Shown piece by piece: positions 1 through 64,000 of a stretch of 64,000 nt of DNA. The notes under the pieces are model-generated. The model saw only the letters and a program-made list of their open reading frames with translations. It was not told where the DNA came from and ran no database searches. This DNA comes from a candidate division WOR-3 bacterium (GTDB lineage: Bacteria > Hydrothermota > UBA3072 > B12-G15). The translations under genes were made by a program, and so were the position numbers. The stretch covers positions 7,654 through 71,653 of the forward strand of contig CBFGJG010000004.1 of NCBI GenBank assembly GCA_965649055.1, read 5' to 3'. Every line of letters begins with the position of its first letter. Within the stretch, counting starts at the first letter, position 1.

Positions 1-30
1 CTTTATAAATATTATTGACTTATTAAAATT

Positions 31-2016
31 ATGTATTATAATTTTATTGCATTTATGGAAAAGAAAAAGTTTATTTCTATAATGCTAAACAAAGAATTTT
101 TCTTTGTGATTATTCTTTTAATAATTTTTTCAACAATGAGACTCATATTTCTAAGGGCTGACCCACCTGCCAAACACTTTATGTGCTATGGTGTATATTT
201 GACAGATGAGGGATACAGGGTAACATCTGCAAGGGATAGGGCGCTTTTTGACCTTAAATATGAAACTATATATAAATTCAATAAAACTGTTGCAACATCA
301 ATAGTTATACATTTTATTTATTATGTTATTTTTAAGATATTTGGTGTTGGTTATCTTCAGATAAGAATTGTTCCTGCAATATTAAGTATATTCAGTCTTA
401 TAATATTTTATCTGATTGTGAGAAAATATTTTACATTATATCAATCTTTAATTATATTTTTTCTATTTGGTATAAATCATATATTTCTTTTCTATAACAG
501 ACTTGGATTAATGGAAACTTTCCTTGTCTTCTTTGTTTTGATTCCTATTTTTATTCTTTTTTATTCTGAAAACTGGAAACCATTTTTTCATATTTTCCCG
601 GGAATTTCTTTTGCACTTGCATTGTTTGTTAAACCACATGCGATTCCTTTCATAATTGTTTATTTGCTAATCCTGTTTATTTTTAATAAAAATAACCTTA
701 AAATATTCCTTATAAAATCCGCATACTTTCTATCAGGTCTTTTTATTATTGTTTTAATTTTTGTTTCTTATATTTATATTACAAAATCACAATTTCTTTT
801 TATTGAAAGCCTTAGCAGGGAAGTGGAAGCAAGAATTTTTTCGGGATTTAAAAATCTGTTCAATAATTTTGCTTTCTTCCCACCTTTGTATTATGTGAGA
901 CTTTCACCTTTATCGTTTTATCTTTGCATATTGTTATATTTTACATTGATATTGAAGTTAATTCAGGACTACAGGAATATTAATATTTTTGAGTATTTAA
1001 TTATATTTCTTTTACCTTTACAGGTTTTCTCTATTGCATTTGTTAAATACCAGCCAATCAGATATTTTATATCAATGATTATTCCTGTAAGTATTGGTTT
1101 AGGTATTCTTTCTTTACAGAAGTATGAATTTTTATCAGGTAAAAAAGAACTTTTATTAAAATCAATTCTCATATTTTTTATAACATTATTTACTTCTATT
1201 GGAGCAATGTTTATCTTTTTCCCTAAAACAGATAAAATATTTAAAGTTGTCCGTGATATTTATATCTCTTTAGATTATTACATAATAGCAGCATGTATTT
1301 CTTTTATATTCTCGATTGTAAATTTTTTGATAAATTATAAAATCTGGATTAAATATAAAAAGTTAAAAACCCTTGTAATCGTTTCTACTTTTTTTATTAG
1401 TTTTTTTATCTGTTTTGTAATACTAAAGGATATTCCTTTAATTTTAAAAGGTGTTTTAAAAATTTTACCTATATGGTATTTTTTTAATTATAATTTGATT
1501 ATCTCCGGAATTATCTCGATATTGTTAATTCCACTGTTTTTTATTCTTAATTCAAATTTACCGGCAGTAGAATTGAAAACTAATTTAAGGTTTAACAGAT
1601 TATTTCTTGTGCTTGTTTTGGTTACAACTTTATGGGATATTTATCCTTATTACAGGTGGATAAGAAATATAGATTATTCTGTTTATAACGCTTCAAAAGA
1701 GATTGGGAATCTAACACAGAATAAAGGTGTTATTTTTAGCAGGGCTGCAACGTCACTTGCAATTGAGAATAATTTAATGGCTGTAAATAATCTGAACTTT
1801 TTGTTAGACCTTGTGCCATATTTTAAAATAAGAAAAATACCAATATATATCTTATTTACAAGAATACAAGAATTTGAAGATTTTTACAAAAAGAATGAAT
1901 ATTTTTTAGTATCAATGGGTATTAAACAAATAGTTATGATAAAGGATTTTTTATTACTGCAAAATTATGACAGAGAATCTGACTGCTGTTTGTATTATTT
2001 AGAATTTGTATATTAA
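31..2016 (+). CDS. Polytopic membrane glycosyltransferase, GT-C fold (ArnT/PMT-like); start codon uncertain (internal Met candidates)
   Basis: At least 12 predicted TM helices. A 'YLTDEGY' acidic motif sits in the first extracytoplasmic loop, as is typical of GT-C enzymes. The long hydrophobic architecture is ArnT/PMT-like. Confidence 0.5.
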   Translation: MYYNFIAFMEKKKFISIMLNKEFFFVIILLIIFSTMRLIFLRADPPAKHFMCYGVYLTDEGYRVTSARDRALFDLKYETIYKFNKTVATSIVIHFIYYVIFKIFGVGYLQIRIVPAILSIFSLIIFYLIVRKYFTLYQSLIIFFLFGINHIFLFYNRLGLMETFLVFFVLIPIFILFYSENWKPFFHIFPGISFALALFVKPHAIPFIIVYLLILFIFNKNNLKIFLIKSAYFLSGLFIIVLIFVSYIYITKSQFLFIESLSREVEARIFSGFKNLFNNFAFFPPLYYVRLSPLSFYLCILLYFTLILKLIQDYRNINIFEYLIIFLLPLQVFSIAFVKYQPIRYFISMIIPVSIGLGILSLQKYEFLSGKKELLLKSILIFFITLFTSIGAMFIFFPKTDKIFKVVRDIYISLDYYIIAACISFIFSIVNFLINYKIWIKYKKLKTLVIVSTFFISFFICFVILKDIPLILKGVLKILPIWYFFNYNLIISGIISILLIPLFFILNSNLPAVELKTNLRFNRLFLVLVLVTTLWDIYPYYRWIRNIDYSVYNASKEIGNLTQNKGVIFSRAATSLAIENNLMAVNNLNFLLDLVPYFKIRKIPIYILFTRIQEFEDFYKKNEYFLVSMGIKQIVMIKDFLLLQNYDRESDCCLYYLEFVY

Positions 2017-2077
2017 TGGGGTCAGTCATAAACCTTCAACTTTTCTTGTAGAAAATTGAAAAAGATGAGATTCCCAC

Positions 2078-2137
2078 GGCTTTCTTCGAAAGCCTCGGAA
2101 TGACAAATAGAGGAAAATCGAAAGGCTCGGAATGACA
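2078..2137. repeat. Perfect 7-bp-stem hairpin (ggctttc-ttc-gaaagcc) overlapping two 19-nt direct repeats (cgaaagcctcggaatgaca / cgaaaggctcggaatgaca), between convergent genes
   Basis: Read directly from the sequence. Its position between convergent 3' ends suggests a bidirectional terminator or small regulatory element. Confidence 0.4.
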
Positions 2138-2155
2138 GAAATATTTTATATACAA

Positions 2156-3709
2156 TTAAATAATCTCGATGTCTAATATTCTATCAAGTTTGAAGTTTCT
2201 TACTTCTTTTGACTTACTATCAAGACCTGAAACACCTAAAAATTTATGACCATCATATTCAAGTTCACCTACTTCGTAAGGCTCTAAAATTCTCTTTGAT
2301 TTCTCATCTGTTTTTTTTAAGTATGTTATCTCTATTTTTTTCTTGTTTTTAATTGCATTTTTAATTAATTCCATTTTTTCATCAGTTCCCATCTTCTTAT
2401 CTGCTAATTTATATTGATATCCGGTTATAAATTTGACTATTTTCTTGTCGTTAAATATGTGTCCCTTCGATACTTTTGTTTTTAATATTACACCATCTAT
2501 AGAGGTGCATCTACTTATTGCAACATAAAACTGGCCCGGTGCAAATATGCCGCTCCCAATATCTATTATTATCTTTTCGAATGTCTTTCCCTGACTTTTA
2601 TGAATGGTTATTGCCCATGCAAGGATAATAGGATACTGAATATATGTCCCTATAGTTTCTGTATCTATTTTTTTCTCTTTCTCATTGTAGTAATATCTGA
2701 ATAATTCCCATTTTACCCGATTTACTTCAACAATATTTTTATTTGTAAGTTCAACAATTATTATATCATTATCATCGTCTTCTTCAACATTTACTACTTT
2801 ACCGACACTGCCATTTATCCATCTTCCTTTGGAGTCATTGTTAACAAGCATAACCTGTGCACCTTTTTTTAAAACAATTTCTTCCGGACAGGGAAGATTT
2901 TCTTTCTTTTCCTGTATATTTTTAAATTCACCTTCTATAATACCCAAATATTTATATTCCCTTCCTTTTAATTCATTTAATCTTTTATTATTTATTTCTT
3001 CAGCCTTTTTGTTTGTAGTAACAAGATATATGTATGAATCATTTTTTGAAGGTTCAAAATCTGGTTTAAATCTTTTATTCAAATATTTAATATCTTTATC
3101 TTCAACAGTATTATTTCTTATTCTGTTCAACACTTCAATAAATTCTTGGTCTTCCTGTCTATAAATCTTCTCAAGTTCTACAAATTGCATATTTAATTCA
3201 TCAAAGATTTTAGATGAGAAAAAATATGGACTATTGTATTCCTTTTCAAAAATCTCGCTCTCTTCTTTCTTAACAACTGGTTGTAGTTGATATAAATCAC
3301 CAAAACAGACTAACTGAACACCACCAAAGGGTTTATTTTTTTTTCTTCCAAATTTTTTCATAAACTCGTGCATACAGTCAAATAGATCAGCACGAACCAT
3401 TGATATTTCATCAATAATTAATATATCAATGTTTTTATATAGTTCTGTATTTTTTATCTTTAATTTTCTTACTTTCTCAATAGTTATATCTGGTTTAAAC
3501 CTGAAAAAAGAATGTATAGTTTGACCATTTACATTCAAGGCAGCAACACCTGTTGGTGCAAGAACAACTACGTTCTTATCAGTTTTTTCCCTGAAATATT
3601 TTAAAAGTGAAGATTTTCCTGTTCCAGCCCTTCCTGTAATAAATACATTTTTGCCTTCTTCAATCAATTTTAATGCTTCTTCTATCTTTTCATTTATCTC
3701 AAAAATCAT
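2156..3709 (-). CDS. PIF1/RecD-family 5'-3' DNA helicase with a C-terminal WYL-like domain
   Basis: Motifs 'GRAGTGKSS', 'APTGVAA', 'TIHSFF', 'IDEISM', 'FGG' and 'GDLYQLQPV' are present. The C-terminal ~90 aa carry 'RNFKLDRI', typical of WYL domains. Confidence 0.85.
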   Translation of the reverse strand: MIFEINEKIEEALKLIEEGKNVFITGRAGTGKSSLLKYFREKTDKNVVVLAPTGVAALNVNGQTIHSFFRFKPDITIEKVRKLKIKNTELYKNIDILIIDEISMVRADLFDCMHEFMKKFGRKKNKPFGGVQLVCFGDLYQLQPVVKKEESEIFEKEYNSPYFFSSKIFDELNMQFVELEKIYRQEDQEFIEVLNRIRNNTVEDKDIKYLNKRFKPDFEPSKNDSYIYLVTTNKKAEEINNKRLNELKGREYKYLGIIEGEFKNIQEKKENLPCPEEIVLKKGAQVMLVNNDSKGRWINGSVGKVVNVEEDDDNDIIIVELTNKNIVEVNRVKWELFRYYYNEKEKKIDTETIGTYIQYPIILAWAITIHKSQGKTFEKIIIDIGSGIFAPGQFYVAISRCTSIDGVILKTKVSKGHIFNDKKIVKFITGYQYKLADKKMGTDEKMELIKNAIKNKKKIEITYLKKTDEKSKRILEPYEVGELEYDGHKFLGVSGLDSKSKEVRNFKLDRILDIEII

Positions 3710-5056
3710 CTAATCAATTGAGTGCAGAGGTAAACCAATAGATTTTAAGAGAACTTCCTTTATACCTTCTGAATAAGTGGGATGCGGAAATATCAATTCA
3801 AGGGATTCTTCAGGCTTAATCTTTTTAGAAATGAATGTGGAAAATATTGTGATGAGTTCTGAAGCGGTTTCTCCAACTATTACAGAACCGAGAATATATC
3901 CTTCTTCGCTTAAAAGTATCTTTACACCACCCTGGGTTTTGTCTTCTGCAACTGCCCTTCCATTCCCGCTGAACTTGAATATTTCTTTTCTGTATTTTAT
4001 CCCTTTTGAATTTAAAGACTCTTCGGTTTCACCACAAGCTGCATATTCAGGTTTTGTATACACAACCCTTGGAACAACACTTTCATTGAATTTTTTGCCT
4101 TCTCCAAGGATATTATCAACTGCAATCTCTGCTTCATAATAAGCAGTATGTGCAAGCATATTTCCACCAATACAATCACCTGCTGCATAAATATTTTTTA
4201 TGTCTGTCATTAAATAATCGTCAACCTTGATAAATCCTTTATGAACACTTATTGAATCAGGAATACCTTCTTTAGAAAGTTCTCTTCCTACAGAAACCAT
4301 TATTTTATCAAAAGATAAACTTTTTTCATTTCCTTCTTCAAAGATAATTTCCTTTTTACCATTATTTGATTTTATTTCCAGAACCTTTGTTTTCAAATGA
4401 AATCTTACTCCTATTTTTTCCATTTCTTTTCTTAAAATTGAAGAAAATTCACGGTCTTCATTAGGTAAAACTTCTTCCATTATTTCAAAGACTTCAACAG
4501 GGACACCAAGGCATCTATAAATATAAGCAAACTCAAGGCCTATAACACCACCGCCAATAATACCTATTGATTCTGGCAATTCTTGAGAGAATAAAGCATC
4601 TGAACTTGTCCAGTAATCGTCTGCTTTAAAAGGTGGTTTTTTAGTAATCGAACCTGTTGCAATCATTATTTTATCAAATTTATATTCTTTATTATCAGAA
4701 ACAATTGTATCTTCGGAAACCAATTCTGCCTTACTATTTATTATATTCACATTTCTTTTCTTTAAAAGTAAATTGATACCACCCTGAAGCCTTTTAGTTG
4801 AAATTTGAGGTGTCCTTGAAATTTCCTTCCAATCAAATTTGACACCATCAAATGATATACCCTTATTTTTCAGTTTATTTATATTATCAATATTTGATAC
4901 AAGTTTTATAAGTGATTTTACGGGAATACAACCTTCATTAACACATACTCCACCTATTTTATCCTTTTCAAATAAAGTAACATCTAAACCCAATAAAGAT
5001 GCCTTCAATGCACCAAGATAACCTGCTGGTCCACCACCAATTATTCCAAGCTTCAT
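3710..5056 (-). CDS. lpdA: Dihydrolipoyl dehydrogenase (E3)
   Basis: N-terminal FAD motif 'GGGPAGY', redox-active disulfide 'GGVCVNEGCIPVK', and a C-terminal dimerisation region containing 'HPTYSE'. Confidence 0.9.
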   Translation of the reverse strand: MKLGIIGGGPAGYLGALKASLLGLDVTLFEKDKIGGVCVNEGCIPVKSLIKLVSNIDNINKLKNKGISFDGVKFDWKEISRTPQISTKRLQGGINLLLKKRNVNIINSKAELVSEDTIVSDNKEYKFDKIMIATGSITKKPPFKADDYWTSSDALFSQELPESIGIIGGGVIGLEFAYIYRCLGVPVEVFEIMEEVLPNEDREFSSILRKEMEKIGVRFHLKTKVLEIKSNNGKKEIIFEEGNEKSLSFDKIMVSVGRELSKEGIPDSISVHKGFIKVDDYLMTDIKNIYAAGDCIGGNMLAHTAYYEAEIAVDNILGEGKKFNESVVPRVVYTKPEYAACGETEESLNSKGIKYRKEIFKFSGNGRAVAEDKTQGGVKILLSEEGYILGSVIVGETASELITIFSTFISKKIKPEESLELIFPHPTYSEGIKEVLLKSIGLPLHSID

Positions 5057-5991
5057 ATTCTCTCCCTTAGGACTGATTTTAATTCTTTTATAAATTCAAA
5101 TATGTTTCTATTTTTTATTGTAAATCCTGCTGCATTTCTGTGGCCACCACCATTGTAAATTCCTGCTATTGCGTCTACATCAACATCATTTTTTGAGCGA
5201 AGGGAGATTTTTAATTCATCATCCCTTTCCTTTACTATTGCAGCGGCCTTTACTCCATCTATCATAAGCCCGTACTGGACAACTTCTTCTGTGTCTTCTT
5301 CTTCTGTGTCAAATTTAGCCATCATTTCCTTTGTTACATACATAATGCTGAAACCGTCTTCAACATCAAGGGTTTCAAGGATAGCACCAAGAAGTCTGAT
5401 TTTTCCAAGGGTCTCTCTATACCAGATTCTTTCAGAAACAAGACTCGCATCAACACCATAACTTAAAAGTTCTGATGCTGTGCTCAAAGATTCAGCTGTT
5501 GTATTTGAATACCTGAAAGAACCAGTATCAGTAACAAGACCAAGATATAAATATGTTGCTATCTCTTTGTCAATTTCGCAGAAATTTTTCAATATCTCGT
5601 AGGCAATTTCACAGGTTGAAGAAACCTGTGAGCGAATAATATTTATTGTTCCAAAGAATTCATTACTTATATGATGGTCTATATTTAGAACTGGTTTGGT
5701 GAAATCAATTTTGTTTCTAATCTTACCAATCCTATCGGGGCTTGCCGAATCAAGTATTATTACTGCATCATAATCAGAATCAGGTGGTTCTGTCTTTATA
5801 ATTTCAATCTTTTCAAAATGCCTGAATCTTTTTGGAACAGGGTCGATATTGTATATATATGCATTTTTGCCTTTTTTCTTTAATGCAAGTGCAAATGCTA
5901 TCTGGGAACCGACTGCATCACCATCAGGGTTTTTGTGAGACGATATAAGGAAATCATCATATTTCGAAAGGAATTCTAATACTTCATCCAA
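5053..5991 (-). CDS. nrnA: DHH/DHHA1 phosphoesterase, NrnA-type nanoRNase / pAp phosphatase
   Basis: 'DHH' motif ('IDHHISN') and DHHA1 motif 'GGGHRNAAGF'. Confidence 0.85.
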   Translation of the reverse strand: MDEVLEFLSKYDDFLISSHKNPDGDAVGSQIAFALALKKKGKNAYIYNIDPVPKRFRHFEKIEIIKTEPPDSDYDAVIILDSASPDRIGKIRNKIDFTKPVLNIDHHISNEFFGTINIIRSQVSSTCEIAYEILKNFCEIDKEIATYLYLGLVTDTGSFRYSNTTAESLSTASELLSYGVDASLVSERIWYRETLGKIRLLGAILETLDVEDGFSIMYVTKEMMAKFDTEEEDTEEVVQYGLMIDGVKAAAIVKERDDELKISLRSKNDVDVDAIAGIYNGGGHRNAAGFTIKNRNIFEFIKELKSVLRERI

Positions 5992-6298
5992 TAATTTCTT
6001 CTCCTATTGTATTTTCAGTATCGTCATAGTGAAATGAAAGTCTTGGTGTGTATTTAAGTCTCATCTTTTCACCAAGCCTGTGGCTTATAAATCCGCTTGC
6101 CTTATTTAATATTTCTTCCATTCTGTATTTGTTCTCATCCTGTGATTTAAAATAGACCTTTGCATTTTTTAAATCACTCGAACAATCAACATCTGTTATT
6201 GAAATAAAATTTATTCTTGGGTCATTAATATCCTTTGCAATGATAAGAGAAATCTCTTTTCTCAATGTTACATTTATTCTATCTAATCTGTTTTTCAT
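5984..6298 (-). CDS. rbfA: Ribosome-binding factor A
   Basis: Size, the sequence 'RINVTLRKEISLII…DPRI', and its conserved position downstream of infB. Confidence 0.85.
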   Translation of the reverse strand: MKNRLDRINVTLRKEISLIIAKDINDPRINFISITDVDCSSDLKNAKVYFKSQDENKYRMEEILNKASGFISHRLGEKMRLKYTPRLSFHYDDTENTIGEEIIG

Positions 6299-6579
6299 TT
6301 TTTTATCTCCGTTTTATAGTTTATTATCTGAACATTGAAATCTCTTTCTATCTCTTTAATGGCTTCGGAAAGAACAGAATTTACTATGCTTGCTTCATTC
6401 CCGACGGTTGTGATTGCTATCAGCGACCTTTGCCAGGTATCATTATAACCAACTTCACTTATAGAAACATTAAACTTATTCCTTATTCTTGACTTTAATG
6501 GGTTTAAAATTCTCCTTTTTTCCTTTAATGAAGAAGACAAAGGTATGTGAATATCTATTGTTGTTAAACCGACTATCAT
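6295..6579 (-). CDS. DUF503 (YlxP-like) protein
   Basis: Conserved small protein found between infB and rbfA. The 'IHIP…SLKEKR' pattern matches DUF503. Confidence 0.75.
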   Translation of the reverse strand: MIVGLTTIDIHIPLSSSLKEKRRILNPLKSRIRNKFNVSISEVGYNDTWQRSLIAITTVGNEASIVNSVLSEAIKEIERDFNVQIINYKTEIKK

Positions 6580-8753
6580 AGTTCTCTTGCTTTTTCTGTT
6601 ACTTCGATTATTTCAATTATATCATCTTCTTTAAAATCTTCAAAATTCTCAACACCTATTCCGCATTCAAAGCCTTCCTGAACTTCTTTCACATCGTCTT
6701 TAAATCTTTTTAAGGACGATACTTTTGATTCACAAACAACTTCGCCATTCCTTATAACCCTGCATTTGTATCCCCTTACTACTTTACCAGATGTAACATA
6801 AGAACCTGCAATAATACCAATCTTTGGTATCTTGAATGTTGCTTTCACCTTAACTTTTCCGATAGTTTTTTCAATCTGTTCAGGCTCAAGCATTCCAGAC
6901 AATGCCTTTCGGACATCTTCAATTGCATCGTAGATTATATCATAAGTTCTTATTTCTACTCCTTCTGCCTTTGCTATTTCTTTTGTTTTAGCATTTGGTT
7001 TTACCCTGTAACCAATTATTATGGAATCAGAAGCAGATGCAAGAAGAACATCATTTTCATTTATTTCGCCAACAGCTTTATGAACTATGTTTACTTTTAT
7101 TTCATCTGTTCCAAGTTCAATAAAACTATCTGAGATTGCATCAACTGCACCCATATCTCCACCTTTAACAATAACATTGAGTTCTTTTAATTGACCAGAC
7201 ATTAAATCACTCTGTATTTTTTCAAGTGAAATCTTTTTCTTTCTTACAAGTGATTCCATTCTCTGTATCTGTGCCCTTTTCTCTGCAATCTCTCTTGCTT
7301 TCTTCTCATCTTTTATAACCTGAATAAGTTCCCCTGCGTGTGGTAATTCTTCAAAACTGCATATTTTTAAGGCAAGACCAGGGGTTGCTTCATTATAAAA
7401 TCTATTTCTTTCATCGACAATTCTTTTTATCTTTCCATAAGATATTCCTGCTACTACTGAATCACCAATCCTGAATCTTCCTTTTTTTACAACAGCAGTG
7501 CAGATATTACCAAATCCCTGTTCTTTCTTTGCTTCAATAACATAACCTTCACCGGGACCTTCAAAAGGTGCTTTTAGATTTTGATGCTCTGCAACAAGTA
7601 AGATTGATTCAAGAAGTTCATCTATACCTTCACCGGTTTTTGCAGATATGTCGACAGCAATCACATCTCCGCCATATTCCTGAACAAGCAATTTCTGGTC
7701 CGCAAGTTGTTGACGAACCATAAGTGGATTTGCGGTCGGAAGGTCTATTTTATTTATAGCAACAATTATAGGAACTCCAGCTGATTTTGCGTGATTTATA
7801 GCTTCAATGGTCTGTTCCTTAACGCCTTCAGTTGCGGACACAACAAGAATAACAATATCGGCAACTTTAGCTCCCCTTGCTCTCATCTGTGTAAATGCCT
7901 TATGACCGGGAAGGTCAATAAAGGTGATTATTTTACCGTTATATTCAACATGATAAGCACCTATCTTCTGTGTAATCTTTCCTTTCTCAAGTGCTGTGAG
8001 ATTTATGTTTTGGATATATTCAAGGAGGGTAGTCTTCCCGTGGTCTACATGACCCATAACTGTTATTACAGGTGGTTTTTCCCTGTAATCGCTGTATTCT
8101 TCTTCGGATATTTCTTTTTCAAATTCTTCATGAAGTTCAACTTTGAGGCCATAATCTTCTGCAAGAAGTGTTATTGTTTCAAAATCAAGTCTTTGATTAA
8201 TAGTAACAGGTAGACCAAGCTCAAGACATTTTAATATTATCGTGTTTGGTTCAACTTCAAGAACTTCTGCAAGTTCACTTACTGTTAGTGAAGAAGGTAT
8301 TTTTAATTTTTCTTCGTCTATCTCTATATTTTCAGCTATTTTCTTCTTTTTATATTTTTTCTTTCTCCCTTCTATCTTTGCCTTTGTCTCTTTTATTCTT
8401 TTTTCAATCTCTTTTTCATCTATCTTCTTTTTCTCTTTTCTCTTTTTCTTTTTTACAATTCCTTCCTGAGGTGCGACATATATCTCAAGTATTTCTTCTT
8501 CGGGAGGTTCTTCTGTTGTGATTACTTCTTCAATTTCTTTTGCAGGTTCTTCTTTCTTTATTTCCTTTTCTTCTTTTATTTCTTCCTTTATTTCTTTCTT
8601 CTTTTTTAGAGAATCTATTATTTTTTTCTCATCTTCTTCAGTTAGACTTCCAAGATATCCTTTAACAGAAAGACCAAGTTCGTTTATTATCTCAAGTATC
8701 TTTTCTTTTGTCAGGTTTAACTCTTTTGCAAGTATGTAGACTCTTTTTTTCAT
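6576..8753 (-). CDS. infB: Translation initiation factor IF-2
   Basis: G-domain motifs 'GHVDHGKTTLL', 'DLPGH' and 'NKID', preceded by an E/K-rich N-terminal low-complexity region. Confidence 0.97.
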   Translation of the reverse strand: MKKRVYILAKELNLTKEKILEIINELGLSVKGYLGSLTEEDEKKIIDSLKKKKEIKEEIKEEKEIKKEEPAKEIEEVITTEEPPEEEILEIYVAPQEGIVKKKKRKEKKKIDEKEIEKRIKETKAKIEGRKKKYKKKKIAENIEIDEEKLKIPSSLTVSELAEVLEVEPNTIILKCLELGLPVTINQRLDFETITLLAEDYGLKVELHEEFEKEISEEEYSDYREKPPVITVMGHVDHGKTTLLEYIQNINLTALEKGKITQKIGAYHVEYNGKIITFIDLPGHKAFTQMRARGAKVADIVILVVSATEGVKEQTIEAINHAKSAGVPIIVAINKIDLPTANPLMVRQQLADQKLLVQEYGGDVIAVDISAKTGEGIDELLESILLVAEHQNLKAPFEGPGEGYVIEAKKEQGFGNICTAVVKKGRFRIGDSVVAGISYGKIKRIVDERNRFYNEATPGLALKICSFEELPHAGELIQVIKDEKKAREIAEKRAQIQRMESLVRKKKISLEKIQSDLMSGQLKELNVIVKGGDMGAVDAISDSFIELGTDEIKVNIVHKAVGEINENDVLLASASDSIIIGYRVKPNAKTKEIAKAEGVEIRTYDIIYDAIEDVRKALSGMLEPEQIEKTIGKVKVKATFKIPKIGIIAGSYVTSGKVVRGYKCRVIRNGEVVCESKVSSLKRFKDDVKEVQEGFECGIGVENFEDFKEDDIIEIIEVTEKAREL

Positions 8754-10039
8754 TATTCACCTAAATTCAAAGCCTTATGTATCTCCATAAATATCTTATC
8801 AACTGTTTTTTTACCAAGTCCCGGTAATTTTATGAGTTCTTCTTCACTTGAAGACATAATGTCTTTTGCTGTTTTAAATCCATGTTTCTTTAAAATCTCA
8901 ACAACCTTCTCGTTTAAACCAAGTTCTTCAATCTTCAATTTTTTTCTCTTAGCTTCTTCTACTTCCTTGTGATGTTCAGACTGTGAAACAATCTGGATAT
9001 TATATCCTGTTATTTCATTCGCAAGTTTAATATTTGATTCATCTTTTCCTATTGCAGTTGAAACCTGATCATCCGGGACAACACATATTGCTTTATTACC
9101 TGGCTTTTTTATCATGACTTTTAAAACCTTTGCAAGTGAAAGAGATCTTCCTATGAACACTACCGGGTCAGCACTCCATGGAATAATATCTATTTTTTCA
9201 CCACTTAATTCCTTTGATATTCCCTGAATCCTTGTTCCCCTTGGTCCAACACATGCACCGAGCGGGTCAATCTTTTCATTCTTTGAGTAAACTGCAATTT
9301 TGCATCTAACGCCCGGGATCCTTACAATTTTCTTTATCTCAACTTCGTTTTTAAGTATCTCGGGAATTTCAAACTCAAGGAGTTTTGCTACAAATTGCTT
9401 GCTTGTCCTTGTAAGATATACAACAGGTCCTTTTATCTTTACCTTTTCCCTGTCAGAAGGTCTTTCTTCTACCATCTTTACAATTGCTTTTATAGTCTTA
9501 CCTTTCTTAACAATCTCATTTGGAATCATATCTTCTTTATCAATGAAGGCTTCTATGTCTACAAGTTTCACATAACATCCGGCAGCATAATGATTGGTAA
9601 TTGTTCCTGTTACAAGTTCCCCGATTTTATTCTGATATTTCTTAAGCATAATTTCTCTTTCAGATTCCTTAAATTTCTGTATGAGATTATTTTTAACCTG
9701 ATTTATTGTGTATCTGCTGAATAGTTCCGAGACAGGGTAAGGATAATATATTTTATCACCAACCTTTGCGTCAGGATTTATATTCAATGCATCTTCAAGT
9801 GAAATTTCTTCAATCTCGTTTTTTACATCTGTTTTGTTTCTCACCACCTTCTTTTCGAGATAAAGCTTCACTTCACCTGTTGATTCGGAAATTTCACATA
9901 TAAAACCTTCTTTTTTGTTAAATTTAAGTTCTGCAGCTTTAAGGATTGAATCCTTTAAAGCCGAGACAACAAATTGTTTATCAAATCCCTTTTCCCTTGC
10001 AAGTTCTGTTAACATCTCTACAACTTCTCTATTTATCAT
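8753..10039 (-). CDS. nusA: Transcription termination/antitermination factor NusA
   Basis: NusA N-terminal domain, S1 and KH domains ('GPRGTRIQ…'), and the conserved nusA–infB synteny. Confidence 0.95.
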
Positions 10040-10310
10040 AGTGCCTCCTATTTATCCCAGGTGAAGATACTTCAAGTGTGTATCTTGTTTTTATTAAGTC
10101 TTCAACATCAAGCCTTGTGGATAGTTCCTTTGATATCTTTACACAATCATCAAGGGTAATTCCACCCGGCTTATCAACAAAAACCCTTAAAATTTTTACT
10201 GGATATTTCATCTCAATTTCTATAAGTTCATATTTTTCATCTTCAAAAATGCTCAATGTTTCAAGCACAATTTTCTTTATTTTTTCTTTTAATTCTTCAA
10301 TTCCTTCCAT
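10029..10310 (-). CDS. rimP: Ribosome maturation factor RimP, short form (N-terminal domain only)
   Basis: 'LDVEDLI…[12 protein letters not shown]' matches the RimP N-domain. The ORF ends inside the nusA start overlap and has no C-terminal Sm-like domain. Confidence 0.75.
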
Positions 10311-11989
10311 ATTTTTTCAACACTTTCCTTTACTTTTTCTGGTTCTGTTTTTATTATTTCCCTGTTATCCCTTCTCGAGATTTCAACCTTTCCTTCTTTC
10401 ATAACTTTTGGACCAATCGTAATCCTGATTGGAATTCCAATCAAATCTGCATCTTTAAATTTAGCACCAGGCCCAATGTCTCTGTCGTCTAAGAGTATTT
10501 CGTATTTCTCTCCTAATATTTTATAAAGATTTTCGGAAATTTCAAGTGATTTATTATCTTTTATATCAACAAGGGTTATTATTGCATCAAAAGGGGATAT
10601 GGAAACAGGCCATATTATTCCATCTTTGTCGTTGTAAATTTCAATTGCAGTAGCCATAATTCTTTCAACACCTATACCATAACTTCCCATCACTATTGGT
10701 TTTTGTCTTCCATCTTTATCTGTGAAATTTGCACCTATTGCTTCGGAATACTTTCTTCCGAGTTTAAAAATATGTCCAAGCTCGATTGTGTTTTTTAATA
10801 TTATTTTTGAAGAACATTTCTTACATATATCACCTTCTTTTACATTTCTTATATCAACAAATTTTAATGGCTTAAAATCTCTTCCAATCTCAATTCCCTG
10901 AAGGTGATAATCATCTTTATTTGCGCCGCTCACAAGGTTTCTTCCATCTCTTAAACTTATATCAACATACGAAGGGATATTTAATCCGACAGGACTTATA
11001 TAACCTTTAGTGGCACCTGTAAATTTTTTAATCTCATCATCACTTGCCGGTCTTGAATTCTTAAATAATTGCAAGAATTTGTTTTCATTTACTTCGTAAT
11101 CACCCCTTATAAGGACAAAGAAAGGATTCCCGTTTTCATCAATATATAATAAACTTTTCATAAGCATATATTCAGGGACTGAAAGAAACTGAGATACTTC
11201 TTTTACAGAACCTGTGATGGGTGTATGAATTAATTTAAGGGAAGAACTTTCACCAAAATCCACAGGCAAAGGCTCTGTTTCAGCAACATCAATATTTGAA
11301 GAATATCCACATTTTTCACAAAAGACAATGCTGTCTTCGCCTGCTTTTGACGGAACCATAAATTCGTGAGATTGTGAACCACCCATAATTCCGCTTGATG
11401 CTGAAACAACTATAGTATTTAATTTAACCCGACTGAAAATTTTTTCATAGGCTTCATAATGAAGTTTATAACTTTTGTCAAGACCTTCTTCATTAATATC
11501 AAAAGAATAGGAATCCATCATTATAAATGTTCTTGCCCTTAAAACTCCACCCCTTGGCCTTAACTCGTCCCTGTATTTTATCTGGATTTGATACCACATT
11601 TGCGGAAGGTCATTATAGGATTTGATATCAATCCTTGCAAGCTCGGTCATTATTTCTTCGTGTGTTGGAGCAAGTGCATAATCCCTTTGTTTTCTGTCTT
11701 TTAAACGAAACATCTCGTCTCCGTATTCTTCCCATCTCCCTGTTTTTTCCCAGAGTTCTTTCGGGGTTAATGCAGGAAGCAATAGTTCCTGTGCCCCAAT
11801 TCTATCCATTTCTTCCCTTATTATATTTATGATTTTCTTAAGAACCTTCCATCCTAAAGGAAGATAAACATATACACCACTTGATAATAATTTTATAAAA
11901 CCACCCCTTAAAAGTAAAATATGGCTTATATTTGTTGCTTCTTTCGGTGTTTCTTTAAGGGTTGGTATGTAGCTTTCAGTCCATTTCAT
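10289..11989 (-). CDS. proS: Prolyl-tRNA synthetase (bacterial type with editing insertion)
   Basis: Class II aaRS motifs, N-terminal '[13 protein letters not shown]', and a C-terminal anticodon-binding domain. Confidence 0.95.
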
Positions 11990-12049
11990 AAATATAAAAT
12001 AACAAAATGTTATAATATGTCAATAAAAATTTAAACTTAAAAAAAATCC

Positions 12050-12078
12050 TTGACAAAATTTTAAAAATCATTTATAAT
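12050..12078 (+). promoter_or_regulatory. Consensus sigma70 promoter (TTGACA-17nt-TATAAT) reading rightwards into the non-coding repeat region
   Basis: Exact -35 TTGACA at 12050-12055, a 17-nt spacer, and exact -10 TATAAT at 12073-12078. Confidence 0.6.
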
Positions 12079-12200
12079 AAAAATACAAAATAAAAATTAA
12101 ATTCGCTCTTTGAAATTAGAATAGTTTTTTATACCGGATTAAGGGATAATTTATTACAAATTACTAACTTTGTAATAATTTTCCTGAACGACGCCTGAAG

Positions 12201-12341
12201 TTTTCCACATTTTTTCCACAACGAGATAACAAGTTATTGATAATAATTGAGTTATAGCGAAAATTAAAAAAAATTTCAAACTCATCGTCGTTGTGGTTCA
12301 AAATGAATGAGTTATGAAAAATGTGGATAAAATGTGGATAA
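12201..12341. promoter_or_regulatory. Cluster of four DnaA boxes in inverted arrangement (candidate oriC / DnaA-regulated element)
   Basis: Two TTTTCCACA boxes at 12201-12209 and 12212-12220, one mismatch from TTATCCACA. Two perfect TGTGGATAA boxes (the reverse complement of TTATCCACA) at 12322-12330 and 12333-12341. An inverted repeat ccacaacga/tcgttgtgg lies between them, and an extreme-AT tract lies at 12000-12120. Confidence 0.55.
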
Positions 12342-12405
12342 TTTTTAGGTCTGTGTCGGAAATGCCCTTATAAGTTATTGGTGTTAAATAACTTTCAAGG
12401 GGTGC

Positions 12406-12705
12406 TGTAGCAATCGAACTCCCGTAAGATCGGGATTGCAACCGCATCGATGAAATCGCTCAACTTCATAGCGTTCCTCCTTTGTAGCAATCGAACTCCC
12501 GTAAGATCGGGCTCGAAATAATGGGGACTAGGGATTAGGCATTAGGGACTGGTATATAATAAGTTTATATTTCGATAAAGAATAGATGTGAGAATATAAA
12601 TAAAATGCTTACAAGACTTTATAAGTCTATTAAATAACTAATCCCCAGTCACGAGTCCCCAGTCCCTAAAACACTCCCGTAATATCGGGCTCGAAATAAT
12701 GGGGA
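12406..12705 (+). repeat. Short direct-repeat family with hairpin potential (CCCG-N6-CGGG). Two identical 29-nt copies are separated by a 48-nt unique segment, followed by a third 33-nt partial copy.
   Basis: TGTAGCAATCGAACTCCCGTAAGATCGGG occurs at 12406-12434 and 12483-12511. ACTCCCGTAA[G/T]ATCGGGCTCGAAATAATGGGGA occurs at 12494-12527 and 12673-12705. GC-rich inverted repeats (…TTAGGGACTGG / CCAGTCCCTAA…) flank a ~110-bp AT-rich loop at 12523-12681. Confidence 0.5.
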
Positions 12706-12730
12706 TTAGAGACTTGTGGAATATGGAATA

Positions 12731-12856
12731 ATGTTAGTAGATGATTTGGATGTTTTTAAATTATCACATGGAATTTTATTAAAGGTTTATGAGCTAACGA
12801 GAGAATTTCAAAAAGATAAGATATTTAATTTAACAATGCAATTAAGACGGATATAA
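12731..12856 (+). pseudogene. Truncated four-helix-bundle protein gene (PF05635 / '23S rRNA intervening-sequence protein' / DGR Avd-like family), with a possible further decayed remnant up to ~12930
   Basis: The 41-aa ORF 'MLVDDLDVFKLSHGILLKVYELTREFQKDKIFNLTMQLRRI*' matches the N-terminal half of that family (…LxVWkkA.eLv.eIYklT.kFPkeEkFgLTSQlRRAAvSi…). A stop codon cuts it off where the family continues. Downstream, 'IEGGQKKIERQLLI' may be a frame-shifted remainder. Confidence 0.45.
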
Positions 12857-13205
12857 AGTTCTATATCTATAAATTAAATTGAGGGTGGGCAAAAAAAGAT
12901 TGAAAGACAATTGTTAATAATTTTTTTGATAATTTGAATCCTTATATAAACATTTTATAAATTTCAATCAGGTATTATTAATAGTCTGGTTAAACTATTT
13001 TCCTTAGAGTGTTTTACAATTTATAAACTCATCTGGAATTTCATTATTCAAAATATCAAATAAGCCATTTATTAGAAGATTCACATTAGCAATATTAATT
13101 TGGTTTCTTTCTTATATACAGATTAACAAAAAGGTGAATGGGCAGATTTTTAATGGTTAAGATAGCAATATATTTTGGGAAAATTAAAAAATAACAAAGA
13201 TTTAT

Positions 13206-13234
13206 TTGACAAAAATTTTTTTAACTTTACAATA
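13206..13234 (+). promoter_or_regulatory. Near-consensus sigma70 promoter for the C25 propeptide/peptidase genes
   Basis: TTGACA at 13206-13211, a 16-17 nt spacer, then TACAAT/ACAATA. An AGGAGG RBS sits 7 nt before the ATG at 13256. Confidence 0.5.
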
Positions 13235-13255
13235 ATAAATAAACAGGAGGTATTT

Positions 13256-13843
13256 ATGATTCTCTTATTCGTTTTAATAAATACAGATTTCACCTATATT
13301 TTAAAGTGTTCAGAACCTGAAATTATCTCTGAAAATGGATATGTGAAACTATCTTTGACTGATTATAATTATTTAAGAATTCCTGGTAAACCTGAAATGC
13401 CGTTTAAACCAATTGTATTTCTTCTGCCACCTGATGCAATCTTTAAAACAATTTCTTTTGAATTACTTGATTCGACAATAATAGACCTTCATAACCTTAT
13501 ATTTCCTGCTCAAAGATATATACCATTTTTTAAAGATAGTAAGGTAGAAAGGGTTGAACCTGATAAAAATGTATACAGTTCGAATGAACCTTATCCCGGG
13601 ATATTAATAAAGAGTTTCGGAGAAAGCAGGAAAGGCGTCTTCAGACTTTTGACAATTAATATCTATCCAATCCAGTATATACCAGCGCTTAACAGGTTAA
13701 TTATATACGATATCAAGTTAAGAATTGAATATGAAAACTCTGACAAATTCGTGAAGATAAACAGAAATCAATTTGAATTCCATAAGAAGGGTGTTGAGAA
13801 GTTAGTAATAAATCCAGAAATGATTGATTATTACAGGAGGTAA
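13256..13843 (+). CDS. Stand-alone peptidase-C25 (gingipain-type) N-terminal propeptide-domain protein with signal peptide
   Basis: The start is placed at the Met with a strong RBS; the ORF track begins at 13175. 'ENGYVKLSL…IPGKPEMPFKPIVFLLPPDA…FPAQ…YPG…RLLTINIYPIQYIPA' follows the Propeptide_C25 pattern (G.PxLP…LPP.A…P…YP…R…L.I.P.qY.P). Confidence 0.65.
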   Translation: MILLFVLINTDFTYILKCSEPEIISENGYVKLSLTDYNYLRIPGKPEMPFKPIVFLLPPDAIFKTISFELLDSTIIDLHNLIFPAQRYIPFFKDSKVERVEPDKNVYSSNEPYPGILIKSFGESRKGVFRLLTINIYPIQYIPALNRLIIYDIKLRIEYENSDKFVKINRNQFEFHKKGVEKLVINPEMIDYYRR

Positions 13844-13845
13844 GG

Positions 13846-16719
13846 ATGAAAAGATTATTTCCGATATTTTTTATAAGCCTTTTCATATATCCACAAAGTT
13901 TAAAGATACTATATGAACCATTAGAGGGTGTTCCACTTTACCCGGCAAAAACCACACCTTTAATGAAAGAGATTAATGTCTTAGAAACAAGGCAAAGCCC
14001 TGTTAATTTTTATAGAACATCTTCTCATCATCCTGATAAAATTGGACATACAGATTTTAAAGAAATATACGGAAGACCTGTTGTAAATTACCCATTAGAG
14101 TTTTTAGATTCAAAGGTATCATACGATACACTCTCATACTGGAATACTGCTTCAACAAATTTCTTTTACTGGAATCAGCCGGATAACTATGGTGATATAA
14201 ATTATTCTGTCCGCTTCACACCCATTAACAATGGAACATTGAAAAGTGCGATATTCTGGTTCTATAATCTTGTAGGTTCTGGTAATATAAGGATTCATGT
14301 ATGGAATGATAATTGGGGTTATCCTGGAACAGAACTCGGGTATGTTGATTTTCCAACATCAGGTATAGCCGGCTGGCCTTATGGAACTATAATAGATCTT
14401 TCATCTTTAGGGATAAATGTTACAGCAGGGAACGATTTTTATGTTGGATATTCTTTATTATCAGGTGTCAGCACCTTAGGACTCGTTTATGATACATTTG
14501 GTCTTGCACCTGAAAGATGCTATGATTATTGGCCTACCTTTAGTATGTGGGAAACATCCGACTGGATTCATGATAATATTACATGGCTTATTGAGGCAGT
14601 TGTTGAGGTTGGTGCTGGTGGACAACCTAATCTCACATATTACACACCAACGGGATGGGATGGACCGATAGTTCCATCATCTGTATCAGGGACACACACA
14701 ACAGGTCCAAATCTTCAGGGCGGTGCTACGACATATATAGACTGGGCTATTATAAATAATGGAAGTGATACTGCACTGGCAACATTCTATATTTATCTTT
14801 ATTCAGATGGAATACCAATAGGAGGATGGTATACTGATTCACTTCCACCTAACTATTATACTTATGTTGAAGATTGGACATATACATTCTCATCAGGGAA
14901 TCATACACTTGGAATATTTGCAGATTCAACAAATACGATTTCTGAAAGCAATGAGACAGACAATAAATATTCGCAGGTCTTCTCATGGGGTGGAGGTGGT
15001 GGAGGAGGAATTTCAGGTGTGAAATATATTATTATCACAAGTCCGAGTTTTGTTTCATACTTTGAACCACTTGCATGGTGGAAGACCAAAAAAGGTGTCC
15101 CTGCAAAGATTGTAACTACTGATTACATATATGCAAATTATTCGGGAACTGATAACCAACAGAAGATAAGAAATTATATATCTGCACAGGCTGATTCAGG
15201 TGTATTGTATATACTCCTTGGTGGTCAGATGGACTGGGAACATGGTGAAGGTATAGTTCCAAGAAGGGATGTTTGGTGCATGCAAAGTGGAGGTGGAGGA
15301 TATCCAGATGAAGATACTATCCCAACAGATATGTATTATTCAAATCTTGATGGGAACTGGAATGGTGACGGGGATAATGTTTATGGTGAGATGGGTGATA
15401 ATGTAGACCTTTATTCAGATATTGCAATAGGAAGGGCACCTGTAAAAAATACATCACAGGTTACAAATTTTGTGAATAAGGTCTTAACTTATGAAAAGAA
15501 TCCACCAACAAGTTATATTAAGAAAATACTTCTTCCATCTGTGAAGCTTTTTGATTATTATTATCATGGAGTAAATTATTACGGATATGTTGTGAATAAT
15601 GCAATCTCAAATATAACACCAGCAGGCTGGCAGGATTCAAAACTTGAAGATAACAATAATTCGCAGTCATGGAATTTAAGACAGGCTATAAAAGATTCAC
15701 TTAATAATGGTTTCCATTTCTGCCATTTTGCAGCACACGGTGATGAATACGGACATTACTATCTCTTAGGAAACACTGTATACAATTATTCAGATGCACA
15801 AACAATGAACAATGGAACAAAATATTCAATCATAAATGCAATTTCCTGTTTTACAGGTGCTGTTGATGAGGCAGGTTCATCTGCAAGTTATGATTGTATC
15901 GCAGAACACTATGTGAACAGGGTTTCAAATGGGGCTGTTGCAACTATTATGAATACAAGATATGGACTTGCTTATCCACCGAGTATGGGACCATCAGAGG
16001 TTCTTGATACAACATTCTATCGCTTGATATTTCTTGAAGGGTTTTATCACCTTGGTGAAGCACATATGGAGGCAAGGGATAGATGGGCAAGCTCTGCACA
16101 ATCAGATCAGGGATTCAGATGGTGTGTTTATGAGTTAACACTTTTTGGTGACCCTGAAATGCCTATATGGACAGATACACCACAGAATATGAATGTATCT
16201 ATAAATCTTGATTCACTCATTGTTGGACAGAACAATAATCTTATAGTAACAGTCCAGACTGCGAAGGCACCTGTGCAGAATGCCCTTGTCTGTCTTGCAA
16301 CAAAAAACTATGATGTATATGATACATTATTAACAAATTCAAGTGGCCAGGCAAATTTCACTGTGAATCCTTCAGCTGAAGAGACAATATTTATAACTGT
16401 AACAAAACATAATTACATACCTTATGAGACATACAGACTTTCAAAAATCTCCACAGGTATCTCTGATGATACGGGAAAACTAAACTTCTATCTTTCTTTA
16501 AATTCCGGAAAAGGAATAAATGTGAATTATGATATTCCAGAAAAAGGCGAAGTGAAAATATCTGTTTTAGATATTGTTGGAAGGAAGAAAGAGATTTACA
16601 GAAATATTGTAGAAAAAGGAAAACATAATATTGTATATAAACCAGAAAAATTCGGTGTTTATTTCATTATGCTTGAATATAAGGAAAAATCTATTCTTAA
16701 GAAGATTGTTTATTTTTAA
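13846..16719 (+). CDS. Secreted multidomain cysteine peptidase, family C25 (gingipain-like). Domains in order: signal peptide, N-terminal beta/CARDB-like region, poly-Gly linker, C25 catalytic domain, Ig-like domain, T9SS C-terminal sorting domain.
   Basis: Catalytic-domain hallmarks 'YIIITSPSFVSYFEPLAWWKTKKG', His in 'AAHGDEYGHYY' and Cys in 'AISCFTG'. A G7 linker is present. The C-terminal ~80 aa, 'KGEVKISVLDIVGRK…YFIMLEY…KIVYF', is typical of a Por/T9SS CTD. Confidence 0.8.
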   Translation: MKRLFPIFFISLFIYPQSLKILYEPLEGVPLYPAKTTPLMKEINVLETRQSPVNFYRTSSHHPDKIGHTDFKEIYGRPVVNYPLEFLDSKVSYDTLSYWNTASTNFFYWNQPDNYGDINYSVRFTPINNGTLKSAIFWFYNLVGSGNIRIHVWNDNWGYPGTELGYVDFPTSGIAGWPYGTIIDLSSLGINVTAGNDFYVGYSLLSGVSTLGLVYDTFGLAPERCYDYWPTFSMWETSDWIHDNITWLIEAVVEVGAGGQPNLTYYTPTGWDGPIVPSSVSGTHTTGPNLQGGATTYIDWAIINNGSDTALATFYIYLYSDGIPIGGWYTDSLPPNYYTYVEDWTYTFSSGNHTLGIFADSTNTISESNETDNKYSQVFSWGGGGGGGISGVKYIIITSPSFVSYFEPLAWWKTKKGVPAKIVTTDYIYANYSGTDNQQKIRNYISAQADSGVLYILLGGQMDWEHGEGIVPRRDVWCMQSGGGGYPDEDTIPTDMYYSNLDGNWNGDGDNVYGEMGDNVDLYSDIAIGRAPVKNTSQVTNFVNKVLTYEKNPPTSYIKKILLPSVKLFDYYYHGVNYYGYVVNNAISNITPAGWQDSKLEDNNNSQSWNLRQAIKDSLNNGFHFCHFAAHGDEYGHYYLLGNTVYNYSDAQTMNNGTKYSIINAISCFTGAVDEAGSSASYDCIAEHYVNRVSNGAVATIMNTRYGLAYPPSMGPSEVLDTTFYRLIFLEGFYHLGEAHMEARDRWASSAQSDQGFRWCVYELTLFGDPEMPIWTDTPQNMNVSINLDSLIVGQNNNLIVTVQTAKAPVQNALVCLATKNYDVYDTLLTNSSGQANFTVNPSAEETIFITVTKHNYIPYETYRLSKISTGISDDTGKLNFYLSLNSGKGINVNYDIPEKGEVKISVLDIVGRKKEIYRNIVEKGKHNIVYKPEKFGVYFIMLEYKEKSILKKIVYF

Positions 16720-16797
16720 TGGTATTTTTTAAGTTTAAAAAGTAAAATTTTTAAAATGCTCAAAACATAGAATTTTACAGAATTTTAAAAAAAATAC

Positions 16798-16826
16798 TTG
16801 ACAAAATGCAAGATTTTATATATATT
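16798..16826 (+). promoter_or_regulatory. Near-consensus sigma70 promoter of the HU gene
   Basis: TTGACA at 16798-16803, a 17-nt spacer, TATATT at 16821-16826. A GGAGGTG RBS sits upstream of a TTG/GTG start. Confidence 0.55.
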
Positions 16827-16848
16827 TCAATCAACCAAAAGGAGGTGA

Positions 16849-17127
16849 TTGGTGAACAAAAAACAGATAATTGAACAAGTTGCAAAAGATGCAGGTATTT
16901 CCAAAAAACAGGCACAGAAGTCGCTTGACTCTGTTCTTGCAAACATTCAGAAGGCACTGAAGAAAGGTGACAAGGTTACATTTGTTGGATTTGGAACATT
17001 TATGGTTAGGAAGAGGAAAGCAAGGATTGCAAGAAATCCAAGGAATCCAAACCAGACTATTAAAGTTCCTGCAAAGAAAGTTCCTGTTTTTAAAGCTGGT
17101 AACCTGCTTAAAAAATCAGTATCTTAA
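16849..17127 (+). CDS. hup: DNA-binding protein HU (probable TTG or GTG start)
   Basis: 'GFGTF.V…R.ARNP.T' HU/IHF signature, 92 aa. Confidence 0.92.
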   Translation: MVNKKQIIEQVAKDAGISKKQAQKSLDSVLANIQKALKKGDKVTFVGFGTFMVRKRKARIARNPRNPNQTIKVPAKKVPVFKAGNLLKKSVS

Positions 17128-17131
17128 TGAT

Positions 17132-17158
17132 AGGGGGCTTTAAGCCCCCTTTTTTTTA
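17132..17158 (+). terminator. Rho-independent terminator after hup
   Basis: agggggctt-taa-gccccct stem-loop followed by a T9 run. Confidence 0.85.
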
Positions 17159-17487
17159 TGCAAAAAATTTTTTTAATATTCGCATTATCACTTGTTATTG
17201 AAAGGGCACTTGAACAGATAAGTGAATTTATCCCAAGAAAGAGAAGAAAAAAAGTTATGTGGTTACTTTCAATGGTATTATCACTTATAATTACTTTCAT
17301 ATGTAAGATAGGTGTGTTAAGAGAACTTGGGATAATTCAAGGTAATGGAATTGTCTATTTTCTTGATTATTTTCTTACAGGTTTGATAATTAGCAGTGGT
17401 TCCGAACCTGTTCATTCACTTATAATCGCACTTGAAAGCAAAAAAGAGGAATTGAAACAAAAAGTAAAAAAAATTGAGAAGAACTGA
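17158..17487 (+). CDS. Small hypothetical membrane protein (2-3 TM)
   Basis: Hydrophobic segments only. No recognisable family. Confidence 0.35.
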   Translation: MQKIFLIFALSLVIERALEQISEFIPRKRRKKVMWLLSMVLSLIITFICKIGVLRELGIIQGNGIVYFLDYFLTGLIISSGSEPVHSLIIALESKKEELKQKVKKIEKN

Positions 17488-18361
17488 AGAAGCAATCATA
17501 GATTTCATATATAAAAAATTCAAAAATTTTAGAAAGATTAAAAAAGGTATTGGAGATGATTGTGCAATTTTAGATGATTATGCAATAACAAAAGATATAT
17601 ATATTGAAGGAACTCATTTTACAAAATTATTGGAACCAAAGGCTATAGGATGGAGGACATTTGCAGGTGCTTTGAGTGATATTGCAGCAGTAGGTGGGGA
17701 ACCTTTTTATTTTTTATTCGGAATTGGACTACCACAGGATTACGATGAGAAATTTTTTAGAGCATTAATACAGGGGATTAAAGAATTGTCAGATATGTTT
17801 AAGGTTCAGGTAATAGGTGGGGATACTGTAAAAAGCGAAAAGATAGTTCTTTCTTATACTGTTATTGGAAGAATTAAAAAACCAATATACAGGATTGGTG
17901 CAAAAGAAAACGATAATATATACATTACAGGAAATATTGGTGGATCAAGGCTTGGATATGAATTTAATCTGAAGAATGAAAAGTTTTTATTCCCGATTCC
18001 AAGGATAAAAGAGATAAAAAATATTTTGAAAAAATATAAAATAAATTCAATGATAGATATATCAGATGGACTTGTACTAGATTCCATAAGGGTTTCAAAT
18101 GAGAGTAATGTCAGATTCAATCTGTTTTCCAATTTGATTCCTTTGAATAAAGAAGCTATAGATTATTGTAAAAAAAATAATCTGAATCCAGTGGAGTTTT
18201 GTATAAACAGTGGTGAAGAGTATGAAATACTTTTTACTTCACCTGAAAAAATAAATATGGAAGGTATTAGAATGATAGGATTTGTTTCAAAAGGAAAAGG
18301 TGTTTACCTTGATAACAGGAAAATAAAACATAGAGGTTTCAAGCATTTCGATGAAGATTAA
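17474..18361 (+). CDS. thiL: Thiamine-monophosphate kinase
   Basis: AIR-synthase-related fold, with 'GIGDDCAIL', 'YIEGTHF' and 'GGDTV'. Confidence 0.85.
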   Translation: MRRTEEAIIDFIYKKFKNFRKIKKGIGDDCAILDDYAITKDIYIEGTHFTKLLEPKAIGWRTFAGALSDIAAVGGEPFYFLFGIGLPQDYDEKFFRALIQGIKELSDMFKVQVIGGDTVKSEKIVLSYTVIGRIKKPIYRIGAKENDNIYITGNIGGSRLGYEFNLKNEKFLFPIPRIKEIKNILKKYKINSMIDISDGLVLDSIRVSNESNVRFNLFSNLIPLNKEAIDYCKKNNLNPVEFCINSGEEYEILFTSPEKINMEGIRMIGFVSKGKGVYLDNRKIKHRGFKHFDED

Positions 18362-19199
18362 AAATATCTGTATTCCCTGTGCATTGGATTTTGCATACAG
18401 AACCCTTAAATTTACAGGATTTGAAGATAATGAGAAAATTATGAAGGAAATTCTAAGGGAGGTTGCTTCAATTGATTATTCTTTAACACCTGCACACCTT
18501 GGAACTATTATATCAAGAAGGATAAAAAAACTAACAGGGATAGAAGACCCATATAAAGAAGAAAAGAAGAAACAGAATGAAATTGGGAAAAAGATATATA
18601 AGATTTTAAAAGAGATAATTTCAGGTTCAAAAAATTCAGTAGTTGATGCAATTAAAATATCATGTGTTGGAAATTCAATAGACCTTGGCGCAACTGGAAT
18701 TATAAATATAGATTTTGATAAAATAAAAAAAGAATTAAATTTTGAGCTTGAAGAGAAAAAACTAAAAGATTTTATAGAGAAACTGAAAAAAGCAAAGAGT
18801 GTATTTTTTATAAGCGATAATGCTGGTGAGATTATGTTTGATAAAGTATTCCTTGAAGAGATAAAAGATAAAAAACTATATGTGAGTGTAAAAACCAAAC
18901 CAATAATCAATGATATTACGATAGAAGAAATAGATGATACGGGAATAAAAGATTTTGCCGAGATTATAGAAACAGGAACTGATTCGATAGGTATAATGAT
19001 GGATGAAGTAACTGATGAGTTTAAAAAAATATTTTTCACAGCTGATATGGTTATTGCAAAAGGACATGGAAATTTTGAGACACTTGTTGATAGTAAAAGA
19101 GAAGTTTTTTTCATGCTTAAGGCGAAATGTGATTATGTTGCTCAAACACTCAAAATTTCTAAGTATTCATATTTTACAGGTAATAATTCTATTGATTAA
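18351..19199 (+). CDS. DUF89 / ARMT1-like damage-control phosphatase family protein
   Basis: 'ISDNAGEIMFD' and 'AKGHGNFE' match the DUF89 metal-binding motifs. Confidence 0.65.
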   Translation: MKIKNICIPCALDFAYRTLKFTGFEDNEKIMKEILREVASIDYSLTPAHLGTIISRRIKKLTGIEDPYKEEKKKQNEIGKKIYKILKEIISGSKNSVVDAIKISCVGNSIDLGATGIINIDFDKIKKELNFELEEKKLKDFIEKLKKAKSVFFISDNAGEIMFDKVFLEEIKDKKLYVSVKTKPIINDITIEEIDDTGIKDFAEIIETGTDSIGIMMDEVTDEFKKIFFTADMVIAKGHGNFETLVDSKREVFFMLKAKCDYVAQTLKISKYSYFTGNNSID

Positions 19200-19214
19200 T
19201 TTTTTAAAAAGATT

Positions 19215-21011
19215 TTATATAATATCCTGTTTGAAGAGTTCTTTATAAAGTTTACATTTTTTTATTAATTCTTTATGCCTTCCATCACAGACAATTTTCC
19301 CATCATTCATAACAATAACCCTTTCAGTAATGAGGATTGTCGAAGGTCTATGTGCTATAAGTATGAGCGTTTTTCCTTTAAAAAATTCCTTCAATATTTT
19401 AGTAAATTTTTTTTCCGATACGGAATCCATACTCGATGTTGGTTCATCCATAATTATTATATCAGGTTCTTTTAGCATTGTTCTTACTATTGATATCATT
19501 TGTTTTTCACCACCTGATAACATAGAACCTTTTTCACCAGTTTTTGAGTAAACATTCTCTCTGAGTTTTGATATTATTCTATTAAATTCAAACTTTTTGA
19601 GTGCTTCTTTCAATTCTGTTTCATTCATTTCGTCAATACCATATATTAAATTATTAAATAGTGTATCGTTAAAAAGAAAACTTTCCTGAGGTATTATCCC
19701 AATCTTTTTTCTATAACTTTCTGTCTCTATATTTCTTAAAGATATTCCATCAATTAAAATTTCTCCTTTATCAGGAATATAAAATTTAGAAAGTATATCA
19801 ACAAGTGTTGATTTTCCCGAACCTGATGGTCCTACGAGTGCTATCCATTCTCCTTTTTTTATCTCTAAGTTTATTCCTTTTAAAGCTTGATTCTCTTTAT
19901 AAGAAAAATGAACATTTTTAAATTCAATCTTATCGTTGAATCCTTTGAATTTTATTTTGCCATAATATTCTTTGTTCAGGTCAGATGAAAATAATTCGAG
20001 CATCCTTGTGGACGCTGTAATTGCCTGCTGGATATATGAATTTGCCCAGAAGATTCTTTTTAAAGGTCCCATAATTGAAGCTATTGAAGCTATAAAAACA
20101 AGAAACTGGTCAGCTGAAAGTGATTTTTCAATAAAAATAAGTCTTCCTCCGATTAAAAGGAATATAACACCAATAGCAGCTGTCAAGATCTCAACCGATG
20201 GGGATGATAAACCGCTTACAAAAATATATCTTATAGTTGAATAAAAATATGTTTTAACATTTTCCTTGAATTTCTCAGTCTCTTTATCTTCTTTTGAAAA
20301 TGCCTTCATAATCTTTATACCTGAGATTGCTTCTGAAAGATTTTGAGTAATAATTCCAAAGTTATCCTGGAGTTTTTTGGACCTTTTCCTTATCTTTTTG
20401 TTTATAAAATAAAAAAATATTGTTAAAACCGGAAAAAACAATAAAGCTAATATTGTTAGTTTCCATGAGATTATAATGGAGAGAAAAAGGTAAACGAATA
20501 AAAGAAAGATTTCCCTTGTGAATACTGCAATTCCATTCACATAACCTTCTCTCAGATAATTCGCATCATTAACAAATTTTGCAATTATATCACCTGAACC
20601 TTTTTCCTTAAAGAAGCTTAAAGGCTTTCTGAGTAGATTCTGGAAAAGTTCTATCCTTATATCTTTCAATATTGATTCACCAAAATAGAAATTCATTATA
20701 TTGTCAATATACATTATTAAAAATCTAAAAAGATAAATTATAACAACTATTATTGATATTTTCTTTAAGGCTTCAAAATTGGAATAAGAAAAAACAAATC
20801 TTTGGAGGAAATTCGCAATTGGATTTAAAAAGCCGTATCTTGAAAGAAAATCTGGAACGCCACCTATTCCAAATAAAACCCTGAGTAACGGTGATAAAGT
20901 TCCAAGTGTTAATCCTTCAGAAAGAGACCTTATGAAAAGGATTAAAATTAAAATAAGGAATTTATATTTTTCCCTAAATAAAAATCTTAGAATAAATTTT
21001 CTTTCTTCCAT
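19215..21011 (-). CDS. ABC exporter, fused permease-ATPase (MsbA/lipid A exporter-like)
   Basis: Six-TM N-terminal half. NBD with 'GPSGSGKST', 'LSGGEKQMISIVR' and 'IIIMDEPTSSMD'. Confidence 0.85.
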   Translation of the reverse strand: MEERKFILRFLFREKYKFLILILILFIRSLSEGLTLGTLSPLLRVLFGIGGVPDFLSRYGFLNPIANFLQRFVFSYSNFEALKKISIIVVIIYLFRFLIMYIDNIMNFYFGESILKDIRIELFQNLLRKPLSFFKEKGSGDIIAKFVNDANYLREGYVNGIAVFTREIFLLFVYLFLSIIISWKLTILALLFFPVLTIFFYFINKKIRKRSKKLQDNFGIITQNLSEAISGIKIMKAFSKEDKETEKFKENVKTYFYSTIRYIFVSGLSSPSVEILTAAIGVIFLLIGGRLIFIEKSLSADQFLVFIASIASIMGPLKRIFWANSYIQQAITASTRMLELFSSDLNKEYYGKIKFKGFNDKIEFKNVHFSYKENQALKGINLEIKKGEWIALVGPSGSGKSTLVDILSKFYIPDKGEILIDGISLRNIETESYRKKIGIIPQESFLFNDTLFNNLIYGIDEMNETELKEALKKFEFNRIISKLRENVYSKTGEKGSMLSGGEKQMISIVRTMLKEPDIIIMDEPTSSMDSVSEKKFTKILKEFFKGKTLILIAHRPSTILITERVIVMNDGKIVCDGRHKELIKKCKLYKELFKQDII

Positions 21012-22252
21012 TTCTCTATTTCAAGAATCTTACCAACAAGATAAAGAGAACCTGTTATAAGGTAAGGTGGTTTTAGTTTTTTTAAAAATTTATAAGCATC
21101 TCCAACATCTTCAAAGTATGAAAATTTTTTCCTGTTTTTTTTTATTTCCAAGATTAAATCTTCTTCATTTATCGCCCTTTCACCACCAATTTTTGCGAGT
21201 ATAAAGTTTTCTGTTAATTCAGAGAGTATTTTAATCATTTCTTTATAAGGTTTTCTTTTAAGACAGTAAAAAAGAACAACGGGTTTTTCTTTTATAACAT
21301 TTTTATAAGTCTTTGTTAAAATCTCTATAGACCTTTTGTTATGCGCTCCGTCGAGGATTGTAAGTGGATTTTTCTTTAAAATCTGGAATCTTCCCGGGAA
21401 TATTACTTCCTTCAATGCATCTTTTGTTTTCAGATAATCAAATTTAAAAGGTGATTGATTAACCGCTTCTATTGCAGTTGCTGCATTCCTTGCCTGATGT
21501 TCACCTGTCATTTTTATGAAATATTCATTTCCATTGTATGAAAATAGGGTTCCATCAAGCGAGATATTTTTTATTTTAACAGGTGTATCAATACCTACAA
21601 ATGTTACTTTTGATTTTGCTAATCCGCTGATATAATCCCTGACTATCTTTTTCTGTGGTGATGAAACAATCGGAACATATTCCCTTGTAATTCCCATCTT
21701 TTCTTTTGTTATATTTTTCAATGTTCTACCAAGTATATGTGTATGGTCATAGGATATTTCTGTTATAACTGAAACAACAGGCTCAACAACGTTTGTTGCA
21801 TCAAGTCTTCCACCAAGCCCCACTTCAAATACCGCAACATCTACTTTTTTTTCTTTAAAATATAAAAATGACATAAGGGTCAAAGTTTCAAAAACGCTTC
21901 TGTAACTTCCATTCCTTACCTTTTCCTTTATATAAGATATTAAATCAGCAAATTCCTGTTTCCCAATTAACTTTCCATCAATGCTTATCCTTTCCCTTAT
22001 ATCAACAAGATGAGGGGATAGAAAAAGGCCTGTTTTATAACCATTAGAATTCAAGATTTTTGCAATGAATAACGAAGTGCTTCCTTTTCCTTTTGTTCCT
22101 GCAACAATAAAAGAAGGAAAATATTTATGGGGATTACCAAAATCATTAAGTGTTTTCTTGAAATCATCAAGTGATTCAGGGTATTTTACCTTCGCTGATT
22201 TTTCTCTGTCTATCAGGGAATTTAGAAATCTATTTGCTTCTTCGAAATTCAT
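20987..22252 (-). CDS. folC: Folylpolyglutamate synthase / dihydrofolate synthase (Mur ligase family)
   Basis: 'VAGTKGKGSTS' P-loop and Mur ligase middle and C-terminal domains. Confidence 0.85.
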   Translation of the reverse strand: MNFEEANRFLNSLIDREKSAKVKYPESLDDFKKTLNDFGNPHKYFPSFIVAGTKGKGSTSLFIAKILNSNGYKTGLFLSPHLVDIRERISIDGKLIGKQEFADLISYIKEKVRNGSYRSVFETLTLMSFLYFKEKKVDVAVFEVGLGGRLDATNVVEPVVSVITEISYDHTHILGRTLKNITKEKMGITREYVPIVSSPQKKIVRDYISGLAKSKVTFVGIDTPVKIKNISLDGTLFSYNGNEYFIKMTGEHQARNAATAIEAVNQSPFKFDYLKTKDALKEVIFPGRFQILKKNPLTILDGAHNKRSIEILTKTYKNVIKEKPVVLFYCLKRKPYKEMIKILSELTENFILAKIGGERAINEEDLILEIKKNRKKFSYFEDVGDAYKFLKKLKPPYLITGSLYLVGKILEIEKWKKENLF

Positions 22253-22979
22253 CTAAATTTTTCCATCCAAGAAAGATATCTCCAAGATGTTTTTTTATAA
22301 CATTGATAAGTTTATCTTTAAATTCGCTGGCTTCTTTTATATCAAATCTTGGTGCTCCTTCGTTTTTCTTATAAATAATAATAGAACCAGGTATTGGGAC
22401 AGCATAAATGCCATCATTATAAAGATAAATATCTTCTTTTTTATAAAGATTCTTATCTACAAGTTCAGGGAAAATTGAATATATCATAGCGTTTTCATCA
22501 ACACCTGCATGTGAACCTGATTCACCAAAATATTCTTTTGTTAGTTCAGAACAAAGAATCCACCAGTGTATAGCTGCACAATAGACATTTCTTTCCCTGT
22601 ATATTTTGTACACTATTTCTTTTAACACATTATTGTTCCCACCATGACCATTAAAGATTATTATTTTCCTGAAACCTATCGATGATAATCCTTTTAGAAC
22701 TTCTAAAACATATTCTTCAAAAACCCTGTCATCAATTGTAATTGAACCGGGATATGGAAGAAGTGAATGTGTTATCCCGTAACTTATAGTTGGGCTTACA
22801 ATTGCATTGAATTCTTCGGCAAGGTTATTGGCAAGAAATTCGGGTATAATATTATCAGTCCCGAGTGGACCACACCCGTGTGCTTCGATTGTTCCTACAG
22901 GAAGAAAACAGGTATCAATTTTTTCTGGAACTAACCTGCTTAATTCCTTCCAGTTAATCCTTTCTAATCTTCTTTCCAT
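22230..22979 (-). CDS. Creatininase-family amidohydrolase
   Basis: 'LPVGTIEAHGCGPLGTD' and 'FNGHGGN' match creatininase family metal ligands. Confidence 0.7.
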   Translation of the reverse strand: MERRLERINWKELSRLVPEKIDTCFLPVGTIEAHGCGPLGTDNIIPEFLANNLAEEFNAIVSPTISYGITHSLLPYPGSITIDDRVFEEYVLEVLKGLSSIGFRKIIIFNGHGGNNNVLKEIVYKIYRERNVYCAAIHWWILCSELTKEYFGESGSHAGVDENAMIYSIFPELVDKNLYKKEDIYLYNDGIYAVPIPGSIIIYKKNEGAPRFDIKEASEFKDKLINVIKKHLGDIFLGWKNLDEFRRSK

Positions 22980-23686
22980 CTTCTGTAATACTCTATTTTT
23001 TCCTTCATCTCTCGAACTGCGTTCCCTAAACCTGTAATAACAGACCTTGCTACGATTGAATGCCCAATATTAAGTTCTATAATCTCCTGTATCTTTGCAA
23101 TTTCCCCAACATTCTGTAGGTTCAAACCATGACCTGCGTGGACTTCAAGACCCAAGGATAATGCTTTTCTTGCTGTTGATTCTATATCTTTTAATGTTTT
23201 TTTATCAAGTGTTTCTGCATACTTTCCTGTATTAATCTCTATAGCATTTGCTCCAATATCCTTTGAAATAATAGCAGCTTCTATATCCGGCTCAACGAAT
23301 AAAGTAACTTTTATGTTATTCTGTTTTAATCTTTCTATAACTTTTTCAACCGCTTTACTCATTTTTTTTAGGTCTAACCCACCTTCTGTTGTTATCTCTT
23401 CCATTCTTTCAGGAACAATACACACCCAGTGTGGTTTTACCTCGTTTATAAAATCCTGAATATTTTTATCGATAGAACATTCAACATTAAGATGGGTTTT
23501 TACAACCTGCTTCAACAATCTTATATCCCTTTCTTTTATATGCCTTCTGTCTATCCTTAAATGAACTGTTATACCATCTGCTCCATTTGACTCTGCTATG
23601 ATTGCGGCTTCAACAGGTTCAGGATAATTTACACCCCTTAATTCCCTTATTGTTGCTATATGGTCAATATTAACACCAAGCCTCAT
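22964..23686 (-). CDS. pdxJ: Pyridoxine 5'-phosphate synthase
   Basis: 'LGVNIDHIATIR' N-terminus and 'HAGHGL' are typical of PdxJ. Confidence 0.9.
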   Translation of the reverse strand: MRLGVNIDHIATIRELRGVNYPEPVEAAIIAESNGADGITVHLRIDRRHIKERDIRLLKQVVKTHLNVECSIDKNIQDFINEVKPHWVCIVPERMEEITTEGGLDLKKMSKAVEKVIERLKQNNIKVTLFVEPDIEAAIISKDIGANAIEINTGKYAETLDKKTLKDIESTARKALSLGLEVHAGHGLNLQNVGEIAKIQEIIELNIGHSIVARSVITGLGNAVREMKEKIEYYRRWKED

Positions 23687-24051
23687 TGCTGTGAGATTCT
23701 CCTGTCTGTCTCCCTTAATCTCTTAACAAGTGTGAGAATAAGTGCACCTATAAGGGGTTCTTCTTCCATTTTTTTTCTTAATGTTTCTGCATCAAGGACC
23801 TGAACAATTGTTTCTTCAATTGCTTCTGCAGTTGCAGAACGTGGTCTTCTGTCAAGAACTCCCATTTCACCAACAAAATCTCCACTCCTTAATTCTGCGA
23901 GGACAACATTGTTTTTTATTATCTTGACCCTGCCGCGCAGAATGAGATACATCTCATAAGATGGGTCACCTTCCTTAAAAATAATTTCTCCTTTTTTAAA
24001 GGATTTTTCCTTTGTCATTTTAATCTCCTTGATGGGAATTTTCTTTCCCAA
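23683..24051 (-). CDS. Cyclic-nucleotide-binding domain protein
   Basis: cNMP-binding fold 'FKKGEIIFKEGDPSYEMYLILRGRVKI…GDFVGEMGVL…RSATAEA'. Confidence 0.7.
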   Translation of the reverse strand: MGKKIPIKEIKMTKEKSFKKGEIIFKEGDPSYEMYLILRGRVKIIKNNVVLAELRSGDFVGEMGVLDRRPRSATAEAIEETIVQVLDAETLRKKMEEEPLIGALILTLVKRLRETDRRISQQ

Positions 24052-26432
24052 TCAGAGACTAAAGTTGCAACAACGAATATACTTGAGTAAGTTCCTGATA
24101 TAATTCCAACAAGAAGTGTAAAAGCAAAATCATGGATAACCCTACCACCAAAGAAGAAAAGTACAACAACTACAAACAAAGTGGTTAGAGCGGTTATAAT
24201 TGTCCTTCCAAGGGTTTCATTTAGGCTTCTATTGATAATTGTATCGTAGTTATCTTTCCTTAAGAGTTTTACATTTTCCCTTATTCTATCCGAAACGATG
24301 ATTGAATCATTTATTGAATAACCAAGTATTGTTAATATAGCAGCAATAACTGATATTGTTATTTCTTTGTTCGTTATTGATAAAAATCCAAGGGTTATAA
24401 TGAGGTCGTGAATGAGCGCAAGAACAGATGCGGTCCCTATTCTAAAAGTGAATCTTATAGAGACATATAATAGAATTCCAACCATACTTAAGATAACAAC
24501 CCAAAGAGTTCTTAATCTCAAACCTGCACTTGTGGAAGGTCCAACAAGTTCTTCCCTTGGATATTCAATCTTGTTATCTTTAAAACTTTCGCTTATCACC
24601 TTTTTTATGTTTTCCATTACCTTTGGGTCTGTTTCTTTAGTCCTTACAAGGAAGATATTTGTCCCGGAATACTTCTGGATATTACTTTCTCCAAGTCCAA
24701 GTTTACCCAGTGTTGCTCTTAATTCACCTATACTTACCGGTTTTTCAAATGAAACTTCAAATATGTATCCACCTGTGAAATCAACACCATATCTAAAACC
24801 TTTATGTGCGATAACAGAGCCTATTGAAATTAAAATCAGTGCTAATGAAAGATAGTAGGCTATTTTTCTTATCTTAATAAAATTTATATTTGGGTTTCTG
24901 AAAACAATGAGCATTTTTATTGATTTTATTCTTCCAAGAGAGACAGTATCAAGGATCATTCTGGATACGAATAATGCAGTGAAGAAAGATGCTACAAGAC
25001 CTAAAGAGAGTGTTATAGCGAAACCCCTGATAGGTCCTGTACCAAACCAGTAAAGTATAAGTGCGGTGAATATAGTTGTAACATTTGCATCAAATATCGT
25101 TATAAATACCCTTGAATATGCAGCTGCAATAGAAGTCCTTAGAGTCTTCCCAGCAGAAAGTTCTTCCCTTAATCTCTCATAGATTAAAACATTTGCATCA
25201 ACAGCCATACCAATTGTTAAAACAATACCTGCAATACCCGGTAGTGTTAATGTTGCCCTGAAAGCAGATAACATAGCAAGGAGGAATAAAACATTCAATA
25301 TGAGCCCAAAATCTGCTATAATACCAGGTATAAAATAGTAAATTATCATAAATATGAAAACAATTAGTGCTGCAATAATGAATGAAAAGCTTCCCTGTCT
25401 TATTGAGTCTATACCGAGTGAAGGACCAACAACCCTTTCTTCGACTATATTAAGAGGAGCAGGTAATGCACCTGCTTTTAATATGATTGCGAGTGTTTTT
25501 GCATCTTCAAGTGTAGAACCACCCATTTCAATAAGTGATTGCCCTGATGGGATTCTTTCTTTTACAACAGGTGCAGACTGAACAACACCATCAAGGACAA
25601 TAGCGATTCTTTTTCCAATATTTGCACCTGTTATCATTGCCCATTTTCCTCTTGCTTCCCTTGTCATGGTGAGTTCAACCCTTGGTGCATAAGGATTTCC
25701 TGGTGTTCCGAGACCCGGAATAGCATCAAGTATCGCATCACCGGTAAGAAGAGGTTCTGCCTTAACAAGGTATAAAGGGTAAAGGGAATATCCCTGCATC
25801 AAAATTTTTTCACCCCAGAGGAATTCATATCCATATGGTATAAGTTCTTTCACTTTTTGATCATTGAGTAATCTTTCAACATTAGTCCTATAGTTTTCTT
25901 CTATACCCTGCATTTCTGATACAAAATATCCTGAAAGTGTCATTGTATCACCGTATGTTTTCTTTAAATATTCATCTATTACACTTAAAGTATTTTTTAA
26001 GATTTCGGGATCTGCAACAAGTTTGAATTCAAGGAGTGCTGTTTTCCCTATAATCTCTTCAGCCCTTTCCTTGTTTATCACACCGGGAAGTTGTATAAGT
26101 ATTTTATCCGTTCCCTGTTTCTGTATAATAGGTTCTGATACGCCAAATTTGTCAATTCTGTTTCTAATAATCTCAAGTGCCCTATCAATAGCACCTGTCT
26201 GTTCTTCGGGTTTCAACTTCGATTTGTCTATCTCAAGAACGATATGCATACCACCCCTTAAGTCAAGACCAAGATGTAGCGCCCTTGAGGATAACTTTTT
26301 TAGCTGTAAAGGATCAAAATAACTTTTGTCTTCTTCAGTGAGTCTAAAATACCTATAAGAATAAGACAATTGCCAAATAGAAAGACCTATAAGGATTACT
26401 ACTAAAAGATATTTCCATTGTAGATTTCGCAT
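24015..26432 (-). CDS. secDF: Protein translocase subunit SecDF (fused)
   Basis: 805 aa with two 6-TM modules and a large periplasmic domain. SecD and SecF signatures are present. Confidence 0.9.
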   Translation of the reverse strand: MRNLQWKYLLVVILIGLSIWQLSYSYRYFRLTEEDKSYFDPLQLKKLSSRALHLGLDLRGGMHIVLEIDKSKLKPEEQTGAIDRALEIIRNRIDKFGVSEPIIQKQGTDKILIQLPGVINKERAEEIIGKTALLEFKLVADPEILKNTLSVIDEYLKKTYGDTMTLSGYFVSEMQGIEENYRTNVERLLNDQKVKELIPYGYEFLWGEKILMQGYSLYPLYLVKAEPLLTGDAILDAIPGLGTPGNPYAPRVELTMTREARGKWAMITGANIGKRIAIVLDGVVQSAPVVKERIPSGQSLIEMGGSTLEDAKTLAIILKAGALPAPLNIVEERVVGPSLGIDSIRQGSFSFIIAALIVFIFMIIYYFIPGIIADFGLILNVLFLLAMLSAFRATLTLPGIAGIVLTIGMAVDANVLIYERLREELSAGKTLRTSIAAAYSRVFITIFDANVTTIFTALILYWFGTGPIRGFAITLSLGLVASFFTALFVSRMILDTVSLGRIKSIKMLIVFRNPNINFIKIRKIAYYLSLALILISIGSVIAHKGFRYGVDFTGGYIFEVSFEKPVSIGELRATLGKLGLGESNIQKYSGTNIFLVRTKETDPKVMENIKKVISESFKDNKIEYPREELVGPSTSAGLRLRTLWVVILSMVGILLYVSIRFTFRIGTASVLALIHDLIITLGFLSITNKEITISVIAAILTILGYSINDSIIVSDRIRENVKLLRKDNYDTIINRSLNETLGRTIITALTTLFVVVVLFFFGGRVIHDFAFTLLVGIISGTYSSIFVVATLVSDWERKFPSRRLK

Positions 26433-26440
26433 TTAACCTC

Positions 26441-27064
26441 CTAAATGAATATTTTTTTGCCTTTACCAATTATTTCGTTTAATGCGTCTTTGAAATAGTT
26501 TGTTGTTTTTAGAACTTCAGGGTCAACTGATTCAGAATAAAACTTGTAAGATGTTTTTATCTCTTCGCCAAGAAGTTCTTTTAAGTTCCCTTCTGCAAGA
26601 CCCCTATCTATCTTTTCCTTATGATATAGAAGTAGGTCCCTTGCAAGTGAACGTGCAAGCCTTTTTGCATGTCTGTGTTTGTTTTTTTTCTCTTCAGGCC
26701 AGTCAGGTGGAAATTCTGCAGTATCTCCACCTATACCTAAAGAAGCCTTTAACCTTTCTGCTGCTGCGGCGAATTGTGAAGGTGTAGGTTGTGGCTTGGG
26801 AGGTGGTGTTGGTGTAGGTTTTGGTGTGGGTGTCGGAGTAGGAGTAGGTGTTGGTTGTGGTTTAACAAATGGAGGTGTTGGGGTAGGTTTTGGTGTCTCT
26901 ATAGTAGGTGTTTCAACTATAGGTTCAAGATGGATATTTAAAGGTTCTCTATATATTGTAAAAACATTTCCACATTTTGGGCATTTTACAGGTGCACCAC
27001 CAACAGGAACATCTGAATCATTTACCCTGTATTTTGTCTTACATTTAGGGCATTCAGTAAACAT
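26441..27064 (-). CDS. Zinc-ribbon (MJ0042-type, CPKC…CPKC) protein with a Pro/Thr-rich (PTPTPTPKP) linker and a conserved basic C-terminal domain
   Basis: 'CPKCKTKYRV…CPKCGNVF' four-Cys ribbon. Low-complexity PT repeats are visible as GGTGTNGG DNA repeats at 26790-26900. Confidence 0.5.
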   Translation of the reverse strand: MFTECPKCKTKYRVNDSDVPVGGAPVKCPKCGNVFTIYREPLNIHLEPIVETPTIETPKPTPTPPFVKPQPTPTPTPTPTPKPTPTPPPKPQPTPSQFAAAAERLKASLGIGGDTAEFPPDWPEEKKNKHRHAKRLARSLARDLLLYHKEKIDRGLAEGNLKELLGEEIKTSYKFYSESVDPEVLKTTNYFKDALNEIIGKGKKIFI

Positions 27065-27113
27065 ATTTTTCCTCCAAGTTTATAATATAAAAATAAAAGA
27101 ATTTGTAATTGTG

Positions 27114-27695
27114 TCAATAAAATTTTAAAAATAATTCCATTATAATAGCACCGCATATTCCTGTTGTGAAATTATCGTCTATTTTGTTTGGAAGCATCTC
27201 TATTATGCTTGAGGTTAATGCTCCTATAAAGATAACAATTAGAGGAAGATGAAAATAAAGATTAAGAATTAATCCAATAATAATGGATGAAGTGAAAAAG
27301 GCGAGACTACCTTCGATACTTTTACCCCATTTAAACCTGTGTTTACCATAAGGAATTCCTATGAGATTTGAAAATGTATCACCTATAATAAGATATGATA
27401 TTGATAATATTGCCACAGGTTTTGAAAAAATTCCAATGATAATCGAAAGGGCTATTAGGAAGAAAGTATCTCCAAGGAGGATACCGGGTTCTTTTTTTAA
27501 GACACCTTTTGAATGTTCATGCAGGACATTGTAAAAATTAGGTGTTATCTTCCGTATAACTTCTATTGGTGTAAGAATACCAAGAAGATAAAAGATTAGC
27601 ATCTGAACAGGTATCTTTGAGGGTGTAAAAAAATAAAGAACCGGGAAAACGCTTCCGGCAAGGATTCTATAAAGTTTTCTTGCTTTTATCTTCAT
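27114..27695 (-). CDS. CTP-dependent polyprenol/diacylglycerol kinase family membrane protein (dolichol/phytol kinase-like; often annotated as CdsA-like)
   Basis: Polytopic. 'GDTFSNLIGIPYGKHRF…KSIEGSLAFF' matches the GD…G..G…KS.EGS.A kinase-family motif. Confidence 0.55.
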   Translation of the reverse strand: MKIKARKLYRILAGSVFPVLYFFTPSKIPVQMLIFYLLGILTPIEVIRKITPNFYNVLHEHSKGVLKKEPGILLGDTFFLIALSIIIGIFSKPVAILSISYLIIGDTFSNLIGIPYGKHRFKWGKSIEGSLAFFTSSIIIGLILNLYFHLPLIVIFIGALTSSIIEMLPNKIDDNFTTGICGAIIMELFLKFY

Positions 27696-28266
27696 GTTTT
27701 TTCCTTATATTCATTTCTTTAATTGTATCTATATTTGCGATTGTTCCTAAGGATAAAAAGATAATAAAGAATGGAAGAACCCATTTTATATGTGACCAGT
27801 AGATAAGAAAAACTATAGAAAGACCAATACCAAAAATTGAGACTATAAGGAAGGGATTTCTTGGTGATTTTCTTGTTATGTAATAAAGAAGAAGTGCAAT
27901 GGGGAAGAATTTGGGAAATAGAAAAAGGAGTATACCACCTGATGTTGATGCACCTTTTCCACCTTTAAATCTTAAAAAAATAGACCAGCAATGTCCGGAA
28001 AGTGCTGCAATACCTGATAGCCCTGTATAGAATGGATGAATTTTAAAAATATATTTTGAAATGAGCATAGGTATAACACCTTTTATTGTATCAAGTATCC
28101 ATACTATTATTCCATAAATCTTACCAACTTCCCTTGAGACATTTGCTGCACCCGGATTTTTAGTTCCAACCTGAAGGATATTTACCCCTTTCAAACGTGA
28201 GATAATAATTGCAAAAGGTATTGAACCAAAAATATATCCAATTAGAAGGGATAAAACTATCTTCAT
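27667..28266 (-). CDS. plsY: Glycerol-3-phosphate acyltransferase PlsY
   Basis: 'TKNPGAANV', five TM helices and size (199 aa). Adjacent to lipid-metabolism genes. Confidence 0.85.
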   Translation of the reverse strand: MKIVLSLLIGYIFGSIPFAIIISRLKGVNILQVGTKNPGAANVSREVGKIYGIIVWILDTIKGVIPMLISKYIFKIHPFYTGLSGIAALSGHCWSIFLRFKGGKGASTSGGILLFLFPKFFPIALLLYYITRKSPRNPFLIVSIFGIGLSIVFLIYWSHIKWVLPFFIIFLSLGTIANIDTIKEMNIRKKHEDKSKKTL

Positions 28267-28349
28267 AATATAAAAATAAAAAATATTTATGTTTAGTCAA
28301 GTTTAAAGGTTTTTATTGACATTTTTTATTCGTTTTATATATATAATTT

Positions 28350-29516
28350 ATGAAATCAAACCTTGAGAAAATAGGAGTTATATTCATAGGTCTTTCAGGT
28401 CTTTTTTCAATTCATTCTGTGACAATTATGTCATTTTTTTTGATACTTACATTGATTATTCTCTTTATTACTATTGATAAGCAAAAGTTAAAAAAGATTA
28501 AAAATAACAGATTCTTTATACCATTTTTATTACTTTTCATTTATCTTTTAATCCAGATTTTTTTATCAAAGAACAAGATGGTAGCAGTTAATTATACAAA
28601 AGGGTGGTGGACAATAATCTATCTTTTTATAATACCATTATTTGTTAATGATAGAAAAAAAAGAAATCTAATTTTATTTTTTTATATAATAGGTGCAATA
28701 CTTGGAATAGTCTGGGGATTTTACAAATATTTTACTTACTACATAAATTCAATATATAGATTAAGAGGATTTGGCGTTGGTATTCTACCATTCGCATTAT
28801 TTATGGGATTTGGGCTCCTGTGTTTTGTTTATTTTTTTATAAAGAAGAAAAAATATCTTTTTTTAATACCTATAACACTTTCATCCCTTGTAATTAATTT
28901 CTCAAGGTCCATAGGTCCATTTCTTTCACTATTCCCAGCTATTAGCGTTTTTATATTAGGAAAAGATAAGAAAGAAAGATTTTTTCAGATTTTTTTATGC
29001 TTTATCATACTTATCCTGAGTTTCTTTTCTGTTGAAAAAACAATTGTTAAAGGTGTATCATATACAGAACCTGAAAAAATAACAAATGCAACTGCAAGAA
29101 AATTATACTGGAGATATTCATTGTATTGCTTTAAAAAATCACCAATTTTAGGTGTAAAAACAGGGGATTTCTGGACATATACTGATGATTTTATTTCAAA
29201 TAATATACTTACTGAATGGGAAATTAAACATATACAAAGAGCATTAAATACAAAGTTTCATGCTCATAATTTTTATATTGATACACTGGGTAGAACGGGT
29301 ATAATAGGTTTTACATTGATATTAATTTTTATAGTTACATTTTTTTACGAAATTCTAAGGTATTATAAAAAAGATAATGAAAGGTCCATTCTACTTTTAT
29401 CTTCTTTAGTTTATATTTTATTTTATTCATTTACAGAAGACCCGTTTTTTAAATCTGATATGGCTTTTCCGCTATATTACATTTTTTGTTCAAACACAGG
29501 ATATGATAATAATTAA
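28350..29516 (+). CDS. O-antigen ligase (Wzy_C)-family polytopic membrane protein
   Basis: At least 10 TM helices with a periplasmic loop 'FHAHNFYIDTLGRTGIIG' matching the Wzy_C/WaaL motif. Confidence 0.55.
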   Translation: MKSNLEKIGVIFIGLSGLFSIHSVTIMSFFLILTLIILFITIDKQKLKKIKNNRFFIPFLLLFIYLLIQIFLSKNKMVAVNYTKGWWTIIYLFIIPLFVNDRKKRNLILFFYIIGAILGIVWGFYKYFTYYINSIYRLRGFGVGILPFALFMGFGLLCFVYFFIKKKKYLFLIPITLSSLVINFSRSIGPFLSLFPAISVFILGKDKKERFFQIFLCFIILILSFFSVEKTIVKGVSYTEPEKITNATARKLYWRYSLYCFKKSPILGVKTGDFWTYTDDFISNNILTEWEIKHIQRALNTKFHAHNFYIDTLGRTGIIGFTLILIFIVTFFYEILRYYKKDNERSILLLSSLVYILFYSFTEDPFFKSDMAFPLYYIFCSNTGYDNN

Positions 29517-30249
29517 AACTGATGAAGAGATTAAAATAATAAGAAAGGCTTCAAGGATAACAGCAGAAACACTTGATTATTTAAAAGGATTTTTAAAGGA
29601 AGGGATAACAACAAAAGAATTGGATAGAATAGCAGAAGATTTCATTCTGTCAAAAGGTGCAAAGCCTGCATTCAAAGGATACAGAGGTTATCCTGCATCA
29701 ATATGTGCATCGGTGAACAATGTTGTGATACACGGAATTCCAAATAATTATAGACTAAAAGATGGGGATATAATATCAATCGATATAGGTGTAAATTACA
29801 AAGGTTATTTTGGTGATGCTGCAAAGACGTTTCCCATCGGTAGGATTTCTGAGAATGCAAAGAAACTTTTAGATGTTACTGAAAATGCACTTCTCATAGG
29901 AATAAAAAATGCATTACCAGGGAAAAGAACAGGGGATGTTGGAAGTGCGATTGAAGAATATGTGGAAAGTTTTGGTTTCAATGTTGTTAAGGATTTTTGC
30001 GGTCATGGGGTTGGAAAGATGTTACATGAAGAACCTGCAATACCGAATTTTGGGAAAAAAGGATTTGGTGTTGAGTTTCAGAAAAATATGACTGTAGCAA
30101 TAGAACCAATGGTTAATGAAGGTGTTTCTAATGTTATAATTTCTGAAGATGGTTGGACAGTCAGAACAATGGATGGACTTCTTTCAGCACATTTTGAACA
30201 TACGATATTGATAACTGAAGATGGTAATGAGATTCTAACAATTTTATAA
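29503..30249 (+). CDS. map: Methionine aminopeptidase type I
   Basis: Metal ligands in 'DIGV…GDAA', 'HGIP', 'CGHGVG' and 'FEHTILIT'. Confidence 0.92.
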   Translation: MIIIKTDEEIKIIRKASRITAETLDYLKGFLKEGITTKELDRIAEDFILSKGAKPAFKGYRGYPASICASVNNVVIHGIPNNYRLKDGDIISIDIGVNYKGYFGDAAKTFPIGRISENAKKLLDVTENALLIGIKNALPGKRTGDVGSAIEEYVESFGFNVVKDFCGHGVGKMLHEEPAIPNFGKKGFGVEFQKNMTVAIEPMVNEGVSNVIISEDGWTVRTMDGLLSAHFEHTILITEDGNEILTIL

Positions 30250-30257
30250 GAATTGTT

Positions 30258-31082
30258 CTAACATTCAGTCCAAAGTTTTTTCCTAAATCCTTCAAGAGGT
30301 TCTTCTGGAAGTTTTTTGAAGGTTGCGAATGTATTAAATTTTATCTCATCTAATGTATTTCTGAAATTTTCTTCCCTTGCTATATGATGGTCAATTATTA
30401 TATTTGGACAATCTTCCAATATCTTAAAAATATTATCTAAAAAGGGTCTTTTTAATCTCCTATCAATATATAATGGAGGTCCGTCAAGTATTAAAATATC
30501 AGGTTTTTTTGATATTATAAAGTCTGTCTGATTTTTGAATATTGGCCCGGATATATCCGATGAATAAAGCATCTTAAAACCATTCTCTTCTATTACCGTT
30601 GATATTACTGTTGCAGGTGTATTGCCGTGTGGCAATGGTTTTGAGAATGTAATTTTTGTATTCTTTATTTTGAAATCCTTACCATCACCTATTTCATATT
30701 CGTTTATAATGTTTGTTATTTCTTTTGAACGTTCTTTTTGCATATAATTTACATTTCTATAGTCCTTTAAAATCAACATCTTTCCCTTGAAAAGTGGTAT
30801 AAAATCTTTTGTGAAATGGTCATGGTGAAAATGTGTTATAATTACAATATCAGAAATTTTCAAATAATTTTTTATATTTTCTTTAAGTTCAAAGAATCTG
30901 TCTATTTCCATTTTATGTGGTGGGAGGGAAAATCTGTCAGGTGAAAGGTCAATACCGGGGTCAATAATTATTTTCAGGTCTTCTGTCTTTATGAATACAC
31001 AGAAACTTCTTACACCCATACTGTCTGATGCAAGAGGAACTATCTCCATATTAGTATAATAACAAGGAATTTTGATTTTCAA
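30258..31082 (-). CDS. MBL-fold metallo-hydrolase
   Basis: 'ITHFHHDH' metallo-beta-lactamase motif. Confidence 0.7.
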   Translation of the reverse strand: MKIKIPCYYTNMEIVPLASDSMGVRSFCVFIKTEDLKIIIDPGIDLSPDRFSLPPHKMEIDRFFELKENIKNYLKISDIVIITHFHHDHFTKDFIPLFKGKMLILKDYRNVNYMQKERSKEITNIINEYEIGDGKDFKIKNTKITFSKPLPHGNTPATVISTVIEENGFKMLYSSDISGPIFKNQTDFIISKKPDILILDGPPLYIDRRLKRPFLDNIFKILEDCPNIIIDHHIAREENFRNTLDEIKFNTFATFKKLPEEPLEGFRKKLWTEC

Positions 31083-31211
31083 AGAATTTTATATTTAATT
31101 GTATAAAATATTTTAAGCTAAATTTTACATAGAATTTGTAAAATTTGTGTTAAATAATCTGGGAAAAATTTACATATTGAAAATTTAGATTTTTTATTTA
31201 TAATTAGTAAT

Positions 31212-32072
31212 ATGAAAAAAGCTTCGGTTGTTATACCAGTTTACAATTCTGAAAAATTTATTTATCATACATTATCTTCTGCACTATCACAGAGTTATAA
31301 GAACCTTGAAATAGTTATAGTGGATGATACATCAAAAGATAATACCGAAAAAATTATAAAGGAAAATTTTAGTAATGAGTTAAATTCAAAAAAAATTATT
31401 TATATAAAAAATAAAGAAAACCTTGAAAGATGCGAAAGCAGAAATATAGGAGTAAAATATTCAGGTGGGGATTATATATTTTTTCTTGACCACGATGATA
31501 TGTATAAGGAAGATTATATTAAATCTGTTATACCATATTTCAATGAATATGATTTGATTTATTCAATCCCGAGAAGTTTCATAGATGAAGACAATAAGAT
31601 AATAAGGGTCTCTAAAATGAAGTATAAGGAAATTGGTGAAGAAATATTCTCCGGGAATATAGGCTACTCAATTGGAATAGCAATCAGGAAAGAGTGTTTT
31701 ACAGGATTCAATAAGGATTTTTTATACAGGGAAGACTGGGAGTTCATTATCAGAAATTATATGGAGGGGAAGAAGATAAAAATTCTTGATAATGATAAAA
31801 TCTTTATTAGAGAACATAATAAAAGGACTGGGAATGATTTTAGATATTGTGTTGCAACATTGAATATTCTGGAATCTTATTTTGAGAAAATAGAGAATAA
31901 ATACAGACCTTTTATGCTTTTCCATGCAGGAGAAACATGTTTAAGATTTGGTAGATTTCTTGAAGGTTGGAAGATGGTTATTTTGGCATCAATGATTAAC
32001 AGCGAAACATTGCTCAAAAAAAGACAATTAGGGAATTTGTTAAAATGGGGGTTGAGATTAAAGAGAATATAA
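31212..32072 (+). CDS. Glycosyltransferase family 2
   Basis: N-terminal 'SVVIPVYNSEKFI', 'VDDTSKDNT' and DxD 'LDHDD'. Confidence 0.8.
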   Translation: MKKASVVIPVYNSEKFIYHTLSSALSQSYKNLEIVIVDDTSKDNTEKIIKENFSNELNSKKIIYIKNKENLERCESRNIGVKYSGGDYIFFLDHDDMYKEDYIKSVIPYFNEYDLIYSIPRSFIDEDNKIIRVSKMKYKEIGEEIFSGNIGYSIGIAIRKECFTGFNKDFLYREDWEFIIRNYMEGKKIKILDNDKIFIREHNKRTGNDFRYCVATLNILESYFEKIENKYRPFMLFHAGETCLRFGRFLEGWKMVILASMINSETLLKKRQLGNLLKWGLRLKRI

Positions 32073-34831
32073 AGAAAGTCCTTGCTTCTGCAGGTGGAGG
32101 AAAGACAACAAGATTATCTACAGAATTTATTTCGATTTTGAAAAACAATCCTTATAGTTTAAGAAATATCCTTGCAATCACATTTACAAATAAAGCAGCA
32201 AATGAGATGAAGAAAAGGATATTGGAAAATTTGAAAGAAGAAGCGATTCAAAAAAAAGATAAATTAGCAGAAATCCTTGTGGATAATATAATTAATAATT
32301 TCAGTGATTTCTCAATTAAGACAATAGATAGTTTTATACATTCAATGATAAGAGCGTTTCAGTATGAACTGGGACTTAATCTCGAAACAGAGGTTAAACT
32401 TGATGTAGAGAGGTATTATGAAATTGCGTTTGAGAGGTTGATGGAACTTTCATTAGAAGACGAAAAAATAAAAGAGATATTTATCAAATATGCAGATTAT
32501 TATTTTGAAGACGCAAAAGGATTGCGTTTCTGGGAAAATATGTATGAAAAACTGAAAAAAATGTTAAAGGATATTTTTGATAAGGAAATTAAACTAAGAG
32601 GATTTGATAGAGCAGATGATTTAACATCTGTATCCAATTTTACATATTGTCTTCATAACCTGATAAATAAATACATTGGTTGCATAAATGAAATAGAGAA
32701 AGAAGAAAACATAATACTTATCGAAAGATTCGGGGACTATATAAGAAGGTTATTCGATATTTATCAAGATATACCATTTATATATTACAAGATAGGAAGT
32801 AGATTCAGACATATTCTTATAGATGAATTTCAGGATACAAGCATAGTTCAATGGAATAATATTGAACCTATAGTCCATAATATTATTTCTGAAGGCGGGA
32901 CATTTTTCTATGTCGGTGACCCAAAACAATCAATATACCAGTGGCGCGGAGGAACCCCTGCCCTTTTTGAAGAGGTGAAAGAGAAATTTAAAAATTACGG
33001 TGTTAAAGAAGAAAATCTTGATATAAACTATAGGTCAAGGGAAATTATAGTTAAATTCGTAATGGATATTTTTAATATTGAGAACATTAAAGATATAAAA
33101 AATAATATTAAAGATAAGGATATTTCTGAGAGTATTTTTGAAGAGTTTGAATTACATATACAACATTTCGAGAATGTTGAACAGAAAATTAGAGATGATA
33201 AAAAAGATAGTGGATATGTTGTTATTAAGAAAAAAAATGAATCAGAGATAGAAAATTCGATTGTTGAAGAATTGAAAGAGATAAATAAGAGAAGGAATTA
33301 TTCAGATATAGCAATACTGGTTCGAACAAATAAACAGGTAAGTGATATTGTAAAGATTCTGAGTATGAATGGAATACCATATTATACAAGGGAAAATCTT
33401 GATGTTTTTGAAAATGAAATTGTAAGGGAAATAATATCATTTTTGAAATTTATAAATACACCTAACGATAATCTCTCATTCTTTAATTTTATAACAGGGA
33501 AATGTTTTCTTAAGGTATCTGGTATTGAAAAGGATTTTATCATCGAAAAGTTTCTCGATTGTAAAGATAAATATTTCTATTCATACTTTCAGAAGATTTT
33601 TGAAAAAGAGTGGGAAAAATTTATAAAGCCATATTTTAATAGATTTGGATATATTCCTTTATATGAACTTATAATTGAATTTATTCGAGATTACAAAATA
33701 TATGAAAATTTTAAAAACGAGATAGGGTTTGTAGAGGCATTCCTTGAATATATTTATAAAATAAAAGATTATGGGAATGATATTTCTACTATTATAGAAA
33801 AAATAAATGAAGAAAAGGTTAAGATTAATCAGGGAATATATGAAAATGCAGTTACTGTATCAACCGTTCATTCTGTAAAAGGTCTTGAATTCCCTGTTGT
33901 TTTTTTACCTTATCTTGAATACACTTTGGATCAGAAGTATATTCCTAAAGAATTTTTTATTGGTGAAAATGATAAGATATTTGTAAGGTTTAAAGATGAA
34001 AATGAAAAAAACAAAGAAGAAACAGAATGTTTAAAAACTGAAGAAAACATTTATAAAGAAACCATAAAAAATGAATATTATAAAAATGCTGTCCGTATAC
34101 TTTCAGAAGAAATTAATTTGCTTTATGTCGCATTAACAAGGGCAAAGGATGAATTATATATTTATTATACAACCGCAGAAAAAAATGAAATAAAATTAAC
34201 TTATAAAGGTCTCGGGAAGTTATGGAACTTAATTATTAATAAGTATATGTCTGAAAAAGGCGAAGAATTAAAAATTGGAGACCCAATAACCAAGAAAAGT
34301 GAGGAAAAAGGAGTTGAATATTTTTACCCTGAAAGAAAATCAGGTTATGATGATATGATTAAGTCGATTGTAATAAAAAAGAAAGAAACTTTTATTGAAG
34401 AAGAAAAAATTGGAGAGGCATTCCACAAGGTCTTGGGAAATGTTTACAATATAAACGAGGAAGATATATTTAACGAACTTGAATACGTTGTTAATTGTAT
34501 GTTCCCAAAAAATAAAAGAGAATACTATAAAGAAAAAATAAAAGCGTTATTAAAAAGTTTAATTGAATGGCAAGAAATTAAAGAAATTTTAATGGGTGAT
34601 GAGATTCTTTTAGAGAAATGGGGTTGCGACGAAGATGGTATGTTAAGGATTGACAGAATTATATTTGATGGTGATAATATAAGGATTATAGATTTTAAGA
34701 CAGGAAAGGAAAATACAGAAGATAAAAAGCAGATTGAAAGATACAAAAGATTCATAAAAAGTGTTCACAAAGATAAAAAGATAAAAGGTTTCTTGATTTA
34801 TGTGTTAGATAGAAAAATCGAGGAGGTGTAA
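32045..34831 (+). CDS. addA: UvrD/Rep-type helicase with C-terminal PD-(D/E)xK nuclease (AddA-like helicase-nuclease subunit A)
   Basis: 'SAGGGKTTRL', 'ILAITFTNKAANEM', 'DEFQDTS' and 'VHSVKGLEFPVVFL'. The C-terminal nuclease domain has 'DRIIFDGDNIRIIDFKTGK…QIERYKRF'. Confidence 0.8.
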   Translation: MGVEIKENIKKVLASAGGGKTTRLSTEFISILKNNPYSLRNILAITFTNKAANEMKKRILENLKEEAIQKKDKLAEILVDNIINNFSDFSIKTIDSFIHSMIRAFQYELGLNLETEVKLDVERYYEIAFERLMELSLEDEKIKEIFIKYADYYFEDAKGLRFWENMYEKLKKMLKDIFDKEIKLRGFDRADDLTSVSNFTYCLHNLINKYIGCINEIEKEENIILIERFGDYIRRLFDIYQDIPFIYYKIGSRFRHILIDEFQDTSIVQWNNIEPIVHNIISEGGTFFYVGDPKQSIYQWRGGTPALFEEVKEKFKNYGVKEENLDINYRSREIIVKFVMDIFNIENIKDIKNNIKDKDISESIFEEFELHIQHFENVEQKIRDDKKDSGYVVIKKKNESEIENSIVEELKEINKRRNYSDIAILVRTNKQVSDIVKILSMNGIPYYTRENLDVFENEIVREIISFLKFINTPNDNLSFFNFITGKCFLKVSGIEKDFIIEKFLDCKDKYFYSYFQKIFEKEWEKFIKPYFNRFGYIPLYELIIEFIRDYKIYENFKNEIGFVEAFLEYIYKIKDYGNDISTIIEKINEEKVKINQGIYENAVTVSTVHSVKGLEFPVVFLPYLEYTLDQKYIPKEFFIGENDKIFVRFKDENEKNKEETECLKTEENIYKETIKNEYYKNAVRILSEEINLLYVALTRAKDELYIYYTTAEKNEIKLTYKGLGKLWNLIINKYMSEKGEELKIGDPITKKSEEKGVEYFYPERKSGYDDMIKSIVIKKKETFIEEEKIGEAFHKVLGNVYNINEEDIFNELEYVVNCMFPKNKREYYKEKIKALLKSLIEWQEIKEILMGDEILLEKWGCDEDGMLRIDRIIFDGDNIRIIDFKTGKENTEDKKQIERYKRFIKSVHKDKKIKGFLIYVLDRKIEEV

Positions 34832-34832
34832 T

Positions 34833-37679
34833 ATAGAAGTATTTGTTATTCCTTTTAAATCAAATTTTTTAAAAAACACTGCTAAATTTTTAATAGAGAG
34901 ATACGGAGATAAAATTTCAGATATAAAAATAATATTCCCCAATAAAAGACCAGGAATCTATATTCTTGAAGAAATAAAAAAAATATTAAAAAAGCCATTT
35001 TTTCCACCAGATGTATTATCAATAAATGAGTTTGTATTTAATCTTTATACCATAGATTTCAAGGATAAAAGACTTTGTGATAATGAAGAAGAACTGGTCT
35101 ATCTTATTTATAAATCAGCAAAAGAAATAGATGATGAGAAATTTTTTAATAAAGAGATACTTGAATCTTTTGATGATTTCTACCTTTTTGGGAAAGCACT
35201 TCTTGGTGTAATAAACGATATGGAAATATTTCATGTTGACTATAATAAGATTGAAGAATATACAAAGTATGAGGATGATAACATTAATAAATACACAATT
35301 AAACTTTTAAATAATATTTCAAAGATTATGAATAATTTCTATGATTATCTTGATAAGGAAAAAATTTTCTTCAGAGGCCAGGCATATAAGTATGTATCAA
35401 AAAATTTAAAAAATCAAAACTATAGAATAGCATTCTGTGGATTCAATGCTCTGAATAAATCCGAAGAGATAATAATGAAACATTTTCTTGAACAGGATTC
35501 AATAATGATTCTACAGAGCAATGTAGATGAATGGGAAAAAGATGTTAACTCTCCATTCTATTTCCATAACCTTCTTAAAGAAAAATGGGGATTTAATCCA
35601 GAGATTATTTGTGAGGAAGAGATAAAAGAAACAGAAATAAATATTTTTGAAGCACCTTATATTCACTCAGAGGTTCTCGCATTAAAAGATATTAATAAAG
35701 AAAACACTGCTATAGTTCTTCCTGATAATAATACATTATTACCTGTTATATATAGGGTAAAAGATTTATCAATAGATAAATTTAATGTATCAATGGGATT
35801 TCCCTTTGCAATGACTCCTGTCTATTCTCTTTTTAAGGTATTTATAAAGATTTTCTTAAATATGGATGATCGCAAGATATATATAAGAGATTATATTGAT
35901 TTTATCAGGAATCCCTATATTAAAAGATTAAAAATAAAAAATATTGAAATATCAGAAATTATTTACATTGTAGAAAGAAAACTGATGGATAACCATAAAA
36001 ATTTTGGATTGTCCTTTGCAAGCATTGAGGATATTGAAGATATCGTGCGTAATAATTTAGAAGAAAATAAAAGATTTGAATATTTTAAAGAATTTAATAG
36101 TAAATTCATAAAAATCTTCAAAAATGTTAAAAGCGTAAGAGAAATTACCGAGAATTTACTAAATGTTTTTAAATTCATTTTTGATAATCAAGATTACAAA
36201 GATAATATTTTTTTAAATCAATTTCTTTCTGTATTTTTTGATAAACTTGAAAATATTTCGAATTCTTTGATAGGGGAATATGTTTCCACGGATAAGAAGG
36301 GAATGTGGAATCTAATAGATATGATTGTAAAAGATATTACTATACCATTTTCAGGAGAACCACTTGTAGGGCTACAGATTCTTGGATTTCTTGAAACAAG
36401 GTGCCTTAACTTTGATAATGTTTATATGCTTGATGTTAATGAGGGTATAATACCTAAAAATAAAAAAATAGATCCTATTTTACCATTTGAATTAAGATGT
36501 GCTATTGGTCTTCCGGATTATAAACAGGATGAATCAATGTTTGCTTATAATTTTTACAGACTTATATACGGTGCAAAAAATGTCTGTCTTATTTATACAA
36601 ATGCAGAAACAGGTGAAACGGATAATTACAGGAGCAGATTTATTGAGAAGATTATATGGGAAAATGAAAAAATGAATAAAAAAATTGAAGTAAGTAATAT
36701 TGTATTACCAGCAAATTATATAAAGAAGGAAAAATATGAATATAAGAAAAACGAAAAATTGATGGAGATTCTTAAAAATGAAGTTTATTCAGGGACAAAA
36801 CTTGATACTTATCTTAGATGCCCAATGAAATTCTTGTTGAGATATGTTTTGAAAATAGAATCTCCGGTAGAGATAGAAGATGATATTAAAGGAGATAAGA
36901 TAGGTATTTTTGTTCATAAATTGTTTAAAGTTTATTTCGAGCCTTTCATCGGTAAGAAGGCAAATGAAAAAGATAAAAATGGATTCTTTTTAATTTTTGA
37001 CAATGAATTTGATGAATTTTTCAAAGAATACGATAAAACAAAAAAGATATTTCTTAAAGAAGCACTCAAACGGAGATTAGAAAAAATGTATCAGACTATT
37101 GATAATATTAATAGTGAAAAAATCTGTTATCTTGAGAAAGAAATAGAAAGCACAATTACCTTAAATGGTAAGGAAATAAAATTAAAAGGCATAATGGACA
37201 GAATAGATATGTCGGTTGATAATTGTTACATAATAATAGATTATAAGACAGGCTCTAATGTTGAAACGCCTAAAAAATTAGACAACATAAAAAAGGAAAT
37301 CGAAAAAGCAAATAAGTTTTTATCGAGAGAGGAAGTTGAAAAAAATATTAAAACATTACAACCTTCATGTTACATATATCTTTTTTCAAGATATAAAAAT
37401 ATCAGTCCTGAAAAAATAAAATTTTATTTTGTAAGATTCAATGAAATAAAAAAAGTAAGTCCTTGTAATAGCAATAAAGGTGAAAACAAAAAAGACGAAA
37501 ATGAATTTAAAGAATATTTAAATTATCCAGAATACCTTGGATATCTTGAAAATGGATTAAAATTTGTCCTTTCGGAAATATTAGACCCTGAAATACCATT
37601 TTATATGACGGATAATGAAAAAACCTGTTTAAATTGTGATTATGTGTATTTTTGCGGAAAGAAGAAAAAGGATTATTAG
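34833..37679 (+). CDS. addB: AddB-like helicase-nuclease subunit B (inactive-helicase N-terminus, C-terminal nuclease with 4-Cys Fe-S staple). The 5' end extends ~129 codons upstream of the first ATG (35220) with no canonical start.
   Basis: The in-frame protein-like translation from 34809/34833 reads 'IEVFVIPF…KRPGIYILEEI…'. GAGGAGG lies 6 nt upstream of ATA 34833, directly after the addA stop. The C-terminus has 'YLRCPMKF' and 'CLNCDYVYFC' (Cys-X…-Cys-X2-Cys-X5-Cys) around a RecB-type nuclease motif. Confidence 0.7.
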   Translation: MEVFVIPFKSNFLKNTAKFLIERYGDKISDIKIIFPNKRPGIYILEEIKKILKKPFFPPDVLSINEFVFNLYTIDFKDKRLCDNEEELVYLIYKSAKEIDDEKFFNKEILESFDDFYLFGKALLGVINDMEIFHVDYNKIEEYTKYEDDNINKYTIKLLNNISKIMNNFYDYLDKEKIFFRGQAYKYVSKNLKNQNYRIAFCGFNALNKSEEIIMKHFLEQDSIMILQSNVDEWEKDVNSPFYFHNLLKEKWGFNPEIICEEEIKETEINIFEAPYIHSEVLALKDINKENTAIVLPDNNTLLPVIYRVKDLSIDKFNVSMGFPFAMTPVYSLFKVFIKIFLNMDDRKIYIRDYIDFIRNPYIKRLKIKNIEISEIIYIVERKLMDNHKNFGLSFASIEDIEDIVRNNLEENKRFEYFKEFNSKFIKIFKNVKSVREITENLLNVFKFIFDNQDYKDNIFLNQFLSVFFDKLENISNSLIGEYVSTDKKGMWNLIDMIVKDITIPFSGEPLVGLQILGFLETRCLNFDNVYMLDVNEGIIPKNKKIDPILPFELRCAIGLPDYKQDESMFAYNFYRLIYGAKNVCLIYTNAETGETDNYRSRFIEKIIWENEKMNKKIEVSNIVLPANYIKKEKYEYKKNEKLMEILKNEVYSGTKLDTYLRCPMKFLLRYVLKIESPVEIEDDIKGDKIGIFVHKLFKVYFEPFIGKKANEKDKNGFFLIFDNEFDEFFKEYDKTKKIFLKEALKRRLEKMYQTIDNINSEKICYLEKEIESTITLNGKEIKLKGIMDRIDMSVDNCYIIIDYKTGSNVETPKKLDNIKKEIEKANKFLSREEVEKNIKTLQPSCYIYLFSRYKNISPEKIKFYFVRFNEIKKVSPCNSNKGENKKDENEFKEYLNYPEYLGYLENGLKFVLSEILDPEIPFYMTDNEKTCLNCDYVYFCGKKKKDY

Positions 37680-38953
37680 ATTTCTACAGGCATACCAAGT
37701 AGATATCCTTGACCATAAAGAATCCCGTGTTCCTTCAAAAATTCAAGGTCTCTTTCATTTTCTATTCCTTCTGCAATCATTATTGAACCAATTTTATTGG
37801 AGAACTCAAGCATTGATTTCAAAAGTTCCTGTCTAATAAGGTCTTCTGATATATTTTTTATGAGTGTTTTATCATATTTTAAATATTTAGGTTTTATCTC
37901 TGCTATCCTTTCAAGTGTTGAATAACCTGTTCCTACATCATCAAGTGCTATCTCAAAATTGAGATTCTTTAACTTGTCTATGAATTCACCATAAATATTT
38001 TTTTCATATATCACAAATTTCTCAGTTATTTCAAATACAATCTTTTTATCATTGGTAATTTCTTTAGAGAAATTTCTTAAAAAGTCCCCCTTGAACATAT
38101 TAGGTATAAAATTAGGTGTAACATTAAGAAATAATCTTTTATCTTTTTTTATGTTTTCCGTTTTCATTAAAGCCTTTGAAAGGCAGATTTTCTCAAGTTC
38201 GTTTATCAGCGTGGATTTTGCCGCAAGGCTGAATATAATATCAGGTTCAAAGAAATAAGAATTTTTAGGACCCCTTGATAGTGCTTCAAAGCCAAATATT
38301 TCATTATTAGAAAGTTCATAAATTGGCTGGAAGTAAGTAAAAATATTCTGTTTTTTAATAATATTTTTCAATTCGTTTAAAAGTTCTTCTTCACTTCTTT
38401 TTTCTTTAAAATATGCTGAGAATCTTGCATTTTCAGTTGCCTGATATATTATTCTCTCTATTCTCATCATAGGTTCAAAAGTAAATATCTTATAACCGAA
38501 ATAGAAAACTATTTTACTCCAAAGGTTTGAAATTTCTTGATTCACCTTTATATTCAAAAGACATTTCTGTATTTCAGAAATTGTTTTTTCCGCGAATTCT
38601 GAACTGATTTCTTCATTTGTATTTTCTTCCGAGAAGAAGATAAATAACCCGTCACTTTTTATTGATGATATTGCAATTATCGGCGGAACCTTAAATGATT
38701 TGGATAAGCATTCTTTTACATTTCTCGCAAATAACTTGATTGCATTGTCATAAGCTTCCCATCCATATATCTGCTCAAGCATATTCTCTCTTCCAATTGT
38801 CATATATATACAGCATATACTTCTATTTTTCGTAATCATTCTTCTCAGGTTTTCAAATTCTATGTTCAATGTTGGAAGAGATGTGTTTTCATCATAGAGG
38901 GCACTTTTAAATCGCAGAATATCCGCTTTTAATTTTAAAATTTCCTTATCCAT
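37676..38953 (-). CDS. c-di-GMP phosphodiesterase: degenerate GGDEF (SDGLF) followed by a catalytically intact EAL domain
   Basis: 'QPIYELSNNEIFGFEALSRGP', 'LDDVGTGYSTL' and 'EGIENE…QGYL' EAL catalytic residues. The GGDEF motif is replaced by 'KSDGLF'. Confidence 0.8.
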   Translation of the reverse strand: MDKEILKLKADILRFKSALYDENTSLPTLNIEFENLRRMITKNRSICCIYMTIGRENMLEQIYGWEAYDNAIKLFARNVKECLSKSFKVPPIIAISSIKSDGLFIFFSEENTNEEISSEFAEKTISEIQKCLLNIKVNQEISNLWSKIVFYFGYKIFTFEPMMRIERIIYQATENARFSAYFKEKRSEEELLNELKNIIKKQNIFTYFQPIYELSNNEIFGFEALSRGPKNSYFFEPDIIFSLAAKSTLINELEKICLSKALMKTENIKKDKRLFLNVTPNFIPNMFKGDFLRNFSKEITNDKKIVFEITEKFVIYEKNIYGEFIDKLKNLNFEIALDDVGTGYSTLERIAEIKPKYLKYDKTLIKNISEDLIRQELLKSMLEFSNKIGSIMIAEGIENERDLEFLKEHGILYGQGYLLGMPVEI

Positions 38954-39329
38954 TTTCTATCTTCCTGAAAATCTGTTCAATTCTTTTTATCAATTCATCA
39001 GAGGTAAAAGGTTTACAGATATAATCAATTGCACCTTCCTTAAGACCAATTATCTTATCATGTGCGTCAAGCCTTGCAGTGATAAAAGCAACAGGTATAT
39101 CTCTGAAATTTTCATCTGATTTTAACATATTTTTAAAACTGAAACCATCTATTTCAGGCAACATAATATCAAGTAATATCAAATCAACCCTGTTCTTTTG
39201 CAGTATCATCAAAGCATCATTCACATTTGTTGATGTGAATGTGGCATAATTTGCATCATTCAACACCATAGAAACAAAGTTTAAAATATCTTCTTCATCA
39301 TCAATTATTAGTATTTTTTTTCTTTTCAT
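38946..39329 (-). CDS. CheY-like response-regulator receiver (stand-alone)
   Basis: 'KILIIDDEEDI…LILLDIMLPEIDGF' with phospho-acceptor Asp, and conserved 'K' in 'YICKPF'. Confidence 0.85.
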   Translation of the reverse strand: MKRKKILIIDDEEDILNFVSMVLNDANYATFTSTNVNDALMILQKNRVDLILLDIMLPEIDGFSFKNMLKSDENFRDIPVAFITARLDAHDKIIGLKEGAIDYICKPFTSDELIKRIEQIFRKIENG

Positions 39330-40797
39330 AAATTTCTCCCGGTATCTTAAAAATAATATGGAATCCTATTTTATCATTTTTAGCCCAGATTTTACCATTA
39401 TGTGCTTCTATAATACTCTTACATATTGAAAGTCCGAGACCCATTCCACCATATTTTCTGCTTGAATCAACATCAATCTGGTAAAATGGTTCAAATATCA
39501 TACTGAGTTTTTTTTCTGGTATTTTTTCGCTATTGTTGTAAAAATCAAATAAAACAAATTCTCTGCCATTCTCATTCAATAATGAGTTATTAATCTTAAT
39601 AAACCCATTTTCAGGTGTGAATTTTGAAGCGTTAAGGAGTATATTTTCGAAGACATTCTTTATTTTTTCTTTATCAACTATACAATCTTTTACTTCAAGA
39701 TTAATCTCTGTTTTTATATTTTTATTTTCAAGATATGGTGAAAAATCCTGCAATGTATCTTTAATTATCTTTTCAATATTTGTTTTTTCAGGTTCTATTT
39801 TTACACCTTCAAGAAGGTATTGGGAGATTTGTAATAAGGAATGTATGTCTTTATTCAGTCTTTCAAGGTTTCTTTTTATAATCTCAAGACTTTTCCTCTG
39901 CTTTTCATTGGGTTCTCCAAGTTTACCCTTCAAAAGGTAATCAACATAACCTAAGGATGCAGTTAAAGGCGTTCTCAATTCGTGGGAAATATTCGCAATC
40001 ATCTGTGTCTTTTGCTTATCCCTTTCTTTCAGCTCGTTTACTAAGTTTTTTAAATCCATAATATTTATTCTTATCCTTTCAGACATAAAATTAAAAGTAT
40101 CGGCTAATTCCTGGAATTCATCATTTGTCTTTATCTTTATAACCCTGGAAAAATCACCTTTTGCTATTTCTTTAGCAGCGTTTTCAAGAATTGAAATATT
40201 AGAGGTTATAAGACCTGAGAGGAATATAGAGATTATTGCGCTTAGTATTAATATAATGAATAGGATTGTGGAAGAAATTTTTATAATGTTACTGATTTCT
40301 TTCTTTAACCTGTCATATGAGAAATAATAAACAATAGAAAATCTATGAACACCAAATCCATCAATATAAGGGTATATTATTCTAATATCTGAACTTTTTA
40401 ATGTTTTAGGTTCAAGCGATTTTAAGTTGTCTAAAACAAACTTATCGTCAGTATATCTTATTTTCTGGTTTGTTGGCATGCTTGACTCGGTAAAATCAGA
40501 ATCAAAGAGTATTTCACCATATAAATCAATAATCTGCAATTTTTTTAAGTCATTTGAAAGGGTAATATGTGTTATTATGAATTCTCTGAATTTGAAATAT
40601 AAACTATGGTAATATCTGATATACATATCGGCAAATTTATCATAAGTTATCCTTGAGAAAGTCTCAGCATTTTTATAAAATTCTTCCTTTAATTGTCTAT
40701 ATGATGAAAGTAAAAAAGATATATAAAGTATAACATATATAATTATCACTCCCAGAGTTATTATTATACTCACTTTGTATCTAAAAGGTATCTTCAT
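39301..40797 (-). CDS. Sensor histidine kinase (2 TM, ~150-aa periplasmic domain, HAMP, HisKA, HATPase_c)
   Basis: H-box 'ISHELRTPLTA', 'FEPFYQ' and G-box 'GGMGLGLSI'. Confidence 0.85.
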   Translation of the reverse strand: MKIPFRYKVSIIITLGVIIIYVILYISFLLSSYRQLKEEFYKNAETFSRITYDKFADMYIRYYHSLYFKFREFIITHITLSNDLKKLQIIDLYGEILFDSDFTESSMPTNQKIRYTDDKFVLDNLKSLEPKTLKSSDIRIIYPYIDGFGVHRFSIVYYFSYDRLKKEISNIIKISSTILFIILILSAIISIFLSGLITSNISILENAAKEIAKGDFSRVIKIKTNDEFQELADTFNFMSERIRINIMDLKNLVNELKERDKQKTQMIANISHELRTPLTASLGYVDYLLKGKLGEPNEKQRKSLEIIKRNLERLNKDIHSLLQISQYLLEGVKIEPEKTNIEKIIKDTLQDFSPYLENKNIKTEINLEVKDCIVDKEKIKNVFENILLNASKFTPENGFIKINNSLLNENGREFVLFDFYNNSEKIPEKKLSMIFEPFYQIDVDSSRKYGGMGLGLSICKSIIEAHNGKIWAKNDKIGFHIIFKIPGEIYEKKKNTNN

Positions 40798-42266
40798 TTT
40801 ATAACCTTTATTTCCTTTAACATTAATGTTTTATCCAGCCTTGGAGTCCATTTTATTCTTTTTGAAAGAACAAAAACATCCTTTTCCCAAACTATTGGTA
40901 TCTTTGGTATATCTTCAAGTATTAATCTCTGAACATATTGTAATCGTTCCAGAATGAGGTTTTCATCTGTTGTTCTTGAAAGTTCTTCCATAATACTATC
41001 AGCATATTTATTCGAATAACCAATATTATTCTGTGTCCCATATCCTTTTTCAGGTTCGTATGTGTGGAAAGAATTTGAAATAATGCTAATACCATCATAT
41101 GAAGTGGGAATCCTTGCAATAATATATAAATATGATTCTCTTTTTTCGACTTTTTCCCAGTACTTATCAGATGGGAGGGGATTCTTTTTTATTTTTAAAC
41201 CTATATTTTCAAGGTCTTCTATTATACCTTCTGCTATTGGTGCCCTTGCATACGAATAGTCAAATGTAAGTTCAGGAATATTGTTAATCTTAGATATAAT
41301 TTTTTTTGCTTCTTCAGGGTCGAATTTAATAGGTTCAATTGAAAAATCAAATCCGAAAACACCAGGAGTGAAAAATTGATTAGCAGGAGTTGCAAAACCA
41401 TTATATACAGTGCTGCATAATCTTTCCCTGTTTATACCTATATTTAATGCGTATCTAAAATCTTTCTTACTGAAAGGGTATTTTTTAAGGTTAAATTCAA
41501 GGAATCTTATTCCTATTCCCGGGGTTGTAACAACCTTTCCGTATTTTGAAAACTCATCAACCTGAGAAAGTGGAACATAAGATACAATATCAGCAATACC
41601 TTCTTTTAATAATCTTAACTTTTCATTGGAATCACGTATATAAAGATATTTTGCCCTTGAAACATCCGGTCTTTTATTCCAGTATTTATTATTCCTTATA
41701 AGTATGAGTTCTTTATCATCCATTTTTTCAAATCTGTAAGGGCCTGTTCCACAAGGGGTATTTTCCATTGGGTCATATCCTTCTGGAATTATAAATACGA
41801 TGGAAATATCAAATAAAAGCGTTGAGTATGGATATTTCGTCTTTATAACAATCTTATTTTCATTTATTTTATAAATTGTATCAACCCTATCTTTGTAAAT
41901 ATTAATCTCCGAGTTTGGAATTTTAAGAGGTCTTTTTAAAGAATAAATTACATCTTCAGGTTTCAATAATTTTCCATTATGAAAATATACGTTTTTTCTC
42001 AATGTGAATACCCAGGTCAAACTATCTTTCTTCTCCCAGTATTCTGCAAGGACACCTGTTATTTTCATATTTGCGTCAAATCCAACAATTGGTTCGTATA
42101 TATTCGAAAGAATTGAAATAACAGGTAGTTCACGGACTGCATGCGGTTCAAGGGTTGATGGCGGTGAATCTATAATGATAGTAATTTCATTTTTTTTATT
42201 GTTACATCCTGAAAAAATAAATATTATTAAAAGGATAAATAGATAATATCTCACAAATTCCTCCAT
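40794..42266 (-). CDS. Solute-binding protein family 5 (peptide/nickel-type) lipoprotein, probably an accessory sensor partner of the kinase
   Basis: The start is reassigned to Met 42266 (signal peptide + 'FSGC' lipobox); the ORF track extends to 42446. It has the SBP_bac_5 architecture and is translationally coupled to the HK, with TGA/ATG overlap at 40794-40797. Confidence 0.65.
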   Translation of the reverse strand: MEEFVRYYLFILLIIFIFSGCNNKKNEITIIIDSPPSTLEPHAVRELPVISILSNIYEPIVGFDANMKITGVLAEYWEKKDSLTWVFTLRKNVYFHNGKLLKPEDVIYSLKRPLKIPNSEINIYKDRVDTIYKINENKIVIKTKYPYSTLLFDISIVFIIPEGYDPMENTPCGTGPYRFEKMDDKELILIRNNKYWNKRPDVSRAKYLYIRDSNEKLRLLKEGIADIVSYVPLSQVDEFSKYGKVVTTPGIGIRFLEFNLKKYPFSKKDFRYALNIGINRERLCSTVYNGFATPANQFFTPGVFGFDFSIEPIKFDPEEAKKIISKINNIPELTFDYSYARAPIAEGIIEDLENIGLKIKKNPLPSDKYWEKVEKRESYLYIIARIPTSYDGISIISNSFHTYEPEKGYGTQNNIGYSNKYADSIMEELSRTTDENLILERLQYVQRLILEDIPKIPIVWEKDVFVLSKRIKWTPRLDKTLMLKEIKVIK

Positions 42267-42354
42267 TAATATTTTAATAATATTTTTTCTTATGTCAATA
42301 ATTTCCTTGAAAAATAAAAAATTTATCATATTATTTATAAAAAACGGAGGTTTT

Positions 42355-42582
42355 ATGAAAATTGCAATAGAGGATATTATAAAAAGAATAAACAGTAAAT
42401 ACAAGGCAACGGTTATTATAGCACTTGATGCAGAAAGATTGAACAAAATCAGGAAAGAAACAAATTTTATGAGCGAGGTTGAAACACCGGAAGAGAAAAC
42501 GATAATTCAGGCTATGAGAAGATTCATAGAAGGTAAGATACAATACAAATTTATTGAAGATGAACAGGATACTAAAAAATAA
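42355..42582 (+). CDS. Small hypothetical protein (75 aa)
   Basis: GGAGG RBS 7 nt upstream of ATG 42355. No recognisable family. Confidence 0.3.
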   Translation: MKIAIEDIIKRINSKYKATVIIALDAERLNKIRKETNFMSEVETPEEKTIIQAMRRFIEGKIQYKFIEDEQDTKK

Positions 42583-43726
42583 AAAAATACTGATAGGAAT
42601 TTCAGGCGGAATAGCTGCGTATAAAGTGCCTGAACTTGTAAGGAATCTTTTGTTAAACGGTGCAGAAGTAAAAGTAGTTCTTACTGAGAATGGTGCAAGG
42701 TTTGTTTCAAAATACACACTTGAAATACTTACCGGTGGAAATGTGTACACTGATATGTTCTCCGGAGGGATTCCACACATCAAATTTGCAGAAGAATCGG
42801 ACCTGATTGCGGTAATTCCAGCAACATACAATATAATAGGGAAAATAGCAGGTGGTATCGCTGACGACCTTCTTACAACGGTTATCTCAGCATCTAAAAA
42901 AAGTAAGATTTTATTCCCTTCAATGAATACAGCAATGCTTGAAAATCCAATATTTATAAAAAATATTGAATACCTTAAATCTCTGGGATACGAAATAGTC
43001 GAACCATCCGAAGGAATTCTTGCCTGTGGAGCTTCCGGGAAGGGCAGGTTACCGGATATGGAAATCATACTATTCCATATTTGCAGGGCACTTTCAGATA
43101 ACAGTTTTAAAGGTAAAAGGATAATGATAACAGCAGGGGCTACTTGTGAGAAGATAGACCCTGTAAGGATAATTACAAATTCATCATCCGGGAAAATGGG
43201 ACTGGAGATTGCAAAGACATTCACACTCCTTGGTGGAGATGTCCTGCTTATTATGGGAGGTCATTCTGTTCATATCCCCCCTTATATAAATGTCAAAAAA
43301 TACGAAAATTCAGATGAATTATACTCACTGGTGATGAATAATATAGGAAATACGGATATACTTATAATGGCTGCAGCTGTATCTGATTTCAAACCGGAAT
43401 TTCATCCACACAAGATAAAAAGGGATAAAGAGCTCATACTTAAACTTATACCAACCGTTGATATACTTAAGGAAGTTGCAAAAATAAGGGAGAAACAGAT
43501 TATAGTCGGATTCTGTTTAGAGGAAGAGGCAAATGTGGTAGAGGAAGGTTTAAGGAAGATGAAAGAAAAAAATTGTGATATAATGATAGCGAATACTACA
43601 AGTTCAATAGGAAGTGATATTGCGAAGGGGTATATTCTTTACAATAAAAATGAAGAATACTTTGAAATGACCAAGGAGGAATTGTCTTGGCACCTGACAA
43701 ATATAATCAGGCAATTTTATATTTGA
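42554..43726 (+). CDS. coaBC: Bifunctional phosphopantothenoylcysteine decarboxylase / phosphopantothenate-cysteine ligase
   Basis: Flavoprotein N-domain 'ILIGISGGIAAYK' and DFP C-domain 'ITAGATCEKIDPVRIITNSSSGKMG'. Confidence 0.9.
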   Translation: MKMNRILKNKKILIGISGGIAAYKVPELVRNLLLNGAEVKVVLTENGARFVSKYTLEILTGGNVYTDMFSGGIPHIKFAEESDLIAVIPATYNIIGKIAGGIADDLLTTVISASKKSKILFPSMNTAMLENPIFIKNIEYLKSLGYEIVEPSEGILACGASGKGRLPDMEIILFHICRALSDNSFKGKRIMITAGATCEKIDPVRIITNSSSGKMGLEIAKTFTLLGGDVLLIMGGHSVHIPPYINVKKYENSDELYSLVMNNIGNTDILIMAAAVSDFKPEFHPHKIKRDKELILKLIPTVDILKEVAKIREKQIIVGFCLEEEANVVEEGLRKMKEKNCDIMIANTTSSIGSDIAKGYILYNKNEEYFEMTKEELSWHLTNIIRQFYI

Positions 43727-44328
43727 ACTATTTAAAGACAATTGGAATGGAAGAAATTATTTTGAGAACAGATAAGATATCATTATACAAGGATTTAATT
43801 AGAAAGATAAACGAATGCAAAGATTGCGAACTTTATAAAGGAAGACTTAACGCAGTCCCCGGTTCAGGTTCAATTTTTTCAAAACTTATGGTAATTGGTG
43901 AGGCCCCAGGTGAAAAAGAAGATAATGTTGGTCTACCTTTTGTTGGTCCATCAGGACAGAAACTTACTTTATGGCTTAAAGAAATCGGGATACAAAGAGA
44001 AGATATATATATTACAAATGTTGTTAAATGCAGACCACCGCATAACAGGGAACCAACAATAGAAGAAGTTTCTAAATGTAGAAAATTCCTTGATTTTCAG
44101 GTTGAATTTATAAAACCAACTATTATTTTATTACTCGGGAATATTGCTCTTGAATATTTTACCGGTGAAAGAAAAGGAATTATGAAAAGAAGAGGAATTG
44201 TTTTTAGTTATAAAAATATTTTAGTTCTTCCCACATATCATCCTTCCTTTATACTTTCAAATCCAGATAGAGAAGAAGAAGTTAAAACAGATTTTAAAAA
44301 ATTAAAGGAATTATACTATGAACATTAA
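43687..44328 (+). CDS. Uracil-DNA glycosylase, family 4
   Basis: 'GEAPGEKEDNVGLPFVGPSGQKL' and 'HPS' motifs. The N-terminal Cys cluster is typical of UDG4. Confidence 0.85.
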   Translation: MAPDKYNQAILYLNYLKTIGMEEIILRTDKISLYKDLIRKINECKDCELYKGRLNAVPGSGSIFSKLMVIGEAPGEKEDNVGLPFVGPSGQKLTLWLKEIGIQREDIYITNVVKCRPPHNREPTIEEVSKCRKFLDFQVEFIKPTIILLLGNIALEYFTGERKGIMKRRGIVFSYKNILVLPTYHPSFILSNPDREEEVKTDFKKLKELYYEH

Positions 44329-45670
44329 ATCATTACCAAATGCTGTTGATATTGAAAAAATAGTTCTTGCATCTATGTTTATGGACATAGATGCAATTGG
44401 TAAAGTTGTTGAAATATTGCAACCCGAAGATTTTTATTCTGAACAGCATAAAAAGATTTGCAAAGCAATTTATAATCTTTACGAGAGGGGAAGACCTATA
44501 GATATGGTTCTTGTTATCGAAGAATTAAAAAGTGAGGGACAGTTTGAAGCAGCAGGCGGAAGCGCCTACTTTGCTGAAATTTCAGAGGCAGCAGTTTCAA
44601 GTGCAAATATTGAATCTTATGCTGAAATTATAAGGGAAAAGGCTATACTCAGAGAGATTATAAAATCAGGGAATCTGATGATAGAGGATGCATACAAAGA
44701 AAATTACGAGATAGAAGAACTCCTTGATAAAGCGGAATCAAGAATATTTAACATAAGAACAAAAAGGAAAAGAGGCGAAATAAAGAAAGTGAATGAATCA
44801 CTCAGTGAAATATTTAAAATAATTGAAAAAAGGAATAAGGAAAAATCTCATATAACAGGCATACCAACCGGATTTTCAAGACTTGACAACTGCACATCTG
44901 GTTTACAGAACGGTGAAATGATTATTATAGCAGGTAGACCTTCAACAGGTAAAACTGCTATTGCTTTGAATATGGCTTCAAGAATGGCCCTTGAGTCCCG
45001 TATACCTGTCCTTTTTTTCTCACTTGAAATGCACTATGAACAGCTTTTGTATAGGCTCATATCTTCTGAATCAGGTGTTCCCAGCTTAAATATAAGGACA
45101 GGATATTTTACAGAACAACAATTCAAAGATATATCTTTTGCTATTGCTAAACTAAATAAAGCACCAATATGGATTGATTCAACACCCGGGATTAATATTT
45201 TTGAGTTCAGGGCAAAGGCAAGAAGAATGAAAAAAAACGAGAATATAGGAATTATTTTTGTTGACTATCTACAATTAATATCAGGACCTAAGGCTGAAAA
45301 TAGAACCCAGGAGGTTTCTGCGATATCAAGGGCTCTAAAAGGTATTGCAATGGAGCTTAATATTCCTGTTGTAGCAATATCACAACTTTCAAGAGCACCA
45401 AAGGAAAAAATTTCACGAAAAGGTGAAGAACCACCACCTGTTCTTTCAGACCTGAGAGAATCCGGTCAGATAGAACAGGACGCAGATGTTGTTGTTTTAC
45501 TACACAGGGAAAGAATTGAAGGTGAAAATGTTGATCAAATTCCCGAGATGATCAAGATAAAAGTTAATATTGCAAAGAATAGAAATGGCCCTATTGATAT
45601 GTTTGAACTTGGATTTATAAAGAATATAGTTCAATTTAGAGAAATTGCAGAATTAGCAGGAGAAGAATAG
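44318..45670 (+). CDS. dnaB: Replicative DNA helicase DnaB
   Basis: N-terminal 'AVDIEKIVLASMF', Walker A 'GRPSTGKTA', 'DYLQLI' and 'SQLSR'. Confidence 0.95.
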   Translation: MNIKSLPNAVDIEKIVLASMFMDIDAIGKVVEILQPEDFYSEQHKKICKAIYNLYERGRPIDMVLVIEELKSEGQFEAAGGSAYFAEISEAAVSSANIESYAEIIREKAILREIIKSGNLMIEDAYKENYEIEELLDKAESRIFNIRTKRKRGEIKKVNESLSEIFKIIEKRNKEKSHITGIPTGFSRLDNCTSGLQNGEMIIIAGRPSTGKTAIALNMASRMALESRIPVLFFSLEMHYEQLLYRLISSESGVPSLNIRTGYFTEQQFKDISFAIAKLNKAPIWIDSTPGINIFEFRAKARRMKKNENIGIIFVDYLQLISGPKAENRTQEVSAISRALKGIAMELNIPVVAISQLSRAPKEKISRKGEEPPPVLSDLRESGQIEQDADVVVLLHRERIEGENVDQIPEMIKIKVNIAKNRNGPIDMFELGFIKNIVQFREIAELAGEE

Positions 45671-46399
45671 GTGATAAAGATAGAAAATGTTCATAAATCA
45701 TTTAATGATAATTATGTTTTAAAAGGGGTAAACCTTGAGATAAAAAACGGCGAGACTATTGTTATTATTGGTAAAAGTGGATGCGGAAAGAGTGTTCTCT
45801 TAAAACATATCATGGGTCTTATAAAACCTGACAGGGGTAAAATTATTGTCGATGATATAGATATCACATCTGGCAAGAATAACCTTTTTGAGATTAGAAA
45901 AAAGTTTGGGCTTGTTTTTCAGAGTGCTGCATTGTTTGATTCATTGACAGTGGCAGAGAATGTTATTATAGGCCTTATTGAACAGAGAAAACTGAAAATG
46001 GAAGAAATGATGAAGATAGCAAGCGAAAAGTTAAGACTCGTTGGTTTAAATAATATTGAGTCTTTAAAGCCGGCTGAGCTATCTGGTGGTATGAAAAAAA
46101 GGGTAGGTATTGCAAGGGCACTTGCACTTGACCCTGAATATATTCTTTATGATGAACCGACAACAGGGCTTGATCCAATTATGGCTGATAAGATAAATAT
46201 GCTTATAATAGATTTGAAGAAAAGACTCAATAAAACAACCATTGTGGTTACACATGATATGCATAGCGCATTTAAAATCGGTGATAGAATTGCAATGCTT
46301 AACGATGGAAAGATAATATTTGAGGGAAAACCGGAAGAACTTCTAAAGTCAAAGATTGAAGAAGTAAGAGAGTTTATACAGAGTTCATCAGTCGGTTAA
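45671..46399 (+). CDS. ABC transporter ATP-binding protein, MlaF-like (GTG start), with no adjacent permease
   Basis: 'GKSGCGKS', 'LSGGMKKRVGIARAL' and 'LYDEPTTGLD'. Confidence 0.8.
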   Translation: MIKIENVHKSFNDNYVLKGVNLEIKNGETIVIIGKSGCGKSVLLKHIMGLIKPDRGKIIVDDIDITSGKNNLFEIRKKFGLVFQSAALFDSLTVAENVIIGLIEQRKLKMEEMMKIASEKLRLVGLNNIESLKPAELSGGMKKRVGIARALALDPEYILYDEPTTGLDPIMADKINMLIIDLKKRLNKTTIVVTHDMHSAFKIGDRIAMLNDGKIIFEGKPEELLKSKIEEVREFIQSSSVG

Positions 46400-47736
46400 T
46401 GAAAGAAAAAAAGACATTCATCTGTCAGAACTGTGGATATGAAAGCCCTAAATGGCTTGGAAGATGTCCTAATTGTAATGAGTGGAATACATTTGTTGAG
46501 GAAATCCAAAGAAGGAAAGAAGTAAAAAATGTTAGAAATGTTTTTCCTTTAAATTTTAAAGAAGTAGAAAGTGTATCTGTAGAAAGGATAAAAACAGGTA
46601 TTGGGGAGTTCGACAGGGTTCTCGGCGGTGGAATAGTTAAAGGTTCCCTTGTTCTTATAGGTGGTGATCCTGGAATAGGAAAATCTACACTTCTTACGAG
46701 TATCAGTGGTTCGTATTCTTCTATGAATAGAAAGGTTCTTTATGTATCAGGTGAAGAATCTATATATCAGGTTAAAATGAGGATAGAGAGGTTAAAAATT
46801 CATAATGAAAATGTTTTTTTCCTTTCGGAAACAGAGATTAACAGTATAATAGAAGCAGTGAATAGATTTGGCCCTGAACTTTTAATAATAGATTCAATAC
46901 AAACTATGTATTCGGAAGAGATTGACCTGCCGGCCGGAAGTGTTTCACAGGTCAGGGATGTGACTTTTAAATTGATGAATCTTTCAAAGAGTTCCGGAAT
47001 AACAACAATGATAATTGGTCATATAACAAAAACAGGTGTTATTGCTGGACCGAAAACACTTGAACATATGGTTGATACTGTTTTATACCTTGAGGGTGAT
47101 ACAAACTATTTATTCAGAATATTAAGGACCGTGAAGAATAGATTTGGTTCTACAAACGAGATAGGTGTTTTTGAACTAACAGAAGAAGGTTTAAAAGAGG
47201 TTACAAATCCATCTTCTTATCTAATTGAAAATAGAGTGAAAGATGAACCGGGAAATACTATTGTTCCAACAGTTCAAGGGACAAGACCAATATTGATAGA
47301 GATACAATCACTTGTGATACCGGCAAGATACGGAGTTCCAATGAGGGTAGCGACTGGGATTGATTACAAAAGATTGAATATGCTTATCGCAATAATTGAA
47401 AAAAGACTTGGTTATAATATAGGCACCAACGATATATTCTGTAATATTACCGGTGGTTTAAAGATTCTTGAACCTGCAATTGATACCGGGCTTATATTCT
47501 CTATTGTCTCAAGCTATCTTGGGAAAAAAATAGATGAAAATATATCAATGATAGGAGAAGTTGGTCTTTCAGGAGAAGTAAGGGCTGTTCCTTTTATTGA
47601 AAAAAGAATACAGGAATGTGAAAGAATGGGTGTTAAAAATTTTATTATGCCAAACCAGAATGTAAAGATAAGAGATGGAATAAATTTGATAAAGGTAAAG
47701 AATATAAAAGAAATTAAGGAGGAACTTAAACTTTGA
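46399..47736 (+). CDS. radA: DNA repair protein RadA/Sms
   Basis: 'CQNCGYESPKWLGRCPNCNEW' zinc finger, RecA-like 'GGDPGIGKST' and a Lon-like C-domain. Confidence 0.95.
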   Translation: MKEKKTFICQNCGYESPKWLGRCPNCNEWNTFVEEIQRRKEVKNVRNVFPLNFKEVESVSVERIKTGIGEFDRVLGGGIVKGSLVLIGGDPGIGKSTLLTSISGSYSSMNRKVLYVSGEESIYQVKMRIERLKIHNENVFFLSETEINSIIEAVNRFGPELLIIDSIQTMYSEEIDLPAGSVSQVRDVTFKLMNLSKSSGITTMIIGHITKTGVIAGPKTLEHMVDTVLYLEGDTNYLFRILRTVKNRFGSTNEIGVFELTEEGLKEVTNPSSYLIENRVKDEPGNTIVPTVQGTRPILIEIQSLVIPARYGVPMRVATGIDYKRLNMLIAIIEKRLGYNIGTNDIFCNITGGLKILEPAIDTGLIFSIVSSYLGKKIDENISMIGEVGLSGEVRAVPFIEKRIQECERMGVKNFIMPNQNVKIRDGINLIKVKNIKEIKEELKL

Positions 47737-48218
47737 GGAAAAAATATTACTTAATACATTTATCTGCAATTCTCGATGGAAGGATATTTATACTTATAAA
47801 AAATGGAATAATAGATGGGATTCCTTTAATTTCAGAAGAAGATGCTAAAAATCTTCCTGATGATATGAAGAAAAAAATAGAGAAAATAAAGATAATAAAA
47901 GGTAATATATTTAATGTCTCAAGAAAAATAAAATGTAAGGTTTTTATATGCAATGACAAAGAAACAGAATTAAAATTGAAATCAATAAGGGTTGATGTTG
48001 TAGACCTGTCAATTTTATCTGTTCTTTGCAGAAAGCCTTTAAAGTTAGGTGATGTTATAGATGTTCAAATATATAATAATAAAAATAGAATTTTTCTCGA
48101 TGACGGCACAGAGGTCTTTATTGAAGAGGTTTTACCTGAAGGTAGATTTAAATGCAGGATAACAGGGATTCTTGAGACAAATGATTCAAGAAAGATTAAT
48201 TGCGAGGTAATTAGATGA
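47733..48218 (+). CDS. Hypothetical protein, possibly a degenerate PilZ-like beta-barrel domain
   Basis: No strong motif. 'VDLSILSV' loosely resembles the PilZ D.S.GG element. It sits between radA and ispF, where PIN-TRAM (YacL) proteins are often found. Confidence 0.3.
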   Translation: MRKKYYLIHLSAILDGRIFILIKNGIIDGIPLISEEDAKNLPDDMKKKIEKIKIIKGNIFNVSRKIKCKVFICNDKETELKLKSIRVDVVDLSILSVLCRKPLKLGDVIDVQIYNNKNRIFLDDGTEVFIEEVLPEGRFKCRITGILETNDSRKINCEVIR

Positions 48219-48685
48219 GGATAGGAATAGGATACGATATTCACAGACTTGTCGAAGGAAGAGAATTTGTTCTTGGTGGAATTATTATACCTTCAAGAAA
48301 AGGTATGCTTGGTCATTCTGATGGTGACCCGTTAATACATTCAATCATTGATGCAATACTTGGTGCAACTTCACTCGGTAATATTGGGATTTATTTCCCT
48401 GATACTGACCCTAAATATAAGAATATTAAAAGCACGGAGTTACTAAAAGAAACTATGAAAATTATAAAAGGATATAAAATTATAAATATTGATTCGGTTG
48501 TGATATGTGAAGAACCCAAACTAACAGATTTTGTGGAGAGGATGAAAGAGAATCTCGGAAAGATAATGGGTATTTCTAAAAATTTAATTTCTGTTAAACC
48601 TAAAAGAAAAGAAGGTCTTGATTCAACCGGAAGGAATGAATCAGTTGAAGTTATTTCTGTATGTCTTTTGGAGGAGGAAAAATGA
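48215..48685 (+). CDS. ispF: 2-C-methyl-D-erythritol 2,4-cyclodiphosphate synthase
   Basis: 'RIGIGYDIHRL', 'HSDGDPLIHS' and 'DSVVICEEPKL'. Confidence 0.92.
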   Translation: MRIGIGYDIHRLVEGREFVLGGIIIPSRKGMLGHSDGDPLIHSIIDAILGATSLGNIGIYFPDTDPKYKNIKSTELLKETMKIIKGYKIINIDSVVICEEPKLTDFVERMKENLGKIMGISKNLISVKPKRKEGLDSTGRNESVEVISVCLLEEEK

Positions 48686-51384
48686 TACTGTTATTTCTTT
48701 TGATGAATCCTTTACAGGATTTTAAAGTTGCTAAGGGATTGTTCGATGATGGGATGTATGAACTTGCAGAAAAGGAATTAAAAAATTTTATCGTTAACTA
48801 TAAAGATAGCGAATATGCAAAAGAAGCAGCATTGCTTTACTTGAAAGCACTTTACGCCCAGGAAAAGTATGAAACTATAATAGGTGAGAGTAAAAAACTA
48901 ATACTTGATTATCCGGAAAATAGGGAAGAAATCCTTATAATAAAGGGAAAAAGTGAGATTAAAATCAATAGATTTAGTGATGCAGAAAGGACATTCAACC
49001 AGTTACAGGACAGAAAGAAAAAATATTCAATGATCGGTGATATGTATTATGGAAAGGGTGATTATAAAAATGCAATCATATATTATCAGAAACTAAATGA
49101 TGATTATGGTAATTTTTCTATCGGGTGGTGCTACTATAAATTAAAAAGATGGGATGATGCAATGAGATATTTCAAAATGGTGAAAGAAAAAAAATATATT
49201 GAAGAGTCCGAATATATGATTTCCAAGATTAATATTATTAAAACAGGAAAGACTGATGAGTTAATAAAATTTTTAAAGAACTATCCAAAAAGTAAATTCA
49301 GAGCTAACGCACTTCTAACACTCGGAGAATATTACGAAGATAAGAACATACAGGAATCACAAAACTATTATATCAAAGTTGTTAATGAAAAACTTGAATA
49401 CTCAGATTATGCACTTTATAGAATAGCACTAAACTATTTTAAGAGTGAAAAATATGACTCTTCACTTTATTATTTTAATCTTGTAGAACCAACATCAAAG
49501 TATTTTGGAGATTGCCTGTATTATATTGCAAGAATAAATTCTTTAAAAGGTGAATATGATATTGCAATAAATTTATTCAAGCAGGTGGCTAATGATTATA
49601 AGGAATTAAGGGAACAGAGTATATTCAGGATTGCTGAAATATATAAAAAGAAAGGAGAAATAGATAAAGCTGTTGAAAATTTCAAGATTGTAACAGGTGA
49701 ATTAAAAACAGGTGCTAATATAGAAATAGGAAACATATTCCTGTCAAAAGGCCAGTTCGACAGTGCTTTATACTATTTTTCGTTAAGTGATGATGATAAG
49801 ATGGTTTTTTTAAAGAGTATAACATATTTTAAAATGGGAAATTACGATGAGGCTATTTCAAACTGCCAAAAAATAATAAAGAGATCAAAAGACACAGAAT
49901 TAGTTTTAAAGTCAAAACTCCTTCTTGGAGATACCTATCTTGAAAAGAAAAGTTATGATGAGGCAATCAATTTTTATACAGAGGTTTTAAATAATAATAT
50001 GAGAATCCTTTATCCTTCAGCACTTGAAGGATTGGGATGGGCTTATTACGGGAAGAAAGATTACAATGCTGCATTCAATTACCTTGACAGGTTATCAAAA
50101 GAATTCCCGGATTATCAGGGAAAAGGTAAAATATTTCTCACTATGGGCGATATTGCGTATTCAATGAAAGATTATGAAAGGGCTATTGAATATTACAGCA
50201 AAGTTAAAGGAGAGGAAGAACCTGAATCTTTTTATAAAAAAGGGCTTGTTCTCTTTGATAAAGGTGATTACACAGGTTCAATAAAAATATTGAATGAACT
50301 TAGGAAGAAGTTCCCATTATATGAAAAATCAGATGATGCATTATATCTTATTGCACTTGCTTCAAGGAAGGCAAACGATATTTACGCATCTATAAACAAT
50401 ATACGTGAATTATTAAAGATGTCTGTATCTAAAGAATTAAAGGCTAAAGCAACCCTACTTCTGGCAGACAACTTTTTTGACCAGGGAAGATTTGATTCTT
50501 CTCTATACTATTATGAAAGATATACTTATATTTTCACACAACCACAAAAAGAGATGGTTCCCGGAATAAGAGGTATAGTTTATTCTGTTTATAAATTGAG
50601 GGGAGAGAAAGAGTTTGAAAATATAATTAATGATTACATGAGAAGATATAAGGAAACAATAATATATCAGGATATCGCAGTTATGTTTGCAAGGCTCTAT
50701 CAAAATATTGGTAATTCAAAGAAGGCAATTGAGTTACTTGAAGGCATAAATACAATAGATTCGAAAATAGCACTTTTAGATGTATACAAGAAAACAGGAA
50801 ATCAAGAGAACCTGATAAAATTATTGAATGAACTTTTGACAGATGAAAGGACTAAGGAAAAGGCATCTTTTGAACTGGCAAGTTATTATTTTAAAAGAAA
50901 AGAATTTTCAAAAGCAATTGAATATTCAAAAAATATAAATAAACCTGATATTAACTATATCTATATTATGTCACTTATTGAGAATAAAAAGATAGAAGAA
51001 GCACTTGATGAACTTGAAAAAAGAAATACAGAGGATTATAAAGAACTCCTGAAAGGTATTATATTAATCAGAAAGGGGGACGAAACCGGTGTTCAATACC
51101 TTGATAATGCTATGAAGAATGAAAATACAGCACCAATTTCCATTTATGAAAAAGCAGTATATCTTATTGGTAAAAATAAAGACAACGATGCAAAAGAGAT
51201 ACTTTTGAAAATGAGATATCTATATCCTGAAAGTGAGTATTATTCACCATCTATGATTATACTGTCAAAGATATTGATAAAGGAAGGAAAAAAATCAGAA
51301 GCAAGGAAAATTCTTGAAGAAATTATAGCAAGAAAGGATGGATATGAAAAAGATGCAAAAGCTATTCTTGATAGTATTCGTTAG
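48661..51384 (+). CDS. Large tetratricopeptide-repeat protein (secreted/periplasmic?)
   Basis: Many W/Y-x-x-A-x-x-Y TPR-like repeats along its length. N-terminal hydrophobic segment. Confidence 0.7.
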   Translation: MSFGGGKMILLFLLMNPLQDFKVAKGLFDDGMYELAEKELKNFIVNYKDSEYAKEAALLYLKALYAQEKYETIIGESKKLILDYPENREEILIIKGKSEIKINRFSDAERTFNQLQDRKKKYSMIGDMYYGKGDYKNAIIYYQKLNDDYGNFSIGWCYYKLKRWDDAMRYFKMVKEKKYIEESEYMISKINIIKTGKTDELIKFLKNYPKSKFRANALLTLGEYYEDKNIQESQNYYIKVVNEKLEYSDYALYRIALNYFKSEKYDSSLYYFNLVEPTSKYFGDCLYYIARINSLKGEYDIAINLFKQVANDYKELREQSIFRIAEIYKKKGEIDKAVENFKIVTGELKTGANIEIGNIFLSKGQFDSALYYFSLSDDDKMVFLKSITYFKMGNYDEAISNCQKIIKRSKDTELVLKSKLLLGDTYLEKKSYDEAINFYTEVLNNNMRILYPSALEGLGWAYYGKKDYNAAFNYLDRLSKEFPDYQGKGKIFLTMGDIAYSMKDYERAIEYYSKVKGEEEPESFYKKGLVLFDKGDYTGSIKILNELRKKFPLYEKSDDALYLIALASRKANDIYASINNIRELLKMSVSKELKAKATLLLADNFFDQGRFDSSLYYYERYTYIFTQPQKEMVPGIRGIVYSVYKLRGEKEFENIINDYMRRYKETIIYQDIAVMFARLYQNIGNSKKAIELLEGINTIDSKIALLDVYKKTGNQENLIKLLNELLTDERTKEKASFELASYYFKRKEFSKAIEYSKNINKPDINYIYIMSLIENKKIEEALDELEKRNTEDYKELLKGIILIRKGDETGVQYLDNAMKNENTAPISIYEKAVYLIGKNKDNDAKEILLKMRYLYPESEYYSPSMIILSKILIKEGKKSEARKILEEIIARKDGYEKDAKAILDSIR

Positions 51385-52516
51385 CATTGTTGTCTTTGGC
51401 CAGTATCTTGATATACCTGATGTTACTGTTTATGGTGAAAAAGAGATAAACATTATTCCACCAAAGAAAAGCACACTTTTTTTTGTTGTAAAACCAGATT
51501 CTTTCGTCCTGAAAGATAAAGAAATAGAAATATCGGAAGGAAAGGATATAGAAAAATACGAGATGAAAAATTTTGGTTTTTACACAAAATTTTCCATTGG
51601 TTCTTTCTTTGATACTTCCCTTGTTTCTTTTGATGAAAGATTCAGTTTCTTTGCTCAAAAAGAGTATCTGCCTATACTTTTTGATGCCTTCATAAGAAGG
51701 GATTTTAAGTTTTATGATTATGATGTTTCAGGTAATCTTTCTTTCCATCCATACGATGGACATTCTTTTTTCGCGGAATACTCTAAGTTAAAATCAGATT
51801 CTATAGAAGAAATATTTGGTTTGAACTATCTTTTTTCAAATAGATTTGGAGATTTCAAGATAGGATTATTTACAGGAAATAGTGATATATACATTCTCTC
51901 TAACCTTAATTTTAGATTTAGAAATTATAACATTTCATTCAATATTTTCGACCTTTTCTTTCCTGATTCAAATTTTTTTCTTTCATTATCATACGATTTA
52001 AATGAATTTTCAAGAATAGGATTTTGTTTTAAAAAATATCCGTTACCGGTCTTTACATACATTATACCTGTAAATGATTTTTACCTAAAAGGAGAGTTTT
52101 CAAGTAGCAGGTATCCGTTTCTTCAAAATATTATTATATCGTATTTTGAACAATTTTTCATATGCGATAAATACAGAATTTCATTGGGGTATAAATTATT
52201 AAAATCTGGATATGCAGCCATTTTTATGAATGATAGTGTATTCCATGGATTTTCATTCTCAATATATAAGCCTTTTAACTTTAATATATATTATATATTT
52301 GATAATAAAATCTTCATAAATTCCGATATGGAATTAAATCTGATGGACAGATTCATTTTTACACTCCTTTTTTCATATCGAAATGGTGTAAATGTAAAGG
52401 CAGAGGCTGAATTCATTATAAATGAAATGCTCTCTCTTTTTATTGAATCCATATCATCATATGAAATTGACTCTTATAATATTAGAACAGGATTAAAAAT
52501 AAGGAAGGTTTTCTAA
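51338..52516 (+). CDS. Putative outer-membrane beta-barrel protein
   Basis: Signal peptide 'LFLIVFVSIVVFGQ', alternating amphipathic strands rich in F/Y/S, and a C-terminal '…KIRKVF' aromatic terminus. Confidence 0.45.
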   Translation: MDMKKMQKLFLIVFVSIVVFGQYLDIPDVTVYGEKEINIIPPKKSTLFFVVKPDSFVLKDKEIEISEGKDIEKYEMKNFGFYTKFSIGSFFDTSLVSFDERFSFFAQKEYLPILFDAFIRRDFKFYDYDVSGNLSFHPYDGHSFFAEYSKLKSDSIEEIFGLNYLFSNRFGDFKIGLFTGNSDIYILSNLNFRFRNYNISFNIFDLFFPDSNFFLSLSYDLNEFSRIGFCFKKYPLPVFTYIIPVNDFYLKGEFSSSRYPFLQNIIISYFEQFFICDKYRISLGYKLLKSGYAAIFMNDSVFHGFSFSIYKPFNFNIYYIFDNKIFINSDMELNLMDRFIFTLLFSYRNGVNVKAEAEFIINEMLSLFIESISSYEIDSYNIRTGLKIRKVF

Positions 52517-52517
52517 T

Positions 52518-53243
52518 ATGGAAAGAAGGATACTTTTATCAATTGCTGGTTTTGACCCGACAGGGCTTGCAGGTATATTAAGGGATATTCAGGTTTTTAA
52601 TTCTCTTGGTTTTCATGGTTGCGGTATGGTAACATCTTTAACCATTCAAAGTTCAAAAAAAGTATTCAAAAAAAAGGATATTCCACAAAAATATATATTT
52701 GAATCACTTTCAAAAATAAACCTTGATATATCCGGGATAAAAATAGGTATGTTAAATAATGAGAAGAGTGCTATGGAGGTCTTAAAATACATTGAACATT
52801 CAAGGATTAAAAATATAGTATTAGACCCTGTCCTTTTTTCAACTTCAGGTTACAGGCTGATAAACGAAAAGGGTATTAAATTTATGAAAGAAAGAATTTT
52901 TCCTTTTGTTTTATCTATTACCCCCAACCTTTTTGAGGCAAAAGCCCTTACCGGTGAGAAAAAAATAGAGAAGATTTTAGAAAAACTTAAAAGATTAATC
53001 AGTGGTTTTGTGATACTTAAAAATATCGATGGGGTCGATATATTTTTTGATGGTTCAAATCTTGTAGAGATAGAACCCTATCATAGGTTGAAAGATGCAA
53101 AGATGCATGGTTCTGGATGTGTTTTTTCTTCTGCATTGCTATCGTATCTTTCAAAAAATATGAATCATTTACAGGCTGCAAAAATGGCAAAGAAATATAC
53201 TGAAGAAGAAATAATTAGTTTTTTAAAGAAACCTGTTGACTAA
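52518..53243 (+). CDS. thiD: Hydroxymethylpyrimidine/phosphomethylpyrimidine kinase-family (ThiD/PdxK-like) protein
   Basis: 'SIAGFDPTGLAGILRDIQVFNSLG', 'ITPNLFEAKAL' and 'HGSGCVFSSAL'. Confidence 0.75.
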   Translation: MERRILLSIAGFDPTGLAGILRDIQVFNSLGFHGCGMVTSLTIQSSKKVFKKKDIPQKYIFESLSKINLDISGIKIGMLNNEKSAMEVLKYIEHSRIKNIVLDPVLFSTSGYRLINEKGIKFMKERIFPFVLSITPNLFEAKALTGEKKIEKILEKLKRLISGFVILKNIDGVDIFFDGSNLVEIEPYHRLKDAKMHGSGCVFSSALLSYLSKNMNHLQAAKMAKKYTEEEIISFLKKPVD

Positions 53244-53282
53244 AATTTATGTTGTTTTAATATATAAAAAAGAGAGGTAAAT

Positions 53283-53753
53283 ATGAAAATAGAGTTTATA
53301 AAAAAGCTTATTGAATTACTTGAAAATAGTAATATTAATGAGATAGAGATAAAGAGGTTCGGGACATCTCTAAGAATAGTAAAATTAAAAAATCAGATTA
53401 TCACAAATTTTCAGGAAACACCAAATCCGGTGAAGGTTCAGACACATCAGGTGAAAGAAAAGGAAGAAAAGGTAGAAACGAAGAAAGAAGAAGTAAAAGA
53501 GAAGAAAGATTATCTTATGATTAAATCTCCGATGGTTGGAACATTTTACAGGGCACCGGCACCAGATGCCCCACCTTTTGTTGAACTCGGTGATATTGTA
53601 AAACCAGGCCAGACTGTTTGTATTATTGAAGCTATGAAGATAATGAATGAGATAAAATCAGAATTTAGCGGTAAAATTGTTGAAATACCTGTTAAAAATG
53701 AACAACCGGTTGAATTTGGGCAGGTTTTATTCCTTCTTGAACCATTAAAATAG
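53283..53753 (+). CDS. accB: Acetyl-CoA carboxylase biotin carboxyl carrier protein
   Basis: Biotinyl-lysine motif '[10 protein letters not shown]' in the C-terminal lipoyl-like domain. Confidence 0.9.
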
Positions 53754-53761
53754 GAGGGAAA

Positions 53762-54856
53762 TTGGAGCTTAGACCCATTCTTGAAAAGATGGTAAAGATG
53801 GATGCTTCAGACCTGCATTTAAAAGTAGGTCTTCCACCTATTTTAAGGGTGCATGGAAGACTTACCCCTTTAAATATGCAGCCGCTTACCAATGATGACC
53901 TGAAGGAAGCTGCTGCTTCACTTATGACAAAACAACAACAGGAAGAATTTGTAAAGAGGAAGGAAGCTGATTTTGCTGTAGGATTGAAAGGTCTTGCAAG
54001 ATTCCGTGTGAACTGTTATGTCCAGAGGGGAAGTATTGCAATCGCGATGAGGACAATACCACACGTGATAAGGTCAATTGATGAGTTAAACCTTCCTCAA
54101 ATCCTGAAAGATATTTCCCTTTATCCAAGAGGGCTTATACTCGCAACGGGAACAACCGGTTCAGGTAAGTCAACAACACTTGCTGCAATGATTGAATACA
54201 TAAATCAGAATGTCTCGAAACATATCATAACAGTTGAGGACCCTATAGAGTATCTTTTCAGGGATAAAAAATCAGTGATTTCTCAAAGAGAGGTAGGAAC
54301 AGATACATATTCTTTTGCAGATTCACTGAGGTATATTTTAAGGCAGGACCCTGATGTTATAATGATAGGTGAGATAAGGGACGTTGATACAATGGATACT
54401 GCTCTAAAAGCAGCTGATACAGGCCATCTTGTTCTTTCAACATTACACACCTTAAATGCTGCTGAAACAATAAACAGGATTATAAGTTTTTATCCACCAC
54501 ACCAGCAACAACACATAAGGGTTTTACTTTCTGCAACACTTGTAGCTGTTGTATCATTGAGACTGCTCCCGCTTAAAGATAAAACTGGAATGATACCTGC
54601 AACAGAGATTCTTATCTCAACACCTACAATAAGGGAATATCTACTTGACCCTGTTAAAACATTGAAGATTCCACAGGCAATTACGGAAGGCAGTCAGTAT
54701 GGAATGCATTCATTTGACCAGTGTATAATGGATTATTATAAAAGGGATTTGATTGATTATGAAACAGCTATAAACAATTCGACTAATCCTGATGAATTCA
54801 AGATGAAGTTGAAAGGAATAGAAACATCCACTGAAGCAGGTTGGGGCGGGGCTTGA
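53762..54856 (+). CDS. pilT: Type IV pilus retraction ATPase PilT (TTG start with GGAGGG RBS)
   Basis: '[10 protein letters not shown]', 'ITVEDPIEY', '[16 protein letters not shown]' and '[10 protein letters not shown]'. Confidence 0.9.
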
Positions 54857-56196
54857 GTATAAAAAAATTACTTGTTGCAAACAGAGGTGAAATAGCGGTA
54901 AGAATTATAAGGGCTGCAAAAGAACTCGGAATAAAGACTGTTGCAGTATTTTCTGAAGGTGATGAGAATTCCCTCCATATATTCCTTGCAGATGAGTCCG
55001 TAAGAATAGGTCCAGCAAACCCAAAGAAAAGCTATCTTAATATACCAATGATAATAAGTGCAGCTGAGGTTTCAGGAGCTGATGCAATCCACCCGGGATA
55101 TGGTTTTCTTGCTGAAAATCCCGTTTTTGCAGATACATGCATTGATAGTGGTTTTATATTCGTTGGTCCTTCCCCTGATGCAATAAGAAAAATGGGTGAT
55201 AAATCAGAGGCAAAGAAGACAATGAAGCAAGCTGGTGTTCCTGTTGTCCCGGGGAGTGAAGAACCTTTAAAAAATGTTGAGGAGGCAATAGAGATTTCAA
55301 AAGAGATTGGTTTCCCTGTAATTCTAAAGGCAGTGAGCGGTGGTGGCGGAAAGGGTATGAGGGTTGCTTACAATGAAAAAGAACTTTATGCTAATTTTAG
55401 AATGGCTTCTTCAGAGGCAGAAGCAGCATTCGGTGACGGAAGAATATATATAGAGAAGTATATTGAGAACCCAAGACATATTGAGATTCAGGTCATGGGT
55501 GATATGATGGGTAATGTTGTTCATCTTGGAGAAAGAGAATGTTCAATCCAGAGAAAGCATCAAAAATTACTCGAAGAGGCACCTTCCACCATTGTGGATG
55601 AGAAAATGAGGGAAGAAATGGGAAGGATAGCTGTGAAAGGTGCAAAGAAAATAGGATATTATTCAGCAGGAACAATGGAATTTATTGTGGATAAGAATAA
55701 AAATTTCTATTTTATGGAAATGAACACAAGAATACAGGTTGAACATCCTGTTACTGAAATGGTGACAGGTTTTGATCTTGTAAAAGAGCAGATACTGGTT
55801 GCAATGGGAGAGAAACTGAGTTTTACTCAGAAGGATATAAGATTTAAAGGACATGCTATTGAGGCAAGGATAAATTCTGAAAGTCCCGAGAATGGTTTCA
55901 TACCCAGTGTCGGAAAGATAAATTCAATTCATATACCGGGTGGTAATGGTGTAAGGATTGACACACATCTTTATCATGGATACAATATTCCACCATATTA
56001 CGATTCCCTTATAATGAAGATAATTACACACGGAAGGGATAGGAATGAGGCGATTCTGAGGATGAAAAGGGTTCTTGATGAAATAATTATAGATGGTGTC
56101 CAGACAACGATAGGACTTCATAAAAAAATTCTTGAAAACGAAAACTTTCTAAAAGGTGAAATAAATACAAATTTTCTACAAACTATGGGTATATAA
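54841..56196 (+). CDS. accC: Acetyl-CoA carboxylase biotin carboxylase subunit
   Basis: '[17 protein letters not shown]', ATP-grasp 'GGGGKGMR' and '[14 protein letters not shown]'. Confidence 0.95.
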
Positions 56197-56792
56197 TGTC
56201 TATAATAAGATTTGGTTCAAGGGAAATAACCTGTAAGATAGTTTACTATGGACCCGGAAGGGCAGGAAAGACCACCAATCTCCAGTATCTTTATTCGAGG
56301 ATTCCAGCAACAAGAAGGAGCGAACTTGTATCCCTTGCAACGGAAACAGATAAAACGCTTTTTTTCGATTATATGCCAATAGATGTAGGCAATTACAGGG
56401 GTTTTACAACAAAATTTCAGCTTTATACAGTTCCGGGACAGGTTTTTTATGAGGATACGCGAAAACTTGTTCTAAAAGGAGCTGATGGTATCGTTTTTGT
56501 AGCAGATTCTCAAAGAGAAAGATTAGAAGATAATATTTTCAGTCTTGAGAACATGTTTCAAAATATGGAAGAAAATGGAATAGATATAAACGATACCCCT
56601 ATCGTTCTACAATATAACAAGAGGGACATGAACGATATTTGCACTATAGATGAGTTACAGGAAATATTAAATAAGAATTTCCTGTATGAATACTATGAGG
56701 CAATAGCAATAAAGGGAGTGGGTGTTCCTGAAACTTTTAAGGCAATAGGAACACTTGTTCTTAAAAATTTAAGGGAGAAATTAGGTCTATGA
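56196..56792 (+). CDS. mglA: Ras-like small GTPase MglA (mutual gliding-motility protein A family)
   Basis: 'CKIVYYGPGRAGKTTNLQYLY', 'LYTVPGQVFYEDTRKL' and 'GIVFVADSQRERL'. Almost co-linear with Myxococcus MglA hallmarks. Confidence 0.9.
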   Translation: MSIIRFGSREITCKIVYYGPGRAGKTTNLQYLYSRIPATRRSELVSLATETDKTLFFDYMPIDVGNYRGFTTKFQLYTVPGQVFYEDTRKLVLKGADGIVFVADSQRERLEDNIFSLENMFQNMEENGIDINDTPIVLQYNKRDMNDICTIDELQEILNKNFLYEYYEAIAIKGVGVPETFKAIGTLVLKNLREKLGL

Positions 56793-58519
56793 TTGAGGAT
56801 ACAGGACAATTTGATGATTTAAGGGTAGTTTTATCAAAACCCGAAAATTATGGTGTTGTTTATATTTACGGGGTAAACCAGGAAATTCTTTCGAATATAG
56901 AATATTTTATAAATTCTTCAAAGATAGTATTTTTAAAAATAAATGCAGAAAAATTAAAAGAAATTGACTTTTCGGGTATTGAATTACCAAAAGTTGTTCT
57001 GCTCCAGGATATTGAATATTTTGTAAGGAATCCTGAGGAGGAAAAATATTTTATCACATTAATTGAGAAATGCCTCAGGGAGAAAAAACAACTATTGATA
57101 ACAGGTATGTTTTCACTATCGGAGATAAAATTATCTGATAACGCAATGTTATATCTAAAACATATCTTCACGATTAAATTTGAACATAAAGACAAAAAAG
57201 GTGATCAGTTCACTGAAATTATAAAGACAATAGAACCTGATATACCTGAAATAAAACCCGAAAACAATATTGTTGAGGAATTGAGAGAAGAATATAAGGC
57301 AAAAATGTATATTTGGAAGATGAAGGGGTTTAACACATCAAGGATTGAAAGTGTTATTGATGGTAATATAGAGGCGATAACGAGTGAATTCATTTCTTTC
57401 ACAGCAGATATACAGAGGCTTATTGAACTGCAGAAAAGGTATGGAATATTGGAACTTCACATGATACCCGAGAAGGAAAAAATAGATATAGAGAAAAAAT
57501 TGTTTGACCCTGATAGCATATCAGAATTAGAGTACAAGATTTCTTTCTATGAGAAGAGGGCAACATTAAGAAACCAATTTAAATTAATGCTCTCCTGGGA
57601 TGAAAGAATGAATAGTGTTGAAGTTGATGAGAGCAATTCACAAATAGTTAGATTTATAACAAGCTTCTCACTTGAACCATATAAATATAAAGGTTTGAAC
57701 CTTATAAGGGGCGATAGAGGATTTGGTAAATCCACATACCTTAATATTACAGGAATACAATTATTTGAAAATTTTAGAAATCTTGTTATAGCATTTATAA
57801 CACCACATTCAATATTAAATATTGATGATTTTCTAAATGACCTTTCATATTTTGATATCGCACTTTTCGATGATATTGATAAGGTAATTTTTAGATATCA
57901 AAAGATTTTTTCAGATGATATACTCAGAATAATTTTTGACATGCCTGTCCTTGCTACTTTTACAAGCAAAGGATTTATCGATACTGTAAAACATTTTGAA
58001 ATAAAGAATAATTTTGAAATTAAAGAACCCGGGATTAAAATAAAAAGAAAGATGATAGAAAAAATAACAAACGATAGCAAGATTATTGAAATGGCAAACG
58101 AAGAAGTCCAGAAGATAAAAGGCGGTTTTTATGAAATAGAAAACCTGATATCAAATTTATATTACGAAAAGAAAGAAGAATTACCCTCAAAGGAAATAAT
58201 TGAAGAAAAAAAGGAAGTCGTTGAGATTAAGACAGAAGGTGAAGAAACGATAACAGAAATTCCAGAAAAAATAGATTTTAAAGAAGAAATCAAAGAAGAG
58301 ATAAAAGAAGAAATAGAAGAAAAATCGGAAGTTTCTGAAAAAATTATTGAAGAGAAGAAAGAAATTCAGGTTCCAAAGATCGAAAAGATAGAAGAAGAAT
58401 TACTCGAAGAAAAAGTAGCACCTGAAGAAACTAAAGAAGTTAAGAAAATAGAGTTTGTTAGCGAAGGTATAGTAATGGATATAGAAAATTATAGTTTAAG
58501 GATACAGAAGGAGCTGTAA
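56789..58519 (+). CDS. Protein with two tandem DnaA/Hda-like AAA+ modules (the first with a degenerate P-loop, the second with Walker A 'GDRGFGKST') and an E/K-rich repetitive C-terminus. Start overlaps the mglA stop (ATGA).
   Basis: The second module reads 'GDRGFGKSTYL…VIAFITPHS…DIALFDDIDKVIFRYQKIFSDDILRIIFDMPVLATFTS…NNFEIKEPGIKIKRKMIEKI'. It parallels DnaA domain III 'GGTGLGKTHLL…VVYMHSERF…[40 protein letters not shown]…GLTVAIEPPELETRVAIL'. The first module repeats the D-I-x-F…F…L…Q-L-L-I-T pattern without a Walker lysine. Confidence 0.5.
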   Translation: MIEDTGQFDDLRVVLSKPENYGVVYIYGVNQEILSNIEYFINSSKIVFLKINAEKLKEIDFSGIELPKVVLLQDIEYFVRNPEEEKYFITLIEKCLREKKQLLITGMFSLSEIKLSDNAMLYLKHIFTIKFEHKDKKGDQFTEIIKTIEPDIPEIKPENNIVEELREEYKAKMYIWKMKGFNTSRIESVIDGNIEAITSEFISFTADIQRLIELQKRYGILELHMIPEKEKIDIEKKLFDPDSISELEYKISFYEKRATLRNQFKLMLSWDERMNSVEVDESNSQIVRFITSFSLEPYKYKGLNLIRGDRGFGKSTYLNITGIQLFENFRNLVIAFITPHSILNIDDFLNDLSYFDIALFDDIDKVIFRYQKIFSDDILRIIFDMPVLATFTSKGFIDTVKHFEIKNNFEIKEPGIKIKRKMIEKITNDSKIIEMANEEVQKIKGGFYEIENLISNLYYEKKEELPSKEIIEEKKEVVEIKTEGEETITEIPEKIDFKEEIKEEIKEEIEEKSEVSEKIIEEKKEIQVPKIEKIEEELLEEKVAPEETKEVKKIEFVSEGIVMDIENYSLRIQKEL

Positions 58520-60117
58520 TGGCTATAAAGGGTTCATTAAAGGCAGCTTCTCTACCAGATGTGATACAGATGCTTTCTGTTGGAAGAAAATCAGGTGTTC
58601 TTAGTGTAACAAATGGAGAAATATTCATATTCATATATTTTGAAAAAGGTAAAATTACAGGTCTCGATTCAGTTAACAGACAATACAGGATAGGGGAATT
58701 GCTCATAAAGAATGGTAAGATAACAGAGGAACAGCTTGAAAGTGCACTATTAGTTCAGAAAGAAAACAAAGATAAATTACTTGGCGAGATATTACTTGAG
58801 ATGAAATTTATCGATGAGGATATATTAAAAAATGCAATAACAGAACAGGTTAAAGAAGGGCTTTACAGTGCATTTTCATGGGAAGATGGATATTTCAGCT
58901 TTGAACCAGGGGAAAGCAAGGTAAAAAAAGTAGGTAAAATCTCAATTGATGCACAGGACCTTTTACTTGAAGCAGCAAGGATAGTTGACGAGTTAAGTAT
59001 AATAGAATTACCTGGATATTCTGATATCCTTTTAAAGACAAAAACAGATACTGATGGTCTTAACGAAAAAGAGAAAGAGATTATAAATCTTATAGATGGG
59101 AAAAAGACTATGGAAAATATCCTTGATGAGACAAGAATTGATGAATTTGAAGCGATGAAGATTATTGGCAAATTATTACAAAAGGGATATATAAAAGGCT
59201 TGAAACAAACTTCTATACCGATAGAAAAGGCAATGGCGAAGATATCAGAGCATGAAAACCTTGGTATAGCATTTTTATATATGGAGATGTTCACCGAGGC
59301 GGAAAGAGAGTTTAGAAGAATACTTGAGATTGATCCTTTAAATGTTAAGGCAAAATTCTTCATAAGTATAATAAAATTTTTCAAAAATGATATTGATTCT
59401 GCTATTAGTCTTACTAAAGAGATAATAAATATGAACAATTTTTATCCATCTGTTTATGCAAATCTTTCTGTTTTTTATGAAAAGAAAGGCGAACTTGATG
59501 AAGCATTAAATATTATTGATGAAGGGCTTAAAAATTGGCCAGAAAATTCTAAGTTATTATTAAATAAGTTAATTATAAAAATAAAGAAAAACGAGATTGA
59601 GAATTTAAAAGAGATATTTGAGAAAATAAAAGAAACGGAGATAAACAATCCTGTTTTCTATTTTTATTACGGAATATATGAATGGAAGAATAAAAATTTG
59701 AATAATGCAATAAATATAATGCTTGAAGGTCTCAAGATTAATCCACAATTTCCCGAATATTACAATAATCTCGGCAGGTTCTACGAAGAAAGTGAAGAAT
59801 ACGAAAAGGCTGAAGCAATGTTTAAAAAGGCAATAGAAATAAAAAGTGATTACATCCCCGCAATTAAGAATATAGGTGATTTTTACTATAAAAATGGATA
59901 CTATTCACTTGCAAATGAGCAGTATGAGAAATTGACCAGTCTAAACTACAGTGATGCAGAGGTTTACTTTAAGATGGGAAACATTGCTCTTAAGAAGGGC
60001 GATTTCCACGATGCATATAAATTATGGAGTGAAGGATTAAATGTTGAACCTGATAATGAACTTTTGAAAAGGAATATAGAAATTCTTAAGAAAGATTATG
60101 GATTTGGAACTATATAG
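58519..60117 (+). CDS. DUF4388-like N-terminal domain + TPR-repeat protein
   Basis: 'SLPDVIQMLSVGRKSGVLSV…IYFEKGKI' fits the DUF4388 pattern. The C-terminal two-thirds consists of TPR-like repeats. Confidence 0.5.
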   Translation: MAIKGSLKAASLPDVIQMLSVGRKSGVLSVTNGEIFIFIYFEKGKITGLDSVNRQYRIGELLIKNGKITEEQLESALLVQKENKDKLLGEILLEMKFIDEDILKNAITEQVKEGLYSAFSWEDGYFSFEPGESKVKKVGKISIDAQDLLLEAARIVDELSIIELPGYSDILLKTKTDTDGLNEKEKEIINLIDGKKTMENILDETRIDEFEAMKIIGKLLQKGYIKGLKQTSIPIEKAMAKISEHENLGIAFLYMEMFTEAEREFRRILEIDPLNVKAKFFISIIKFFKNDIDSAISLTKEIINMNNFYPSVYANLSVFYEKKGELDEALNIIDEGLKNWPENSKLLLNKLIIKIKKNEIENLKEIFEKIKETEINNPVFYFYYGIYEWKNKNLNNAINIMLEGLKINPQFPEYYNNLGRFYEESEEYEKAEAMFKKAIEIKSDYIPAIKNIGDFYYKNGYYSLANEQYEKLTSLNYSDAEVYFKMGNIALKKGDFHDAYKLWSEGLNVEPDNELLKRNIEILKKDYGFGTI

Positions 60118-60868
60118 TCTTATGAAAACTATAAAAAATTTACTGGATTTCGATCCTATGAATTATAAGGAAAAACCTTTTAAAAGAAGAATAAGGGTAA
60201 GAATGAGGGCACTTGGGTTTGAAACATACAAAGAGTACGAGGAATATCTTAAAAATAATATAGAAGAACAGATTAAACTTAAAGATACCCTTACCATTAA
60301 TGTTAGTAAATTTTTCAGAAACTTAGAGGTATTTGAGATTATAAAAGATGAAATTATACCTAAGATTAAAGAACCTGTAAGATGCTGGAGTGCTGGATGT
60401 TCTACAGGTGAAGAACCTTATACAATTGCTATAATACTTAAAGAACTTGGTAAAGAGGGAAGAATAATAGGAACAGATATAGATACAGACGCACTTAAAA
60501 AAGCGAGGGAAGGCGTATACACTATTTTTTCTATGGACGAGATACCATACCAGTATATTAAAAAATACTTCGATGAGAAAGATGGAAAATATATAATAAA
60601 AGATTTTATAAAAAATTATGTTACATTCCTTGAACTCGATTTTAAAGATATTGAAAAATTTACAATGAAATTTGATATTATTCTTTGCAGAAATGTTCTT
60701 ATATATCTTACAAAAGAATTTCAGGAAAAATTAATAACAAGATTCTATGAATTGCTTGATGAAGGTGGTTTTTTAATACTTGGTATGGCTGAGACACTTG
60801 GTATTGGTAAATATGAATATTTTTTACCTTATAAATTAAAAGAAAGGATTTACAGAAAAAATGGATAA
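60098..60868 (+). CDS. cheR: Chemotaxis protein methyltransferase CheR (start possibly at Met 60122)
   Basis: 'RIRVRMRALGFETYKEY', SAM-binding 'RCWSAGCSTGEEPYTIAI', and 'ILCRNVLIYL'. Confidence 0.85.
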   Translation: MDLELYSLMKTIKNLLDFDPMNYKEKPFKRRIRVRMRALGFETYKEYEEYLKNNIEEQIKLKDTLTINVSKFFRNLEVFEIIKDEIIPKIKEPVRCWSAGCSTGEEPYTIAIILKELGKEGRIIGTDIDTDALKKAREGVYTIFSMDEIPYQYIKKYFDEKDGKYIIKDFIKNYVTFLELDFKDIEKFTMKFDIILCRNVLIYLTKEFQEKLITRFYELLDEGGFLILGMAETLGIGKYEYFLPYKLKERIYRKNG

Positions 60869-61337
60869 GATATTTGTCAAGATAGCAGAGATGAAAGCAG
60901 GTAAAGCCCCGAGTGTAATTATAACAATGGGGCTTGGTTCATGTGTAGCAGTTTCTTTATATGACAGAGCAAATAAATTTGGAGGGTTGCTTCACTTTTT
61001 ACTACCGGAAAATCCTTCTAATGATTCAAATTATTTTAAATACGGGGATAGTGGCATAAAAGAGATGATAAAATATTTTAGAAATAATGGCTCAAAATTA
61101 GAAAATATAGAGGCAAAAATAGTGGGTGGTTCAATTATGTTCACTCAACTTCTAAAAAGCACAGAGAATGCAGTTGGACCAAGAAATGTTAAGATAGCAA
61201 AAGAAATTCTTGAAAAACATAATATAAGGATTGTGAGTGAAGATACTGGCGGTGATTACGGTAGAAGTGTGGAATTTTATCTTGAAACAGGAGAATTAAA
61301 AGTTAGCTCTTATAAAACAGGTATAAAGATTATATGA
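60861..61337 (+). CDS. cheD: Chemoreceptor glutamine deamidase CheD
   Basis: 'GLGSCVAVSLYD' catalytic Cys motif. Size 158 aa. Confidence 0.85.
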   Translation: MDKIFVKIAEMKAGKAPSVIITMGLGSCVAVSLYDRANKFGGLLHFLLPENPSNDSNYFKYGDSGIKEMIKYFRNNGSKLENIEAKIVGGSIMFTQLLKSTENAVGPRNVKIAKEILEKHNIRIVSEDTGGDYGRSVEFYLETGELKVSSYKTGIKII

Positions 61338-62362
61338 AAACAATAAAGGTCCTTATCGTTGACGATTCTTCTTTTATGAGAAAACTTTTAAGAGATATAC
61401 TTGAGGCACATCCTGAAATAAAGGTTGTAGGGATGGCTAAGAATGGGGAAGAGGCAATACAGTTAAACGAAACACTCGAACCCGATGTTATTACAATGGA
61501 TGTAGAAATGCCTGTTATGAACGGAATAGAGGCAGTCCAGAAGATTATGGAATCAAATCCAAAACCAATAATAATGTTAAGTGCACATACAAGAGAAAAT
61601 GCAAAGATAACAATTGAGGCACTTGAGAAAGGTGCGTTTGATTTTGTCCCCAAGCCTGGAGGTGAGGTTTCTACAAACCTTATAAACATAAGTGAAGAGA
61701 TTACCGAAAAGATAAAGGCAGCATACTATGCTAATCTTCCAGCTTTGAGGGAGTCAGTATATTTGTCAAAGATTGAAAAACCAAGGGTATCTTCATCCCA
61801 AAAAGTTGTTGTTATTGCAAGTTCAACAGGAGGACCAAAAGCTTTATCATACATAATACCTAAAATACCAAAGGATTTTAATTCACCTATTATAGTTGTT
61901 CAGCATATGCCAGAAGGATTCACATCTGCATTTGCAGAAAGGCTTAAAAGTATAAGTAAATTGAATGTGAAAGAAGCAGAAGATGGTGATACAATAAAAA
62001 GAGGGAACATATACATTGCACCTTCCGGTTTCCATACAATAATAAACGAAGAAGAAAAGATAGTTCTTACGAGGGATAAACCTATACATGGTGTGAGACC
62101 TGCAGCTGATAAAACCATGGTATCCGCTGCTAATGTTTTCTTAAATAATACAATCGGAGTTGTTCTCACCGGAATGGGTAAAGATGGCGCTGTTGGTGTA
62201 AAAAGGATTAAAGCAGTAGGTGGTAAAAATATAGCACAGGATGAAAAAACATCAATAATATATGGTATGCCAAAAGCAGCATATGAAACAGGATGCGTTG
62301 ATGAAGTGCTACCACTTGAGAAGATACCGGAGGGCTTGCTCAGGATGGTTTCAGATGATTAA
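61334..62362 (+). CDS. cheB: Protein-glutamate methylesterase CheB (receiver + methylesterase)
   Basis: Receiver 'KVLIVDDSSFMR…DVITMDVEMPVMNG'. Esterase 'IASSTGGP', 'VVQHMPEGFT' and 'GMGKDGA'. Confidence 0.9.
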   Translation: MKTIKVLIVDDSSFMRKLLRDILEAHPEIKVVGMAKNGEEAIQLNETLEPDVITMDVEMPVMNGIEAVQKIMESNPKPIIMLSAHTRENAKITIEALEKGAFDFVPKPGGEVSTNLINISEEITEKIKAAYYANLPALRESVYLSKIEKPRVSSSQKVVVIASSTGGPKALSYIIPKIPKDFNSPIIVVQHMPEGFTSAFAERLKSISKLNVKEAEDGDTIKRGNIYIAPSGFHTIINEEEKIVLTRDKPIHGVRPAADKTMVSAANVFLNNTIGVVLTGMGKDGAVGVKRIKAVGGKNIAQDEKTSIIYGMPKAAYETGCVDEVLPLEKIPEGLLRMVSDD

Positions 62363-63116
62363 AGAGATAGAAGATATTGTAAGGAAAATAAAGAATTCAA
62401 AGGATAAAATGGAAATATCAGAAAATATAAAAAGATTTAAAAATCTTTATAACAAATATTTACAGTATCTTGAAGATATGAAAAAAGATGTAAACAAGAT
62501 AGAAGCAACTTTGTCAAGTTCAACTTTCGCTGAAAAACTTGTATTCTCACCTGTTGACGTTCAGACATTGATAGAAAAGGCAAAGAACGATATTGTGAAG
62601 GGAAATTACAACGATGCAATGAAGAATCTCCATCTCGCTAAAAAAATAGAACCGGAAAATATAAAAGTCTACTCATTACTCGGATGGGTTCTTCTTGAAC
62701 TTGAAAAATACGATGAAGCACTTGCAGTATACCAGAAGGTTTTGAAGTTAGATCCATCAAACGAAATAGCAATGGTTCATATTGGTTTTGTTAATTATAA
62801 ACTTGGAATTTTTGGTGAAGCAATTGAGAAACTCTCAAGGATAAATAAAGAGGGAAGAAATAAGGAAGCAGTCCTTTATTCCCTACTTTATCTTGGCAGG
62901 ATCTATTTTGAAAGGGAGATGTTCAACGATGCAATAGAGATACTTGAGGAGGCAATATCTTTAGGGCCAAATCTTTTTGAGGCTTACTATCTCTTGGGAA
63001 AGGCATACCTGGAAAAGGGGGATAGGAAAAAATGTGATGAGATTTGGGAGAAAGCCATTAGTAAAGGTATACAAGATAAATGGGTGGATAAGATAAAGGA
63101 GGAAAAAAATGGTTGA
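62355..63116 (+). CDS. TPR-repeat protein (start at ATG 62355 overlapping cheB stop; ORF-track N-terminal extension rejected)
   Basis: Several 34-aa TPR units ('YNDAMKNLHLAKKIEP', 'YDEALAVYQKVLKLDP'). Confidence 0.65.
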   Translation: MIKEIEDIVRKIKNSKDKMEISENIKRFKNLYNKYLQYLEDMKKDVNKIEATLSSSTFAEKLVFSPVDVQTLIEKAKNDIVKGNYNDAMKNLHLAKKIEPENIKVYSLLGWVLLELEKYDEALAVYQKVLKLDPSNEIAMVHIGFVNYKLGIFGEAIEKLSRINKEGRNKEAVLYSLLYLGRIYFEREMFNDAIEILEEAISLGPNLFEAYYLLGKAYLEKGDRKKCDEIWEKAISKGIQDKWVDKIKEEKNG

Positions 63117-63915
63117 AGAATACTGGGGTTTAAGGAGCAAACCATTTTTAAATACGCCTGATTTAAAATTCCTTTTTAGAAGTGAAGATTTTAAAGAGGG
63201 ATATGCAAGGATTATTTATAACATAAACGAGATTAGTGGTGGACTCACCCTTATTACAGGTGAAATTGGTTGCGGGAAAACATATCTTGCAAATGCGTTG
63301 AAAAAAGACCTTACTGAATTCGGTCATAAGGTGATATTTGTAACTAATCCTATATTTACACAGACTGGTTTTGTGAGATGGATTGCTGAAAATTTTCTCG
63401 AACAGGAAAAAGTTCCTTATCAGAAAGTTAAAATTTTTACAGCACTTGAGAATATGCTTAAAGAAAATGCAAATAAGGATAAAAAATATATAGCGATAAT
63501 AGACGAGGCTCAGATATTAAAGGCTAAGGTCCTTGAAGAAATAAGATTACTGTTGAATATTGAATCAGATGAAAAGAAATTAATTCAGATAATATTGCTC
63601 GGTCAACCTGAAATAGAAAAAAAGATTGAGAAGATGCCACAGATAAGACAGAGGATTAATATAAGATACCATATAGAACCAATGGATGAAGAAGAGGCTA
63701 TATTGTATATTGAACACAGATTAAAGGTTGCAGGTGCAAAAAAGGAAATATTCAATGATGAGGCTAAAAAAACATTGTATAAATTAAGTGGTGGTATACC
63801 CAGGAATATAAATACTCTTGCGCAAAACTCTTTATTTGTAGGCTATAGCCTGAAAAAAGATGTTATAGACAAAGAAATAATAGAAGCAGTTGCTGAAGAT
63901 TTAAGGATGGTGTGA
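63109..63915 (+). CDS. ExeA/GspA-like AAA ATPase (AAA_16 family)
   Basis: 'LITGEIGCGKTYL', 'IIDEAQ' and 'LLGQPEI…L…RI' are typical of ExeA/MshM-type ATPases. Confidence 0.7.
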   Translation: MVEEYWGLRSKPFLNTPDLKFLFRSEDFKEGYARIIYNINEISGGLTLITGEIGCGKTYLANALKKDLTEFGHKVIFVTNPIFTQTGFVRWIAENFLEQEKVPYQKVKIFTALENMLKENANKDKKYIAIIDEAQILKAKVLEEIRLLLNIESDEKKLIQIILLGQPEIEKKIEKMPQIRQRINIRYHIEPMDEEEAILYIEHRLKVAGAKKEIFNDEAKKTLYKLSGGIPRNINTLAQNSLFVGYSLKKDVIDKEIIEAVAEDLRMV

Positions 63916-63916
63916 T

Positions 63917-64000
63917 ATGAAAAAGAAAAAAATAAGTTTCCAGAAAGCAGTTGAAGAAACAAAAAAGGAAGAAGTAGTAGAAAAAGAAGAGTTAAAAGTT
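63917..64000 (+). CDS. Partial ORF (5' end only), Lys/Glu-rich; unknown
   Basis: ATG right after the previous stop. Runs off the window. Confidence 0.25.
   Translation, partial: MKKKKISFQKAVEETKKEEVVEKEELKV

Follow-up and report, generated by a model that had tools for sequence, protein, structure and literature searches.

DnaA docking sites in bacterial chromosomes

The unit bound by a DnaA dimer in E. coli is the double box, i.e. two 9-mers placed 2 bp apart. In vivo, E. coli DnaA prefers double boxes with gaps of 2-3 bp, oriC being one of 16 bound regions (PMC11317965), and in B. subtilis eight intergenic regions are stably bound by the protein, oriC1 and oriC2 among them (PMC2533591). 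The basal unwinding system (BUS) of origins is searched for with a different rule, which asks for tandem boxes, a short spacer and DnaA-trios (PMC8287927).

The DnaA boxes described here lie in an intergenic gap of 1267 bp, the largest in the window, i.e. the whole 64-kb stretch of DNA that was analysed, which belongs to an uncultured WOR-3/Stahlbacteria lineage. The original prediction read this gap as a candidate replication origin and named a DnaA-titration or regulatory site as the fallback. Our analysis upholds a DnaA-box cluster that is not due to chance but not its origin role, since the window shows neither a polarity switch at synonymous sites nor origin marker genes or parS, and the position is not conserved in relatives; the fallback is now better supported than oriC.

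Two convergent double DnaA boxes form a genuine cluster

All four boxes of the original prediction, two perfect and two with one mismatch, were found. They make up two double boxes with 2-bp gaps and an internal start-to-start spacing of 11 bp. Double box A (12201-12220, plus strand, TTTTCCACA-tt-TTTTCCACA) consists of units at 12201-12209 and 12212-12220 with one mismatch each and faces right, and double box B (12322-12341, minus strand, TTATCCACA-tt-TTATCCACA) consists of perfect units at 12322-12330 and 12333-12341 and faces left, so that both look toward the centre of an inverted arrangement in which the tandem pairs are 101 bp apart (spacer 12221-12321, 74% AT) and the strong boxes span 141 bp. 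Both are double boxes as defined in PMC11317965 (mismatches 1+1 and 0+0, gaps of 2 bp), and they are the only good ones in the 64 kb. A fifth, weak box with two mismatches (TGAACCACA, 12292-12300, minus strand) overlaps the tcgttgtgg arm of the ccacaacga/tcgttgtgg palindrome; these two sequences (12216-12224 and 12287-12295) are a true inverted pair, but they lie off-centre and not at the centre where they had been placed.

Four perfect boxes occur in the window against 0.81 expected, and boxes with at most one mismatch number 26 against 24 expected. The latter are not enriched window-wide and the signal is therefore one of clustering: of 2000 replicates shuffled inside 500-bp blocks, a single one contained four boxes within 150 bp. 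Box density was also the check proposed with the original prediction, and across the 64-kb window, to which this check was applied, it peaks at the cluster, with no other good double box to rival it. That the cluster is genuine rather than a chance product is thus well supported. From its sequence the locus is very probably a true DnaA-binding site; as to function, we tentatively favour a cluster for docking or regulation outside the origin, comparable to datA, DARS and the DBCs, at somewhat less than even confidence.

The same architecture, i.e. TCCACA-N5-TCCACA, 86-116 nt of 70-78% AT and TGTGGA-N5-TGTGGA, was found in at least 21 metagenomic loci, where it adjoins dnaA. The convergent two-pair layout is not confined to origins: it was also found between convergent genes (L070, L074), in phage contigs (L104, L112) and next to a cargo gene of type IX secretion (T9SS; L088).

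The gap carries an AT-rich tract with back-to-back promoters

The extreme-AT tract of the original prediction was confirmed, no other 100 bp of the window being as rich in AT. It extends over 11982-12105, reaches up to 90% AT per 100 bp and is alone in the 64 kb in attaining 88% AT over that length. Two back-to-back promoters are carried by this tract. One is a perfect sigma-70 consensus (12050-12078, plus strand, TTGACA-17 nt-TATAAT) that reads rightward across the DnaA boxes toward a pair of CRISPR-like repeats; the other, a candidate proS promoter, occupies 11996-12023 on the minus strand (TTGACA-16 nt-TATTTT, with an extended TG). Relative to the consensus promoter the boxes are in a roadblock position, about 120-260 nt downstream of it; they are upstream of the candidate proS promoter by about 180-345 bp, and the promoter of the right operon is about 865 bp away. 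No product is evident for the orphan transcript that would start from the promoter at 12050-12078: 12080-12400 contains no small ORF that is credible, and no Rfam RNA lies downstream of the promoter, searches for Rfam families and tRNAs in the gap and in the window being empty.

Synonymous sites argue against a replication origin

The best-surviving alternative, which we nevertheless regard as unlikely, is that the gap between proS and the T9SS peptidase operon holds a non-canonical chromosomal oriC, or the DnaA-box half of one. DnaA would then load on the double boxes, and unwinding would take place in the 101-bp spacer or in the 11982-12105 tract, aided by transcription from promoters on its flanks, as happens with the mioC and gidA promoters at E. 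coli oriC. The top box density, the most AT-rich tract and the largest intergenic region of the window coincide here in favour of such an origin, as does the occurrence of an identical layout in the rnpA-dnaA gap of many bacteria; moreover, oriC is not always near dnaA (PMC10225481).

Divergent operons and strand bias on either side also speak for an origin, with 71-83% of the coding bases co-oriented with outward replication and the proS-rimP-nusA-infB operon pointing away from the site. The gene divergence emphasized in the original prediction holds locally, but the window contains four such junctions in all (at about 12-13 kb, 28.3 kb, 31.1 kb and 42.5 kb), and the left-side gene at 31-2016 is on the plus strand. 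The raw cumulative GC skew has its minimum at 11-13 kb, as an origin would demand. However, this V follows the coding strand and the argument from skew plus gene orientation is therefore circular. Whole-gene GC skew is equal in the left minus-strand (0.236) and the right plus-strand genes (0.224) and lower in the right minus-strand genes (0.082), again as expected of an origin, and at first codon positions the left genes match the right plus-strand genes too. All three measures (raw, whole-gene and first-codon-position skew) were rejected as origin evidence because they follow the coding strand and the type of protein.

At synonymous sites the left minus-strand genes resemble the right minus-strand genes instead: G/(G+C) at 4-fold sites is 0.364 in the left minus-strand, 0.423 in the right minus-strand and 0.522 in the right plus-strand genes, and the codon-usage scores of these groups are -0.06, -0.91 and +1.53, respectively. 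A change-point scan of synonymous sites, with 12 kb available to the left of the locus, was best explained by no switch (dLL 27.7 vs 11.4 for a switch at 12.6 kb; log-likelihood gap of 17), and no switch won in 99.15% of gene bootstraps against 0.85% for the switch, with the same outcome in the translation and non-translation subsets. The GC-skew check within the 64-kb window thus lent the original prediction no independent support: the raw minimum is at the site, yet polarity does not change at synonymous sites, whose composition indicates that the locus is replicated in a single direction. This test would be blunted, or a switch masked, if the left block had been inverted recently, which is possible; synteny with L009, a relative at 83% identity, breaks exactly at 12030.

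Unwinding geometry was approached with a rule that takes a box, a spacer of at most 16 bp and then at least three DnaA-trios or an AT-rich tract downstream of the box. Five NTN triplets at 12234-12248, 13 nt past box A2, formally fit this DnaA-trio pattern and have to be counted for an origin, but BUS-like patterns arise at random positions of this DNA with a frequency of about 8% for five or more triplets and of 34-47% (around 40%) for three or more. The DnaA-trio score was dropped as origin evidence, the pattern being at chance level in AT-rich DNA. In addition, the 90%-AT tract lies upstream of pair A and not downstream, i.e. on the wrong side for box-to-trio unwinding, if the orientation rule reportedly embodied in the B. 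subtilis incC sequence is applied.

A further point against an origin is the small number of boxes, four or five. The original prediction noted no dnaA or dnaN nearby, and neither is found in the 64 kb by Pfam/NCBIfam annotation, about 18 kb of the 82,342-bp source contig lying outside the window. A DnaA HMM had no match in the six-frame translation of the 64 kb, no parS was detected there with up to three mismatches allowed, and dnaN, recF, gyrB, gidA/B and parAB, the other usual markers, were absent from the Pfam/NCBIfam annotation of ORFs of at least 150 aa, a scan for which rpmH and rnpA are too short.

Positional conservation fails as well, both flanks occurring in relatives in other contexts and without the box cluster (ProS at 64-83% identity, peptidase at 77%). 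On the proS side no cluster was found in the WOR-3/Stahlbacteria MAGs L001-L003 (55-61% identity), L132/L133 (64%) and L009 (83%), all with short or co-oriented proS upstream regions; homology with L009, the closest relative, stops at 12029. On the side of the peptidase operon the 77% relatives L010-L014 show other neighbours, an IS element or a contig end, but no cluster; alignments with the right-flank relatives do not begin before about 13374. Lastly, the gap of the supposed origin has a CRISPR remnant and a pseudogene, and a consensus promoter reads into its boxes.

A palindromic mobile or phage module is less likely still

All the boxes are included in an imperfect palindrome of about 155 bp (12193-12350), a single strand of which folds into one long hairpin (-48.3 kcal/mol, z = -7.0), with 23-nt arms (12198-12220 and 12322-12344) that are 87% complementary. 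This would agree with the idea that the boxes belong to a MITE-like element, or to a phage or plasmid remnant for replication or early control that used host DnaA and was dropped into a rearrangement-prone gap, perhaps with no current function for the host. Viral sequences lend this alternative some weight. An exact copy of the 20-mer TGTGGATAAAATGTGGATAA is present in 44 IMG/VR viral contigs, frequently inside longer box arrays with 11-bp phasing, and in three phage-like contigs (L038, L040, L036) the likeness to 12301-12347 extends past the fixed 20-mer over 45-46 bp at 84-87% identity; the four-box layout is present in phage contigs with terminase and GP88 genes, and the surrounding gap has no homologue in relatives. 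Against this, the module is in single copy in the 64 kb, related contigs totalling about 200 kb lack it, no target-site duplication can be seen, and no phage, integrase or Rep genes are nearby. Plasmid and phage records yielded no BLAST match to 12000-13256, the flank consensus across the viral matches is reduced to CTTT, and PHROG annotation of the genes beside the phage twin-box sites was not informative. A mobile or phage origin of the palindrome is, on balance, doubtful.

The boxes adjoin an orphan CRISPR-like remnant

An orphan CRISPR-like mini-array (12407-12519, plus strand) with two repeats and one 41-nt spacer begins 65 bp past box B2. Repeat 1 is at 12407-12442 (GTAGCAATCGAACTCCCGTAAGATCGGGATTGCAAC) and repeat 2, degenerate at its 3' end, at 12484-12519, both on the plus strand. 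Were a crRNA made and processed from this array, its 5' tag would be ATTGCAAC. Its similarity to the T. thermophilus type 1 repeat GTTGCAAGGGATTGAGCCCCGTAAGGGGATTGCGAC (PMC12102369) gives the array's repeat a plus orientation and thus puts 12079-12406, with the boxes, in the position of a leader. CRISPR leaders are AT-rich stretches that carry a promoter and directly precede the first repeat; this is also seen here, the promoter being a perfect one, and the degenerate repeat is distal, as in real arrays. It could be imagined on these grounds that the boxes are a working part of the leader and that DnaA, depending on the state of replication, gates the transcription of crRNA or the integration of spacers. 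We consider this role very improbable, and even more so the specific proposal that a DnaA-bound leader couples crRNA expression or leader-proximal spacer integration to the state of replication initiation. The array is limited to two repeats and one spacer, no cas genes were found in the Pfam/NCBIfam annotation of ORFs of the 64 kb, and neither repeat nor spacer has a match in IMG/VR. We found no other array with the GTAGCAATCGAACTCCCGTAAGATCGGGATTGCAAC repeat that could serve for leader comparison and no literature precedent for a link between DnaA and CRISPR, and adjacency by itself is no proof of function. Further along the gap, at 12731-12856 on the plus strand, a truncated pseudogene of a four-helix-bundle protein (23S rRNA intervening-sequence protein, PF05635) is a sign of decaying DNA.

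That the boxes are sites of another factor, or a chance palindrome matching a general bacterial consensus which may not be that of this lineage, would agree with the missing window-wide enrichment of one-mismatch boxes but is hardly credible given two perfect and two identical one-mismatch 9-mers with the canonical 2-bp gap, clustered as in a single one of the 2000 shuffles and in an arrangement that adjoins dnaA genes in many organisms.

A putative non-origin DnaA cluster and its implications

Under the non-origin reading that we favour, cooperative DnaA oligomers would form on each arm of the palindrome and perhaps bridge the spacer, keeping DnaA away from the true origin. The location of the boxes 120-260 nt downstream of the consensus promoter further suggests that bound DnaA may act as a roadblock to the transcript from 12050-12078. 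The cluster lies within a lineage-specific, decaying patch of 1.27 kb, with the orphan promoter, the CRISPR remnant and the pseudogene, probably born of rearrangement. Several of the observations described above count against a non-origin function, namely the largest gap, the most AT-rich tract, the divergent operons and the strand bias, as well as the match in whole-gene and first-position skew and the at least 21 dnaA-adjacent loci with the same layout.

If the locus were an origin it would offer a first look at the placement of oriC in the uncultured WOR-3/Stahlbacteria lineage and would add another oriC uncoupled from dnaA, a situation that is already well known. If it is a non-origin docking site, the double DnaA box rule and clusters in the style of datA and the DBCs reach into a deep uncultured lineage. 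Beyond this locus, a raw GC-skew V together with divergent genes can mimic an origin in low-GC genomes, and synonymous-site skew should be examined before any site is named oriC.

Comparison with known systems

The cluster upstream of dnaA in Firmicutes (rnpA-dnaA gap; oriC1/incA-B) has an architecture identical to that of our locus, which differs in having no annotated dnaA, dnaN, rnpA or recF linked to it and, compared with a Firmicutes oriC, no second box cluster in the window to act as the unwinding half. In C. difficile, unwinding is said to occur on the dnaA-dnaN side and not at the upstream cluster. With the BUS the locus shares tandem boxes separated by a gap of at most 3 bp, a 13-nt spacer and five NTN triplets (PMC8287927). 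Unlike in the BUS, the spacer is not GC-rich, both pairs face inward, the triplet run is at chance level, and the most AT-rich tract is on the opposite side of pair A. E. coli oriC, with its mioC and gidA promoters, is similar in that one promoter reads into the box region and another away from it across an AT-rich stretch, but here the inward transcript runs into a CRISPR remnant and not into a gene. To our knowledge, neither datA nor DARS is laid out as a convergent two-pair palindrome. The datA, DARS and DBC clusters are stably DnaA-bound away from the unwinding site (PMC11317965, PMC2533591). What the locus has in common with E. coli datA, DARS1 and DARS2 and with the B. subtilis DBCs is a small set of intergenic boxes, here of probable high affinity, arranged in pairs 2-3 bp apart.

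DnaA boxes and their arrangement

Two double DnaA boxes face each other in the 1267-bp intergenic region that separates proS from a type IX secretion (T9SS) peptidase operon, by far the largest intergenic region of the window. A consensus scan located boxes A1 and A2 (TTTTCCACA) on the plus strand at 12201-12209 and 12212-12220 (pair A), and the perfect consensus matches B1 and B2 (TTATCCACA) on the minus strand at 12322-12330 and 12333-12341 (pair B), precisely where the original prediction had placed its four boxes. Within each pair the boxes are head-to-tail duplicates with an 11-bp periodicity, i.e. a 2-bp gap (repeat families D11 and I2), and 101 bp of 74% AT separate the two pairs. Boxes with one mismatch at most are not enriched window-wide (26 versus 24 expected); perfect boxes are (4 versus 0.81), and four or more boxes per 150 bp arose in only 1 of 2000 shuffles preserving local composition. 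A scan of the 64 kb for double boxes (gap of 2-3 bp, up to 4 mismatches summed over both boxes) retrieved pairs A and B as the sole good ones. The predicted ccacaacga/tcgttgtgg palindrome held in that its arms are inverted; it belongs to an imperfect palindrome (12193-12350) folding as single strand into one long hairpin (-48.3 kcal/mol, z = -7.0), and a fifth, weaker box (TGAACCACA, 12292-12300, minus strand) overlaps the tcgttgtgg arm. The adjacent AT tract (11982-12105) is equally real, being the only 100-bp window with at least 88% AT in the 64 kb. With both cluster and tract verified, the observation is confirmed and not due to chance.

The in vivo targets of E. coli DnaA are nearly exclusively double boxes 2-3 bp apart (PMC11317965). 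Binding of DnaA to the cluster is a well-supported prediction. As to what such binding would serve, we tentatively favour a non-origin docking or regulatory site, which is where the fallback of the original prediction, DnaA titration or regulation, becomes the leading reading.

The search rule for the basal unwinding system (BUS) of bacterial origins asks for a box, a spacer of at most 16 bp and at least three triplets whose middle base on the bound strand is A (PMC8287927). Box A2 formally fits, with a 13-nt spacer followed by TTA TTG ATA ATA ATT, in a region where such runs occur at about 8% (at least five triplets) or 34-47% (at least three) of random positions. A lead on direction comes from B. 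subtilis incC, where the trios are found 3' of the box when the TTATCCACA strand is read. Following that layout, pairs A and B would both steer DnaA towards the spacer between them, leaving the 90%-AT tract behind pair A.

Gene context and positional conservation

To the left of the gap lies the minus-strand operon proS, rimP, nusA, infB, DUF503, rbfA, nrnA and lpdA, beyond which comes a RecD-like helicase; to the right, on the plus strand, are a small protein, the C25/PorU-like T9SS peptidase, thiL and an ARMT1-like phosphatase. The divergence noticed at 12-13 kb is genuine; with it the window counts four divergent junctions, and a gene on the left (31-2016) sits on the plus strand. The window also carries dnaB, radA, addAB-like nucleases, secDF and chemotaxis genes. 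The absence of dnaA and dnaN from the vicinity extends to the whole 64 kb: a DnaA HMM had no match in the six-frame translation, and Pfam/NCBIfam annotation of ORFs of at least 150 aa, a cut-off that excludes short genes such as rnpA and rpmH, yielded no dnaN, recF, gyrB, parAB, gidAB or cas genes. Likewise, no parS was found in the window.

By its ProS, which shares 55-61% identity with theirs, the organism falls among WOR-3/Stahlbacteria-like MAGs; an identical ProS is encoded on an 82,342-bp NCBI contig. In the closest relative (L009, 83% identity), where proS-rimP lies at a contig end, nucleotide homology covers proS and its promoter and ends at window position 12029; upstream, this relative has a 171-bp gap and a different divergent gene, with no DnaA boxes. 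A 64% relative (L132/L133) keeps the whole operon from proS to lpdA (window 2156-11989) with a co-oriented gene 37 bp upstream of proS. On the right flank, the peptidase pair of the 77% relatives adjoins different genes, an IS element or the end of a contig, and homology begins only within the first coding region. No comparable box cluster occurs in about 200 kb of related contigs. On these comparisons the 12030-13256 patch is lineage-specific at this position, and since all DNA upstream of proS differs among these genomes, proS marks a recurrent rearrangement breakpoint in the lineage.

Replication polarity and the origin reading

Raw GC skew forms a V at 11-13 kb, yet it tracks gene orientation throughout the window; genes were therefore split into left minus (LM), left plus (LP), right plus (RP) and right minus (RM) groups relative to the gap. 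By whole-gene and first-codon-position skew LM resembles RP, which we judge to reflect protein type: presumably most LM genes encode soluble proteins of translation and housekeeping, in which GNN codons abound, and several of the RM group encode membrane proteins. Synonymous sites reverse this picture and group LM with RM: G/(G+C) at 4-fold sites is 0.364 in LM, 0.423 in RM and 0.522 in RP; the corresponding values at 2-fold sites are 0.277, 0.255 and 0.323 for G/(A+G) and 0.739, 0.720 and 0.771 for T/(C+T). The RP-RM difference is the classical leading-strand enrichment of G and T, and a leave-one-out codon-usage score separates RP (+1.53, SD 1.29) from RM (-0.91, SD 0.96), with LM at -0.06 (SD 0.93). 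In a change-point scan of synonymous sites the no-switch model was best (dLL 27.7, against 11.4 for a switch at 12.6 kb), the switch model being ahead in 0.85% of 2000 gene bootstraps. This outcome was unchanged with translation genes only, with non-translation genes only or without gene 31-2016. The scan covers only 12 kb to the left of the site, and a switch would also be masked if the left block had been inverted recently; the point at which synteny with the closest relative is lost is exactly 12030. The plus strand thus looks like the leading strand on either side of the site, and the enrichment of G and T on it at synonymous sites, plus versus minus genes over the whole window (dLL 27.7), implies a single replication direction across the 64 kb. 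In that case replication would meet the highly expressed nusA-infB operon head-on.

Origins located away from dnaA are established (PMC10225481). The gap is the largest and most AT-rich of the window, it parts divergent operons with a strand bias, and the same architecture adjoins dnaA in other organisms. Nonetheless, the synonymous sites record no polarity switch, marker genes were not found in the window, the position is not conserved in relatives, the boxes are few, their geometry is atypical, and their surroundings are decaying. Therefore, the proposal that the cluster is oriC is unlikely, and we rank it below a non-origin docking or regulatory cluster.

The same architecture in other DNA

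A structural pattern (TCCACA-N5-TCCACA, 86-116 nt, TGTGGA-N5-TGTGGA) matched 73 metagenomic loci, many of them 11-bp satellites. At least 21 of the loci, by contrast with the satellites, hold genuine clusters of DnaA boxes immediately next to dnaA, in the order rnpA, boxes, dnaA, dnaN, recF. Away from dnaA, the four-box architecture lies between convergent genes on two bacterial contigs (L070 4276-4419, EF-G-like and secretin; L074 3631-3776, ABC-F and tsaD) and beside a T9SS cargo gene on a third (L088 4188-4315); these three are candidate non-origin DnaA reservoirs of other lineages.

A mobile or phage-derived palindromic module is an unlikely source of the cluster. The architecture does recur within two phage contigs carrying terminase and GP88 genes (L104, L112), and an exact copy of the pair B 20-mer is present in 44 IMG/VR contigs, in many cases as part of longer box arrays of 11-bp phase; the gap itself had no match among plasmid and phage records. 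Three phage-like contigs of about 27-30% GC (L038 7400-7470, L040 3360-3430 and L036) carry the twin box in gaps of about 0.8 kb upstream of small early-looking genes, with a flank (AATCAATCAGTTATG..ATGTGGATAAAATGTGGATAACTTT) that matches window 12301-12347 at 84-87% identity over 45-46 bp, a likeness that may reflect convergence or a common DnaA-recruiting module.

Judged by this distribution, the box module is a widespread DnaA-assembly unit of canonical origins, phages and other chromosomal sites, and a module common to all of these does not by itself identify an origin.

Surroundings of the boxes and comparison with known systems

Reading into the DnaA boxes is a plus-strand promoter (12050-12078) that matches the sigma-70 consensus perfectly (TTGACA-17 nt-TATAAT). 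It has no gene downstream; its predicted transcript crosses the boxes into a CRISPR remnant, and under the docking reading boxes bound by DnaA could act as a roadblock to it. A candidate proS promoter (12023-11996, minus strand) faces the opposite way, and the promoter search assigned the right operon its own promoter (13206-13233, plus strand), whose -35 context (TTGACAAAAATTT) is near-identical to that of the consensus promoter.

The remnant, an orphan CRISPR-like mini-array (12407-12519, a 41-nt spacer and two 36-nt repeats GTAGCAATCGAACTCCCGTAAGATCGGGATTGCAAC, of which the second has a degenerate 3' end), begins 65 bp past box B2. Its repeat resembles the type 1 repeat of T. thermophilus HB27, GTTGCAAGGGATTGAGCCCCGTAAGGGGATTGCGAC (PMC12102369), which orients the array on the plus strand and places the boxes at the leader position. 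That they are a functional, DnaA-gated leader element is nevertheless very unlikely: neither repeat nor spacer has a match in IMG/VR, and the annotated ORFs of at least 150 aa include no cas genes. A partial third copy lies at 12673-12712. G-rich heptamer repeats (GGGGACT AGGGATT AGGCATT AGGGACT) and an inverted partner with CCCCAGT twice (12523-12550 and 12638-12667) lie on either side of about 90 bp of AT-rich DNA; a 40-mer present twice at 93% identity (12495-12534 and 12673-12712) brackets them. A truncated pseudogene of a four-helix-bundle/23S rRNA intervening-sequence protein follows (12731-12856, plus strand; PF05635, E = 3.5e-6), matching the 106-position profile from its start to about position 37 only. 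Rfam and tRNA scans of the gap were negative, and no small ORF in it is credible. The boxes lie in a decaying patchwork.

That the boxes are not DnaA sites at all is very unlikely for matches so clustered, even with near-matches at their expected frequency in the window. [quoted passage not shown] Non-origin DnaA-box clusters are thus already established, and the present one would add a further case, in an uncultured lineage.

Follow-up and report, generated by a model that had tools for sequence, protein, structure and literature searches.

The interval 12050-12519 of the 64-kb window, by which we mean the whole stretch of DNA analysed, is very probably a CRISPR leader followed by a mini-array, as judged from its repeats, its leader and their relatives in metagenomes. 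A promoter (12050-12078) opens a 328-nt leader, which is followed by a 36-nt repeat, a 41-nt spacer and a terminal repeat that is degenerate over its last 8 nt, and the best explanation of this order, which we regard as probable, is an orphan CRISPR locus at its minimum size, with a complete leader and its own sigma-70 promoter. Tiny orphan arrays of this type are common, and in this respect the locus is an ordinary finding. The gain is one of annotation: a puzzling promoter and hairpin-repeat region becomes recognisable as an orphan CRISPR leader-array module, which shows that a WOR-3 / Stahlbacteria-related bacterium has, or had in the past, a CRISPR system linked to type III.

Table 1. Features of the leader, mini-array and trailer region, with positions counted along the window.
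Feature	Position	Strand	Description
Leader promoter	12050-12078	+	-35 TTGACA at 12050-12055, 17-nt spacer, -10 TATAAT at 12073-12078
CRISPR leader	12079-12406	+	328 nt, 29% GC, ends in junction GGGTGCT/GTAGCAA
Palindrome in leader	12151-12178	.	perfect, 10 bp, TTATTACAAA-N8-TTTGTAATAA, read directly
Long-range inverted repeat in leader	12186-12292	.	GAACGACG (12186-12193) and CGTCGTT (12286-12292)
Two one-mismatch DnaA-like boxes	12201-12220	+	TTTTCCACA; 11-bp phase, opposite in orientation to the perfect pair
Two perfect DnaA-box consensus 9-mers	12322-12341	-	TTATCCACA; 11-bp phase, 66-85 nt upstream of repeat 1
CRISPR repeat 1	12407-12442	+	36 nt, GTAGCAATCGAACTCCCGTAAGATCGGGATTGCAAC; hairpin UCCCG-6-CGGGA, then intact 3' end ATTGCAAC
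Spacer	12443-12483	+	CGCATCGATGAAATCGCTCAACTTCATAGCGTTCCTCCTTT; 41 nt, 46% GC
Terminal repeat 2	12484-12519	+	first 28 nt as in repeat 1, last 8 nt CTCGAAAT instead of ATTGCAAC; 32/36
Trailer hairpin	12520-12672	+	heptad-like arms GGGGACT AGGGATT AGGCATT AGGGACT / ...CCAGTCA CGAGTCC CCAGTCC CTAA; AT-rich loop
Copy 3	12673-12705	+	ACTCCCGTAATATCGGGCTCGAAATAATGGGGA; repeat positions 12-28, degenerate 8 nt and 8 nt of trailer
Truncated four-helix-bundle gene (23S rRNA intervening-sequence protein family)	12731-12856	+	41 codons, then stop

Two 36-nt direct repeats flank a unique 41-nt spacer, which is the minimum possible array, and the segment 12407-12519 stands out in GC content (49% vs 31% for the window), as an earlier note on this DNA had remarked. 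With up to 3 mismatches allowed, the window has three occurrences of the 16-nt hairpin core CTCCCGTAAGATCGGG (0.03 expected), matching the three hairpin-repeat copies described there; these score 36, 32 and 24 of 36, and no other copy in the window rises above the shuffle maximum of 22/36. The same note had seen identical 29-mers on either side of a 48-nt unique segment. The 29-mers (12406-12434 and 12483-12511) are indeed identical, but the true repeat is 36 nt long and the spacer 41 nt, the 48-nt segment having taken in the last 8 nt of repeat 1 (ATTGCAAC), which we predict to be the crRNA tag. Irregular spacing, which had been held against a CRISPR array, loses its force, since the partial third copy is no unit of the array and the repeat-to-repeat spacing of 77 nt lies within the 73-81 nt of related arrays; the spacer, too, falls inside the 37-45 nt range of 66 spacers from those arrays. 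The terminal repeat degenerates just after CGGG, at the same place as in the L002 and L024 arrays, and the polarity from leader through array to degenerate repeat agrees with that of cas-adjacent arrays. Between 11990 and 13175, the longest ORF is 49 aa, bearing out the 1.2 kb reported to be free of ORFs of at least 60 aa, and a search of the whole window found no tRNA or tmRNA. Rfam, searched with 11000-14000 at permissive E-values, gave nothing significant; the best relevant model was CRISPR-DR36 (RF01346, E = 9.5), against which the window repeat reaches 14.5 bits (gathering score 38), so that it resembles this family without being a member and represents a different repeat family.

Further copies of the repeat, which the earlier note had proposed to look for elsewhere, exist in related arrays on metagenome contigs. 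Repeat 1 is 33/36 identical to the repeat of the L001, L002 and L012 arrays and 32/36 identical to that of L024, and it has its termini GTAGCAAT...ATTGCAAC in common with the L029 repeat. Differences within the family avoid the stems or alter both of their sides (T8:A29 to A8:T29 in L024, an inner G:C to A:U in L029). In the one metagenome scan on which our sampling of the family rests, an exact-pattern search with the repeat core, matches came from two contigs only (26 and 34, at 73-81-nt spacing); the same pattern had no hit in IMG/VR or in a set with one genome for each GTDB species, and a search of plasmids with the repeat returned no match. Repeat copies number 26 and 35 in the L001 and L002 contigs (35 in L002) and at least 13 in L012, and L024 holds 12 units. 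The arrays of the two scan-positive contigs follow cas1-cas2, beside Cmr6, CARF, Card1 and a beta-CASP-CARF fusion, and those of L012 come after Csm2-, Csm4- and RAMP-family genes; L024 is a second cas1-cas2-CARF locus and L029 a third, with Cmr5. In the relatives, the repeat and leader family thus adjoins cas1-cas2, CARF and type III (Cmr/Csm-like) effector genes, and no Cas6 gene was seen in any of the related loci examined.

The perfect TTGACA-17-TATAAT promoter reported earlier is present and is the sole 12/12 match in the 64 kb on either strand; first-order Markov simulations predict 0.1 matches in a whole window and 0.005 in 1.2 kb of this composition. At least three of the window's 11/12 matches sit directly upstream of gene starts (13206, 16798, 31177), from which it appears that the organism uses this consensus, and transcription would start at about 12085. 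The earlier suggestion of a repeat-spacer-repeat mini-array driven by a consensus promoter is upheld by the cas-adjacent arrays of the family, in which this promoter proves to be the conserved distal end of the leader: at the same place, homologous leaders score 11/12 (L024), 12/12 (L028) and 12/12 (L029), and a sigma-70 promoter of 11-12/12 opens four independent leaders.

From the -35 box to the junction with the first repeat, the window (12050-12406) aligns end to end with the leader of L024/L022 (236/331 identical), which sits after cas1-cas2-CARF in a genomic context other than that of the window. The leader-repeat junction is the same in both, the last 7 nt of the leader are identical, and identity reaches 80-83% in the block from -118 to -38. 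Conserved blocks alternate with diverged stretches, the lowest 40-column block being 54% identical, a pattern that suggests selection on motifs for most of the time since the split from L024. The palindrome in the leader is retained in L024 (TAATACAAATT...ATTGTATTA, where both arms have changed) and in L028 (TATTACAAATT...AATTTGTAATA); the arms of the long-range inverted repeat are conserved and longer in L024 (GAACGACGACACC / GGTGTCGTCGTTC), with most of the ~100 nt between them diverged. The L001/L002 leader, also considered as a homologue, bears no resemblance to that of the window, and leader homology was found only with the L024 subfamily.

The locus is chromosomal, lying between proS and a C25 peptidase gene (neighbours proS, nusA and infB), and no mobile-element gene was seen beside it. 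The ProS of the window is 55-61% identical to ProS of candidate division WOR-3 / Stahlbacteria MAGs. L011, the closest relative available (ProS 83% identical), is without the whole 1.2-kb region, and so the element is not a conserved feature of this position. A Pfam scan of the 50 window ORFs of at least 120 aa found no cas gene and no reverse-transcriptase or DUF2325 domain; the absence of cas genes that had been counted against a functional array thus holds for these ORFs but has no bearing on the rest of the genome.

Orphan CRISPR arrays and mini-arrays apart from cas genes have been catalogued in surveys of prokaryotic genomes and mobile elements (for example the reviews PMC8616872 and PMC7038947). 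The window locus shares with them a promoter-bearing leader, a cas-linked repeat family, a normal spacer length, a degenerate terminal repeat and the lack of adjacent cas genes; unlike the catalogued orphan arrays on viruses or plasmids, it is chromosomal, amid housekeeping genes, and has a single spacer and a fully preserved leader. Type III-associated repeats that are processed by Cas6 end in ATTG[A/C]AAC, which gives rise to an 8-nt 5' tag. The window repeat is built in the same way, with 36 nt, a short G:C hairpin and then the 8 nt ATTGCAAC, from which we infer similar processing, and, as with type III arrays, its relatives adjoin Cmr6, Cmr5, Csm2/Csm4-like, CARF and Card1 genes.

We tentatively propose, at somewhat less than even probability, that the array is still expressed and used in trans; such use would rest on genes outside the window, because no cas gene is among the 50 scanned ORFs. 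RNA polymerase would start at the predicted site and transcribe leader and array, and a Cas6-type endoribonuclease encoded elsewhere in the genome would cut each repeat at the 3' base of the CCCG/CGGG hairpin, yielding a single crRNA with the 8-nt 5' tag AUUGCAAC and a 41-nt guide. A type III complex supplied in trans might then use this guide against transcripts containing AAAGGAGGAACGCUAUGAAGUUGAGCGAUUUCAUCGAUGCG, which would be the ribosome-binding site and first nine codons of a gene, presumably from a mobile element. The reverse complement of the spacer reads AAAGGAGG-N6-ATG AAG TTG AGC GAT TTC ATC GAT GCG, that is, a ribosome-binding site followed by MKLSDFIDA, and the predicted crRNA is antisense to this RBS-ATG-ORF; RNA-targeting type III systems require a crRNA antisense to the transcript.

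The search of the spacer segment against phages and plasmids, likewise proposed in the earlier note, produced only chance matches covering 17-30 of 41 nt (blastn against 50,697 phage records and 72,556 plasmids). A scan of IMG/VR with an exact spacer 25-mer and a codon-degenerate MKLSDFIDA pattern gave no protospacer, nor did the related loci, and within the window the spacer is unique both as DNA and as peptide (best partial match at most 25/41, shared exact word at most 10 nt, none near the locus). Most environmental spacers are without a known match, and the missing protospacer is therefore weak evidence. Once a protospacer is found, this single spacer could tie an uncultured host to a virus or plasmid.

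Downstream of the array, the trailer hairpin folds at -42.9 kcal/mol (z = -4.0; 0/200 shuffles fold as well). The inverted repeat described earlier as 12 bp around a loop of ~110 nt exists, but its perfect part is 11 bp (12542-12552 / 12659-12669), with a 106-nt loop between the perfect cores, which sit within imperfect arms of ~31 nt (12522-12552 / 12638-12669). Analogous hairpins come directly after the last repeat in L002 (z = -5.3) and L024 (z = -4.7), and a heptad-armed hairpin follows the last repeat in 3/3 related arrays with a readable trailer. We found no other GC-rich hairpin of this kind across the window, no IMG/VR match to the trailer junction CGGGCTCGAAATAATGGGGA and no intrinsic terminator after the array. 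Conceivably, the heptad-armed hairpin has a function of its own in the trailer, either as a terminator or processing site or as the place where four-helix-bundle gene cassettes dock. The third, 33-nt partial copy had rightly been said to share its 3' extension with copy 2, being 32/33 identical to 12495-12527; it is missing the first 11 nt of the repeat, and its loop carries T, like the L001/L002 arrays, where copies 1 and 2 carry G. By this comparison, copy 3 is a duplicate of the 3' half of the terminal repeat together with trailer.

The Avd-like fragment mentioned earlier corresponds to the 41-aa product of 12731-12856, which matches Pfam PF05635 (23S_rRNA_IVP) with E = 4e-6 over profile positions 2-37 of 106, at 27.4 bits against a gathering threshold of 33.8 and far from the full length of ~106 residues. 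Its sequence is that of a truncated pseudogene, with no continuation in any frame and with 320 nt of 23% GC downstream that hold no recognisable feature. A homologue search with the fragment found only the fragment itself, no other database protein sharing words with it, and tblastn against plasmids found nothing. Four-helix-bundle (PF05635) genes may normally sit inside heptad-armed hairpins. The window has an N-terminal PF05635 fragment next to a long hairpin, immediately beyond the trailer of the array, and in this it recalls the CRISPR-linked module UAS-8, which combines a 23S rRNA IVP with DUF2325, sometimes with a reverse transcriptase (PMC10910872); unlike UAS-8, it has a fragment of 41 codons only, and no DUF2325 or reverse-transcriptase domain was found. 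Copy 3, the 150-nt hairpin and the truncated gene would be trailer material left by duplication and deletion, outside the array.

These remains bear on the possibility, plausible although we rate it just short of even, that the locus is dead, all that is left of a CRISPR-cas locus after deletion and recombination between repeats removed its cas genes and its other spacers. A single spacer, with a duplicated repeat fragment and a truncated gene alongside, looks like locus decay, as do the featureless AT-rich stretch beyond the 23S_rRNA_IVP remnant, the lack of a cas gene among the scanned ORFs and the position of the region at a synteny break relative to L011. Repeat 2 itself looks recombinant, because its 5' 28 nt equal repeat 1, including the derived loop G, and its 3' end is common to copy 3, which retains the loop T of the family. 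Against such decay, no damage is seen in repeat 1 and its 8-nt tag, the two hairpins, the junction of leader and repeat or the 12/12 promoter; divergence from the L024 leader runs in blocks, the lowest at 54% identity, with 30 nt over the DnaA boxes unchanged; and type III systems often use arrays away from their cas genes. A dead array might still be transcribed, with its crRNA unused.

A regulatory or decoy role, in which the mini-array would act like CreA/CreR to repress a host promoter or toxin gene, or like an RNA anti-CRISPR (Racr) to sequester Cas6 or other Cas proteins, seems to us very improbable. CreA and CreR are located within cas operons and match a promoter close by, and CreTA and CreR are reportedly degenerate mini-CRISPRs that regulate toxins or cas genes (work attributed to Li et al. 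2021 and Liu et al. 2023). Like these, the window locus has two repeats flanking one spacer-like sequence in a predicted separate transcription unit; unlike them, it has no cas operon found in the window and no spacer match near the locus, the partial matches within the window staying at the low level given above. The mini-array format with its own strong promoter would suit a role of this kind, and the spacer complement spans a ribosome-binding site and start codon, which would be a good site for repression. Racrs are solitary repeat units on phages and plasmids (PMC10651486), and the promoter upstream of a repeat-like hairpin, together with repeat 2 and copy 3, which keep the hairpin with an altered tag in the manner of decoy repeats, is reminiscent of them. 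The window differs from Racrs, however, in its intact repeat, its spacer and its adaptation-type leader, and no mobile-element context was seen between proS and the C25 peptidase gene; repeat 1 and the leader have their homologues in ordinary arrays that are competent for adaptation, which counts against both roles. Still further removed is the structured non-coding RNA or retroelement-associated repeat that the earlier note had left open. The segment 12400-12720 does fold somewhat better than shuffles (z = -2.55), the Avd-like gene fragment adjoins it, and 23S rRNA IVP genes accompany reverse transcriptases in UAS-8 (PMC10910872), but Rfam gave no family match save the sub-threshold CRISPR repeat model, the scanned ORFs include no reverse-transcriptase domain, and homology to CRISPR arrays, from which the repeat core derives, fully accounts for repeats and leader. 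The array and leader homology effectively refutes this reading, which retains hardly any probability.

Within the CRISPR leader, the two perfect DnaA boxes make up 2 of the 4 in the 64 kb. They lie equally far from the first repeat in the window and in L024/L022, whose leader agrees with that of the window at every base over 30 nt that take in the two boxes and flanking sequence, within ~40 nt that are almost identical; the pair is absent from the L002, L012 and L029 leaders. The one-mismatch pair further upstream is not conserved in L024. It is conceivable but unlikely that the tandem perfect boxes are a functional part of the leader. IHF is the architectural host factor of spacer integration in type I-E and I-F systems, and to our knowledge little is known about host factors for integration outside such IHF-dependent type I systems. 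A protein that binds the motif, DnaA or another, could be such a factor for leader-proximal spacer integration, or, alternatively, it could gate pre-crRNA transcription by replication status. If the pair is functional, a DnaA-dependent leader would couple CRISPR adaptation or expression to the replication cycle. A full-text literature search for a link between DnaA boxes and CRISPR leaders returned no paper.

The boxes also raise the question of whether promoter and DnaA boxes are an oriC or a DnaA-titrating site on which CRISPR fragments merely landed. Four DnaA-type boxes, two of them perfect, lie within 140 nt; the flanking genes diverge (- strand left of 11989, + strand right of 13175); cumulative GC skew is at its lowest in the window at ~12 kb; and a per-gene regression, whose best breakpoint falls at 14-17 kb, gives a side effect of +0.08 beyond that of strand. 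The GC skew of the window nevertheless chiefly tracks the coding strand, dnaA and dnaN were not found among the 50 scanned ORFs, and L011 and L003 are without the box cluster upstream of proS. We downgraded the oriC idea, which now appears remote, because the perfect pair proved to be part of a CRISPR leader conserved in L024/L022 in another genomic context. Matches of 12317-12345 to gokushoviruses are not leader homology, as these viruses carry the same DnaA-box motif clusters in their non-coding region. The pair, which can also be written as a TGTGGATAAAATGTGGATAA pair, lies where the leader is best conserved between two lineages; apart from this, their leaders share only ~71% identity.

The element lies in a gene-free stretch of 1.2 kb (11990-13175) flanked by proS and a C25-type peptidase gene pair, within a segment of bacterial chromosome of 31% GC whose housekeeping genes include infB, nusA, proS, secDF, dnaB, radA and accC. 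An earlier note had proposed that a consensus promoter here drives a hairpin-repeat family, either a mini-array or a structured non-coding RNA. All the components it listed are present in the window, and the region is indeed free of ORFs reaching 60 aa. Repeat and leader homology to cas-adjacent arrays bears out the repeat-spacer-repeat reading, such that the element is very probably a CRISPR leader followed by a mini-array (12050-12519).

Three occurrences of the 16-nt hairpin core are present where 0.03 were expected, and no further degenerate repeat copy exceeded the shuffle maximum. An exact-pattern scan of metagenome contigs for this core matched two contigs, in which it recurs 26 and 34 times at a spacing of 73-81 nt (35 repeat copies in one of them, L002), and the 36-nt repeat of these arrays reads GTATCATTC(A/G)AACTCCCGTAATATCGGGATTGCAAC. 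The window's period of 77 nt and its 41-nt spacer fall within the geometry of the family (spacers of related arrays are 37-45 nt long, median 42, n=66), and the last repeat is degenerate at its 3' end in the window, as it is in L002 and in L024, a contig of a second cas locus type.

Features of the array, its leader and its surroundings (window positions)
Feature	Position	Strand	Sequence	Remark
proS	10289-11989	-		left neighbour
Conserved leader feature			CTTGACAAAAT	-35 box and flank
Conserved leader feature			GCTCTTTGA	
Conserved leader feature	12151-12178			palindrome
Two one-mismatch DnaA boxes	12201-12220			
Conserved leader feature			GAACGACG ... CGTCGTT	long-range inverted repeat
Conserved leader feature			AATGAAT(G/A)AGTTAT(G/A)AAAAATGTGGATAAAATGTGGATAATTTTT	almost identical run of ~40 nt; final 30 nt exactly identical
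Conserved leader feature			GTCGGAAATG	
Two perfect DnaA boxes	12322-12341	-	TTATCCACA	11-bp phase; 66-85 nt before repeat 1
Conserved leader feature			GGGTGCT/GTAGCAA	leader-repeat junction (at slash)
Repeat 1	12407-12442		GTAGCAATCGAACTCCCGTAAGATCGGGATTGCAAC	33/36 identical to metagenome repeat
Spacer	12443-12483			41 nt
Repeat 2	12484-12519			first 28 nt as in repeat 1, then degenerate: CTCGAAAT replaces ATTGCAAC
Copy 3	12673-12705			repeat without its first 11 nt; 32/33 identity to repeat 2 region
23S-rRNA-IVP/four-helix-bundle (Avd-like) gene fragment	12731-12856			41 codons, truncated; directly after array trailer
C25-type peptidase gene pair	13175-16719	+		right neighbour

Both metagenome arrays are located after cas1-cas2, and their flanking genes encode a Cmr6 RAMP protein (TIGR01898, 181 bits against a cutoff of 51), CARF proteins, a Card1-like nuclease and a beta-CASP-CARF fusion; in L012, a longer contig sharing their Cas1, Csm2-, RAMP- and Csm4-family genes lie upstream. 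The Card1-like CARF nuclease and the fusion, an 837-aa protein joining a beta-CASP metallo-beta-lactamase nuclease to a CARF domain (Cas_APE2256), lie 3' of the 35-repeat array of L002 (7096-8199 and 9386-11899), and the beta-CASP part of the fusion scores 156 bits with the type VII Cas14 model, below the cutoff of 800. A further metagenome contig with the same cas1-cas2 (L018, 3055-3426) shows one repeat followed by ~330 nt without a second, explained either by an assembly join or by a further minimal array. Through a Cas1 homologue 58% identical to that of the first loci, we reached a second locus type (L022-L025), laid out as an RDD gene, a zinc-ribbon gene, cas1, cas2, a CARF gene, and then leader and array, with a repeat (GTAGCAAACTAACTCCCGTAACATCGGGTTTGCAAC) identical to repeat 1 at 32/36 positions. 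The RDD-domain and zinc-ribbon proteins precede cas1-cas2 in all four contigs, which diverge farther upstream; RDD is listed among new adaptation-module associations (PMC10910872). No Cas6 was seen among the fetched loci, and a scan of 50 ORFs (120 aa or longer) across the 64-kb window yielded no cas gene. Judged at the sequence level, the element is an orphan CRISPR array whose repeat family is type III-linked and of the Cas6 type, and it adds one more example to this known class.

Every repeat copy is predicted to fold as UCCCG-6 nt-CGGGA, and repeat 1 can form an extra outer stem, GCAA/UUGC. By direct reading of the aligned repeats, the stems are spared or the changes compensated across four repeat variants: position 8:29 pairs T with A in the window and A with T in L024, and the window's innermost pair, G:C, corresponds to A:U in L029 (a type III locus), whose stem is longer by one pair. 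Exactly 8 nt (ATTGCAAC) lie 3' of the repeat hairpin. A hairpin followed by 8 nt is the layout of Cas6-processed repeats, giving an 8-nt 5' tag. The element reaches no repeat family's threshold in Rfam, matches no described structured RNA, and does not fit the context that defines Racr decoys or CreA/CreR regulators.

In reverse complement, the spacer gives AAAGGAGG-N6-ATG AAG TTG AGC GAT TTC ATC GAT GCG, a ribosome-binding site and then an open frame, MKLSDFIDA. With the array oriented as it is, the predicted crRNA would be antisense to the MKLSDFIDA mRNA, and type III RNA-guided targeting requires a crRNA antisense to mRNA. The window holds no protospacer at up to 3 mismatches (best partial matches elsewhere in it, at most 25/41), and none was found in phage genomes, plasmids, IMG/VR contigs or the fetched loci.

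The third of the three copies claimed earlier is present as sequence but is not an array unit. It shares with repeat 2 the hairpin and the 16 non-canonical nt after it (CTCGAAATAATGGGGA), and is therefore a duplicate of the 3' half of the terminal repeat together with trailer, which accounts for the irregular spacing that had been held against an array. The hairpin loop has the family's T in copy 3 and G in repeats 1 and 2. In a simple account, repeat 2 could have arisen by recombination between an internal repeat and the former terminal one, which would mean that a longer array has collapsed. The interval from repeat 2 to copy 3 (12520-12672) is occupied by a 150-nt hairpin with an AT-rich loop and arms made up of runs of heptad-like units (z = -4.0), and a long hairpin likewise follows immediately after the degenerate last repeat in L002 (6890-7010; z = -5.3) and L024 (4965-5147; z = -4.7). 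All three family arrays with a readable trailer have a heptad-armed hairpin of the same architecture, with unrelated arm sequences, and no other of this kind was found elsewhere in the window. The four-helix-bundle fragment is followed 3' by featureless AT-rich DNA, and no other protein in a collection of 5.8 billion shares words with its 41 codons. A statistical association of 23S-rRNA-IVP genes with CRISPR acquisition modules has been reported (UAS-8; PMC10910872) and is a lead for the gene remnant beside this array. These trailer hairpins with the gene remnant, and the conserved DnaA-box pair of the leader, are the noteworthy details of the element.

The TTGACA-17-TATAAT promoter (12050-12078) was confirmed as the sole perfect match in 64 kb, with ~0.1 expected per window. 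Two more cas-adjacent leaders, those of L028 and of L029 (with Cmr5, from an NCBI assembly), open with a 12/12 promoter, and the consensus promoter is therefore a feature of the leader family, not chance. At least three of the window's 11/12 matches lie directly upstream of gene starts (13206, 16798, 31177), an indication that this consensus is in use in the organism. From the promoter to the first repeat (12050-12406), the window aligns end to end with the L022-L025 leader, with an identity to L024/L022 of 71% overall, 80-83% in the 80 nt before position -38 and 54% in the poorest 40-column block. The promoter and the ~330 nt behind it can accordingly be identified, from this homology, as a CRISPR leader.

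Whether the array is still used in trans or is a relic divides our judgement roughly evenly. Promoter, junction, first repeat, tag and hairpins are intact, the spacer is of normal length, and the block-wise conservation argues that selection acted on the leader over most of its history, while decay is suggested by the lone spacer, the duplicated fragment and the gene truncation. The DnaA boxes raise the possibility that they mark a replication origin, or that one lies nearby at 12-17 kb: besides the perfect and one-mismatch boxes, gene orientation diverges around 12-17 kb (2156-19199), the window's cumulative GC skew is lowest at ~12 kb, and a per-gene regression yields, beyond a strand effect of 0.16, a position effect of +0.08 whose best breakpoint falls at 14-17 kb. 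However, the perfect pair belongs to the best-conserved part of the leader and is identical in L024/L022 (L024 4006-4025), where the genomic context differs.

As a functional part of the CRISPR leader, the pair is a doubtful candidate, seen in two lineages only; the leaders of L002, L012 and L029 lack it, those of L002 and L029 being more distant, and a full-text literature search returned no report linking DnaA boxes with CRISPR leaders. Two Gokushovirus/Microviridae genomes (KT264787.1, 395-500; MG945568.1, 388-470) carry 5-6 copies of the DnaA-box motif AAATGTGGATAA in a non-coding region, some in matching 11-bp tandem arrangement. This clustering explains short blastn matches to window positions 12317-12345 and is more consistent with a protein-binding site in wide use than with a sequence confined to one lineage.

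The window's ProS is 55-61% identical to ProS of MAGs labelled candidate division WOR-3 or Stahlbacteria. In the closest retrievable relative (L011; ProS 83% identical), only 170 nt lie upstream of proS (9829-10001), the proS promoter is kept, the element is absent, and the neighbouring gene is a different one with no relation to the C25 peptidase. This makes the module lineage-specific and places it at a synteny break (11990-13175). The proS promoter (11989-12023, - strand; TTGACA-16-TATTTT with TG before the -10), also conserved in L011 (9965-10003), ends just 6 nt from the ATG, which suggests a leaderless or nearly leaderless mRNA. The C25 (gingipain-like) peptidase comprises two adjoining ORFs, for a propeptide domain (13175-13843, 222 aa) and for peptidase plus CARDB domain (13846-16719, 957 aa), divided by a single stop codon; this may reflect a genuine split, a frameshift or an error in sequencing. 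Farther away, at 2156-3709 (- strand), the window encodes a PIF1-like superfamily-1 helicase with a C-terminal WYL domain; WYL domains are known as ligand-sensing regulators within defence loci.

Follow-up and report, generated by a model that had tools for sequence, protein, structure and literature searches.

Overall organization of the locus

The locus is a gene-free stretch of 1.19 kb (11990-13174) within the window, the whole 64-kb stretch of DNA analyzed here, and it houses a CRISPR mini-array together with the relics of a four-helix-bundle (4HB) gene. It is flanked by proS on the left and by two open reading frames (ORFs) of C25 peptidase type on the right. The features are, in order:

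10289-11989, minus strand: proS, the left flank of the gene-free stretch
12050-12078, plus strand: sigma-70-type consensus promoter (TTGACA, 17 nt, TATAAT; 12/12), directed into the mini-array
12407-12442, plus strand: intact 36-nt CRISPR repeat R1, GTAGCAATCGAACTCCCGTAAGATCGGGATTGCAAC, with 3-4 of 36 positions different from the repeat of two metagenomic arrays (L011 and L012, see below)
12443-12483, plus strand: the single 41-nt spacer, between R1 and R2
12484-12519, plus strand: terminal, degenerate CRISPR repeat R2, its first 28 nt equal to R1 and its last 8 nt CTCGAAAT instead of ATTGCAAC
12523-12552, plus strand: 5' arm of remnant A, the tandem heptamers GGGGACT, AGGGATT, AGGCATT and AGGGACT followed by GG (TRF period 7, 3.6 copies)
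12563-12637, plus strand: candidate C-terminal 4HB remnant, ending in SIKNRCENINKMLTRLYKSIK and a TAA stop codon (12635-12637), profile positions 93-116
12638-12669, plus strand: 3' arm of remnant A, inverted heptamers in a CCCCAGT-type run, CTAATCCCCAGTCACGAGTCCCCAGTCCCTAA
12673-12712, plus strand: duplicate of 12495-12534 (93% identity), the short 5' flank of remnant B
12731-12937, plus strand: remnant B, an N-terminal 4HB fragment with codons 1-60 recognizable and profile matches
right flank, plus strand: a C25-propeptide-like ORF, then a 957-aa C25 peptidase

The genome is AT-rich, and its ProS shares 55-61% identity with the ProS of candidate division WOR-3, of 'Stahlbacteria' and of an unclassified MAG, and the closest ProS among 5.8 billion proteins is 83% identical. 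Searches of the window revealed no tRNA, no rRNA and no Rfam family at the gathering score. The 1.1-kb intergenic region gave no plasmid match.

An orphan CRISPR mini-array

The initial annotation had described GC-rich hairpin repeats immediately upstream of the 4HB fragment. Repeats do exist there, far above chance (ACTCCCGTAAGATCGGG occurs in three copies against 0.03 expected), but they comprise two different things, namely CRISPR repeats and inverted heptamer arms. Half of these 'hairpin repeats' are genuine CRISPR repeats, which had been overlooked. R1 and R2 are 36 nt each with a start-to-start distance of 77 nt, and in total there are two repeats and one partial third. R1 has a hairpin of -10.1 kcal/mol and a weak full-length match to the Rfam model CRISPR-DR36 (14.5 bits, E = 4.4).

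The core of the repeat is absent from GTDB species-representative genomes and from viral contigs. A search with a degenerate repeat pattern found two JGI metagenome contigs, Ga0190351_1000274 (L011) with 26 matches and Ga0190349_1000324 (L012) with 34, or 35 repeats when mismatches are allowed. The repeat of these contigs is identical to that of the window at 32-33 of 36 positions; their repeats are spaced 73-80 nt apart, and on L011 this spacing implies spacers of 37-44 nt, similar in length to the one in the window. Both arrays are preceded by cas1 and cas2, with genes for RAMP, CARF and Card1 proteins and a metallo-beta-lactamase/beta-CASP-CARF fusion in the same loci, a gene set that is that of a type III locus.

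Compared to L011 and L012, the array of the window possesses only one spacer, and no cas genes were found within the 64 kb by tblastn with the Cas proteins of L012 or by a Pfam scan of 50 ORFs. Its leader and the one on L012 share no homology. Moreover, the spacer has no protospacer in viral contigs or phage records, in which only 22-nt chance matches occur. Given the missing cas genes, the lack of an L012-like leader and the lack of a protospacer, we regard it as an orphan one-spacer mini-array, though two repeats could be what is left of an element of any kind. On L012, the terminal repeat is degenerate at the 3' end, the same end as in R2, and the array is directly followed by a heptamer-arm hairpin without an ORF (-39.6 kcal/mol, z = -5.1).

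An N-terminal fragment decayed by nonsense mutation

Remnant B starts with a 41-codon ORF at 12731-12853 (plus strand; open frame 12716/12731-12856). The initial annotation had taken this ORF for the N-terminal part of a gene of the PF05635/TIGR02436 family, and the profile search it suggested bears this out. The 41-aa product matches Pfam PF05635 with E = 3.5e-6 and 27.6 bits over profile positions 2-37 of 106, a score below the gathering score of 33.8 because one third of the domain is present. The 68-aa read-through product reaches 31.8 bits with NCBIfam TIGR02436, above the cut-off of 24. When 1.84 billion representatives were searched exhaustively by phmmer with the 41-aa product, 35 matches had E<1e-3 (best 1.3e-10), and a single subfamily, marked by the motif VEDLDVFKLAH, accounts for all of them; the same fragment in a word-indexed protein search retrieved nothing besides itself. 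A subfamily profile, made from 103 full-length relatives, gives 59 bits for remnant B over positions 2-60.

Alignment with the relatives placed the end of the ORF exactly where the family has the motif RRAAxS(V/I)PxN(L/I)xEG, as had been noted before. The 'IEGGQKK' element downstream, previously read in a shifted frame, in fact lies in the same frame: the continuation SSISIN*IEGGQKKIERQ (asterisk, stop codon) is obtained by reading through the in-frame TAA codons at 12854-12856 and 12875-12877, and the frame ends at a TGA codon (12935-12937). The residues S44, N48, E51 and G52, which are invariant in the family alignment, are retained in register in this read-through. As read from the alignment, remnant B is decayed by nonsense mutation and not by frameshift. 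Piece B as a whole (12701-12907) comprises a short 5' arm, 17 nt, the ATG and about 60 N-terminal codons. From 12907 to 13175, that is 3' of remnant B up to the promoter of the peptidase, nothing recognizable and no C-terminal half was found, and a search for a 3' arm downstream of remnant B also found none.

A C-terminal fragment between paired heptamer arms

A second fragment of the 4HB gene, which the initial annotation had missed, is the probable C-terminus at 12563-12637. It sits in the 86-nt loop between the two arms of remnant A and consists of the last 24 codons and the stop, so that piece A (12523-12669) reads 5' arm, last 24 codons, stop, 3' arm. The 3' arm begins immediately after the TAA codon, and the alignment of the fragment ends at the last position of the subfamily profile. 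On the isolated loop the fragment scores 11.9 bits, which none of 3000 loop shuffles reach, whereas scored within the whole-window frame it yields -0.5 bits and is not significant. The fragment is short, and its assignment as a putative C-terminus rests on the local shuffle test and on its exact placement.

The arms 12523-12552 and 12638-12669 pair at -34.2 kcal/mol, a value matched by 0 of 300 shuffles, and the whole hairpin of remnant A reaches -42.9 kcal/mol (z = -5.0). Remnants A and B have the same orientation and complement each other as parts of a 4HB gene. An intact ORF of the family has about 115-125 aa and four helices, of which the locus retains profile positions 2-60 and 93-116 in two separate pieces. 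Between the two fragments sits the 40-nt duplicate 12673-12712, in which the last 25 nt of R2 are joined to the first two heptamers of the 5' arm.

Intact relatives share a hairpin-flanked cassette

Six intact 4HB relatives (L006, L013, L014, L015, L022 and L023) served as the reference set. Several phyla are represented, with one relative in a Planctomycetaceae MAG, one in a candidate division WOR-3 MAG and the other four on further contigs; a hairpin-flanked 4HB cassette was defined from these six examples. All six have mutually complementary 6-7-nt tandem repeats on both sides, at most about 75 nt from the ORF. The arm units vary, being CGTGTCC-like in four relatives, TTAGCAT in one and GGTGAGA in one. 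The arm duplexes have z-scores of -3.3 to -8.8, equaled by 0-1 of 300 shuffles. Within the window, remnant A shows this architecture with both arms, and remnant B with a short 5' arm only. The earlier proposal that the stretch is the carcass of an inserted element thus holds insofar as it is a small, discrete element resembling an intervening sequence (IVS), with arms as in all six intact relatives, but not as a diversity-generating retroelement (DGR).

The intact cassettes lack an obvious promoter and lie inside or just after host transcription units. The 4HB gene is found between wzm and wzt on L013 and between a Fer4 gene and a CCG-domain gene on L015, where the spacers measure 33 and 47 nt; it follows a C25 peptidase gene on L014 and precedes proS on L006. 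The cassette architecture appears general. No description of inverted tandem-heptamer cassettes around 4HB genes was found in the searchable literature, in which PF05635 was met only in the DGR context, where the family is compared with Avd. No 4HB remnants were found in the ORF-less hairpins of L012 and L006. Many of the closest 4HB matches are themselves fragments or frameshifted, and the database 'protein' P0124 is made up of one N-terminal half directly followed by another; partial duplication in tandem is apparently a recurrent event in this family.

Two known kinds of element share features with the cassette. ORF-bearing intervening sequences of 23S rRNA genes, as in Leptospira and Coxiella, form a long stem from which RNase III excises them. 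The fragment of the window belongs to the same sequence family (TIGR02436/PF05635, the 23S rRNA intervening-sequence proteins), and in both cases inverted repeats would form a long stem around the ORF. However, the rRNA elements lie inside the rRNA gene, whereas the element of the window lies between proS and the C25 peptidase genes; moreover, its gene is in two fragments and its arms are made of tandem heptamers. The STRR sequences of cyanobacteria are intergenic tandem heptamers that can form hairpins, and CCCCAGT is one of their classical units. The heptamers of the window are likewise intergenic and hairpin-forming, whereas the host here is a relative of WOR-3/Stahlbacteria. No link between STRR or other heptamers and 4HB genes was found in the searchable literature.

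The stretch is specific to this genome

Two Logan contigs with 81-85% DNA identity to the window lack the interval 12030-13270. In the relative that carries proS (81% identical), homology with the window ends at 12029; 171 bp of intergenic DNA lie upstream, and a different gene comes next. In the relative that carries the C25 peptidase gene (83-85% identical), homology starts at 13276 and the upstream neighbors differ. By this comparison of sequences, the interval 12030-13270 is particular to this genome and lies where synteny breaks. The comparison with related genomes that had been suggested therefore shows absence in the two nearest relatives but yields no clean 'empty site' to prove insertion, because their loci differ on both sides. 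As empty sites, the loci around proS in WOR-3, Stahlbacteria and other relatives were also considered, and at 43-61% protein identity these are too distant.

No diversity-generating retroelement found in the window

The initial annotation had read the stretch as the carcass of a DGR, in which the fragment would be a former Avd, the reverse transcriptase (RT) and template repeat would be lost, and the C25 peptidase would be the diversified target. PF05635 is indeed the fold family of Avd, and the intact 4HB relatives give faint matches to bAvd (PF22296) and Avd. The Avd equivalog NF033474, however, is missed widely: the fragment has no match, and the relatives score 19.9-23.2 bits against a cut-off of 80. 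The search for an RT and for template/variable repeat pairs, proposed together with that reading, was run across the 64 kb and found neither. No RT was found among 50 Pfam-scanned ORFs, all of them housekeeping, or in a six-frame scan for RT motifs, and there is no long imperfect direct repeat that could be a template/variable pair. In a repeat search of the whole window, no non-trivial families of direct repeats emerged besides the CRISPR and cassette repeats at 12406-12712. All these searches cover 64 kb of the genome, outside which cas genes, an RT or intact cassettes may be encoded.

In addition, the closest 4HB relatives reside in housekeeping operons without an RT, and none of the subfamily was found in viral contigs; the phage context of a DGR is also missing. 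The neighboring gene does encode a C25 peptidase, whose C25 and CARDB domains are above threshold in the Pfam scan; the Ig-like C-terminal domain known from such peptidases is matched weakly (E = 7.4e-4) and fails to reach the Pfam cut-off. The peptidase has none of the features of a DGR target. Altogether, a DGR origin is extremely improbable. The case is a caution that an Avd-like fragment need not mean a relic of a DGR.

Relationship of the cassette to the CRISPR array

As the 4HB relic directly abuts the terminal CRISPR repeat, the 4HB gene might have been a CRISPR accessory gene, with a whole CRISPR-Cas locus decayed to a mini-array and a pseudogene. A precedent is UAS-8, described as '23S rRNA IVP + DUF2325 + RT sometimes' and associated with the acquisition modules of CRISPR systems (Altae-Tran et al. 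2023; PMC10910872), in which a gene of the PF05635 family adjoins CRISPR components, as it does here. However, no DUF2325, cas1 or cas2 gene was found among the scanned ORFs of the window, which also lacks the RT, and the 4HB gene sits at the trailer end of the array instead of in an adaptation module. The closest CRISPR relatives, L011 and L012, have no 4HB gene in 13.7 kb. Conversely, the relatives of the 4HB gene are not linked to CRISPR: the flanks of all six intact ones are free of CRISPR arrays and RTs, and the cassette arms are generic, being present in non-CRISPR contexts too. We consider an accessory function improbable.

Another explanation is targeted insertion, in which heptamer-armed hairpins home to CRISPR repeats or array ends and the degenerate terminal repeat is the scar. 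It finds support in two independent arrays, those of the window and of L012, each of which is followed directly by a heptamer-arm hairpin and has its terminal repeat broken within the 3' part. The window hairpin holds a 4HB gene fragment, whereas that of L012 does not. Yet the repeat breaks after CGGG in the window but after CGGGATT on L012, the arms (GGGGACT in the former, AAGTGGG in the latter) show no relation in sequence, and the number of cases is two. The repeat end ATTGCAAC lost from R2 was searched for beyond the cassette, and is absent from the far side and its vicinity. Degenerate terminal repeats are common in CRISPR arrays anyway, and the six intact cassettes occupy unrelated intergenic sites. 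Targeted insertion is thus unlikely. Because cassettes occupy many intergenic sites, we favor a chance juxtaposition of the 4HB cassette with the CRISPR array over both an accessory gene and targeted settlement.

The remnant might also have kept a function, be it through the 41-aa peptide or as a structured RNA, for instance a hairpin for termination or processing where the array ends. The hairpin of remnant A is very stable (z = -5.0), an ORF-less hairpin occupies the equivalent place on L012, and a consensus promoter lies upstream. By contrast, there is no intrinsic-terminator-like site on either strand in 11900-13300, half a four-helix bundle is unlikely to fold, and AT-drift and multiple stops are found downstream of the 41-codon ORF. 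A retained function is accordingly very unlikely, and it is likely that nothing in the locus is active.

Proposed origin of the two relics

With a probability of roughly 0.7, the locus consists of two juxtaposed relics, the orphan CRISPR mini-array at 12407-12519 and a dead, promoter-less IVS-like 4HB cassette; it is not a DGR remnant, and the C25 peptidase is unrelated. By analogy with the rRNA intervening sequences, we propose that such a cassette, without a promoter of its own, would depend on read-through for its transcription, which here would come from the CRISPR side; the promoter at 12050-12078 is a candidate source of this transcription. In the RNA the arms might then pair into a long stem around the ORF, the geometry of the protein-coding 23S rRNA intervening sequences, and this stem could be processed by RNase III as it is in those sequences.

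The cassette may first have come to rest against the terminal CRISPR repeat, after which a unit of 'half repeat + cassette' would have been duplicated in tandem. Copy A would then have lost codons ~1-92, so that its two arms now enclose the last 24 codons with the stop. Of copy B, the ~60 N-terminal codons would have persisted and gained two TAA stops, and its 3' half would be lost together with the 3' arm. A duplication followed by two deletions is the simplest reconstruction, but two independent cassettes, or another rearrangement, could also account for the locus.

Taken alone, the locus is a pseudogene beside a vestigial CRISPR array, an ordinary relic, of which the cassette architecture and the position next to CRISPR are mildly interesting. 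Together with the six intact relatives, it indicates that non-DGR PF05635 genes travel as ORFs inside inverted tandem-heptamer arms. This offers a handle on two minor questions, the role of the very abundant 4HB genes and the spread of elements resembling intervening sequences. More speculatively, and with low probability, inverted-heptamer hairpin cassettes with or without a 4HB ORF might be widespread, promoter-less, IVS-like mobile elements with a preference for non-coding DNA that is structured or strongly transcribed. The 3' part of CRISPR repeats would be one such target, at which they would cap arrays or truncate them, and two independent captures of this kind would be seen in the window and on L012. 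As a separate observation, a block similar to the UP-like and -35 part of the promoter region at 12050 is present 5' of the HU gene, at 16785-16824.

Organization of a type III CRISPR array end

The metagenome contig L012 carries a 35-repeat type III CRISPR array, the repeat of which is nearly identical to that of the window. At the end of this array (6905-7005), a degenerate repeat is directly followed by the short palindrome GCACGCAAGTGCGTGC and then by a hairpin that contains no ORF. The 5′ arm of the hairpin is composed of the tandem heptamers AAGTGGG AAGTGAG AAATAAG AAGTAAG (TRF, period 7), which pair with the complementary 3′ arm TTTCCACTTCCGCATTCCCACTT, yielding a fold of -39.6 kcal/mol (z = -5.1). 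The layout, a degenerate terminal repeat succeeded by a heptamer-arm hairpin, is identical in kind to that of the mini-array, the orphan CRISPR of the window. The type III locus of L012 (7096-11899) harbors Card1 and a DnaJ-domain protein that includes a glycine-rich segment. It also encodes a metallo-beta-lactamase/beta-CASP protein of 837 aa with a fused CARF (APE2256) domain.

Heptamer-arm elements in other genomes

In a Planctomycetaceae MAG (locus L006), a cassette with GGTGAGA/GGTTAGA arms and a gene of the four-helix-bundle (4HB) family sits immediately 5′ of proS (3813-4287). Its 4HB gene likewise appears to be disrupted, and a hairpin with the same heptamers but without an ORF is located just 3′ of proS (6077-6147). 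A 4HB cassette adjoins proS in both L006 and the window, a shared adjacency that is probably coincidental. A WOR-3 MAG (locus L003) possesses two mutually complementary period-7 arrays (7675-7712 and 9418-9453; units ATTGCAA/TTTGCAA) that are 1.7 kb apart and enclose a segment with more short tandem repeats and a 236-aa ORF, presumably RadC-like. Heptamer arms may also enclose cargo other than 4HB genes.

Decay of the 4HB family and neighboring C25 peptidase genes

Many of the nearest database relatives of the 4HB fragment in the window are fragments, fusions or frameshifted products, such as P0124, P0127, P0131, P0137, P0151 and P0153; among them, P0124 consists of two N-terminal halves in succession. 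These features suggest that decay and tandem partial duplication are frequent in this gene family.

The AT-rich 4HB relative P0146 is encoded directly 3′ of a 1335-aa C25 peptidase gene (locus L014, 1-4375). The 4HB remnant of the window precedes a C25 peptidase gene. The proximity in both loci is probably due to chance, because C25 genes are seemingly common in these lineages. At 13175-16719 of the window, the C25 propeptide-like domain has an ORF separate from that of the peptidase (stop codon at 13841-43, ATG at 13846), and each ORF has its own signal-peptide-like start. Both C25 genes have undergone large deletions in the 83-85% identical relative L009, leaving products of 121 aa and 267 aa.

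DnaA boxes and a promoter near the mini-array

Four DnaA boxes cluster at 12201-12341 of the window, at the point where the genes diverge:

12201 and 12212, plus strand: two DnaA boxes, TTTTCCACA
12322 and 12333, minus strand: two perfect DnaA boxes, TTATCCACA

The boxes are spaced by 11 nt within each pair, and the two opposed pairs are separated by ~100 nt of AT-rich DNA. In 200 block shuffles, four boxes never fell within 150 bp. The cumulative GC skew reaches its minimum at ~12 kb, but across the whole window the skew follows the strand of the genes. The cluster, which is located within the presumed CRISPR leader, may represent an oriC or a promoter under DnaA control.

A perfect sigma-70 consensus promoter with an upstream A-rich block was found at 12037-12078, with no ORF downstream. 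A block with 78% identity to this region lies upstream of the HU gene (16785-16824). The 12037-12078 promoter could drive the mini-array or some RNA that lacks annotation.

The window further encodes a helicase of a domain pair that often occurs in defence or regulatory settings:

2156-3709, minus strand: PIF1-like helicase with a fused C-terminal WYL domain

Follow-up and report, generated by a model that had tools for sequence, protein, structure and literature searches.

A pilT gene between accB and accC in a candidate division WOR-3 bacterium and in other bacterial lineages

Gene content and junctions of the locus

In the window, by which we mean the whole 64-kb stretch of WOR-3 DNA analysed here, accB (53283..53753), pilT (53762..54856), accC (54853..56196) and mglA (56196..56792) lie head to tail on the forward strand, with one 8-nt gap and two overlaps between them. 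The accB product (156 aa) is the BCCP of acetyl-CoA carboxylase, with an EAMKIM biotinylation motif (within EAMKIMNEI), a Pfam Biotin_lipoyl match and a TIGR00531 score of 154 bits (cut-off 115) over residues 1–153. The pilT gene has a TTG start and encodes a 364-aa hexameric ATPase of the PilT family that scores 457 bits against TIGR01420 (PilT/PilU family, cut-off 319), residues 3–345 aligning on model positions 2–343. Biotin carboxylase, the 447-aa accC product, scores 711 bits against TIGR00514 (cut-off 626.5) and carries the Biotin_carb_N, CPSase_L_D2 and Biotin_carb_C domains of Pfam, while mglA encodes a Ras-like polarity GTPase of 198 aa (matches to PDB 5ymx, 6hjh and 3t12 at E 2e-71 to 3e-64). 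Profile scores and structure-chain alignments thus bear out the gene identities given in the original prediction.

Between the TAG stop of accB and the TTG of pilT lies an 8-nt spacer (GAGGGAAA, 53754..53761, forward strand), which together with the G of the stop codon holds a GGAGGG ribosome-binding (Shine–Dalgarno) site; accC and mglA share one nucleotide in TAATG. The placing of pilT between accB and accC, 8 nt past the accB stop, and the start of mglA on the last base of the accC stop were both foreseen correctly. The overlap between pilT and accC also exists, but its predicted length of 16 nt is obtained only with the longest accC ORF (TTG 54841), and homology corrects it to 4 nt (TTGA). 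Because the NCBIfam accC model starts at residue 7 of that ORF, accC homologues are 445–447 aa in length and the gene call in a 94% relative (locus L089) is the equivalent of TTG 54853, we place the probable accC start at this latter codon. Housekeeping genes of unrelated function (coaBC, udg, dnaB, radA, ispF, thiD and others) likewise fill some 21 kb of the window, gap-free and on the same strand. Since these are equally gap-free, the close packing of accB–pilT–accC–mglA is uninformative in this genome, and its tight junctions cannot serve as a sign of special coupling, as had been proposed.

In the accBC operon of B. subtilis, accB comes first and lies in the usual aroQ/pepP/efp neighbourhood. 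The accB and accC genes of E. coli are carried on a single mRNA, transcribed in step with growth rate and under autoregulation by AccB (PMC3896788). Like these operons, the locus studied here has accB ahead of accC, a promoter-like site directly 5′ of accB and, upstream, aroQ, pepP and efp, the usual bacterial neighbourhood (PMC3896788 and our look-ups). It differs in that a 1.1-kb unrelated ATPase gene intervenes (pilT, 1095 nt, parts accB from accC in the window and likewise in at least 64 other loci) and in that the pair is wholly split in some lineages.

Distribution of the gene order and the acc-linked PilT subfamily

A homologue look-up and a junction-pattern scan of metagenome contigs recovered accB–pilT–accC in WOR-3, TA06, Gemmatimonadota, Fibrobacterota and Krumholzibacteria, the last four names being submitters' MAG labels for what the NCBI ranking treats as separate phyla. 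The trio is present at the WOR-3 loci L001, L002/3, L004/5 and L089, as efp–accB–pilT–accC in TA06 (L006) and as aroQ–pepP–accB–pilT–accC in Gemmatimonadota (L009–L012 and L091); flanking genes vary among the WOR-3 lineages while the trio is kept. Partial versions consist of pilT–accC in Edwardsbacteria (accB not upstream) and of accB–pilT in Hydrothermales (accC not downstream). Some Gemmatimonadota are likewise without accC downstream of pilT, and in L008 pilT has neither acc gene. The linkage is dispensable, accB, accC or both having been lost from the locus in some lineages, and the proposed ‘hard-wiring’ of motility to membrane synthesis is a conjecture.

PilT similarity was not a selection criterion in the junction-pattern scan, which returned at least 120 contigs, 116 of them with confirmed accB–pilT. 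The next gene after pilT was accC in 64 of the 73 informative contigs, and efp, aroQ or pepP lay directly upstream of accB–pilT in 48 contigs. As the scan was conditioned on compact accB–pilT junctions (85–115 nt) and missed the TA06/Gemmatimonas-type geometry (150–180 nt), its frequency for that junction is a biased one. In other clades, acc genes within 8 kb were absent from all 76 PilT loci; this outgroup control derives from a scan of species-representative genomes with the window PilT, a scan that was dominated by generic PilT motifs (QDPDVIMI), returned no WOR-3 genomes and yielded Gemmatimonadota cases. A homologue search with a Gemmatimonadota PilT retrieved only Gemmatimonadota, at identities of at least 81%, and no further phyla.

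Among the 10 other distinct acc-linked loci in which it was measured, the gap from accB to pilT is 8–18 nt in 7, the exceptions being L090 (1 nt), L012 (41 nt) and TA06 (79 nt); that from pilT to accC is 10 nt or less in 30 of 53 distinct loci. A strongly structured pilT–accC spacer of 136–179 nt is found in TA06, Edwardsbacteria and Gemmatimonadaceae, and given this spacer accC could be under separate control in these groups. Contigs bearing the trio have a host GC of 0.29–0.72. The GC of 0.384 at 54–56 kb of the window (against about 0.30) was considered as a trace of recent horizontal transfer, a reading we rejected, as the genes match host GC across the whole of that range; in an AT-rich genome, pilT and accC simply encode the best-conserved proteins.

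The window PilT is similar over its full length to the type IVa PilTs of known structure (PDB 5fl3; Geobacter metallireducens PilT4, 6ojx; Pseudomonas aeruginosa PilT, 3jvv; E 1e-110 to 1e-85), the best solved relative being the pilus retraction protein PilT of chain 5fl3_A (E 1e-110). Four motifs are intact in the alignment to that chain, namely Walker A (GTTGSGKST), the Asp box, Walker B and the His box, and the TIGR01420 score is well above cut-off; a role in retraction is predicted. The AIRNLIRE motif of PilT sensu stricto, present in its canonical form in G. metallireducens PilT4, is replaced in the window protein, as it is in 5fl3, which carries TPYVRELLKD at this position. The window PilT further departs from canonical PilT in a subfamily-specific C-terminal G[IV]x4-8W tail and in I205 and Y313. 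The tail is found in 66 of 74 acc-linked against 2 of 81 unlinked PilTs. As L008 and its sister L013 carry it without acc neighbours, it is not an acc-specific adaptation.

In a neighbour-joining tree of this one protein, built from single HSPs and read as an unrooted split test, the acc-linked PilTs formed one clade (76 linked against 81 unlinked, an exact bipartition with a bootstrap of 83/100). No other pilus genes were found within the 64-kb window, nor a second pilT by tblastn and Pfam; near the PilT locus of relatives there are pilins (L006) or additional PilT paralogues (L004/5). Whereas pilT usually stands alone or beside pilU, pilB or pilC, the window gene lies inside a lipid-synthesis operon. 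The accB–pilT–accC order appears to be old, common to at least six phylum-rank lineages and accompanied by a dedicated PilT subfamily, and not the outcome of a recent splicing-in of pilT.

mglA and the genes downstream

The window MglA aligns end to end with Myxococcus xanthus MglA (PDB 5ymx, E 1.9e-71, residues 1–194; about 60% identity) and, as in the MglA/MglB module of M. xanthus and Thermus thermophilus, has the MglA-specific TVPGQ motif (LYTVPGQ) with its catalytic Gln, Thr replacing Asp in the PM3 motif (TxxGQ). It resembles that module also in lying beside pilus and chemosensory genes. Unlike it, the window mglA is an ‘orphan’ without mglB, and the intrinsic Arg finger (R53 in M. xanthus) is Lys (TETDKTLFFD), a replacement seen only in the window and L089, with Arg in 16 other MglA homologues. 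No mglB/Roadblock gene was found within four genes of mglA or across the 64 kb (no Robl_LC7 Pfam match among ORFs of at least 120 aa, smaller ORFs being scanned in part), and tblastn of the window with WOR-3 Roadblock proteins gave TPR matches only. Orphan MglAs made up 59 of the 449 MglAs in a published survey (PMC4316618).

Five further genes follow on the forward strand. The first (56789..58519) encodes a 576-aa P-loop protein which, from comparison with its homologues, is probably a diverged member of a tandem DnaA-type AAA+ family: the window copy has no Pfam match, and homologues in L001, L002 and L008 match Bac_DnaA (tblastn identity 29–54%). This AAA+ gene always lies between mglA and the gene for a PATAN (DUF4388)/TPR protein (58519..60117; PF14332, E 1e-32, with C-terminal TPR families), whose PATAN insertion holds an MshEN-type c-di-GMP-binding motif (NF053729, 54.5 bits against a cut-off of 38, residues 57–110). 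The conserved block ends with the chemosensory adaptation genes cheR (60098–60868; Pfam CheR), cheD (60861–61337; Pfam CheD) and cheB (61334–62362; Pfam CheB_methylest and Response_reg), together 60098..62362. Downstream gene order is the same in L008, L089, L104, L130 and L145.

A passage of Wuichet and Sogaard-Andersen (2014, citing Makarova et al., 2006; PMC4316618) notes mglA near PATAN genes for some Group 1/5 MglAs, and PATAN response regulators of Synechocystis interact with PilB1 (bioRxiv 10.1101/2021.06.11.447907). The window mglA is similarly two genes from a PATAN-domain gene, and both precedents are compatible with a role of the downstream block in pilus polarity. It differs from the MglA–PATAN neighbourhoods in the intervening tandem DnaA-like AAA+ gene and its attachment to accC, and from the Synechocystis type in a PATAN domain fused to TPR rather than to a receiver domain and furnished with the MshEN-type motif.

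In 14 of 35 informative loci mglA directly follows accC, with gaps of −1 to 18 nt or of about 590 nt, and in all 14 the PilT is 60% or more identical to that of the window. L008 reads pilT–DUF2273–mglA–AAA–PATAN–cheRDB, with no acc genes. The original prediction had named pilT and mglA together as spliced in; the 14 of 35 loci and the existence of the block apart from acc genes in L008 argue for two events. The comparison of accBC loci across relatives which that prediction had proposed thus points to an old pilT and to mglA as a later addition, by a separate event, specific to one WOR-3 subclade.

Expression, history and meaning

A putative sigma-70-type promoter, from which the accB-led unit would be transcribed, lies at 53236..53263 on the forward strand (−35 TTGACT, 16-nt spacer, −10 TAATAT), followed by a AAGAGAGG Shine–Dalgarno and the accB ATG. 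It comes from a consensus scan that gave 76 sites against 78.6 in shuffled sequence, and the consensus may not suit these phyla; the −35, spacing, −10 and Shine–Dalgarno are kept in L089, L099 and L109, and the promoter-like site also in L001, where the upstream gene differs and is on the opposite strand. Terminators between the genes, which would have spoken for separate units, were looked for, and no terminator-like site occurs at any accB/pilT/accC/mglA junction in the window. Nor was a hairpin plus T-tail seen in any of 13 long pilT–accC gaps, and Rfam gave no match in the window or in the long pilT–accC spacers of L006, L007 and L010. Given the lack of terminators, the tight or overlapping junctions and the conserved promoter-like site 5′ of accB, co-transcription is the simplest reading: accB–pilT–accC, plus mglA in the window lineage, are likely to share one transcript, alongside which internal promoters may operate within coding sequence.

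We consider it probable that the locus is an old operon architecture, in which a pilT paralogue lodged in the accB–accC pair of a common ancestor, has been inherited since and is likely co-transcribed, the mglA block being accreted later. The insertion would have occurred in the ancestor of WOR-3/Caldifarciminota, TA06, Edwardsbacteria, Gemmatimonadota, Fibrobacterota and Krumholzibacteriota, at a site that formed part of the widespread aroQ/pepP/efp–accB–accC housekeeping string, and the arrangement would have been passed on along with a PilT subfamily that can still be recognised. Transcription of pilT in the window would most likely start from the conserved promoter-like site 5′ of accB, and its translation from a strong ribosome-binding site of its own right after the accB stop; the TTGA start/stop overlap suggests that accC is translationally coupled to pilT. 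With the accB promoter, its own ribosome-binding site and the TTGA overlap, the pilus-retraction ATPase would thus ride on a housekeeping transcript that is linked to growth and controlled by AccB. Within a single WOR-3 subclade, to which the window genome belongs, the block of mglA, DnaA-like AAA+, PATAN/c-di-GMP/TPR, cheR, cheD and cheB genes would later have been added directly downstream, leaving accC between pilT and its probable regulators.

An adaptive coupling, with PilT level or activity tied to acetyl-CoA carboxylase through AccB-autoregulated, growth-rate-dependent expression or through contact of PilT with BCCP or biotin carboxylase, seems doubtful to us. It could draw on the persistence of the sandwich through phylum-level divergence amid shuffled flanks, on an accB–pilT junction that is tight in nearly all lineages, on a dedicated PilT subfamily with its own conserved tail alongside other PilT paralogues, and on the growth-rate-regulated accBC transcription of E. 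coli (PMC3896788). Our literature search, however, found no experimental or published PilT–ACC link, the tail recurs in L008 and L013 apart from acc genes, three kinds of locus break-up are tolerated, and a gene trapped within a co-expressed essential pair stays conserved even without adaptive value. Were the coupling real, the capacity for lipid synthesis would govern pilus retraction and, through it, motility, adhesion or DNA uptake. The wider conjecture that acc-linked PilT is a metabolically gated motor, retraction being tied to membrane synthesis and growth across phyla and this being the selective reason for the sandwich's survival since before the phyla diverged, is one to which we likewise give little credence.

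It is unlikely that the genes are adjacent without being co-expressed, pilT and mglA running mainly from their own promoters in upstream coding sequence and the order reflecting only compaction and slow rearrangement. The gap-free packing over some 21 kb makes overlaps the default in this genome, pilT has a strong Shine–Dalgarno of its own and some phyla have long structured spacers before accC; an 11/12 promoter match also lies inside accC (55958–55986, 210 nt before mglA). That match was rejected as an internal promoter, as it is not kept in relatives, even the 94% one, whereas conservation of a promoter-like element was seen only 5′ of accB, and the window junctions and 13 long spacers elsewhere show no terminator-like structures. 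Compaction, moreover, cannot account for the conservation, because the order persists in high-GC genomes that are not compact. An assembly chimera or chance juxtaposition unique to the window contig, a danger that the original prediction had itself named, has nothing in its favour except that such a gene order is odd a priori, and is ruled out for practical purposes by recurrence of that order on more than 100 independent contigs (JGI, ENA, NCBI, Logan), including the closed 2.37-Mb WOR-3 chromosome CP070802.

On the favoured reading of an old, inherited operon, what is new appears to be the architecture and not the proteins, all four being ordinary members of well-known families. A full-text literature search (accB/accC with pilT, Gemmatimonas with pilT, WOR-3 with pili) found no description of the accB–pilT–accC arrangement, which is apparently unreported so far; a Francisella preprint that contains both pilT and AccB regards the latter as released independently of pili, and its enrichment as a possible result of natural biotinylation. 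The arrangement resembles the rpsU–dnaG–rpoD ‘macromolecular synthesis’ operon in holding functionally unrelated genes in one (here presumed) transcription unit over long distances. For rpsU–dnaG–rpoD, co-transcription and internal promoters have been mapped by experiment, whereas accB–pilT–accC is known from sequence.

As a gene-order marker common to WOR-3, TA06, Gemmatimonadota, Fibrobacterota, Krumholzibacteriota and, in part, Edwardsbacteria, the arrangement may help to place poorly resolved candidate phyla. It also brings to light a PilT subfamily whose conserved tail contains a Trp and of which no member has been studied. Whether these bacteria, most of them uncultured, link pilus retraction to growth or to lipid synthesis is a testable question, and one within reach of experiment, since the arrangement is expected in cultured species of Gemmatimonas.

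The accB–pilT–accC–mglA genes of the window

Four head-to-tail ORFs on the plus strand (53283–53753, 53762–54856, 54841/54853–56196 and 56196–56792) encode AccB, PilT, the biotin carboxylase AccC and MglA, and here the ORF listing, curated models and MglA alignment all agree with the original prediction. AccB scores 154 bits against TIGR00531 (cut-off 115). TIGR01420 assigns the second product to the PilT/PilU family of type IVa pilus ATPases (457 bits; cut-off 319). The Walker A motif, Asp-box, Walker B motif and His-box of this protein are all intact, and its nearest solved structure is the pilus retraction protein PilT (chain 5fl3_A, E 1e-110). AccC scores 711 bits against TIGR00514 (cut-off 626.5), and MglA, in which the TVPGQ motif specific to MglA proteins is present, gives full-length alignments with the Myxococcus xanthus (5ymx, E 1.9e-71) and Thermus thermophilus (3t12, E 3e-64) proteins.

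Two of the predicted junctions were read directly in the sequence: the accB stop (TAG) is followed by 8 nt containing a GGAGGG ribosome-binding site and the TTG start of pilT, and accC and mglA overlap by 1 nt (TAATG). The 16-nt pilT/accC overlap originally described holds for the longest accC ORF only. The true overlap is most likely the 4-nt TTGA of a start at TTG 54853, since the family model begins at residue 7 of the longest ORF, homologues are 445–447 amino acids in length and the equivalent of TTG 54853 is the accC gene call in a 94% relative (L089, one of the homologous loci compared here). Both pilT (53762) and accC (54853) start with TTG in the window and in L089, and ATG occupies the same positions in more distant relatives.

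The four genes belong to an uninterrupted co-directional string running from ~42.5 kb to the window end, in the order coaBC, udg, dnaB, an ABC ATPase, radA, an unknown ORF, ispF, a 907-aa TPR protein, a 392-aa unknown ORF, thiD, accB, pilT, accC, mglA, a 576-aa P-loop protein, a PATAN/TPR protein, cheR, cheD, cheB, a TPR protein and an AAA_22 ATPase. Gaps or overlaps of a few bases are the norm along this string, and in this genome tight packing therefore does not point to a functional link. Over 42554–63915 (~21 kb), genes of unrelated function share one strand almost without intergenic DNA, many overlapping by 1, 4 or more nt; the 39-nt thiD–accB spacer is the only sizeable gap within the inspected stretch 48661–60868. 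The remainder of the window holds housekeeping genes, with no further pilus gene and, by Pfam on ORFs of at least 120 aa and by tblastn with WOR-3 Roadblock proteins, no Roadblock/MglB gene; Rfam returned no known RNA element in the window. Unrelated to the pilT/acc finding are a gingipain-like C25 peptidase plus propeptide ORF (13175–16719, plus strand) and a PIF1-type helicase fused to a WYL domain (2156–3709, minus strand).

Recurrence of accB–pilT–accC and its PilT subfamily

The closest homologues of the window PilT (64–94% identity) belong to MAGs that carry the label candidate division WOR-3, a phylum that NCBI now names Caldifarciminota. We sampled neighbourhoods down the PilT identity gradient. 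Within WOR-3, gene order from radA through cheB is that of the window at 94% identity (L089); the trio is followed by a thiE-like ORF and mglA at 80% (L001), by AAA–PATAN–cheR–cheD without mglA at 70% (L002/L003), and lacks the mglA block at 65% (L004/L005, the latter the closed chromosome CP070802). The trio is kept in this phylum while flanking genes change between lineages. A TA06 locus (L006, 66%) reads efp–accB–pilT–accC, then a PAS kinase, a sigma-54 regulator and pilins. Other loci hold only part of the arrangement: pilT–accC without accB in Edwardsbacteria (L007, 67%), pepP–efp–accB–pilT–nuoE–nuoF without accC in Hydrothermales (L090, 65%), and pilT–DUF2273–mglA–AAA–PATAN–cheR–cheD–cheB without acc genes in an unplaced genome (L008, 65%).

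As an outgroup control, a species-representative genome scan yielded 80 PilT loci from many phyla, which were classed by tblastn with the window proteins. The top four by PilT identity (52–56%), all Gemmatimonadota, carry accB–pilT–accC or whatever part the contig permits; none of the remaining 76 (≤50% identity), other Gemmatimonadaceae PilT paralogues included, has an acc gene within 8 kb. A long Gemmatimonadota contig reads aroQ–pepP–accB–pilT–accC–ftsK. A junction DNA pattern (the accB C-terminus MKxMNE...PVE, an 85–115-nt gap and the generic PilT N-terminal motif DxHL...PP) recovered all compact junctions among the loci already collected and, run on a metagenome collection, matched at least 120 contigs. 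Among the matches listed, accB–pilT was confirmed by tblastn in 116 of 120 (the sequence ends too early in the other four), accC comes next in 64 of the 73 contigs with at least 400 nt beyond pilT (88%), accB is directly preceded by efp (26), aroQ (16) or pepP (6), and GC across the loci spans 0.29–0.72. By exact-sequence look-up, representative clusters were assigned to Gemmatimonadota, Fibrobacterota, TA06 (strain DG_24) and Candidatus Krumholzibacteria. In NCBI, each of these four, like WOR-3 and Edwardsbacteria, has the rank of a phylum or candidate phylum of its own, with only Gemmatimonadota and Fibrobacterota formally in its 'FCB group', the taxon names being submitters' MAG labels and hence uncertain.

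Neighbour-joining analysis of 157 PilTs separated the 76 acc-linked (L008 counted in) from the 81 unlinked proteins as an exact bipartition (bootstrap 83/100), with a Jaccard index of at least 0.97 for this split in 93 of 100 replicates. For 60 of the 76, clade membership is an independent result, since the junction pattern, rather than similarity among PilTs, had selected them. I205 and Y313 are near-invariant in the clade, and a C-terminal tail, G[IV]x4-8W, ends 66 of 74 linked PilTs vs 2 of 81 unlinked ones. As L008 and the nearest outgroup, L013, carry this tail without acc neighbours, it is itself no adaptation to the acc context. Nor is the acc-linked PilT necessarily the sole retraction ATPase, since some genomes hold more paralogues. 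The L004/L005 locus (CP070802; 1–1195, 9331–10643) has two more PilT-family paralogues ~5 kb upstream of accB. Immediately past accC, on the other strand, it also holds two genes with Roadblock/LC7 domains, one of them a fusion with TPR repeats; mglA is absent from it.

Thiamine-biosynthesis genes recur near the trio across loci. thiD (52518–53243 in the window) lies directly upstream of accB here and in L089, L099 and L109; a TMP-TENI (thiE-like) ORF occupies the accC–mglA gap of L001 (8512–9009), and similar ~590-nt gaps in L103, L121, L137 and L157 are probably filled by this ORF too; Thi4 and TMP-TENI lie downstream in the Edwardsbacteria locus (L007, 9711–11214).

The mglA block

The original prediction also placed mglA in the acc operon. 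It does adjoin accC here, and yet it is a separate, younger story than the pilT insertion: mglA follows accC in only 14 of 35 informative metagenome loci among the matches listed, in each of which PilT is at least 60% identical to that of the window. The accC–mglA gap is −1/0 nt in the window and L089, 5–18 nt in 10 loci and ~590 nt in five, filled by the thiE-like ORF (outside L001, probably so). mglA is always accompanied by a 546–642-aa protein, a PATAN/TPR protein and cheR–cheD–cheB (window 56789–60117; L008 7289–11410; also L104, L130 and L145), and no MglB is encoded within four genes. In L008, Pfam detects DnaA-type AAA+ domains in tandem in the 546–642-aa protein (E 3e-39); the window copy is too diverged for Pfam. 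The block adjoins pilT without any acc gene in L008. MglA–PATAN neighbourhoods and orphan MglAs are known already (PMC4316618), and Synechocystis PATAN regulators bind the pilus extension motor (bioRxiv 10.1101/2021.06.11.447907). Pilus-polarity and chemosensory regulators were likely gathered beside a pilT already trapped in the acc operon, leaving accC mid-way.

MglA residue 53 is Lys (TETDKTLFFD) only in the window and L089 (9436–10032), whereas 16 other homologues from related loci keep Arg, the intrinsic arginine finger R53 of M. xanthus (TETDRTLFFD); this change and the lack of an MglB gene together suggest that GTPase cycling is altered in the window/L089 lineage. The PATAN (DUF4388) domain of the 58519–60117 protein is interrupted at residues 57–110 by a match to an MshE-related c-di-GMP-binding motif (NF053729, 54.5 bits; cut-off 38), suggesting a c-di-GMP input into the polarity module. 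Nearby, on the minus strand (37676–42446), is a cluster encoding an EAL phosphodiesterase, a response regulator, a histidine kinase and a solute-binding protein.

Expression and origin of the arrangement

The sole conserved promoter-like element found lies just upstream of accB (TTGACT, 16–17 nt, TAATAT/TAAAAT, then a AAGAGAGG SD); it is kept in L089, L099 and L109, and also in L001, whose upstream gene differs and sits on the other strand. Promoter-like sites in the window are no commoner than in shuffled sequence. No terminator-like site was found at any junction of the window; across 53 distinct loci the pilT–accC spacer is ≤10 nt in 30, nine of them overlapping, and none of 13 spacers of at least 40 nt holds a perfect hairpin with a T-rich tail. 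Even the 94% relative does not conserve a promoter match (11/12) that lies within accC, 210 nt ahead of mglA. Taken together, the conserved element before accB, the lack of terminators, the short spacers and the unconserved internal match indirectly favour a single accB-led transcript. pilT would then be expressed as a passenger of a housekeeping transcript, which in Escherichia coli is growth-rate dependent and autoregulated by AccB (PMC3896788), and would be translated from its own SD directly after the accB stop; TTGA would couple translation of accC and, in the window lineage, TAATG that of mglA. Structured 136–179-nt spacers, without an Rfam match, precede accC in TA06, Edwardsbacteria and Gemmatimonadaceae and leave room for separate accC control there. 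The Gemmatimonadaceae spacer (155–156 nt; L010 9120–9275, L011 1293–1447) is conserved between species, folds at −75 and −66 kcal/mol into several GC-rich hairpins, and could be an attenuator or other cis-regulatory RNA controlling accC.

Adjacency of accB and accC is widespread in bacteria, E. coli being one example (PMC3896788). In TA06, Hydrothermales, Gemmatimonadota and many metagenome contigs the sandwich lies among aroQ/pepP/efp genes. That setting is likewise widespread in bacteria for accB–accC, Bacillus subtilis being an example. Parsimony favours a single insertion of pilT into a pre-existing accBC pair, with the trio passed down vertically since then and broken up occasionally. Secondary loss of accC in L008 would fit, since its PilT nests within the acc-linked clade and it keeps DUF2273, the gene after accC in L007. 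pilT may have stayed only because rearrangement inside a co-expressed essential pair is costly, or selection may keep it in place by coupling retraction to growth or lipid synthesis, a coupling that the break-ups tolerated in three lineages argue against being obligatory.

A full-text literature search found no description of accB–pilT–accC, the single paper naming both pilT and AccB being unrelated; the component families are known, and the architecture and PilT subfamily look new. The arrangement stands as a clean, testable comparative-genomic observation, for which Gemmatimonas may serve as an accessible model.
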